From a virus (taxonomy: Duplodnaviria; Caudoviricetes), in the IMG/VR virus record IMGVR_UViG_3300037424_000229, positions 1-30,901 of that record: a DNA stretch of 30,901 bases. One strand, 5' to 3'. Of the stretch, positions 1-30,901 are shown piece after piece; positions within the stretch are counted from its first letter, which is position 1; the number at the start of each line of letters is the position of its first letter. The position numbers were made by a program, and so were the translations under genes. The notes beneath the pieces are model-generated. The model had not been told where the DNA came from and ran no database searches. It was given only the letters and a program-made list of their open reading frames with translations.

Positions 1-45
1 AGCACCTAGCTCGTACAGCTCGTACGGATATTTGCTCGTGGTCAT
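1..45 (-). CDS. Hypothetical protein, 5' fragment running off the window (MTTSKYPYELYELGA...)
   Basis: ATG at 45-43 preceded by GGAGG SD identical to that of the upstream gene. Confidence 0.6.
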   Translation of the reverse strand, partial: MTTSKYPYELYELGA

Positions 46-49
46 CTCT

Positions 50-370
50 CTACCTCCCTGCGATTGCCACATCGTAGCAATCGGGGCAGGACGTGCCTGT
101 GCTCGCGGCCATTATTAGTTTACGGTGCACACTGTGACCGCAGTCGCACGCAACCAGTTCAGTCTCGCACCGAGCGACCTGTTTTTTCGCAAATAATTTC
201 GCGTGAGCGTCAACTATCGCCCGGTATTGATCCCACTCCCCACGCGCAGGGCTATAGTTGCCCACCGCGTAGGAAAATTCCCCTAAACCCGTCGCTGCCT
301 GTTCGGGCGTCAGAGTTCCGTTCTGCATCCGCTCGATGCACTCGCGAATCGTCAGTCTCTGCGTTGTCAT
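50..370 (-). CDS. Hypothetical protein with C-terminal Cys/His cluster (CxCxH...CxxC, possible Zn finger)
   Basis: 106-aa ORF, GGAGG SD, directly downstream of a consensus promoter. Confidence 0.75.
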   Translation of the reverse strand: MTTQRLTIRECIERMQNGTLTPEQAATGLGEFSYAVGNYSPARGEWDQYRAIVDAHAKLFAKKQVARCETELVACDCGHSVHRKLIMAASTGTSCPDCYDVAIAGR

Positions 371-381
371 CTCTCTACCTC

Positions 382-747
382 CTAGTGGTTTCGGGGGCCG
401 TCCGCCCTCTGCTTGATTACATTGTACGACATCGTCAGACGTTTGTCAAGTAAAAAATGAGGGGGGTCGAAAAAATTAATCGCCGAAGGGGAGGCGGGGT
501 GGAGCGCGGCGGTGCGGGGCGGGATGTTAGGGTTGGCCCGCACCCATAGGGCCGTGGCCTCGATCACGAGGATGCGAGGCCCGACCTTCACCGCGCCAAT
601 GCAGGTTCCATATGTGTCTCCAAGTCTGGATTTAACACGCTCCATTCTGTTGGGGCAGTCCCAGGTATACCGGCAACCGCTCTCTGCTCTCACAATGGAC
701 GGCAGGACGAGCGCCACTATAAGGATCACGAGCCACATGATGCGCAT
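382..747 (-). CDS. Putative secreted/membrane-anchored small protein (signal-peptide-like N-terminus); true C-terminus uncertain
   Basis: GGAGG SD; MRIMWLVILIVALVLPSIVRA-E looks like a Sec signal peptide; the 3' part runs through intergenic-looking promoter sequence. Confidence 0.5.
   Translation of the reverse strand: MRIMWLVILIVALVLPSIVRAESGCRYTWDCPNRMERVKSRLGDTYGTCIGAVKVGPRILVIEATALWVRANPNIPPRTAALHPASPSAINFFDPPHFLLDKRLTMSYNVIKQRADGPRNH
421..449 (-). promoter_or_regulatory. Sigma70-type leftward promoter
   Basis: Minus strand TTGACA (449-444), 17 nt, TACAAT (426-421), with an A/T tract upstream. Confidence 0.8.
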
Positions 748-837
748 CTTGTCACCTCCAGTTTACACAGCGCCGTTTGTGTCAAGCGGCGCTGGTGTTG
801 GGTTTACACAATTACCGTGACATCTCTCATATAACCC

Positions 838-867
838 TTGACTTCGGTGCGGAATCCTATATATAAT
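838..867 (+). promoter_or_regulatory. Sigma70-type rightward early promoter
   Basis: TTGACT (838-843), 18 nt, TATAAT (862-867), upstream of the HTH gene. Confidence 0.65.
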
Positions 868-874
868 GAAGATA

Positions 875-889
875 TTTACAAGTGTAAAC
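875..889. promoter_or_regulatory. Palindromic candidate operator TTTACA-AG-TGTAAA
   Basis: Inverted repeat just downstream of the predicted transcription start; GTTTACAC half-sites recur at 761 and 802. Confidence 0.5.
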
Positions 890-919
890 CGACGAGGCAA
901 AAAAAAGAGGCTGGCGGAC

Positions 920-1138
920 ATGTCTATGACGGAACAGATGATACGTGCCAAGACCGCGCTGGCCCGGGCGGGGCTGACCATCACGACGCTCGCGCGTGAG
1001 ACTGGGTACACCCGGCAGTGGACGAGCAGGGTGATGTACGGCCATGAGGCAAGCCCGCCTGCCCGCGCTGAGTTCGCGAAGAGGCTACGCGCTCGCGTGG
1101 CGACGATCTGGCCGGACAAGGCGAGTGGGATAGTATGA
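920..1138 (+). CDS. Ner/Cro-like HTH transcriptional regulator
   Basis: AKTALARAGLTITTLARETGYTRQWTSRVM HTH pattern and a C-terminal IWP motif as in the Ner family; start moved to ATG 920 because 866 overlaps the promoter. Confidence 0.75.
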   Translation: MSMTEQMIRAKTALARAGLTITTLARETGYTRQWTSRVMYGHEASPPARAEFAKRLRARVATIWPDKASGIV

Positions 1139-1142
1139 TCGG

Positions 1143-1171
1143 ATTATACCGAATCCGGCAAACCGCGTCTA
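1143..1171 (-). promoter_or_regulatory. Leftward (antisense) sigma70-type promoter
   Basis: Minus strand TAGACG (1171-1166), 17 nt, TATAAT (1148-1143), A-tract upstream; CGGATT-N6-AATCCG palindrome (1140-1157) overlaps the -10. Confidence 0.55.
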
Positions 1172-1214
1172 CTGTTTTTTTGCAATCGCCTGCCAATCCA
1201 AAGGTGGCTACTGA

Positions 1215-1514
1215 ATGAGTCAGTGCGGGTGCGGGAATCAGACCGGGGCCGGGCAGGAGTGCTGCTTGCGCTGTTCTTTGGATATGAAGGCCGTGTTTGT
1301 TGTCGGGGTGAGCTTCCGGGCGCGCCCAAGGATGCTCAAGCGCTTGGACGAGTTGGCAGAGGCGTCCGGGCGCACGAGGCGTGAAGAGTTGCAGACGATG
1401 ATAGACGACTATTTAGACCTGGGAGAGGATCTATGGATAGCCGAAGAGGGCGGAAGCCAGGAGGCCAGTGCATCGCGTGCCCAGGAGCCCGGTCGTGTGA
1501 TGTGGTCAAGATGA
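1215..1514 (+). CDS. Ribbon-helix-helix (CopG/Arc-like) DNA-binding protein with Cys-rich N-terminus
   Basis: VGVSFRARPRMLKRLDELAEASGRTRREELQTMIDDYL fits the RHH pattern; start uncertain. Confidence 0.7.
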   Translation: MSQCGCGNQTGAGQECCLRCSLDMKAVFVVGVSFRARPRMLKRLDELAEASGRTRREELQTMIDDYLDLGEDLWIAEEGGSQEASASRAQEPGRVMWSR

Positions 1515-1672
1515 TGACGGCGGGTCAATCAGTGACCAGATGCGGGGTCAGAAATCGGTTGACGGGAGTTTTCGGCGCGAAAACCCCCGTTTCCGTCGCG
1601 AAAAGTACAGCAGACGGCAAGAACGGGCGCGGAAACGCGGGGAGACCCGGATTAGGGGCGCAAAATGGGTAG
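1511..1672 (+). CDS. Possible small hypothetical protein (53 aa) carrying upstream iterons
   Basis: ATGA overlap with the RHH stop and overlap with the initiator start; no recognisable motif. Confidence 0.3.
   Translation: MMTAGQSVTRCGVRNRLTGVFGAKTPVSVAKSTADGKNGRGNAGRPGLGAQNG
1568..1614. repeat. Two iteron-like 17-mers upstream of the initiator gene
   Basis: GTTTTCGGCGCGAAAAC (1568) and GTTTCCGTCGCGAAAAG (1589), 21-bp spacing. Confidence 0.7.
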
Positions 1673-2666
1673 ACCAGTAGATGATGGGCTCGATTGGTTC
1701 CAGCACCAAACCAGGCACGGTAAAACCATCTATATTCTGGAGCAGCGATACGGCAATGATGGTTATGCCGCGTGGTTCAAAATTTTGGAGATACTGGCAA
1801 CAACGCAGGGACACGCATACAACGTAAGTGCTGATTGTAACTGGGAATATCTGGTGGCCACGTTGCGCGCGGAGCCCGAGCGGGCAAAGGCGATCATAGA
1901 CCTGCTCGCCCGGTTGGATGCTATAGACAACGAGTTGTGGATTGAGCATCAAGTAATATGGTGCCAGAAGCTCGTGGATAACTTCCGCGAGACCTACCGC
2001 AAGCGCCGCCGCCCGCTCCCAACGAAACCAGAGTTTCCGGCGCGTAAACTAGGGTTTTCGTCGCGGAAACCAGAGTTTCCGCCGCAGAAAGTACAGCAGA
2101 GTGCCGATGACCCCGAGTTTCCGCGGATTTCCGCCGCAGAAAGTACACAGAGTAGAGTAGAGAAGAGAAGAGAAGAGTATAAAGAAGACTGCCCCCCCCC
2201 TCCCATCGATCACGATCAGGATACTATCAGTCCTGATAATCAGCTAGACCTCAGCCAGAAAGACCAATCAGCCCTGAGCGTAGACCCGAGGCTCTACATC
2301 CTGTCCACGATTCCGCATTATCCATTGGATGTGGCGAAAGACAGGGGAACCCTGAACGAGCTTTCAGCTGAGTTCCCCAACATCGACACCCTGAGCCTAC
2401 TCAGGAACTGGAAGACGTACCTGACCAATGACGGGTGCGAGCTGAAAAAGACCAGCAAGGCGAGGTCGCAGCTCAGGAACCAGTTTGTATCAGCGAATAA
2501 CCGAGGCAAACACCAGAAGGAGGGTGCCCCAAGTGGAACAAACGCTACAGGACGCACAGGACAGGCTCATGGAGCGCCGGGCTCAGGCGGAGGAGACAAC
2601 GGCAACGGACGCGGAAAATACGCTGGAGTTGGTGAAAAGCTCGATCTCGGCAGGACGACACAATGA
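1665..2666 (+). CDS. Phage replication initiator (DUF4373/Lin1244-Lin1753-like N-terminal domain)
   Basis: MGRPVDDGLDWFQH...YGNDGYAAWFKILE motif, low-complexity linker with iterons, upstream of a DnaC-like ATPase. Confidence 0.8.
   Translation: MGRPVDDGLDWFQHQTRHGKTIYILEQRYGNDGYAAWFKILEILATTQGHAYNVSADCNWEYLVATLRAEPERAKAIIDLLARLDAIDNELWIEHQVIWCQKLVDNFRETYRKRRRPLPTKPEFPARKLGFSSRKPEFPPQKVQQSADDPEFPRISAAESTQSRVEKRREEYKEDCPPPPIDHDQDTISPDNQLDLSQKDQSALSVDPRLYILSTIPHYPLDVAKDRGTLNELSAEFPNIDTLSLLRNWKTYLTNDGCELKKTSKARSQLRNQFVSANNRGKHQKEGAPSGTNATGRTGQAHGAPGSGGGDNGNGRGKYAGVGEKLDLGRTTQ
2033..2190. repeat. Putative replication origin: iteron array plus purine-rich tract inside the initiator gene
   Basis: Quasi-palindromic 17-mers at 2033, 2054, 2075 (21-bp phase), partial at 2117, another at 2127; then an AG-rich strand-asymmetric tract at about 2148-2188. 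Confidence 0.75.
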
Positions 2667-3477
2667 CGCCCTGGCGGCAGCGGATGAGCTGAGGGGCACG
2701 GGCGCGGCATGGGAAGAGGCGCGCGCGCTGCTCGCCGCAAGCCCCCCGGTCGTGATATGCCAGGTTTGTGGCGAACCGAAGAGCGTCAGGCTCTCGGATG
2801 TGACCGCCAACTACGTGAGCCACTGCCAGACGTGTGCGGAGGTGGCAGCCGCCACACGCGAGCATCAGGAGGCAGTAGAGCGCCGGAGAGTACAGCGCTG
2901 GATGGAGGGCAACTCCGAGCAGATGATGGCCAAGGCGGGGGTTTACAAGATATACCAATCCGCCAAGATGGCTGATTTCCACCCGCACACCCTCGCGCCG
3001 GGATCGTATTACCTGCACGGCACGCCCGGGGTCGGTAAGACGCACATGGCCGTGGCGCTCATGCGTGAGTGGATGATTCAGCACCCGATCAGAGACAACG
3101 GGCACTGGATGCCCCCCAGTGGCAGATTCTGGACTGTGCCCCGGCTCCTCGGATACCTCAAATCCACGTTCGGCAAGGGGGGCGGCGAGGGGCCGAAGGA
3201 GTCTGACATCATCGAGCGCCTGATCTCGCTGGATATTCTCATCCTGGACGACCTCGGGGCCGAGCACTCGGGTGATTGGGCCTCGACCGTGATATACAAC
3301 GTCGTGGACGGCAGGTACGGCGAGGGCCGCCCGATCATCGTTACGTCCAACATAACCCTCGATGAGGTCAGCAAGCGCCTGCACGACCGCATGGCGTCCC
3401 GGCTGACGGGTATGTGCCGGACTTTGCATATCGAGGGGCCAGACCGGAGACTACAACAACAGGAGGAGCAGAGATGA
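2533..3477 (+). CDS. DnaC/IstB-like AAA+ ATPase (helicase loader) with N-terminal Zn-binding CxxC pairs
   Basis: Walker A GTPGVGKT, Walker B ILILDDLG, IIVTSN and DRMASRL motifs; GTG start at 2533 chosen from the AGGAGG SD. Confidence 0.9.
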   Translation: MEQTLQDAQDRLMERRAQAEETTATDAENTLELVKSSISAGRHNDALAAADELRGTGAAWEEARALLAASPPVVICQVCGEPKSVRLSDVTANYVSHCQTCAEVAAATREHQEAVERRRVQRWMEGNSEQMMAKAGVYKIYQSAKMADFHPHTLAPGSYYLHGTPGVGKTHMAVALMREWMIQHPIRDNGHWMPPSGRFWTVPRLLGYLKSTFGKGGGEGPKESDIIERLISLDILILDDLGAEHSGDWASTVIYNVVDGRYGEGRPIIVTSNITLDEVSKRLHDRMASRLTGMCRTLHIEGPDRRLQQQEEQR

Positions 3478-3920
3478 CACCGAAAGTGCTGACGATACGA
3501 TTTGGGGCGGGCAAGCGGCTCAAGGGGAGCGGGGCATACGCTGGAGGGTACGAGATCGAGGCCGAGGACAACACCCCCGAGATGAGGATGCTCGCCGCTG
3601 CCTTGGACGGTGAAGTGCTGGTCTGCATGACAGAGGCGGACTACAGGGCGCTCACGGGCGAGGGGCAGGTGAAGCCCGTGGACGAGATACTGGTGCGCCA
3701 TGCCATTGACCGGATGCGCGAGGTTGCGGACGAGCTGGAGGGGGAGTTGCCGAAGTGCGGGTCGGGGCCGGAGTGTGGGACGATCAACCTTGTCCATCGC
3801 GGGCCGACGCCCGAGCCTGTGTGCCTCGGGGTTTTCTCCGGGCCGGGCCCGGTCGCAATGGACGCAGGAGAGCCTGACGCAGGTATCCGTAACGACGAGG
3901 CCGAGGAGGCGGGGGAGTGA
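3474..3920 (+). CDS. Hypothetical protein
   Basis: AGGAGG SD, ATGA coupling to the ATPase and GTGA coupling to the next gene. Confidence 0.7.
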   Translation: MTPKVLTIRFGAGKRLKGSGAYAGGYEIEAEDNTPEMRMLAAALDGEVLVCMTEADYRALTGEGQVKPVDEILVRHAIDRMREVADELEGELPKCGSGPECGTINLVHRGPTPEPVCLGVFSGPGPVAMDAGEPDAGIRNDEAEEAGE

Positions 3921-4381
3921 CACCACGGGGGATGTTAGCAACGGGGATTATCCACAGCTTCCCGTGTGACGGGAATCCACCGCCATACCTCCGCATGACT
4001 CAGGGGGAGGCCCGCATGGGCACGTACAAGCGGCCCCCGAAAAGCGCACGCGCGTACTCCAAGTGGCTCATGATCCACCGCTACAACACGTACAAGCAGG
4101 CTCTGGCCGCCTCAATGGCGCATCTGGAGTTCGACAGAGGGCCGAAGTCGCGCGAGGCCGCGCTGTTCGTCCAGGTCTTCGCGTGGTTCGGCGACCGCAC
4201 CCACGGAGACCCTGACAACGTGCTCAAGGGGGTTCTCGACGCGCTGTTCGCCTCGGACAAGCACATTGTCAGCCAAGTGGACTACGGCTACGATCCCACT
4301 CATCCGAGGGTGGTTATACGAATCACCGAGGCCCGGACGGGCATACCAGCATGGGCATTGCCCGAGGGTGCGGGCGGATGA
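3917..4381 (+). CDS. rusA: RusA-family Holliday junction resolvase
   Basis: DPDNVLKGVLDAL...D catalytic signature and C-terminal PRVVIRI strand. Confidence 0.85.
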   Translation: MTPRGMLATGIIHSFPCDGNPPPYLRMTQGEARMGTYKRPPKSARAYSKWLMIHRYNTYKQALAASMAHLEFDRGPKSREAALFVQVFAWFGDRTHGDPDNVLKGVLDALFASDKHIVSQVDYGYDPTHPRVVIRITEARTGIPAWALPEGAGG

Positions 4382-4737
4382 ACTGCATCCCGGACCCAGT
4401 AGACGGCCCGGACGGCAGAAAGCTGTGCCCACGGTGCGGGGCTGCGTTGGCCCCGGATGATATGACCGAGCACTGTAAGGCGCTCAGGTGCTGGATTTGC
4501 GGGTACATGCACTATCACGTAGGGATACGCGCACGGGAGCCGAGGGACGCGCATGGGGTCTCACCTCGCGGACGAAAAAAATACAAGCGGCTGAACGATG
4601 CAGACCGGGCGAAAGTGGTCGAGATGAAGGCCCAGGGGTATAAATCGGCAGACCTGGGAGATCTGTTCGGGGTAACAGAAGAGACGATCAACAACATTTA
4701 CCGGGAGCATAAGCAGGCTGAGGCCGTGGAGCCATGA
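4378..4737 (+). CDS. Zn-ribbon plus HTH DNA-binding protein
   Basis: CPRC...CWIC, then LNDADRAKVVEMKAQGYKSADLGDLFGVTEETINNI HTH; ATGA overlaps at both ends. Confidence 0.75.
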   Translation: MNCIPDPVDGPDGRKLCPRCGAALAPDDMTEHCKALRCWICGYMHYHVGIRAREPRDAHGVSPRGRKKYKRLNDADRAKVVEMKAQGYKSADLGDLFGVTEETINNIYREHKQAEAVEP

Positions 4738-5321
4738 AGAAACCGCCCGGGAAGAATCGGCAGAGGACAAGCCCTGCACAGATGAGATTGACCGAAAAGG
4801 AGCACGCGCTGGTCGAGATCATGCGGCAGAACCCGGATATATCCGTCATGGAGGCCGGGAAACGAGCCGGGTATTCCGAGAGTTACTCCAGAACATGGCT
4901 CGGCCCTGACAAGTTCGGCCCGGACGGGAAACTTCGCGAGTTTTTCGTCGCGGAGTGCGAGCGGCAAGGAGTTGGGATGGAAGCCCTTGTGCGCGTGCAT
5001 CGGGAGGCACTGGATGCCAACGTGGTGCTCTCCGTGGTGCCCGGGAAGGCAGGTAAGCCCGAGGATCAGCCCGGGAACACTGGCAAGGCAGGGACGGCCG
5101 GGAGTTCGAGCGTGGAGTTTATTGAGGCTCCTGACCACAAGACGCGGCTGCTGGCCGCCAAGAGTATCGCCAAGATAATTGGGTTGGAGACGCAGCATAT
5201 CGGGGTGGACGTAAACATCACTGGGCAGATGGAGACCGTCGAGCGGCGCAAGCAGGCTGCGATGCGCATTCGCGCGGGGGTCGAGGTGGTGATAGTGAGC
5301 GAGGATGCAGAGCAATCATGA
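4734..5321 (+). CDS. terS: Terminase small subunit (probable)
   Basis: LTEKE...EAGKRAGYSE HTH-like start, PDHKTRLLAAK motif and size typical of TerS; upstream of TerL. Confidence 0.7.
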   Translation: MKKPPGKNRQRTSPAQMRLTEKEHALVEIMRQNPDISVMEAGKRAGYSESYSRTWLGPDKFGPDGKLREFFVAECERQGVGMEALVRVHREALDANVVLSVVPGKAGKPEDQPGNTGKAGTAGSSSVEFIEAPDHKTRLLAAKSIAKIIGLETQHIGVDVNITGQMETVERRKQAAMRIRAGVEVVIVSEDAEQS

Positions 5322-5626
5322 AAATAGCACAGTTCCGAATTCCGGGTGAAACCATCCGCAAGCACGCGCTGAGGCCGGACATCCGCGCCTTATTCAACAT
5401 GTTCGTCGTGGTTGGCTTGTCGTATGATTTTTCCACCGATACCTACGTCTACCATGTTGCCGCGCCATTCCTCGATGAGGTGGACTTGGGCTGCGAGATC
5501 CCTGAGATCACAGGCGAGGGCACCTACTGCGAGGCAGTCCACGAGGTGTCTGTCAAGATCATCGGGCAGGGGGGGAAGGTGCTTGAGGAGGCCGTTGTAG
5601 ACTGGGACGGCCCGAGGCCGACATGA
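5318..5626 (+). CDS. Hypothetical protein
   Basis: 102-aa ORF with ATGA coupling on both sides. Confidence 0.7.
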   Translation: MKIAQFRIPGETIRKHALRPDIRALFNMFVVVGLSYDFSTDTYVYHVAAPFLDEVDLGCEIPEITGEGTYCEAVHEVSVKIIGQGGKVLEEAVVDWDGPRPT

Positions 5627-6015
5627 AAGTCCTACCCAACCATGTGCGGCACGTTGTTATTGAGCTGTACGAGATCGACCTGTACGTGGTGGTCGGCAGC
5701 GTTCAGTACTTTGCGGAGTTCATGCATAACGAATTCGGCGAGGATGAGGTGGTTGACCCCAAACTGGCGGGCAGGACAATGATGTGGTTTGGGCCGGGGA
5801 AGCTCATGATATACATCAAGCGCCCGAGGCTGAAAGACATATCGCATGAGTGTTTTCATGCGGCGTTATTCATCGCTGAGGAGCGGTCGCTTCACTATAC
5901 GAATGAAGACCACGAACCGTTGGCATATTTGCACGGCTATCTCGTGGAGCAGGTACAGGCTACTATTGCAGAGGCGCGGAGTTGGAAGAAGAAGTCTGCA
6001 CCCGATAAAAGTTAG
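5623..6015 (+). CDS. Small HExxH (zincin-like) protein
   Basis: ISHECFHAA motif and downstream E-PLAYL segment. Confidence 0.65.
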   Translation: MKVLPNHVRHVVIELYEIDLYVVVGSVQYFAEFMHNEFGEDEVVDPKLAGRTMMWFGPGKLMIYIKRPRLKDISHECFHAALFIAEERSLHYTNEDHEPLAYLHGYLVEQVQATIAEARSWKKKSAPDKS

Positions 6016-6039
6016 AGTGGCGTTCAGGAGGAAGATGTA

Positions 6040-6309
6040 ATGGAAGGCGACTATACCTTTAGGCCGGAGAGGCATCCACTTGTGTATAAGTATGGGGTGA
6101 CAAAGTCAGGGATAGGGGAGGTCCATGGCCCATTTTTCGACGACTCCCTTGCTGCAATACATACCGTTCGCGTCATCAATACACTAGATGAGGCGATTCG
6201 TCGGACCCTTATTGAGCTAGGCTGGACCCCTCCGCCCGATAATCCACCGGATCCGCAATCTGCCGCGGTCTCCGAGGCCGACGCCATCGAGAGGCTGCAC
6301 CAGCAGTGA
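6040..6309 (+). CDS. Hypothetical protein
   Basis: AGGAGG SD, 89-aa ORF. Confidence 0.65.
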   Translation: MEGDYTFRPERHPLVYKYGVTKSGIGEVHGPFFDDSLAAIHTVRVINTLDEAIRRTLIELGWTPPPDNPPDPQSAAVSEADAIERLHQQ

Positions 6310-6524
6310 TGTACTGCCCTGAGATGGACATGCAATGCGACCTGATGGGCGTAGATGACGCCATGGAGGTGTTTGTCTGTAATGCGCCTGTTAACGGCAG
6401 TAAGTTCACCTCGGATCTGTATGAGTACTTCGACGAGCTGATGGCTGTGGTTTATCCGGCAGACGCATACTGTTGTCCATATAGGTTTCGTGAGGAGATT
6501 CGCTGGAAGGTGGCGTACGCATGA
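6306..6524 (+). CDS. Hypothetical Cys-rich small protein
   Basis: Coupled to the upstream stop and to the TerL start (ATGA). Confidence 0.6.
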   Translation: MMYCPEMDMQCDLMGVDDAMEVFVCNAPVNGSKFTSDLYEYFDELMAVVYPADAYCCPYRFREEIRWKVAYA

Positions 6525-8287
6525 CCGAAAAGATCATACAGATGACGCCAGAGGAGTACGAGGAGGGAATGCTATACCTCGACTTCGAATACTACGCGAA
6601 CACCTACATGTTCATACAGGACAAGGACGGCGAGCTGGTCATCTTCGAGTTCAATACCGCGCAGCGGGCGTTGCACGCGATCATCGAGGATTTGTACAAG
6701 CGCGGGGCTCCCGTGCTCATCATCATACTCAAAGCCCGCCAGATGGGCATTTCCACCTACATGAATGGGCGGAACTACTGGAACGCGACGCGTGACAAGA
6801 ATACACACTGCGTCACTGTGTCCCACGAGCCGCAGGCCACTGACAAGCTGTTCGCAATGATTAAGCGGTTCCATAGCCATTTGCCGGAGGATGAGCGCCC
6901 GGAGACTCGCTATAACAATCTGCAAAAAATCGACTTCAACAAAAAGGACGGAAGCGCTGGCGGGCTGGACAGCTCTGTGTCCGTGGGAACGGCTGGAAAG
7001 TCCGACTTCGGATCAGGGCAGACTATAACCCACCTGCACCTGTCAGAGCTGGCGAAATGGGCAAGGCATATCGAAAAGGATCTACTCACCAGCCTGTTCC
7101 AGGCTGTCGCATTCAAGAACCCGGCTGCAAGCGTAGTGATCGAATCCACGGCGCGCGGAGTCGGCGGGGAGTATTATGACCGATTCTACTCAGCCCGCTA
7201 TGTGTATATGGCGTCGCTCAAGGACGGGAAGATCCTCATCAAGCTCACGATCAACGAGGCGGAGGATGAGGAGAACGCATTTTGCTCTGTGTTCTTCCCG
7301 TGGTTCATCTTCCCTGAGTACCAAATAGAGCCCGGTCCTGACTTCGAGCGCACAGACGAGGAGACGGAGATTGTTGCACTGCATGGGGTGACGGACGCGC
7401 AGCTCAAATGGCGGCGATGGGCGATCATCAACAGATGCGGCAAGGACAAGGAAAAGTTCCGGCAGGAGTATCCAGCCTCGCCGGAAGAGGCATTCCTTGG
7501 CTCAGGCCGCCCAGTGTTCGACCTGTACCAGTGCCAGGCGCTCAAAAAGGCGCTCGAAGTTCGGCGGCCCATTGCCACGTATGAGCACAATGCCTCGTAT
7601 GACTGGGTAGCGGAGAAGGGTGGAAGGCTTGAGGTCTACGAGGAGCCACGTTCTGGCATCCCGTACCTGATCTCGTGCGACGTTGCTGAGGGATTGATTC
7701 ACGGGGATATGACCACGTTCAGCGTGCTCAATCACTACACTGGTGATCAGGTGGCGCACTGGTGTGGCAGTATTGACCCGCTGGAGCTGGCAGATCTGCT
7801 CGCGAGCCTCGGGTATCGGTACAATACTGCCCTGCTCGCCCCTGAGCGGAACAATCATGGAATCGCGACAGTCACGAGGCTCGCGACCAAACTGGACTAT
7901 CCGAACATCTACGCGGAGATGGTAGACGAGCCGCCGAGCAAGCCAAGGAAGCGGTATGGTTGGCTCACGAGCAGTAAGAACCGCAGCCATATTATAGCCA
8001 CCCTCAAAAAGCTCTTCAACGATGGGGAGCACGGGATCCGCTCGTGGCGCACGGTCGAGGAGATGATGTACTTCATCTACAACGACAAGGGCCGTCCAGA
8101 GGGTCAGTCGGGCAAACGGGATGATCAGGTCATGGAATACGCCATCGGGCAGCATGTGCGGCTCATGACACAGCCAGTAACGCCGGAGACGAGGAGAGGC
8201 AGCGGCAGCCCGCGGAGAGAAGCCCCAGTAGCAACGAGTGCGGCAGCAGCGGCGACGAGCCGCCGCAAATGGGCAGCGAGACAATAA
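6521..8287 (+). CDS. terL: Terminase large subunit
   Basis: IIILKARQMGIST (Walker A region), LHLSE (Walker B), VIESTA coupling motif, nuclease motifs DVAEG, ERNNHG and DDQVM. Confidence 0.95.
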   Translation: MTEKIIQMTPEEYEEGMLYLDFEYYANTYMFIQDKDGELVIFEFNTAQRALHAIIEDLYKRGAPVLIIILKARQMGISTYMNGRNYWNATRDKNTHCVTVSHEPQATDKLFAMIKRFHSHLPEDERPETRYNNLQKIDFNKKDGSAGGLDSSVSVGTAGKSDFGSGQTITHLHLSELAKWARHIEKDLLTSLFQAVAFKNPAASVVIESTARGVGGEYYDRFYSARYVYMASLKDGKILIKLTINEAEDEENAFCSVFFPWFIFPEYQIEPGPDFERTDEETEIVALHGVTDAQLKWRRWAIINRCGKDKEKFRQEYPASPEEAFLGSGRPVFDLYQCQALKKALEVRRPIATYEHNASYDWVAEKGGRLEVYEEPRSGIPYLISCDVAEGLIHGDMTTFSVLNHYTGDQVAHWCGSIDPLELADLLASLGYRYNTALLAPERNNHGIATVTRLATKLDYPNIYAEMVDEPPSKPRKRYGWLTSSKNRSHIIATLKKLFNDGEHGIRSWRTVEEMMYFIYNDKGRPEGQSGKRDDQVMEYAIGQHVRLMTQPVTPETRRGSGSPRREAPVATSAAAAATSRRKWAARQ

Positions 8288-8299
8288 ACCAGTAACAAG

Positions 8300-8395
8300 A
8301 AGGAGGCATAATGGAAAAAGAAGACTTAAAGAGAAAAGGAGGCATCATAGGAAAAGGAAGTTTCACGACGAAAGGAAGTTTCGCGACGAGAGGGA
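8300..8395 (+). repeat. Degenerate 18-bp tandem repeat (5 units plus partial)
   Basis: Units start at 8300, 8318, 8336, 8354, 8372; the last two differ by 1 nt. Confidence 0.65.
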
Positions 8396-8859
8396 TTCAA
8401 ATACTCAAGAGACTACACAACAATGACGGGCAGCCGTTATTCACACCTGACCAGATCGGGCTCCTCGTGCAGGGCACGGCACCTCTGCATTTGCAGAACA
8501 GGGCCGAGAAGACGCTGGAAACCTACGTTAAGGTGCAGCGCGGTCCGGTGCCGAGGAACGAAGTCGAGGCGCTTTATCTGCGGAGAGATGAGTACTACCA
8601 GTTCGTCAGCATGATCGAGCCAGCCATGCTGGCATTGCAGCACATCACGAACACGCTCTACGCGATAGAGCGGAAGCTTCAACATCATGGCATCATCCCC
8701 GAAGACGTGGAACAGTGGCATACGGAGGTGGCGGATCTGGCCAAGGAGATGCAGGAAGAGATCAATGCCATCATGCGGGCCAAGGCAGAGGCAACAGCAG
8801 AGTCTGATGGTGGTCAGGAGCCCGAGGGCATGGCGGAGGAAGCAGGGGCAATTTCTTGA
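8311..8859 (+). CDS. Hypothetical protein
   Basis: AAGGAGG SD, 182-aa ORF, N-terminus encoded by 18-bp repeats. Confidence 0.7.
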   Translation: MEKEDLKRKGGIIGKGSFTTKGSFATRGIQILKRLHNNDGQPLFTPDQIGLLVQGTAPLHLQNRAEKTLETYVKVQRGPVPRNEVEALYLRRDEYYQFVSMIEPAMLALQHITNTLYAIERKLQHHGIIPEDVEQWHTEVADLAKEMQEEINAIMRAKAEATAESDGGQEPEGMAEEAGAIS

Positions 8860-8884
8860 CAACTTGTGATCCCTATGTGATAAT
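8856..8884 (+). promoter_or_regulatory. Sigma70-type late promoter upstream of portal
   Basis: TTGACA (8856-8861), 17 nt, GATAAT (8879-8884), with TG extended -10. Confidence 0.8.
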
Positions 8885-8901
8885 ACTCACAAGAGGACCG
8901 C

Positions 8902-8945
8902 AAGAGTCCCACAATCCCGTCATCCGGGGTTGTGGGGCTTTTTTT
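8902..8945 (+). terminator. Intrinsic terminator/attenuator 1 in the portal leader
   Basis: GAGTCCCACAATCCCG-TCATC-CGGGGTTGTGGGGCTT stem followed by a T run. Confidence 0.85.
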
Positions 8946-8975
8946 GTTGGTTCAAAGGGGGCTGAGAGCTAGAAG

Positions 8976-11105
8976 ATGCTGACTGGCGCGAAAGATAGAA
9001 ATCTTGGGCCTCCTGGAACGCTGGCCTCTAGAACTCGTCTTCGCACCCCGGACGAACTGACACAATACGAGCAAGCCCCCGTAAATACTATCCAGCCCAT
9101 ACCGCTGGACATGTTGGCGAATTTTATTGAGTCGCAGTTCAGCCGTGCGCGCAACTCCAAGCTCGCAATCAACCAGATACTCCTGGAGTGCAGACGGCAG
9201 ATCGATGGGCGGTACTCCCCCGAGAAGGAACAGGCGATCCTGGCCGAAGGGAAATCCGGCGTGTTCCTGATGGTCACACAGACCAAATGCCGCGATGCAA
9301 AGGCATGGATCAAGGACGTGCTCGGCGGAGAGCGGTCATGGCTGCTCAAGCCAACCCCCATCGCCGACATGCCGGACGACATCCGCAAAGAGGTTATGAT
9401 GTACGCGGTGAAGTCCGCCCTTGCCGAGGTCATGGTAGCGGCAGCTCAGAGCGGGGCAGCCCCGACCAGTGAAGGATTCATGGCAGCGTATCAGGCCAAG
9501 ATGCACGCCATTGAGCCGCAGATAAAGAGCGCGGAACAGAAGGCAGCCGAGAAGGCCGGGGATAAGATGACCCGCCTGATCGAAGACCAGCAGTCCGATG
9601 GAGAGTGGCACAAGGCACTCGCAGCGTGCATCAGCGACGTTGTGGAGTATCCGGCAGCCATCATGCGGGCCAGCTATGCTCGCAAGCTCATGCTGAACCG
9701 CAAGCAAAACCCTGCCGGACTGCAATTCAGCTTCGAGCCCAAGACCATCAGGACGTTCACCCGCATCCATCCGATTGACTTTTTCCCGGCTCCCGAGACA
9801 GTACGGTGCGGCGACGGTACGCCGATCTGCATCCGGCTCAAGCTCGCGCGCAAGGATATGCAGGAGCTGATAGGTGTGCCCGGGGCCAAGGATGATGTGA
9901 TCCGGGAGATTCTGGATGGACATATGGAGGGACAGTCTTTCAAGCTCCATGCTGACGGCGATTCGGAGATGGCGCAGCTTGACAAGAAGAGCGTCACCAG
10001 CGAGATGGAGAACCTGATCGAGGGCGTGGAGTTTGAGGGTTGGGTGCCGGGCAAGGTATTGCGCCAATGGGGCATGGATGGCGTGGAAGATCCATCCATC
10101 GATTACTTTATCACCGCATACATGGTTGGACGCAGGATTATCAAGGCTGTGATTGACCCTTTGCAGAACGGCATGAGCAAGTTCAGCTCAGCGAGCTTTG
10201 AGCCCTCGAACGACAGCATATGGGGCAAGGGCGTGCCGCAGCTCATCAAGGGCGAGCAGAACGGGTGCAATCAGGCCGCCAGGTCGATCAATGACAACGT
10301 GGCCATCGCATCCGGTCCACTGACTGAGATCAACAAGGATCGGCTCGCAGACGGCCAGACGGTCACGGACATCTACCCGTGGCAGGTGATCCTCACAAAG
10401 GACAAGAACATTGATGGCGGGCAGGTAGTTCGCTATTATCACGCGCCTATGCATGGGGCTGAACTCATCAGCGTGTATGAGCATTGGCTGAAGCAGGCTG
10501 ACCAGCAGTGCGGTATCCCGTCCTTTGCCCACGGTGATTCGCAGGTCGGCGGGGCCGGGAATACTGCGTCAGGGCTCTCGATGCTTATGTCCGCCTCGGG
10601 CCGTGGCGTCAAGCAGGTTATCGGGTACCTGAACAATGACCTGATCACCCCCCCGGTGGAACTATCGTTTGTTCATAATATGTTGATGTGGCCGGACGAG
10701 TCGGTCAAGGGCGACGTTCAGGTTGAGATCAAGGGCACGGAAGCTCTTATGATGCGCGAGCAGCAGATTATCCGCCTCAATGAGTTCCTGACCCGCGTAC
10801 TCAGCTCCGAAATACTCATTCAGATCCTTGGGTATGAGGGGATCGCGAAAATCCTCCGCTCGGTTATGCAGCCCATGGAGGCCATTGACACGGACGACAT
10901 ACTCCCCGAGATCGACGACCACTTCATGGAGCGTATAATGGGCTCTCTCGCAGAGTCGGGAGCTGGCGGTATACCCAACGGCCAACAGGCTCCCGGCTCT
11001 GTTCCCCTTAACCTCGCAGGACAGTTGACGGGTGGACAGGAGACCGCAGTGTTTCAACAGCCTGGAGCGCGGCGGCCCGAGATGGCCGGGGGTGCGGTGA
11101 GATGA
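8976..11105 (+). CDS. Portal protein (head-tail connector, podovirus type)
   Basis: 709 aa, follows TerL; WGKGVP...Q...N.AARS..DN...ASGP and GAGNTASGLSMLM motifs typical of large podophage portals. Confidence 0.9.
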   Translation: MLTGAKDRNLGPPGTLASRTRLRTPDELTQYEQAPVNTIQPIPLDMLANFIESQFSRARNSKLAINQILLECRRQIDGRYSPEKEQAILAEGKSGVFLMVTQTKCRDAKAWIKDVLGGERSWLLKPTPIADMPDDIRKEVMMYAVKSALAEVMVAAAQSGAAPTSEGFMAAYQAKMHAIEPQIKSAEQKAAEKAGDKMTRLIEDQQSDGEWHKALAACISDVVEYPAAIMRASYARKLMLNRKQNPAGLQFSFEPKTIRTFTRIHPIDFFPAPETVRCGDGTPICIRLKLARKDMQELIGVPGAKDDVIREILDGHMEGQSFKLHADGDSEMAQLDKKSVTSEMENLIEGVEFEGWVPGKVLRQWGMDGVEDPSIDYFITAYMVGRRIIKAVIDPLQNGMSKFSSASFEPSNDSIWGKGVPQLIKGEQNGCNQAARSINDNVAIASGPLTEINKDRLADGQTVTDIYPWQVILTKDKNIDGGQVVRYYHAPMHGAELISVYEHWLKQADQQCGIPSFAHGDSQVGGAGNTASGLSMLMSASGRGVKQVIGYLNNDLITPPVELSFVHNMLMWPDESVKGDVQVEIKGTEALMMREQQIIRLNEFLTRVLSSEILIQILGYEGIAKILRSVMQPMEAIDTDDILPEIDDHFMERIMGSLAESGAGGIPNGQQAPGSVPLNLAGQLTGGQETAVFQQPGARRPEMAGGAVR

Positions 11106-11380
11106 TAAGCCCATCTACAGAAGTGCTGGAAATACTGGCGAAACATGGGAATGGCATTGATTTCAATAGATTCTTTCAGTGGATACACAAAGCCCGTGAA
11201 GCCGCGCTGAGCAGTATCCGCACGGAGCGGGATCACAGCGAGCTGATGAAGATTCAAGGCGAACTGGCCGTACTGGATGAGCTGATTGCCGCACACATCG
11301 ACGCTGAGAAGATACTGAAAAACGCTCAGGAGTTCAAGGCACGGCAGGATCAGGCGCGGGAGGCACATGGATCAGGTTAG
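11102..11380 (+). CDS. Small helical phage protein downstream of portal
   Basis: ATGA overlap with portal; ELMKIQGELAVLDEL pattern common at this position. Confidence 0.75.
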   Translation: MISPSTEVLEILAKHGNGIDFNRFFQWIHKAREAALSSIRTERDHSELMKIQGELAVLDELIAAHIDAEKILKNAQEFKARQDQAREAHGSG

Positions 11381-11531
11381 GTGCCCAAAGTGCAACAAGC
11401 TCCTGGCCGAGGCCAAGGACGGGCGGGTTCGCATAAAGTGCCCGAAGTGCAAGACGTTATCCACGTATGTGGATGGGAAGACCAGAATCAGCAGCGTTGT
11501 CGAGGCGGAAGAGCTTACCGCAGTAGCGTAG
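11367..11531 (+). CDS. Mu Com-family zinc-finger protein (54 aa; not in the ORF track)
   Basis: Manual translation MDQVRCPKCNKLLAEAKDGRVRIKCPKCKTLSTYVDGKTRISSVVEAEELTAVA; GGAGG SD; RCxxCNKLL...IKCPxCK is the Com signature. Confidence 0.85.
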   Translation: MDQVRCPKCNKLLAEAKDGRVRIKCPKCKTLSTYVDGKTRISSVVEAEELTAVA

Positions 11532-11571
11532 ACGCACCCGATCTTTGACAGTCGAATAAGAGTCCCACGAG

Positions 11572-11630
11572 GACCGTCATCAGCTCAGAGCCCGTAATCC
11601 GGGTGATTGGGCAATGGCGGTCTTTTTTTT
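11572..11630 (+). terminator. Intrinsic terminator/attenuator 2 upstream of scaffold and capsid
   Basis: GACCGTCAT (11572-11580) pairs with ATGGCGGTC (11614-11622); inner stems GCTCAG/TTGGGC and CCCG/CGGG; then T8. Confidence 0.8.
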
Positions 11631-11772
11631 GCCCGCAGTGGCCAGACGGCTTTGCCGCGGCCTCGGGATGCGGGTTGACGTGCCGGATACCAATCAGGCC
11701 CGGCGATAAAATCACCGCCATACATGCGGCCATAGAGCCATACATGCGGCACACCAAGGAGAACACACAGAA

Positions 11773-12894
11773 ATGGGCAAGTCACCAGACGATAAAAGAG
11801 GGCCGGAAATGAGGCCCAAGGAACACGCAAAAGCGCAACAGGCCAAGCTGATGGCTGAGTTCGGCATCAAGGGCACACCGGAAGGGACACCGCCTGCACC
11901 ACCTGCACCGCCAGCGGCCCCTGCCGCACCCCCGGAGACACCCCCGGCCCACACGACGCCGGAGGGCACCCCGCAGAACCAGCAGCAGCCGACACCGAAC
12001 AATGACGGACAGCCTGCCCCTGACGGACTTGTCTCAAAGGCGATGTACGACAAGCTCATGCAGTCGTACAGGACATTACTGGGCAAGTACAACAAGGAGG
12101 TCGCCGAGGTAAGAGGCGACGGGAAGGGGCTGTACAAGGGCAGCGAAGGAGCGTCGAAGTCGGGCGGAGAGAACGCCAACGCCGGAGACCCTAAGCTCAT
12201 GCAGACGATCAACGAACTGCAAGGGAAGGTCGAAGCGCTACAGGCAAAGCTCGACGAGAAGGCACAGAAAGGCGCGAAGACGCCTGCACCGGCAGCCGAT
12301 CAGACCGAACTCTACAAGAAGATGGAAGAAGAGTTCGGGCCGGAAGCGGCAACCCTCATGGTGCAGTACGTTCAGCACGCCATAACCCCCATCCAGCAAC
12401 ATGCGAAGAGCCTCGCGGAAGCGGAAACGCAGAAGCAGGCGAAGGCGCGCGAGGACAAGCAGTCAGCTTTCTTCGCATCACTGGATGCGGCACTCCCCAA
12501 CTGGCCGGTCATCAATGATTCGGAAGACTTCTGGACGTGGGCTGAGGGGACGGTAAAACCCGGAACCGGACAGACCTACGGGAACCTGGTATATAGCGCG
12601 CGTGATCGTGGTGACGCCGGGACAGTAGCAAGCCTGATGAAAGAGTACGCCAGCGCACACGGGATGATTTCCACGGCGGGCGGATTCGACGGGCTGGCTG
12701 GTCCCGGTGGCAATAACTCAAGGTCCGCTGGTAGCGGACTTAACGAGGGCGATCAGGGCGGCAAGTTCGATCCACAGGTGTTTCAAGAGGGCATGGCGGA
12801 AATCGCCAGGATGCGGCGTGAGAAAAAGCCGCAGGCGGCGATAGAAGCCAAGAAAGCAGCTCTCTCCAAGCTGACAGGGATCGAAATCACATAG
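11773..12894 (+). CDS. Capsid scaffolding protein (probable)
   Basis: Pro-rich N-terminus, YRTLLGKYN coiled coil, PNWPVINDSEDFWTW motif, directly upstream of the capsid gene; start may be 11809. Confidence 0.8.
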   Translation: MGKSPDDKRGPEMRPKEHAKAQQAKLMAEFGIKGTPEGTPPAPPAPPAAPAAPPETPPAHTTPEGTPQNQQQPTPNNDGQPAPDGLVSKAMYDKLMQSYRTLLGKYNKEVAEVRGDGKGLYKGSEGASKSGGENANAGDPKLMQTINELQGKVEALQAKLDEKAQKGAKTPAPAADQTELYKKMEEEFGPEAATLMVQYVQHAITPIQQHAKSLAEAETQKQAKAREDKQSAFFASLDAALPNWPVINDSEDFWTWAEGTVKPGTGQTYGNLVYSARDRGDAGTVASLMKEYASAHGMISTAGGFDGLAGPGGNNSRSAGSGLNEGDQGGKFDPQVFQEGMAEIARMRREKKPQAAIEAKKAALSKLTGIEIT

Positions 12895-12928
12895 CCGGAT
12901 GGCCGCTCTCGTGGAAAGGTAAACCACC

Positions 12929-13885
12929 ATGAGCGTTCCGTATGTCACTGGCGGTGTTGATTACACCACCGCCACAGGAAACAAGTACATCAGGCTGGCG
13001 TTTGCAGCAAACTCCATCGAGCGTTTCTACAACGAGACGTTCCTGTACCAGATCACCACGACCAAGTACAGCGGTGAGATCACCAAGAAGGGCGACAGCG
13101 TGGTCATCGCCACCCGGCCCACGGTCACGATCAGCGACTACGACAAGGGGCAGGAGATCAACTGGCAGCTCCTTGAGAGCGAGCCTGTGACCATGACCGT
13201 GGACCGCGCAAAGTCCTTCGCGTTCCTCATGGACACGATTGACTTCACGCAGATCGAGGACGCAGCCTCGAAACTGAAAGAGGCTGAGGAAGACTCCTCC
13301 GAGCAGATGGCGGAAGTCATCGAAACGGCATTGCTCGCCGATGTCTACGTTGACGCCCATGCCTCGAACAAGGGCACGGCGGCAGGCGCGAAGTACGGCC
13401 TGTTTAACCTCGGTACCACGGGAGCCCCGGTGGTCGTGACCGAGCACAACGTCCTCAACATCTTCAACCAGATGACGGGCGTGGCCAACGAGCAGAACTG
13501 GCCGAAGTCCGGGCGGTGGGCGGTCATCCCGTCGTGGATGGACTCCATCATCATGGACTCCGACCTCAAGCCTGTCAGCGTGTCCGGTGACAGCACGAGC
13601 CTGATCCGTTCCGGCATGATCGGCAAGATCGGCCTCTGGTCAGTGTACTCCACGAACCTCTATACCTCTGTCACGGACAGCGGATACGAGTGCTTCAACA
13701 TGATCTTCGGTCACGAGTCCGCCATCGGGTTCGTGTCGCAGCTCGTGAAGGTGGAGTACCACGAGCAGTTCGAGAATACCTTTGCCAAGGGCATGAAGGG
13801 GCTGAACGTCCACGACTGGAAGGTCGTGAAGCCCGAGAGCCTGGGCGTGGTCTACTGCCGTTACGGCGGTCGCTCGCTGGTCTAA
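12929..13885 (+). CDS. Major capsid protein (HK97 fold, P22-coat/T7-like type)
   Basis: 318 aa; YSGEITKKGDSVVI..PTVTISDY, GRWAVIP, GMIGKIG and KGLNVHDWKVVKP motifs; strongly biased codon usage. Confidence 0.9.
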   Translation: MSVPYVTGGVDYTTATGNKYIRLAFAANSIERFYNETFLYQITTTKYSGEITKKGDSVVIATRPTVTISDYDKGQEINWQLLESEPVTMTVDRAKSFAFLMDTIDFTQIEDAASKLKEAEEDSSEQMAEVIETALLADVYVDAHASNKGTAAGAKYGLFNLGTTGAPVVVTEHNVLNIFNQMTGVANEQNWPKSGRWAVIPSWMDSIIMDSDLKPVSVSGDSTSLIRSGMIGKIGLWSVYSTNLYTSVTDSGYECFNMIFGHESAIGFVSQLVKVEYHEQFENTFAKGMKGLNVHDWKVVKPESLGVVYCRYGGRSLV

Positions 13886-13915
13886 GACCGCAGCGGCTGG
13901 TTGAACACTAACCCA

Positions 13916-13958
13916 ATCCCCCTCTCCGGGCCGGATACCCGGTTCGGGGAGGGGGGAT
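13916..13958 (+). other. Long GC-rich hairpin without U tract after the capsid gene
   Basis: ATCCCCCTCTCCGGGCCGG-ATAC-CCGGTTCGGGGAGGGGGGAT, about 19 bp, abutting the next SD. Confidence 0.75.
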
Positions 13959-13972
13959 AAGGAGACACTGAC

Positions 13973-14410
13973 ATGAGTAACTACGCAACGCTTCTGACGG
14001 GACAGTCCACGGCGAGGCCCGCGGTGCGGAAAAACGACTCCTTCGTGCGCGAGGTCGAGCTTGACTTCGCAACGATCAACGGGAGCAGCGGCGTCGTGCA
14101 GAACGATACCGTTGACCTGTTCACGATCCCGGCCAACACCCTCGTGGAGAAGGTCATCATGGAAGTCCTCACGGTCGAGGGCGCGGCCTACACGGTGAGC
14201 ATCGGCGACAAGGGCGGCACAGCTGCCCGCTTTATCAGCGCGGGCAGCGTGAACTCGCTGGCCTACCTCAAGACCGGGGACAACTCCGAGAACACCTCGG
14301 GCTACGTATTCAAGGCCGCTGGCGTGGTCCAGCTCCTTGCCGTCACCTCCGGCACCTACGACGCGGCCAAGATCAGGGTCATGGCGTTCTGCCGCGACAT
14401 CTCGGCCTAA
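13973..14410 (+). CDS. Capsid decoration/cement-like beta-rich virion protein
   Basis: Directly after MCP; DTVDLFTIPANTLV...VLT...SIGD pattern. Confidence 0.7.
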   Translation: MSNYATLLTGQSTARPAVRKNDSFVREVELDFATINGSSGVVQNDTVDLFTIPANTLVEKVIMEVLTVEGAAYTVSIGDKGGTAARFISAGSVNSLAYLKTGDNSENTSGYVFKAAGVVQLLAVTSGTYDAAKIRVMAFCRDISA

Positions 14411-14434
14411 GGAAGGCAAAGGAAGGAGACAAAT

Positions 14435-15100
14435 ATGGCTGAGAGAGAAGACTACAGGGTTGGCGTCTTAACGAGGCTCGGGGTCGCGAACGCCGACAGT
14501 GGCGTCAGCGTGCTCGAATTCAACGCCTCGAATCACTACACCCTCGCGCGCGGGGCCACGATACCCTCTGGCGTGGCCAAGTACGCCGTTGGGTGCCTGT
14601 TCGTGGATACGTCCACGGGTGAGCTGTACGTCAACACCGGGAGCGCTACGTCATGCACGTTCCAGGCCGTTGGAGACCTGACAACCAAGGCCACGGACGG
14701 GCTCAGAAGCGTGAAGGTGGCGAGGGCCACGTTCGCGTGGGATGACGCATGGGCAGACGGCGTTGCCTTCGGCCTCGGCGTGACCCTGCCGGACAACGCG
14801 ATCATCACGCGCGCGTACTACGACGTGCTGACCACGTTCGCCGGAGACGGCGACGATACCTCGACCATCAGCCTGCTCCTGCCCACGGACGGGGATCTCG
14901 TGGCCGACACAGCCATCAAGACCGCGGGCGATGCGTGGGACGCCGGGCTGCATGAATGCATCCAGGACGGCACAGCGGCGAACATGAAGAAGCTCACTGC
15001 CGCACGCGAGCTTCAGGCGCTCGTCACGATTGCCGCAACGGATACCGCCCTGACAGCGGGCGAACTCGTGCTGTTCGTGGAGTACGTCGTCAGCGGCTAA
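14435..15100 (+). CDS. Virion structural protein (decoration/spike-like)
   Basis: LPDNAIITRAYYDVLTTF...LTAGELVLFVEY beta-sandwich pattern resembling the previous gene. Confidence 0.65.
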   Translation: MAEREDYRVGVLTRLGVANADSGVSVLEFNASNHYTLARGATIPSGVAKYAVGCLFVDTSTGELYVNTGSATSCTFQAVGDLTTKATDGLRSVKVARATFAWDDAWADGVAFGLGVTLPDNAIITRAYYDVLTTFAGDGDDTSTISLLLPTDGDLVADTAIKTAGDAWDAGLHECIQDGTAANMKKLTAARELQALVTIAATDTALTAGELVLFVEYVVSG

Positions 15101-15107
15101 CCAAAAC

Positions 15108-15138
15108 GGGGGAGGGGCTATTTCACGGCCTCTCCCCC
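15108..15138. terminator. 12-bp GC hairpin, possible terminator or mRNA stabiliser
   Basis: GGGGGAGGGGCT-ATTTCAC-GGCCTCTCCCCC; no + strand T run. Confidence 0.5.
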
Positions 15139-15157
15139 TGAAACGTGAGGAATCGAC

Positions 15158-15544
15158 ATGGCGGAAGCCGGGATATTACCAAACAGAATACCTGTACAGG
15201 CCGCGGCTCAGACGCCCAGTCAGGCAATGATTACCGCACAGAACGGGTCGCCGCAGGCGTCAGCCAGCTTTGCACTGGGGGCAATGTGCGGCACGCACCT
15301 CGTTACCGTGTTCTTCACGGGTACGGCTCCGACTGCCATCACGGCGGTGCTCGCGTTGTCTGAGAACGGCACGGTCTTCGGAACAGCCGCAACCCATGTG
15401 TTCACGGCGACGCAGTTGTCCGAGGGCGCGGCATTATTTCAAGCGAACGTGGAAGGACTGTACGCAAAGGTGACGATCACCTATACGGGCGGAGACGCCA
15501 CGACGCTGGTCAGCGCGACCATGACATCCGCGGCAAGGGGGTAG
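15158..15544 (+). CDS. Virion structural protein (beta-rich)
   Basis: GAGGA SD, 128 aa, Ala/Thr-rich. Confidence 0.65.
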   Translation: MAEAGILPNRIPVQAAAQTPSQAMITAQNGSPQASASFALGAMCGTHLVTVFFTGTAPTAITAVLALSENGTVFGTAATHVFTATQLSEGAALFQANVEGLYAKVTITYTGGDATTLVSATMTSAARG

Positions 15545-15547
15545 CCC

Positions 15548-16075
15548 ATGGATGGTATAAAAGTCTACCGCCTTGCGATTACCGCACCAAAGGTCACTGT
15601 TGACAACGGCAGTGCTGCCGCTCCGTCGTGTGTGGTTGGGCAGGATGGGAACGGATTTTACCGTTACAATTCCAACAACATCGGTCTATCCATAGGCGGA
15701 GCCTTGAAGTGGTTGATTGGGGCTATATTCCAGTCTGGAAGTAGCACTGGGCCCTACATGAACGTCGTAGGCTCTGCGACGCAGCCAGCCTATGGTTTTG
15801 TTGGGGCCGCATTGACTGGAATGACCGTGGTCGCCACCGACGACCTTCGGCTGATTGCAAGCGCTCAGAGCGTGCTTCGGGCGCGCAATCCCACGGGCGT
15901 GGCGAACCAGGGCATTGTCGATGTGCTCGGGTACTCACTCAAGATCTACACTTCAAGCCCTCCGGCGAGCGCTGCCGATACCGGAGAGGCTGGAGAGATC
16001 AGGTGGGACACCGATTACGTGTATGTATGCGTCGCTGCAAACACATGGAAGCGCGCCGCGCTTTCAACCTGGTAG
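15548..16075 (+). CDS. Short fibre-like virion protein
   Basis: NGSAAAPS...GFYR fibre repeats and C-terminal GEIRWDTDYVYVCVAANTWKRAALSTW motif. Confidence 0.75.
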   Translation: MDGIKVYRLAITAPKVTVDNGSAAAPSCVVGQDGNGFYRYNSNNIGLSIGGALKWLIGAIFQSGSSTGPYMNVVGSATQPAYGFVGAALTGMTVVATDDLRLIASAQSVLRARNPTGVANQGIVDVLGYSLKIYTSSPPASAADTGEAGEIRWDTDYVYVCVAANTWKRAALSTW

Positions 16076-16084
16076 GAGGGATTC

Positions 16085-16342
16085 ATGAAGGATTACGAAG
16101 CGCGAAAGGCTGCTGGCGAGGTCGAGGTAGGCAAGGCTCCAGATGGGAGGACATTCCTCTTTATCCGCGAAGGCGGTCAGGCCGCCAAGACCTACCTGGA
16201 GGCAAGTTCCGTACAGGCTGAGATCGACAGGCTTACGGTAGAGGCCGAGCAGCAGGAGGCGGATACGCTTGAGCCCGCGGTCGAGATCCGCGCAAGGGTC
16301 GCCGGGTTCGAGAGCATGAGAAACGACTTGGCCGCAGTGTAA
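16085..16342 (+). CDS. Hypothetical protein (coiled-coil)
   Basis: AGGAGG SD, 85 aa. Confidence 0.7.
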   Translation: MKDYEARKAAGEVEVGKAPDGRTFLFIREGGQAAKTYLEASSVQAEIDRLTVEAEQQEADTLEPAVEIRARVAGFESMRNDLAAV

Positions 16343-16381
16343 GCTGCGTAAAACGAAACACCCGAGGAGGAATAACAGACA

Positions 16382-17029
16382 ATGAGCATACAGGCGGAAG
16401 AGCTTGCAGACGGAGCGTTCGTAACAACCTCTGGCGCGAAGATCGAGTTCAGGTTCATCAAGAAGGCATCGGATCCCGCGAACAAGAACTCCGTTCGCAT
16501 CCCCACCAAAGCACTGCTTGATCGGCACGATATGGTGCCCTGCGACGAGCACGGCAACACGCTCGGTGCGCATTCTGGCGATGTCGAGGAATCCGGCATG
16601 GACGTACTGCGAAAGCAGATGGCCGCCATGCAGACGGACATTGATGCCCGCGAGGCTGCCATAGCGCAGCGTGAAGCCGAGATCACGAACAAGGCCATGG
16701 CAATGGCTGAAAGGATTAAGGATCTGGAGGACCAGCTTGCCGCCGCACGCTCCCAGGGCTTCGGGTCTACCGATGAGGGGAAAGCCATTGACACAAGCTC
16801 CATGACCGAAGACGAGAAGCTGGAACACATCGTGGACGCTATCGGGAACATGGATCCGAAACGCGTCGATCACTGGACATCCGGCAAGCTTCCTCGCGTC
16901 GAAGTGCTGGAGACCATATCCGGGATAGATTACATTACCGGGGACCAGCGCGCGACGGCATGGGAGCGGTTCATGAAGGAAAACCCGAAGTTCGAGATCG
17001 GGCCGTTCAACGCACCGGGGAGAACCTAA
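16382..17029 (+). CDS. Hypothetical phage protein with coiled coil and C-terminal HWTSGKLPRVEVL motif
   Basis: GAGGAGG SD; position before the adaptor. Confidence 0.7.
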   Translation: MSIQAEELADGAFVTTSGAKIEFRFIKKASDPANKNSVRIPTKALLDRHDMVPCDEHGNTLGAHSGDVEESGMDVLRKQMAAMQTDIDAREAAIAQREAEITNKAMAMAERIKDLEDQLAAARSQGFGSTDEGKAIDTSSMTEDEKLEHIVDAIGNMDPKRVDHWTSGKLPRVEVLETISGIDYITGDQRATAWERFMKENPKFEIGPFNAPGRT

Positions 17030-17032
17030 CCC

Positions 17033-18025
17033 GTGACCGTGGGCGAATTCATAAGCGCGTTCACGACGAAGCTCCTTGACGACAACGTCGGTATAGACGC
17101 AGACAAGGCATGGACCGAGGCTGACAAGTATGGCTATCTCAACTCCGCGCTCAGGGCATTTTGCCGTGAGGCATACGGGATCATTGACCCGAACACGGTT
17201 GATGAGACCTTGGCCACGGGCGCGATCACGCTGACCGGGGCCACCGGGAGTATCAGCAAGGTCGAAGTCAACGGGGTGGTGATCACGTCCGGGCCTGTGG
17301 CATTTGACACAGACCTAACCACGACTGCGGCAAATCTCGCCAACAACATCAACGCCCACACGAGCAGCCCGAACTACACGGCGACTGCGGCGCTCGCGGT
17401 CGTAACCATATCGGCGGTGCCTGGCACCGGGTCGAACCCCAATACGTATGCGGTCGAGACCACGACCGGAGCCGGAGACCTTGCGGCGGCCAATGCCTCG
17501 ATGAGCGGTGGGAATGCGCTCACAAGGATTTACATCGTTCCTGGGCAGGCGCTCTACCAGCTCGACACGCGGATACGCAAAGTGCTGAACGCCAGGCTGA
17601 GTTCGAAGACCAGCCCTATGGCGAAGTACGACGTTGACCAGCTCAGTAGCCTCACCTATGCGTGGGAGAGCCGGGAAGGCGTGGCGAATGGGTACGTGCT
17701 CGACTTTAAGGACGGATGGTTGAGACTGGATCGCGTTCCCCTTGTGGCTGACACGATAGAGCTTCGCGTGCAGCGCGACCCGCTCAAGCGGTATGCGACC
17801 ACGGACAGCGCTGATGTGATTGAACTCCCGGAGGACTCAGAGGACGCGATCATGGAGTACATGGCATGGCGCGCCTACATGAAGAACGACGAGGAGGCAT
17901 TCAGGCCGGACAAGGCGAACATGCACAAGACGACGTGGGATGAGATGGTTACAGACCTTGCGGCCCGGAAGATCCGCAAAACATATCACGGCGGCGGGAT
18001 CAGGCCGCGGCTGGCTCACACGTAG
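17033..18025 (+). CDS. Head-tail adaptor/gatekeeper (DUF6682-like) with inserted domain
   Basis: WTEADKYGYLNSALRAFCR N-terminus and IMEYMAWRAYMKNDEE C-terminus; GTG start with GGGAG SD. Confidence 0.75.
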   Translation: MTVGEFISAFTTKLLDDNVGIDADKAWTEADKYGYLNSALRAFCREAYGIIDPNTVDETLATGAITLTGATGSISKVEVNGVVITSGPVAFDTDLTTTAANLANNINAHTSSPNYTATAALAVVTISAVPGTGSNPNTYAVETTTGAGDLAAANASMSGGNALTRIYIVPGQALYQLDTRIRKVLNARLSSKTSPMAKYDVDQLSSLTYAWESREGVANGYVLDFKDGWLRLDRVPLVADTIELRVQRDPLKRYATTDSADVIELPEDSEDAIMEYMAWRAYMKNDEEAFRPDKANMHKTTWDEMVTDLAARKIRKTYHGGGIRPRLAHT

Positions 18026-18033
18026 AGGCGAAA

Positions 18034-18975
18034 ATGGTCAAGGTGCTGAGATATAAGGGATTCCGTGGCATATCCGAGGAGGATGTGCGCGGGGTCTCTG
18101 CGTCCGGCGACCTGAGTGTTTGTGAGAACGTGGACCTTCACGATGAGTTCAACCCAATCACTCGCGATGGGTATTCCGCAGCCAAGGTGGCTGGTGTCTT
18201 CCATAGCTTGGCCGCTTTTGGCCAGATATGCCTGGCGGTGAAGGATGGAGCGCTTGTGCGCGTCAACCCGAACTACTCAATCGAGGAGATGCTGGCCGGG
18301 GTCGGGCCGCTGCGCGTGGATTACGCGGAGGTGAACGAGGTTGTCTACTTCACGAACCCATTTGCCAACGGCATGGTCGTGGACGGGCGGTACGAGGCGT
18401 ATGTGGAGCCCGAGAGTGTGTACGACGAGATCACGGACGAGAGTGGAGCCGGTAGCGGCATTCCATCGCCAAAGATCAAGCCACCCAAGGGGCACATGCT
18501 CTGCTACCACAACGGACGGCTTTATGTGGCTGTGGGTTCGATCATCTACTACTCGGACAGCATGAATCTGAGGTCATTCGACGAGGAGCAGGCGATCCCG
18601 CTTGGCGGGATTCTCAGGCTTATGCGCCCAGTCAGCGACGGGATATATATCAGCGACGGGACAGGGACATACTTCATGGCAGGGCGAGACGCCGACGACA
18701 TGGCCCTCGTGAAGCTCACTGACGCGAACGCTGTTCCATTCGCCTCTACCATGGTCGAGGATGGCAGCGTGGTGGTGGGCGAAGACACGATCAGGGGCAG
18801 GGCAGTGGTGTGGGCCTCGGACGAAGGCATGTGCATTGGGGCAGACGGAGGGGTATTCATAAATCTCACGAGCAGGCGCTATCGGATGCCGTCAGGCATG
18901 GCCGATGGATACGCATATCACCGCAAACACGCTGGCGGACTGTCACAGGTTATCGCCGGGGTGAACACCATTTAG
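18034..18975 (+). CDS. Tail nozzle/tubular-B-like protein
   Basis: FRGI...ENVDL...RDGY start and HNGRLYVAVGSIIYYSD motif; follows the adaptor. Confidence 0.65.
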   Translation: MVKVLRYKGFRGISEEDVRGVSASGDLSVCENVDLHDEFNPITRDGYSAAKVAGVFHSLAAFGQICLAVKDGALVRVNPNYSIEEMLAGVGPLRVDYAEVNEVVYFTNPFANGMVVDGRYEAYVEPESVYDEITDESGAGSGIPSPKIKPPKGHMLCYHNGRLYVAVGSIIYYSDSMNLRSFDEEQAIPLGGILRLMRPVSDGIYISDGTGTYFMAGRDADDMALVKLTDANAVPFASTMVEDGSVVVGEDTIRGRAVVWASDEGMCIGADGGVFINLTSRRYRMPSGMADGYAYHRKHAGGLSQVIAGVNTI

Positions 18976-18988
18976 GGAGGCGTAACGC

Positions 18989-19762
18989 ATGGCAACGCAG
19001 AAATTCAAGTTCTCAACAGGGATCAGAGACGCCGCGCTCGGGACGGCCAAGTTCGGCAAGGCGAGCTACCGCGAGCAGATGCAGGGCATGGTGCTCAAGA
19101 TTTTCAGCGGGGCAGCACCTGCCAGCGTGGACGATGCGCAGACGGGCACGCTCCTCTGCACGATCACGAACAACGCAGCAACCGTGGCGGCCAAGCAGAA
19201 ACTCTCGATAGCCATCACGCCCGTCAACGCCGCGACGTACACCGTGACCATCGACGGCGTGGCCATCAGCTACACGGCAGACGGCACCGCTACGGCAGCC
19301 GAGATCTGTGACGGGCTCGTGGCATTTATTAATGCCGTCACCCTCGGGGTCGTGGCGAGCAACGACGGCAGCGACAACCTCCTGATCGAGGCCGGGACCG
19401 CGGGCGTCCCGTTCGAGTACGCGGTCACTGACGACGACACCGGGACGAACCTCGTCGTGACCGTGGCGGTGGAGGACGCCTACGGGCTCCACTTCGAGAC
19501 CGATGCCCTGGCAACGGATGGGGAGCTTGAGAAGGACGCCGCGCAGATATGGAGCGGAATCAACGCAGCTACCGGGACTGCCGGATACGCGAGGTTTGTT
19601 GAAGTCGGCGATGCTGGCGGAGCCTCGACCACTGCAAAGCGCGTGCAGGGCGCGGTGAATACCGCGAACGCTCCTGTAGAAGTGTCCAGTGTGTCGTTCG
19701 TGGTCGCTGCCTACACGAACATTACTGCCTTCAAGTTGACGCTCCCGGAAGTCTCGGCATAG
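18989..19762 (+). CDS. Virion/tail structural protein with inserted domain
   Basis: STGIRDA..., LKIFSGAAPAS.DDA.TGTLL and WSGINAATGTAGYARF motifs typical of phage structural proteins. Confidence 0.7.
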   Translation: MATQKFKFSTGIRDAALGTAKFGKASYREQMQGMVLKIFSGAAPASVDDAQTGTLLCTITNNAATVAAKQKLSIAITPVNAATYTVTIDGVAISYTADGTATAAEICDGLVAFINAVTLGVVASNDGSDNLLIEAGTAGVPFEYAVTDDDTGTNLVVTVAVEDAYGLHFETDALATDGELEKDAAQIWSGINAATGTAGYARFVEVGDAGGASTTAKRVQGAVNTANAPVEVSSVSFVVAAYTNITAFKLTLPEVSA

Positions 19763-19769
19763 AGGACTG

Positions 19770-21863
19770 ATGTCACGGATCCGCTTGATAGGTGACGCCG
19801 TTGTGGCGGCAGGGTACGCCGGGTTCGCCCGGAAGAAGGCCCGCGCCATGCAGGACGGCTTGATCCGCAGCGAGAAGGCCAGCGCGGTCAAGAAAATCCA
19901 GATGCACAATGCCGTGATCCGCATTCTTGCGAGCCCGAAGGGCTATAGCGTGACAATCGAGGGTAAGGGAAAGAAGCTGTATATCATCGCTGCCGTAGGT
20001 GAAACCACCGCGACGTGGGGGCCGGAAACGCGGAAGTTCTATGCTCCAGATGGTACGGAGGTTCAGGAGCCAAAGGACATCCGCATATTCGATGATGGCA
20101 AGTACGTGCAGGACACGGCCGTGGTTGATTCTGACGACCCGGATGCACTCATCTACGCCTACGACCCGAGCGGGGTCGGTGTCGCGGCCACGATCAACAG
20201 CGGCATGGCTGCCCTGAAGGTTGAGGAAAGGACCGTGCGGTACATTCTCAATCAGGCAATGGAGGATGAAGTACATGATTTTCACGGTGACAGCATATGG
20301 GGAGTCGCTTCCTACAATTACTGTGCTGCCGATGTTTCGGCAATCTATGCCCCGTGGAAGCTCAAGGGCAAGGCAGGCATGGTGAGGTATGCCGGTGACG
20401 AGATAATATCCTTGCACCATCTTTGGTCAGGTCAACTAGGCATTGTTGCAACATCAGACAACGTCCAAAGCGGCTCGTTCGCCGACAACTCACCGAGGGC
20501 CGCGCGCATCTACCGTCAGGCCATTGGAAGCAAGGTTGGTCGTGAGTATATCGAACTGGAGTGTGGGCGCGATCCGGTGGTGCTCGCGACAAAACAGTTC
20601 GGCAGCGCGCCGGAAGTGGAGATCGTGCGCGCGGTTGATTTTGACTGGTTCGGCGGGACGAGCAAGGTCTACGACTATACCGGCGTCACGACACTCTCCA
20701 CCCCGCCTGCGGTTCCCGTAGACGGCGAGACGCATATCGTCGGAGAGGCCCCCACCGGGGCGTGGGCGTCAATTATCCCAGGAACGGCAGTCAGATGGAA
20801 CGCAGCGGGTCCGTATTGGGTAGCTGGCACCCGGATGCTCGCCCCATTCAAGCAGGAGAAATATTCCTTCACTGATCCCAAGACGGACGTGGATGAGTGG
20901 ACAAGATGCTCTGATCCTGCGAACGACACCTGCCATTACCTTCTGCCCGGACTGTCAAGCGGTGTGGAAACTATATCCGATGATGTGCTGCTCCCATTCG
21001 GGATCGGGCCTGATGGACTGACCGGAGTGAGGAACAGGAAGGCCAGCGACATGGCAACGGCGAACATGGCTGTTGTGTGTAATGGACAGGTCGTGGAGGC
21101 TACGGGCGACCTCGATACGGTAGTGCTTCACAGCACAGACGCCTACGGCCCGGTCATCATACTCCCGGTCAGGTTTGAGGTCATACACTCGCACCACGAT
21201 GGACATCACAACGCCGTGGTGTTCCGTAAGACCACGGTACAGGAATACTCAAGCGAACTCCTGCCGTACAAGATGTGGAACTCGGGGATTGGGGCGAACG
21301 CCCAAGTCCGCAAGACCACGGTTCGCTCGATCATGACGTACCACATCAACGTGAATGGGATCACGCACGATCTCCCGTATACCTGTGAAATCCGCGAGTA
21401 CATCATGACACTCGCGCCCGACGCCTATTCAGGGCCAGCTGTGCCGACTTTATCCTTCCTGCACACGAATCCCTGGGTTGACGTGGGGTACGATGCTGAC
21501 GGTGTGGAGCTTGACGGAAGCGACGCGAACCGGAACATGACGCGCGTATTCACCTCCGCGACGCCCGGACTCCTCATCCTCGCGGTCGATGCATTCCCGG
21601 TGAAGTACCGTCACAGCCTGAATCAGAAGGCAGTGCTTTACGATGCGATTACCTATCAGGCGCTCGTACCTGAGTATGACGAGGTAGTGAGTCCGAAAAA
21701 CTGGCCGACTACATCTGACGGAGATTACCCAGATGCCCCTGACCGGCTGTGGAGGCTCTTCCATCGTGGCGGCGGGCATGTGATGGATGCCAAAACTCCA
21801 ATGAAGGCCGATGGCGTCACCGCATGGAATCGCGTGAACGGCCTCGCGCTTGTGGAGGTGTAG
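19770..21863 (+). CDS. Tail-associated protein
   Basis: 697-aa ORF in the tail block, GAGGA SD; internal DUF2793-like motif. Confidence 0.7.
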   Translation: MSRIRLIGDAVVAAGYAGFARKKARAMQDGLIRSEKASAVKKIQMHNAVIRILASPKGYSVTIEGKGKKLYIIAAVGETTATWGPETRKFYAPDGTEVQEPKDIRIFDDGKYVQDTAVVDSDDPDALIYAYDPSGVGVAATINSGMAALKVEERTVRYILNQAMEDEVHDFHGDSIWGVASYNYCAADVSAIYAPWKLKGKAGMVRYAGDEIISLHHLWSGQLGIVATSDNVQSGSFADNSPRAARIYRQAIGSKVGREYIELECGRDPVVLATKQFGSAPEVEIVRAVDFDWFGGTSKVYDYTGVTTLSTPPAVPVDGETHIVGEAPTGAWASIIPGTAVRWNAAGPYWVAGTRMLAPFKQEKYSFTDPKTDVDEWTRCSDPANDTCHYLLPGLSSGVETISDDVLLPFGIGPDGLTGVRNRKASDMATANMAVVCNGQVVEATGDLDTVVLHSTDAYGPVIILPVRFEVIHSHHDGHHNAVVFRKTTVQEYSSELLPYKMWNSGIGANAQVRKTTVRSIMTYHINVNGITHDLPYTCEIREYIMTLAPDAYSGPAVPTLSFLHTNPWVDVGYDADGVELDGSDANRNMTRVFTSATPGLLILAVDAFPVKYRHSLNQKAVLYDAITYQALVPEYDEVVSPKNWPTTSDGDYPDAPDRLWRLFHRGGGHVMDAKTPMKADGVTAWNRVNGLALVEV

Positions 21864-21864
21864 G

Positions 21865-24102
21865 ATGCCACAGGACGACAATTTCACACTGCCATGGTAC
21901 GCAATCCCAACAGGGGAATCCTATACCCTTCCTGATGGGAGTACGTTTACGAAGTACAGCCTTGCCCCAGTGGGGGCAGGGAACACGGATCCTATGGACC
22001 CTGCGAGCGGGAACGCAAATAAGCCAAGCAATGCGGCACAGGCAACGCCGGGCACCGTCCCGTACACGAAGCCCGTCTACCCATATGCTGAGTTCACGTA
22101 CAAAGAGATCAGCAGCGGGAAGGTGGAGTTCAAGGATGCGAGCATAGGGTATCCGTCCAAATATCACTGGGAGTTTGGTGACGGCTCCACCTCCACCGTG
22201 CCATCGCCGACACACAAGTATCAGATCCCTGGGTCATATGAAGTCTACCTCTCAGTGACCACGGAGAAGGGCACGAATACGAAGGGCGCTACCGTCACTG
22301 TGGCTGGAACCGTCTCCCCAAGTATCGCATTCACCGCGCATAAGGCAGGTCTCACGGTCACGTTCGCCGATGCGTCCACGGGGGTTCCATCAGGTGCAGG
22401 CTTGCAATGGGATTTTGGTGATGGGACAACAGGGAGTGGGCTGAATCCAGTTCATGAATATCAGGAGGCTGGAGCATACACCGTTACGCTTGATGCTGGA
22501 GCCTATGGCACTTCATCCCAGGCACTGAATGTGGTGGACCAACAGTTCACGGACGATCTTCTATTCAGCTTCGATAATGCCGATGGTGTGTCGGCTGCAA
22601 CGTACACTCCCGATAGCGGAGACCCCGCCTATGTTGTGCAGGGTGCAGGGACTACAAACCCCGCCCTCGTTTACATCAGCGGCGGTAAGATAACCCTTTC
22701 GGGCGTCTATGTCGGGCTGCAATGGTACCCAGACATATCCGCATTGCCATCCACAAGGAACTCGAATCCGTCAGATTGGCGACAGCTTAAAGTAAAGGTT
22801 GCGCTCACTGGCGATGGGTATTTAGGCGCGTGGATGTATGACCTCGGTTTTGATATAGATGGCGGCTTTATCACTGAAATTTACTGTGGAAGCGTCTATC
22901 TGGCCGGGTCATCTGGAATTGCCGCAGGATCGGGGCAGACCGTAGTGCTGGCCGCGAACGATATACTGAAAAAATATTACCTCTTCGTAGACGATGTGCT
23001 TGAGTTGGAGGGATCATACACCGGGACGTTCGACCCTTATCAGAGGCCACATATTGCTGTTTCCACTGATGCTGCTGGCGGCACAATCACGCTGTACGAG
23101 TTCTCGGCCTCAAGCGAGGAGTACGTGGAGGTGCTGAACGAATCGAGAATCCCCGCTGCCGCATTTGCGATAAGCCCAAAGACCGGGGATGCACCGCTCA
23201 CAGTGCAGTTTGATAATAACTCGCTCAGGGCGGATTCATACGTGTGGGAGTTTGGGGATGGATCAACGAGCACGGCGGAGAACCCGTCGCACGTTTACGC
23301 GAATGGAGGTATCTACGCTGCCAGGCTGACGGCAACGAATACTGAGTCCGGGCTCACGAGCACCTATATCATGTCGATCACGGTTGAATCCGTGGCTCTG
23401 GAGCTTGCGTTCTATACCCCAGTGGCGAAGTTCACGCCATCCCTTTATGTGGCCGAGCAGGGGCAGGTCGTGAGCTTCATAAACACGACCACGGGCGCGT
23501 TCACGAGTGCATGGGATTTCGGAGATGGCGGAACGTCAACAGTGAAATCTCCGTCGCATGTGTTCCAGAGTCCGGGTAATTACAATGTAGCGCTCACGGT
23601 GACTGATTCCGTCACCGGGCTGTCAACATCGTTCAGGATACCGATCATGATCGTGGCCGTAGGAGCGTCTACGTCTCACTCCGACGCCGCCCCAATAGTT
23701 GAGGCCATCGCAGACACGCGAAGCATCCTGAAGGGCGGGGTGGTGGAGTTCTCGGCAAGCGCCACGAACCCGGTTGATTCCTACGCATGGGACTTCGGCG
23801 ACGGATACGCTGCCAGCGGGGCAGCGGCATCCCACTCATATCAAACAGCCGGGACATACACCGTCACCCTGACCACGACGAACTCCAAGGGGACATCCAT
23901 ACAGACGTTCTCGGTCGAGGTGGCTGACGTGAAGTTCGCTGGAACGGGGCTCGCGCTGTACTACCTGATCGACAAGGTGAACCATCGAGTGCATATTTTC
24001 GACTCCGCGGGAAAGCTCACGGGATCATTCGGCGGGCTTGGGAGCGGAGACGGAGAATTTATCAATCCAACGGCAGTGCTGCCGATAGTGGCGAAAACAT
24101 AA
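21865..24102 (+). CDS. PKD-repeat virion protein (5 PKD domains, central unknown domain, one C-terminal NHL repeat)
   Basis: Five W(D/E)FGDG...H.Y/F...G.Y motifs; ATG 21865 with GGAGG SD. Confidence 0.9.
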   Translation: MPQDDNFTLPWYAIPTGESYTLPDGSTFTKYSLAPVGAGNTDPMDPASGNANKPSNAAQATPGTVPYTKPVYPYAEFTYKEISSGKVEFKDASIGYPSKYHWEFGDGSTSTVPSPTHKYQIPGSYEVYLSVTTEKGTNTKGATVTVAGTVSPSIAFTAHKAGLTVTFADASTGVPSGAGLQWDFGDGTTGSGLNPVHEYQEAGAYTVTLDAGAYGTSSQALNVVDQQFTDDLLFSFDNADGVSAATYTPDSGDPAYVVQGAGTTNPALVYISGGKITLSGVYVGLQWYPDISALPSTRNSNPSDWRQLKVKVALTGDGYLGAWMYDLGFDIDGGFITEIYCGSVYLAGSSGIAAGSGQTVVLAANDILKKYYLFVDDVLELEGSYTGTFDPYQRPHIAVSTDAAGGTITLYEFSASSEEYVEVLNESRIPAAAFAISPKTGDAPLTVQFDNNSLRADSYVWEFGDGSTSTAENPSHVYANGGIYAARLTATNTESGLTSTYIMSITVESVALELAFYTPVAKFTPSLYVAEQGQVVSFINTTTGAFTSAWDFGDGGTSTVKSPSHVFQSPGNYNVALTVTDSVTGLSTSFRIPIMIVAVGASTSHSDAAPIVEAIADTRSILKGGVVEFSASATNPVDSYAWDFGDGYAASGAAASHSYQTAGTYTVTLTTTNSKGTSIQTFSVEVADVKFAGTGLALYYLIDKVNHRVHIFDSAGKLTGSFGGLGSGDGEFINPTAVLPIVAKT

Positions 24103-24111
24103 GGAGACCAT

Positions 24112-24291
24112 ATGGGATCGACGACTGATAACTTCGAATTCTACCTTCCCGATCTAGGCGAAGTGGGAACATCGTGGTATGACGATGTGAACGCCAACTT
24201 CACGAAGTTGGATGGGATGCTCGACACGATTCTGACCAAGGACAATGAAGTCCTTATCAAGGACGGGAACGTCCTGTTCAAACCAGCATAA
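24112..24291 (+). CDS. 59-aa protein resembling a tail-fibre N-terminal anchor segment (not in the ORF track)
   Basis: MGSTTDNFEFYLPDLGEVGTSWYDDVNANFTKLDGMLDTILTKDNEVLIKDGNVLFKPA; AAGGAG SD; fills the gap exactly. Confidence 0.8.
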   Translation: MGSTTDNFEFYLPDLGEVGTSWYDDVNANFTKLDGMLDTILTKDNEVLIKDGNVLFKPA

Positions 24292-24297
24292 GGAGAT

Positions 24298-24690
24298 ATG
24301 ACCATGAGTGATGCCCGGACAGAACTGGACGCAAGGCTCGCAACCGTTACAGGGATCGACGCGAAAACCATCGCCACGACCTCGCTCTACACCGTGCCCA
24401 CGGGCAAGACGTTTATCCCCACAAAGGTGGTGATCCGCGTTACGGCCTTCACGGTAGGAGCAAAGGCGGTGCAGGCTGCATTCACGCTCGGCGGCAACGG
24501 AGCATTCGATGACTTCAAGGCATCGAGCAACCCGACCATCAGTGCCCTCGGGCAGGTGGCGATTATGACTGCTGAGAACGCCGCCTTCGCACAGCAGGAT
24601 GCTGGAGACGTGTTTTCCATCGACATTGCTACCGCCTCGGACGCCACGACCGAGACCTGGGCCGTAGACGTGTTCGGATACCTCATCTAG
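24298..24690 (+). CDS. Virion structural protein (beta-sandwich)
   Basis: AAGGAG SD; LYTVPTGKTFI...VDVFGYLI pattern. Confidence 0.75.
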   Translation: MTMSDARTELDARLATVTGIDAKTIATTSLYTVPTGKTFIPTKVVIRVTAFTVGAKAVQAAFTLGGNGAFDDFKASSNPTISALGQVAIMTAENAAFAQQDAGDVFSIDIATASDATTETWAVDVFGYLI

Positions 24691-24698
24691 AGGACTGA

Positions 24699-25823
24699 AT
24701 GAGCTTGTACGAAACCAGATGGGGATTGTTCGCGTGGGGCTCGGCAACGAGCGCATGGGGATTTGCCGCGCCCACCGATCACGTCTATGTGGTGGACTCA
24801 GGCAACCATCGCGTTCAGGAATTCCTCGCGGATGGGACATACGTCTCCCAGTTCGGAAGCTACGGGTCGGCAGACGGCGAGTTCATCAACCCCTACGGGA
24901 TTGCCGACGACGGCGAGTTCCTGTACGTCACCGACTCGGGCAACAACCGCGTCCAGAAGTTCCAGTACGATGGCACGCACGTCCTGACGTTCGGCTCGAC
25001 CGGAACCGGAGAGGGGCAGTTCAACACCCCTATCGGGATAGCGGTAAACGACTCCTACATATTCGTCGTGGACTCGGGCAACAACCGCATCCAGATATTC
25101 ATGAAGGACGGGACGTTCCTCTTCGAGTTCGGAGAGTACGGCAGCGGATACCTTCAATTCAACGGGCCAACTGATATTGCGGTTGACGATACGAACATCT
25201 ACATCGAGGACGACGGCAATAGCAGAACAGTCATTGTGCCGCTCTCGGGCCTCGGGTGGGGTGCATACTGCGACGCTTTCACTGATGTGCCCGATGGGCA
25301 GGTTACGGCCTTATGTGGTGTTGTCGGATCCGTAGACGCGACTGCACCTATAGCACACGGCCTTGGGAAAGCCCTGAATGGTATTGTCGGGTCTGTAAAC
25401 GTAACACTGGACAACCCTGCGATAACCATAGACATGGGCGGGGCAGTAGAGGCGGAAGCGACCACACCGACCGGGCAGGCTACAGGGCTCTCTGGAATAG
25501 TCGGTAAGGTGGACGCTTTACTCACGAATCCAATTGGGCAGGCGTATGGACGTATAGACGAAGTGTGCTCGGTGGACGTGGAGGTGACAAGCCCGGGTGG
25601 CGTTGCCAAGGTCTTGTGCGGGGTAATCGGCTCCATCGACGCGCATGCAGCCCCTGCCACCGTGGTGTCCGGTAAGCTCTATGCCGGTGTTGTTGGCTCA
25701 GTGGAAGGTGAGGCGGATGTCCCGTCAACCGTGGTTACTGGAGGAGCCAGTGTTGAAGGCACCTGTGATGTTGAAATCGACTCACCGATAGGGTCGTGTT
25801 ATGCGGTGGAGGCTGCTGCATGA
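24699..25823 (+). CDS. NHL-repeat tail protein with Gly/Val-rich repetitive C-terminal half
   Basis: Four D(S/D)GN.R motifs with GxFxxPxxIA linkers. Confidence 0.85.
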   Translation: MSLYETRWGLFAWGSATSAWGFAAPTDHVYVVDSGNHRVQEFLADGTYVSQFGSYGSADGEFINPYGIADDGEFLYVTDSGNNRVQKFQYDGTHVLTFGSTGTGEGQFNTPIGIAVNDSYIFVVDSGNNRIQIFMKDGTFLFEFGEYGSGYLQFNGPTDIAVDDTNIYIEDDGNSRTVIVPLSGLGWGAYCDAFTDVPDGQVTALCGVVGSVDATAPIAHGLGKALNGIVGSVNVTLDNPAITIDMGGAVEAEATTPTGQATGLSGIVGKVDALLTNPIGQAYGRIDEVCSVDVEVTSPGGVAKVLCGVIGSIDAHAAPATVVSGKLYAGVVGSVEGEADVPSTVVTGGASVEGTCDVEIDSPIGSCYAVEAAA

Positions 25824-26296
25824 AGAAGGCCATTGCAATGAATACCAGCCATCTTGGCGTAAGCGAGTACACCAACTGGCCATTCAACTCCATGGCCACG
25901 TTCAATGGAAAGGTTCTTGCTGCCGATGGAAGCGGTCTTTACGAGATAGGCGGAGAAGTGGATGACGGTGAGGATGCGATCTCATGGAGGCTCAGGACGC
26001 ATTTCGCAGACCTGCATGATGAGGTTGTCCACCGTCCGCGCGAGGCCCGGGTCTCGTTCAGGTCATCGGGGCCGGATGATTTGACGTTCGTGCTGGTGGA
26101 AGAGGAAGGGACAGAGCGCGAGTACCAAGTTGCCTTTGACGACACACGAGTGAGCAAGGTCAACGACATGCGCGTGAAGTTTGCGAAGGGGCTCAGGGGT
26201 GGCAGGTACTGGGCTTTCGAAGTGAAAGGCTCGGTGAAAGCTGAGATTTTAAATATTGATGTGTTCGCGCACCCAGTACCGCATAGGAGGCGGTAG
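25820..26296 (+). CDS. Tail structural protein
   Basis: AMNT...VSEYTNWPFNSM...GLYEIGG and RVKFAKGL..RYW motifs; ATGA overlap. Confidence 0.75.
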   Translation: MKKAIAMNTSHLGVSEYTNWPFNSMATFNGKVLAADGSGLYEIGGEVDDGEDAISWRLRTHFADLHDEVVHRPREARVSFRSSGPDDLTFVLVEEEGTEREYQVAFDDTRVSKVNDMRVKFAKGLRGGRYWAFEVKGSVKAEILNIDVFAHPVPHRRR

Positions 26297-26299
26297 CCA

Positions 26300-28147
26300 A
26301 TGAGTGAAATATCAGAACAGCTAGCTAAAATGAAGGAAATAGCTGATAGTGCGCTTATCTCTGCGGATCAGATGCTGACAAATGCCGGATTCGCAGCGAC
26401 CGGACTCGCAAGCAGTTCGAGTATCGGACAGCTGGCGTCGGAACTGGAAGGCTTTGAGTACCCGGCATATCCAATATTCAGCTCGTCTGGTACGCCGGAC
26501 GCCCCTGAACTGGTAGAGCCTGATGCAGAAAAACCGGAGTTGCCGGAGATTGGCGATTACTCGTTCGATGTCATGGCGGTGCCGGATCCGCCTAATATGA
26601 GCTATGAAATATCCATGCCGGACGCTCCGTCCGGTGAGATCCCAGTGAACACTGCTACAAGGCCGATTCTCGACATTCCGGTAGCACCCCCGGTGATAGA
26701 GATAACCTTACCGGACGCTCCATCACTCACCGAACTGACGATTCCCGAGCCGCCGACGCTGGAGCTGCAAAGCTTTAGCGACGGTTTGGAATCAAGGAAT
26801 GTAGATCTGCCGAGCGAATCAGGATTCACCTACTCACCAGAGCGCTATGACTCCACGCTGAAACAGGCTCTCCAGGACTGGCTTGTCTACATGGTCAATA
26901 CTGGCGACGATGGACTGGGTGCCGGAGTTGAAGACGCGCTGTTCGAGCGAGATAGAAACCGCATGAAACAGGAGTACGACGATGCGGAGCAAAAGATAAA
27001 TGCCAACTGGGCTGGGCGCGGCTTCCCCGTGCCAAACGGGATGCTCCAATCAGCTCTCAGAAAGCTCAGATTTGAGCACTTCGGAAAGCGCGTGGAACAG
27101 TCGCGCGACATCGCCGTTAAGATGGCCGAGCTGGCCCAACTGAACAGGCAGTTTGCCGTACAGCAGGGTATCTCACTCGAAGGCATCCTGATCCAGAACC
27201 ACCAGGTGTTCTGCGAACTAACCATGCGCGCTCAGAAGACGGCATTCGACGTGTCCGTGGCGGTCTTTGATGCGAACGCGGCGCTCAGGAACCTTGAGCT
27301 TCTGGAGTATCGAGCGAAGCTTGAACAGTTCTCCATGCTGATCCAGAACGAGCAGTTGAAGCTCGTAGCCTACAAGACGCAGATCGAGGCGGAATCACTC
27401 AAGACCGAGACCAACAAGGCTTTGATGGTGGAGTACCAGGCTCTTGTGGATGCGCAGCTTGCGCGAATCAAGATCTACGAGGCACAGGTGGAAGCGTACA
27501 AGGCCCGCGGACAGATCGAGACGGTCAAGGCCGAGATGTACAGGATGGAGTTGCAAGCCTATGAGGCCGAGTTGTCGGCCACGAACGCGCGGTTCGGGCT
27601 CTACCGGACTCAGGTGGATGGTGAGACGGCCAAGGCGGCTGTGTACCGCTCTCAGGTAGAGGTATACGGCGTGCAGGTGGCAGGGTTCCGCGCACAGATT
27701 GATGCGAATACCGCTAACCTGAACGCTCAGCTCAGATCCGACGAGGCCAGGCTGAATCGCTTTAACTTTGAGATTGCAGCGTATATGAAGGATCTTGAGG
27801 CTGCCGCGGGCATCAACAGGAACCTCACCGACATCTATAGCGCTGAGTCCAATGTGTATAGGAGCCTCGTAGACCTCGACGTGGAGCAAGCGCGGGCGTT
27901 TTCCGAGCATGACAGGACACTTCGGAGCATTGCAAACGAGAATGTGAGGTTGAAGATCGAAGCAGTACAAGCGGAGTTGGAGCTGTTCAAGGTAGGGGCT
28001 CCGATAGAGGTAAAAGCGAAGATCGAGATTGCAAAGGTCTATGAGAGCCGCGCACAGGCAGCCCTGGAGAGCATAAATGCAGTGGTGCAGGAAGTCCACC
28101 AGGTAATAGAGTACGCAACTACACCTACACCTACACCTACGGTTTAA
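26300..28147 (+). CDS. Virion protein with Pro-rich N-half and long helical C-half
   Basis: 615 aa; WAGRGFPVPNGML motif; Y..QVEAY-type helical repeats. Confidence 0.75.
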   Translation: MSEISEQLAKMKEIADSALISADQMLTNAGFAATGLASSSSIGQLASELEGFEYPAYPIFSSSGTPDAPELVEPDAEKPELPEIGDYSFDVMAVPDPPNMSYEISMPDAPSGEIPVNTATRPILDIPVAPPVIEITLPDAPSLTELTIPEPPTLELQSFSDGLESRNVDLPSESGFTYSPERYDSTLKQALQDWLVYMVNTGDDGLGAGVEDALFERDRNRMKQEYDDAEQKINANWAGRGFPVPNGMLQSALRKLRFEHFGKRVEQSRDIAVKMAELAQLNRQFAVQQGISLEGILIQNHQVFCELTMRAQKTAFDVSVAVFDANAALRNLELLEYRAKLEQFSMLIQNEQLKLVAYKTQIEAESLKTETNKALMVEYQALVDAQLARIKIYEAQVEAYKARGQIETVKAEMYRMELQAYEAELSATNARFGLYRTQVDGETAKAAVYRSQVEVYGVQVAGFRAQIDANTANLNAQLRSDEARLNRFNFEIAAYMKDLEAAAGINRNLTDIYSAESNVYRSLVDLDVEQARAFSEHDRTLRSIANENVRLKIEAVQAELELFKVGAPIEVKAKIEIAKVYESRAQAALESINAVVQEVHQVIEYATTPTPTPTV

Positions 28148-28160
28148 ACAGGAGGCGACG

Positions 28161-29222
28161 ATGGGACTGAAAATAGATGAGATAGATCCTCGTAGAAGGA
28201 ACGTACATATGGATACGAGGATTGTGCCCGGGGTTCCTCCTCCCGACGCTGGAGCTGCGGCAGGCATAGCGGCGAACATCGGCCCCGACCCGAACGCGAG
28301 GCCGAAGCGCGGCCTGCAATATCCTGCCCCGCCGACCCCGAGCCAGGCAGCTTTGGCCTACGCCATGCCCACGGCTCCGGCCTCGGCCCCGGCAGTGCAA
28401 CAGCCTGCTCCGGCAGCGGCACAGCCAGGACAGCAGCCAGCGGCAGCACGGCCAAAGCGGCGCGGGATCGGGCCTCGCAACGTCACCACGAACCCTACGG
28501 AAGCCGATCTGAGGCAGTATGGATCGGGGCCGTCCTTTGTGCCTGGCAACCAGCAACAGGGTGGCGTTGATTACGGGATGGGCGCGGGCACGAGGTCTAT
28601 AGCAGGCACCATGGAGATGGACGCCTACACCATGGAGCCCACGATCAACGTCACTGGCACGCTGGACGAGCTGTTATCCAGCGCCATGAGGGTCGTGCAG
28701 TACAAGAGCAACCAGAACAGGCGAACCGCTACGTTCAAAACCCTGCTCGACACAAACGCGGGTTATGACATGGCCCGCATTGCCGGGCAGGTAAAGGACC
28801 GCGAGGGAGCCAGGCAGGCGGAAACAGACACGCGCCGCATACAGACAGAGGATACCCGGAGCCAGCGCGGGGAAGCGCTCGACCGTGATCGGCTGGCCCT
28901 CGACACCCGCGCGCAGGATCGTGCGCACGCAAACCGCCGCATCGATATGAGGCGCGAAGACGGGCAGAGCAGACAAAATCGCTTCACGCAAACATACACG
29001 CAGATACTGAAAACCCTCAAGGACAGCGCCGAGATCCAGGACATGACCGACGAGGAGGTGCAGAATGCGGCCATGAAACAGACAGAGGAAGCGATTCGGC
29101 GTGCCGACATGCAGATAGCCGATGCCCAGACGCGCGTTGCCGATCTCAGGGCGCAGATGAAGAATGACGGGTATACGGATGACGAGATCGAGACGATAAT
29201 ATTGAACGCAGGCATTTACTAG
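28161..29222 (+). CDS. Putative internal virion (ejection) protein
   Basis: AGGAGG SD; Pro/Ala/Gln-rich N-terminus, charged helical C-terminus; position. Confidence 0.7.
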   Translation: MGLKIDEIDPRRRNVHMDTRIVPGVPPPDAGAAAGIAANIGPDPNARPKRGLQYPAPPTPSQAALAYAMPTAPASAPAVQQPAPAAAQPGQQPAAARPKRRGIGPRNVTTNPTEADLRQYGSGPSFVPGNQQQGGVDYGMGAGTRSIAGTMEMDAYTMEPTINVTGTLDELLSSAMRVVQYKSNQNRRTATFKTLLDTNAGYDMARIAGQVKDREGARQAETDTRRIQTEDTRSQRGEALDRDRLALDTRAQDRAHANRRIDMRREDGQSRQNRFTQTYTQILKTLKDSAEIQDMTDEEVQNAAMKQTEEAIRRADMQIADAQTRVADLRAQMKNDGYTDDEIETIILNAGIY

Positions 29223-29240
29223 GCCGGCCAGGGAGAGCAC

Positions 29241-30901
29241 TTGGGCATATACGAAGACAGCCAGGGACAGGATGCCGACGAGATAGCGCCGGGGGTGCGC
29301 CTGAATGGGCGGCCTGACCCACGGACGTACCTTGAGCAGTACCGGAACCCTGTCAACGAGGCCATGGGCTCGGGTATCGACAGTATGGGCTCGGATGCCG
29401 ACGAGATAGCGCCGGGGGTGCGCCTGAATGGGCGGCCTGACCCACGGACGTACCTGAACAAGTACAGGGCGAAGGCACCAGAATCAACTCCCGTGCGCGC
29501 GGAACCCGAGCGGCAGGACAGTTCCATGCTCACAGAGCTTGGGCGCGGTTTCATGCGCGGCACGCACCAGGCCGTTGGCGCGCTCCACGGAATGAGGGCA
29601 ATCGCAAACACCATCGGCGAGGACGATACCGAGGACGTGCAGAGCGCGGTGGAGGGGTTCGAGTACCGGGAGCGCAAAGCAGCCGAGTACCAAGCGGCAG
29701 TGCCATCGTTCACCGATATTGAGGATGTAGGGACATTCGCGGAGTACGCAGCCGGGAAGCTTGGGGAACTCCTGCCATCCATCATCGAGACCGTGGCCTT
29801 TACCATGGGCGGGGCGGCTATCGGGGCCGCTGGCGGCAGTGCGGCAGGTCCGGCAGGAACCGGGGCCGGGGCCGTGAGCGGTGGGCTGGCAGGGCTTGCT
29901 GGCGGGGTGCTCAGGAAAAGCGCCCTTCGCGGGTTCGTCAAACAGCAGGTGAAAACCAACCTCAAGGGCGGGATGGAGCGCGCAGCAGCGATGCAGCTTG
30001 CCGAACGGCAGGCCAAAGACCTCACGATGCAGCAGGTGCAGCGTCTTGCGATCGGTCGCGCGAGGCAGCTTGGGGGTAACGCTGGCATGGCGGCAGGAGT
30101 GTTCCCGCTTGAGGCTGGCGGGAACATGATGGAGGCGTACCAGGAGACTGGCGAGATGAACCCCTACAGCGCTATTGCCACTGGCGCAGCCTCGACGGCG
30201 CTTGAGTTCGCGAAGGGGTTCTCAGGGCTAATAAGCGACCTCACGGCTGGTAAGGCGTTCAGGGAGGTGGCTCGGGATGTTGGGGAGGATGCGGCAGGCC
30301 GAGGACTCTCGGCATTCCTCAAGAAGCTCGGAAAGAACGCTGCGGAGCAAATCCCGGCTGAGTTCGGGCAGGAGTTTGGGCAGGAGTTCCTTTCGAACCT
30401 GAACACGTACCTGAACGATCCTGAAACACCCCTGTTCGACCGTGAATCCATTGTCCGGTATCTGGACGCCGGGTTTGCTGGTGCCCTTGGTGGTGGGGTG
30501 TTCACGGCAGTTGGAACAGCCTCAGACTTCATGGAGTCGCGTGGGAGAGACCGCAGAGAGGCGCGCAAGGAAATGCGCACCCAACTTGCGGAGGCTCAGG
30601 CGGCAGGGTTTATCTCGCCACTGGACGAGCCCATGAGGCTTGCAGCTCTCGCCGATGAGGAAGCAGCCGCGAGCGTGGCCGCCACGAGCCCGCAAAGTCC
30701 ATGGGAAGAGGCAGGGGCGACCGACGAAGAGCTTGACGCCGCCGACGTAAACGTGGGTGCGCGCGAGGGTGCCGCAGCCTTGGACGCTATGCGCGGAGGG
30801 GTGAACCCGGCAAGGGAGGCCCGCGGGCGCGGTGGACTCACGAATCAGAACGACATGCTGGCCGATATGCGCGCGGCGATGATCGAGAACGCAGACCGCG
30901 A
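29241..30901 (+). CDS. Very large internal virion/polyvalent-type protein, 5' part (runs off the window; not in the ORF track)
   Basis: TTG start after GGGAG SD; frame read by eye as LGIYEDSQGQDADEIAPG...LPSIIETVAFTMGGAAIGAAGG...; Gly/Ala-rich hydrophobic segments typical of ejected proteins. Confidence 0.75.
   Translation, partial: MGIYEDSQGQDADEIAPGVRLNGRPDPRTYLEQYRNPVNEAMGSGIDSMGSDADEIAPGVRLNGRPDPRTYLNKYRAKAPESTPVRAEPERQDSSMLTELGRGFMRGTHQAVGALHGMRAIANTIGEDDTEDVQSAVEGFEYRERKAAEYQAAVPSFTDIEDVGTFAEYAAGKLGELLPSIIETVAFTMGGAAIGAAGGSAAGPAGTGAGAVSGGLAGLAGGVLRKSALRGFVKQQVKTNLKGGMERAAAMQLAERQAKDLTMQQVQRLAIGRARQLGGNAGMAAGVFPLEAGGNMMEAYQETGEMNPYSAIATGAASTALEFAKGFSGLISDLTAGKAFREVARDVGEDAAGRGLSAFLKKLGKNAAEQIPAEFGQEFGQEFLSNLNTYLNDPETPLFDRESIVRYLDAGFAGALGGGVFTAVGTASDFMESRGRDRREARKEMRTQLAEAQAAGFISPLDEPMRLAALADEEAAASVAATSPQSPWEEAGATDEELDAADVNVGAREGAAALDAMRGGVNPAREARGRGGLTNQNDMLADMRAAMIENADR
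29270..29455 (+). repeat. Exact 63-bp direct repeat (29270-29332, 29393-29455)
   Basis: Identical GGATGCCGACGAGATAGCG...CGGACGTACCT, period 123 bp (in frame). Confidence 0.95.

Follow-up and report, generated by a model that had tools for sequence, protein, structure and literature searches.

Candidate Com-type antitermination boxes at two terminators in front of phage structural genes

Introduction

In a tailed phage recovered in IMG/VR, a strong promoter is followed almost immediately by an intrinsic terminator and then by the portal gene, which raises the question of how transcription reaches the structural genes. An earlier note on this DNA proposed that a Com-family protein, encoded between this terminator and a second one upstream of the scaffold and capsid genes, binds small hairpins that overlap both terminators and lets RNA polymerase pass. 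Here, we examine this proposal in the window, i.e. the whole stretch of 30,901 nt that was analysed, and in other phages.

Com of phage Mu is a small zinc-ribbon protein (PF10122) which binds an RNA hairpin and activates translation of mom; the target GAGNNCC(N)2-3GAGNNCC, whose loop contains GA, was selected by SELEX with another Com homologue (Nowacka et al. 2019, PMC6483171). RNA-binding antiterminators are known from the BglG/LicT/SacY (CAT-RAT) and ANTAR (AmiR, NasR, EutV) families (Stewart and van Tilbeurgh 2012, PMC3369936).

Two terminators overlap Com-type boxes

The sigma-70 promoter upstream of the portal gene (8856–8884, + strand) has a TTGACA element, a 17-nt spacer and an extended -10 element, TG-GATAAT. 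In a consensus scan it matches at 11 of 12 positions, in agreement with the location and strength first ascribed to it. Across the whole window, only two other sites reached this score, at 838 (+) and 449 (−). Judging from the usual spacing, transcription would start near 8891, and the first hairpin, Com box 1, would then begin about 2 nt into the RNA. Box 1 (8893–8909, +; GA-GGAC-CGCAA-GA-GTCC) is of the form GAGNNCC-N4-GAGNNCC and fits the published SELEX motif with a loop one base longer. Its 3' half is at the same time the 5' arm of terminator 1 (8902–8945, +), which has a stem of −25 kcal/mol and a 7-U tract from 8939, the portal start codon lying 31 nt further downstream. Box 2 (11560–11574, +; GA-GTCC-CAC-GA-GGAC) fits the motif exactly, as GAGNNCC-N2-GAGNNCC, and its 3' half forms the 5' arm of terminator 2 (11569–11630, +), with a stem of −30 kcal/mol, an 8-U tract from 11623 and the next start codon 143 nt further downstream. 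Both pairs of elements thus agree base for base with the earlier note.

The two leaders fold far more stably than shuffled sequences (z = −5.8 and −5.4, respectively; 0 of 200 shuffles as stable in either case). In the predicted folds, the small box hairpin and the base of the terminator exclude each other at both sites. Box 1 has a predicted pair probability of at least 0.99 for the RNA ends tried as far as 8934, and enforcing the box fold as the U-tract starts is predicted to cost 4.2 kcal/mol at site 1 and 2.2 kcal/mol at site 2. A low-depth variant contig, which is weak evidence, retains box 2 while the upper stem and loop are altered.

A script found 11 terminator-like sites in the window. 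Terminators 1 and 2 are the strongest, both bear boxes, and they are the only strong terminators on the + strand. Boxes on both strong terminators are not expected by chance, because in 160 comparison loci without com a box was found on 2 of 736 terminators. Two further matches, a weak box-terminator at 27054–27000, antisense to an ORF, and a box-like match across the start of the terminase small subunit gene (4718–4733), were rejected as chance occurrences; the + strand alone has 20 boxes. Searched against Rfam at E up to 5, the window gave no match. The earlier note also pointed to an apical CCCG-TNATC-CGGG common to both terminators. It is real in both but private to this phage, since none of 85 other box-terminators has that loop and none of 21 unique viral contexts with the loop has a box; the loop was therefore discarded as a feature of the system.

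Gene order around the gates

The first gene past gate 1 encodes an SU10-type portal protein (8976–11105, +), with a Pfam PF23899 match just under the cut-off (E 5e-7). Its homologues are 26–36% identical, and PF23899 was found in 18 of 19 of them. A 92-aa ORF with no significant family match (11102–11380, +) overlaps both the portal gene and com (11367–11531, +). Past gate 2 lies a probable scaffold gene (11773–12894, +), so named because it stands between portal and capsid genes; its product matches PHROG 13678, a family of unknown function (E 3e-14). It is followed by the major capsid protein gene (12929–13885, +; PHROG 267, E 4e-28) and by adaptor, head-closure and tail genes on the same strand. 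The genes for a terminase small subunit-like protein (4734–5321, +; PHROG E 0.004) and the terminase large subunit (6521–8287, +; PHROG E 2e-22) are upstream of both gates and hence not gated. Between rusA and the terminase genes there is an ORF (4351–4737, +) with weak HTH and zinc-ribbon matches only and no homologue found. Consistent with the earlier statement that no mom or methylase gene follows com, its downstream neighbours are the scaffold-like gene and the capsid gene, and no methylase was among the matches shown for 42 ORFs of this possibly incomplete contig (Pfam, PHROGs), nor for 9 further ORFs, which have no PHROG match.

The 54-aa protein belongs to the Com family

The com ORF is intact and encodes a 54-aa protein with the pattern CxxC...CxxC, a candidate RNA-binding antiterminator. 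Its score with PF10122 (Zn_ribbon_Com) is 30.5 bits against a cut-off of 22.9, this Com-type zinc ribbon being the top Pfam match (among the best 5 of 37), and its PHROG matches, 6417 and 13819, are families of gpCom and "translational regulator". A Com gene between the terminators is thereby borne out, with its stop codon 26 nt before the second element as first delimited. The protein is identical to Mu Com in 14 of 30 columns; all four cysteines, R5 and L13 are kept across 16 homologues. Its structure model is all-beta (pLDDT 65) and matches nothing in the PDB at E up to 0.001, and profile comparison gave weak zinc-ribbon matches only, including that of subunit P of RNA polymerase (E 0.013). 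Neighbours in the Atlas fall in Com clusters at 0.93, and NCBIfam shows no CAT or ANTAR family in the protein. No close relatives turned up when the Com, portal and capsid proteins were each searched on their own. Arthrobacter tblastn matches were dismissed, as they have no box-terminator and the Laroye locus has no Com-like reading.

Box-terminators recur beside com genes in unrelated phages

In a sample of IMG/VR, the box motif gave 104 unique matches and a control pattern gave 100. The second half of the box is the 5' arm of a terminator in 50 of the 104, versus 11 of the 100 controls. In 27 of these 50 sites both variable pairs are Watson–Crick, against a permutation mean of 5.7, a contrast inflated by related sequences. 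The swap of stem arms between sites 1 and 2 had been taken for covariation; two sites alone prove nothing, but the outside loci do show it. PF10122 is present in 21 of 48 contigs with box-terminators and in 1 of 45 control contigs, which are not matched to the former in taxonomy. Rfam gave two matches in 20 motif loci, a chance level.

When the search started from the protein, a strict rule that accepted only the SELEX form of the box yielded no box-terminator next to com in 21 clusters. The rule was relaxed after reading these clusters, frozen and then applied to new loci; the figure of 9 of 13 which it gives on the 21 clusters is not independent, because it was tuned on them. Among held-out com-adjacent terminators, 17 of 29 carry a box (11 of 16 in viral sequences and 6 of 13 in genomes, one duplicate having been dropped from the latter), versus the 2 of 736 of the com-less background. 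Thus, both the co-occurrence with Com genes and the overlap of hairpin and terminator beside them, on which the original idea depended, were found outside this phage. Most held-out com clusters (63 of 77 and 36 of 52) have no terminator within 150 nt, and 9 of these stand in front of structural genes. The frozen rule also retrieves the known mom site of Mu.

In 22 of 34 cases, the gene following a box-terminator serves packaging, the virion or lysis; most genes behind such sites encode terminase, portal, scaffold or protease. Conversely, where com precedes a methylase or Mom gene, a box-terminator was found in 0 of 42 loci, and com genes with a box-terminator precede methylase or Mom in 0 of 10. 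In locus L012, whose proteins are about 25% identical, portal, com, box-terminator, scaffold and capsid follow one another as they do here; in locus L568 com follows portal without a box-terminator. None of 80 closer portal relatives has com or a box-terminator, indicating that the system is not conserved within this portal family. Over 85 box-terminators, the median cost of enforcing the box is 5.4 kcal/mol. A promoter just upstream is weakly and not significantly enriched (11 of 84 versus 22 of 341, p = 0.065). The stem of site 1 recurs identically in a cultured virus, Acetoanaerobium phage ANDSL2_ph1 (PP197248.1).

A model of Com-dependent read-through and its alternatives

Taken together, the SELEX motif, the covariation, the co-occurrence with com and the separation from com-methylase loci support the antitermination originally suggested from sequence for Com and its hairpins. 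The Com homologue probably keeps the box folded and so shortens the terminator stem, much as BglG acts on RAT and ANTAR proteins act on their targets. The box hairpin would fold first on the emerging RNA, with the upper terminator stem stacking directly behind it. Without protein, the last 3–4 G/C bases before the U-tract would displace the 3' arm of the box and complete the terminator, releasing a transcript of about 55 nt at gate 1 and ending the portal–com transcript at gate 2. With Com on the GA-containing loop, the box would stay folded, the terminator stem would stop short of the U-tract, and polymerase would continue into portal and then into scaffold, capsid and tail genes. Binding by the 54-aa Com, read-through, timing and trigger are what we infer for this phage.

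The alternative that survives best, though we regard it as improbable, is processive antitermination, in which the box, in the manner of boxB in lambda nut, would serve to load Com, or the product of ORF 4351–4737 would act like Q at the 8856 promoter, in either case modifying RNA polymerase and enabling it to pass every terminator downstream. The late leader of lambdoid phages consists of a promoter, a short leader and a terminator, which the arrangement at 8856 resembles; the ORF combines a zinc ribbon with an HTH in the position described above, and Com has its weak similarity to subunit P. Yet each gated terminator has its own stem-overlapping box, with five such sites in one contig, a repetition that a processive factor would not need. 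In addition, Q, RinA/ArpU and Ogr families are absent from the matches shown for 42 ORFs (Pfam, PHROGs) of the possibly incomplete contig, with 9 more lacking a PHROG match, and no -10-like pause element was seen by eye past the putative start of transcription.

Slightly less probable still is a post-transcriptional Com which acts, as in Mu, on translation, RNA stability or processing, leaky terminators setting gene dosage. This is the sole demonstrated activity of the family (PMC6483171), and com precedes structural genes without a box-terminator in 9 of 78 scanned loci. The ribosome-binding sites, however, are outside both hairpins and lie beyond the U-tracts, by about 10–20 nt at site 1 and by about 125 nt at site 2, and terminators with 7-U and 8-U tracts after stems of this stability look strong rather than leaky.

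Less credible is a DNA-binding regulator which reads the tandem GAG..CC direct repeats, the RNA hairpin being incidental. The Com clusters of the Atlas bear the automatic name "Com family DNA-binding transcriptional regulator", and half-sites are identical in 15 of the 50 sites, 4.6 being expected; 13 of these 15, however, are self-complementary. In the 36 sites where the first variable dinucleotide is not self-complementary, 2 show repeats versus 26 that pair, G-U ranks second in frequency among outer pairs (11 of 50), and Com was shown to bind RNA hairpins (PMC6483171). It is just as hard to believe that the elements, real elsewhere, are a relic or a coincidence and idle in this phage, as the lack of a close relative that would show local conservation and the closer portal relatives without the system might suggest, given an intact com with four cysteines, two intact boxes with differing stems on the two strongest terminators of the window against the 2 of 736 background, and, weakly, the box 2 retained in the low-depth variant.

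Relation to known systems

The proposed read-through by Com shares with the com-mom system of Mu a CCCC zinc ribbon, a GA-stem-loop-GA-stem target, a box adjoining the com gene, and a 3' arm of the box overlapping a larger downstream hairpin that is to be disrupted. Here, this hairpin is a terminator with a U-tract, whereas in Mu the structure hides a start codon; portal and scaffold/capsid genes are gated instead of a DNA-modification gene; and there are two sites, one of them 2.5 kb upstream of com, right behind a promoter. With CAT-RAT and ANTAR systems, the arrangement has in common a small hairpin that, by prediction in our case, cannot form together with the lower stem of an intrinsic terminator. 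Com, however, has an unrelated fold, is 30–55 aa long, lacks a sensor domain, would use a single small hairpin, is encoded behind its own gate and precedes phage morphogenesis genes rather than metabolic operons. N of lambdoid phages is a processive antiterminator that binds RNA polymerase. With lambdoid Q, AlpA of P. aeruginosa and gp39 of phage P23-45, late genes likewise stay off behind a strong promoter, short leader and terminator until a phage protein permits read-through, but these proteins bind RNA polymerase and act processively, unlike a factor with an overlapping RNA box at each gated terminator.

A description of Com-dependent antitermination was not found in the literature covered, which was mainly open-access and at abstract level. 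If real, the read-through suggested by the sequences would be a second function, at the level of transcription, for the Com family, whose members have been annotated only from Mu mom or auto-named DNA-binding. We lean slightly towards the broader view that Com-type zinc ribbons of 30–55 aa are widespread and so far unrecognised minimal RNA-binding antiterminators, which with a portable box of 15–19 nt form a self-amplifying late switch. If so, there would be up to five gates per genome in unrelated tailed phages, and the mom translational switch would be a single use of a general module able to control either a terminator or a ribosome-binding site. In many phages no activator of the late genes can be recognised, and for these a candidate mechanism is offered, with a searchable signature: a box-terminator together with a Com ORF, which is short and often left unannotated. 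A small protein–RNA pair with a variable stem would also suit a compact synthetic transcription switch.

Since com is downstream of gate 1, leakage there could amplify itself; for positive feedback of this kind in our phage, we see the case as evenly balanced. Three observations bear on feedback in place of Q: the terminase genes are ungated; ORF 4351–4737 is possibly a second late regulator, outside the switch as drawn; and a promoter-like site within the portal gene (10912–10939, +; 10 of 12 matches, by consensus only) could drive the 92-aa ORF and com, bypassing gate 1.

Two proposed gates before the head genes

The promoter, hairpins, terminators and com gene described in the earlier note are all in place. 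Gate 1, before the portal gene, consists of promoter 8856-8884 (consensus score 11/12, extended -10) and terminator 1 (8902-8945), whose 5' arm contains the 3' half of a small GA-stem-loop-GA-stem hairpin, box 1 (8893-8909). Gate 2 combines box 2 (11560-11574) with terminator 2 (11569-11630) before the scaffold and capsid genes. These two box-carrying terminators (box-terminators) are the strongest among 11 terminator-like sites in a script scan of the window, and leader folding gives z = -5.8 at site 1 and -5.4 at site 2. The feature is real and not due to chance. Genes run from HTH/RHH regulators, a replication initiator, a DnaC-like loader, RusA, a zinc-ribbon/HTH ORF and the terminase subunits, the latter upstream of both gates, to an SU10-type portal, the Com-family ORF, a probable scaffold, major capsid, adaptor, head closure and tail genes; the 30,901-nt record is probably a fragment. 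The 54-aa product of com (11367-11531) scores above the Pfam PF10122 cut-off, is identical to Mu Com in 14 of 30 aligned columns and belongs to the Com family.

A Haemophilus Com homologue selected NGAGNNCC(N)2-3GAGNNCCNN hairpins, and the loop GA was protected upon Com binding (Nowacka et al. 2019, PMC6483171). Site 2 fits this motif exactly and site 1 has an N4 loop instead of N2-3. A box rule frozen after tuning finds the native Mu mom site as well as boxes before the mom/methylase genes of JD024, RsoM1USA and phiARM81ld; it finds none before that of KS5. Both window boxes are predicted Com-type targets. In all five mom/methylase loci the box-terminator is absent, and a com-mom system was rejected as the identity of the window locus, which has a Com-family protein but antiterminator-like wiring.

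Folding of the leaders bears out the competition suggested from inspection: box and completed terminator are alternative predicted structures at both sites, and the box is predicted to form first. Across the RNA lengths tested, predicted box pair probability stays at 0.99 or more at site 1 (RNA ends up to 8934) and at 0.89-1.0 at site 2 (up to 11618), and the upper terminator stem begins immediately 3' of the box. For RNA reaching the start of the U-tract, forcing the box is predicted to cost 4.2 kcal/mol (site 1) and 2.2 kcal/mol (site 2), leaving four and three unpaired bases ahead of the U-tract, respectively. The median cost is 5.4 kcal/mol for 85 unique box-terminators of 33 stem types, pooled from motif and com loci and previously selected for pairing. 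No ribosome-binding site was found within either terminator hairpin of the window. We consider it quite probable that Com would act as an antiterminator at the window terminators. The proposed working resembles that of RAT/ANTAR-type antiterminators, here built from Com parts. An antitermination role for Com was not found in the titles and abstract openings searched, and a 2025 review of RNA-binding antiterminators (PMC12591593) contains neither 'phage' nor 'zinc' in its text. Such terms are absent from the main text of Weinberg 2017 and from six supplementary files of Fremin 2023, and Rfam gave no match. Com homologues precede tailocin cargo genes, with no mechanism given in the portion of that paper used here (Ghequire 2015, PMC4684702).

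Box-terminators in viral contigs

A SELEX-type pattern with a T-run matched at least 122 IMG/VR loci. A control pattern with the same pairing potential matched at least 119, and both sets are samples. Among the matches listed, after dereplication, the second box element formed the terminator 5' arm in 50/104 loci versus 11/100 controls. Pairing of the variable positions was not demanded by the search. The covariation suspected from the two window stems is seen in these outside loci: among the matches listed, both variable pairs are Watson-Crick in 27 of 50 terminator-type matches (permutation mean 5.7, maximum 15 in 5000) and in 7/100 controls (mean 6.1), and of the 35 sites whose halves differ, 27 pair once G-U is accepted (mean 9.4, maximum 19), although kinship among contigs inflates these permutation tests. 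The 36 non-self-complementary cases listed include 26 that pair and two repeats. Since such halves mostly pair and rarely repeat, the comparison speaks for an RNA hairpin rather than a DNA repeat.

Co-occurrence with Com-family genes, expected from the earlier note, was also found. Fifty of the 56 terminator-type loci were submitted (six duplicates dropped) and 48 records searched, against 45 searched from the first 50 control loci. PF10122 matched in 21/48 terminator-type records (12 over the cut-off) versus 1/45 controls (p = 1e-6; among the matches listed, many records being fragments). Of the first downstream genes at the 34 wide-flank loci listed, 22 belong to packaging, the virion or lysis, six are of other kinds and six have no assignment.

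Wirings of the Com family

The box rule was tuned on 80 com loci forming 21 clusters, 13 of them with a terminator no more than 150 nt from the stop, nine of those 13 with a box, and tested afterwards on new loci retrieved with degenerate knuckle patterns (at least 120 genome and 120 virus loci). Overlap of hairpin and terminator beside homologous com genes held in part: among the matches listed, most clusters lack a terminator (present in 14/77 genome and 16/52 virus clusters), and a box accompanies the terminator in 7/14 genome clusters (6/13 without a protein that had also served for tuning) and 11/16 virus clusters, one of these 11 sitting on a motif-first contig. In the background set of 160 control or portal loci, 2/736 terminators bear a box. 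Any box near the com stop occurs in 34/77 genome and 31/52 virus clusters listed, versus 121/1500 random windows. The next gene, scanned in 78 of the 129 new clusters, is a methylase or Mom in 42, none behind a box-terminator; after 10 scanned box-terminator clusters it is scaffold in two and without assignment in eight (E up to 1e-8; all among the matches listed). Because methylase/Mom and box-terminator loci do not overlap, the Com family has at least two predicted wirings, putative antitermination being the minority one in these samples.

Nine scanned clusters without a box-terminator, among the matches listed, precede structural genes. Com-like genes stand right before tape measure (loci L559, L564, L572, L357) or protease genes (L561, L605, L556, L562) without a box-terminator, which may represent a third wiring, acting on structural genes through translation. 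Chromosomal Com-like genes in L429 and L453 are followed by an ABC-transporter-type gene, by gene order a putative non-phage use of the module. The box lies within the last codons of com in L377, L416, L417, L502, L510, L539, L599 and L739, so that a ribosome finishing com could be in competition with the Com protein for it.

Distribution in other phages and feedback

In seven larger contigs picked because they carry com as well as the motif, a box is present at 15 of 253 terminators (between 0 and 5 per contig); 11 next genes scanned comprise two terminases, one portal, one tape measure, one integrase and six without assignment. By position and strand, four of the seven have a box-terminator on the com strand, 3.5-6.5 kb upstream of the gene, as feedback would require. 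For positive feedback itself we see about even chances. A site resembling a promoter, at 10912-10939, could seed it or bypass it, and our guess for the trigger of the proposed switch is rising copy number after replication.

Locus L012 (25-28% identity to the window phage) has the order portal, com, box-terminator, small ORF, scaffold, capsid; in L568 com follows the portal and the box-terminator is absent. Beside 80 closer portal relatives (28-38%; 68 with at least 1.2 kb downstream) neither com nor box-terminator was found, and thus gain or loss of the module is independent of the head genes. In cultured phage ANDSL2_ph1, com ends in a box with the site 1 stem and a terminator, preceding a small gene annotated as integrase on the way to the terminase genes, and cultured MaeS has a box-terminator where an unannotated Com-like reading ends. 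Box-terminators also precede integrase- or recombinase-annotated genes, not virion genes, at L054 (contig G021, 56223 (+)) and L739 (33470-33510).

Other features of the window phage

The apical loop shared by both terminators, pointed out in the earlier note, proved private to this phage; in a variant contig of depth 2, box 2 is kept and the loop and the stem differ by one base each, which could be an error. No Q-family gene was found among the hits listed for the window ORFs scanned. ORF 4351-4737 (+), a zinc-ribbon plus HTH protein between rusA and the terminase genes, has no homologue found and is a candidate second late regulator, its position being typical of one. A box-like match at 4718-4733 (+), overlapping the ribosome-binding site right before the terS-like start codon, is probably chance; if real, it would be a translational site.

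Divergent sigma-70 promoters (11/12 each) at 838-867 (+) and 449-421 (-) flank the HTH/RHH genes, an arrangement reminiscent of early control regions; the leftward ORFs scanned yielded neither a repressor nor an integrase. Large PKD-repeat and NHL beta-propeller proteins of the tail region, 21850-25823 (+), are possible adhesion or receptor-binding parts. The sequencing runs listed with DNA of this phage are sediment metagenomes, and one of them may be its source. In one run, X1, contig ends matching the portal gene at 9161-9191, 9402-9431 and 9801-9830 continue into a CRISPR-like repeat that resembles type I-E, suggesting that a host in X1 carries at least three spacers against the phage.
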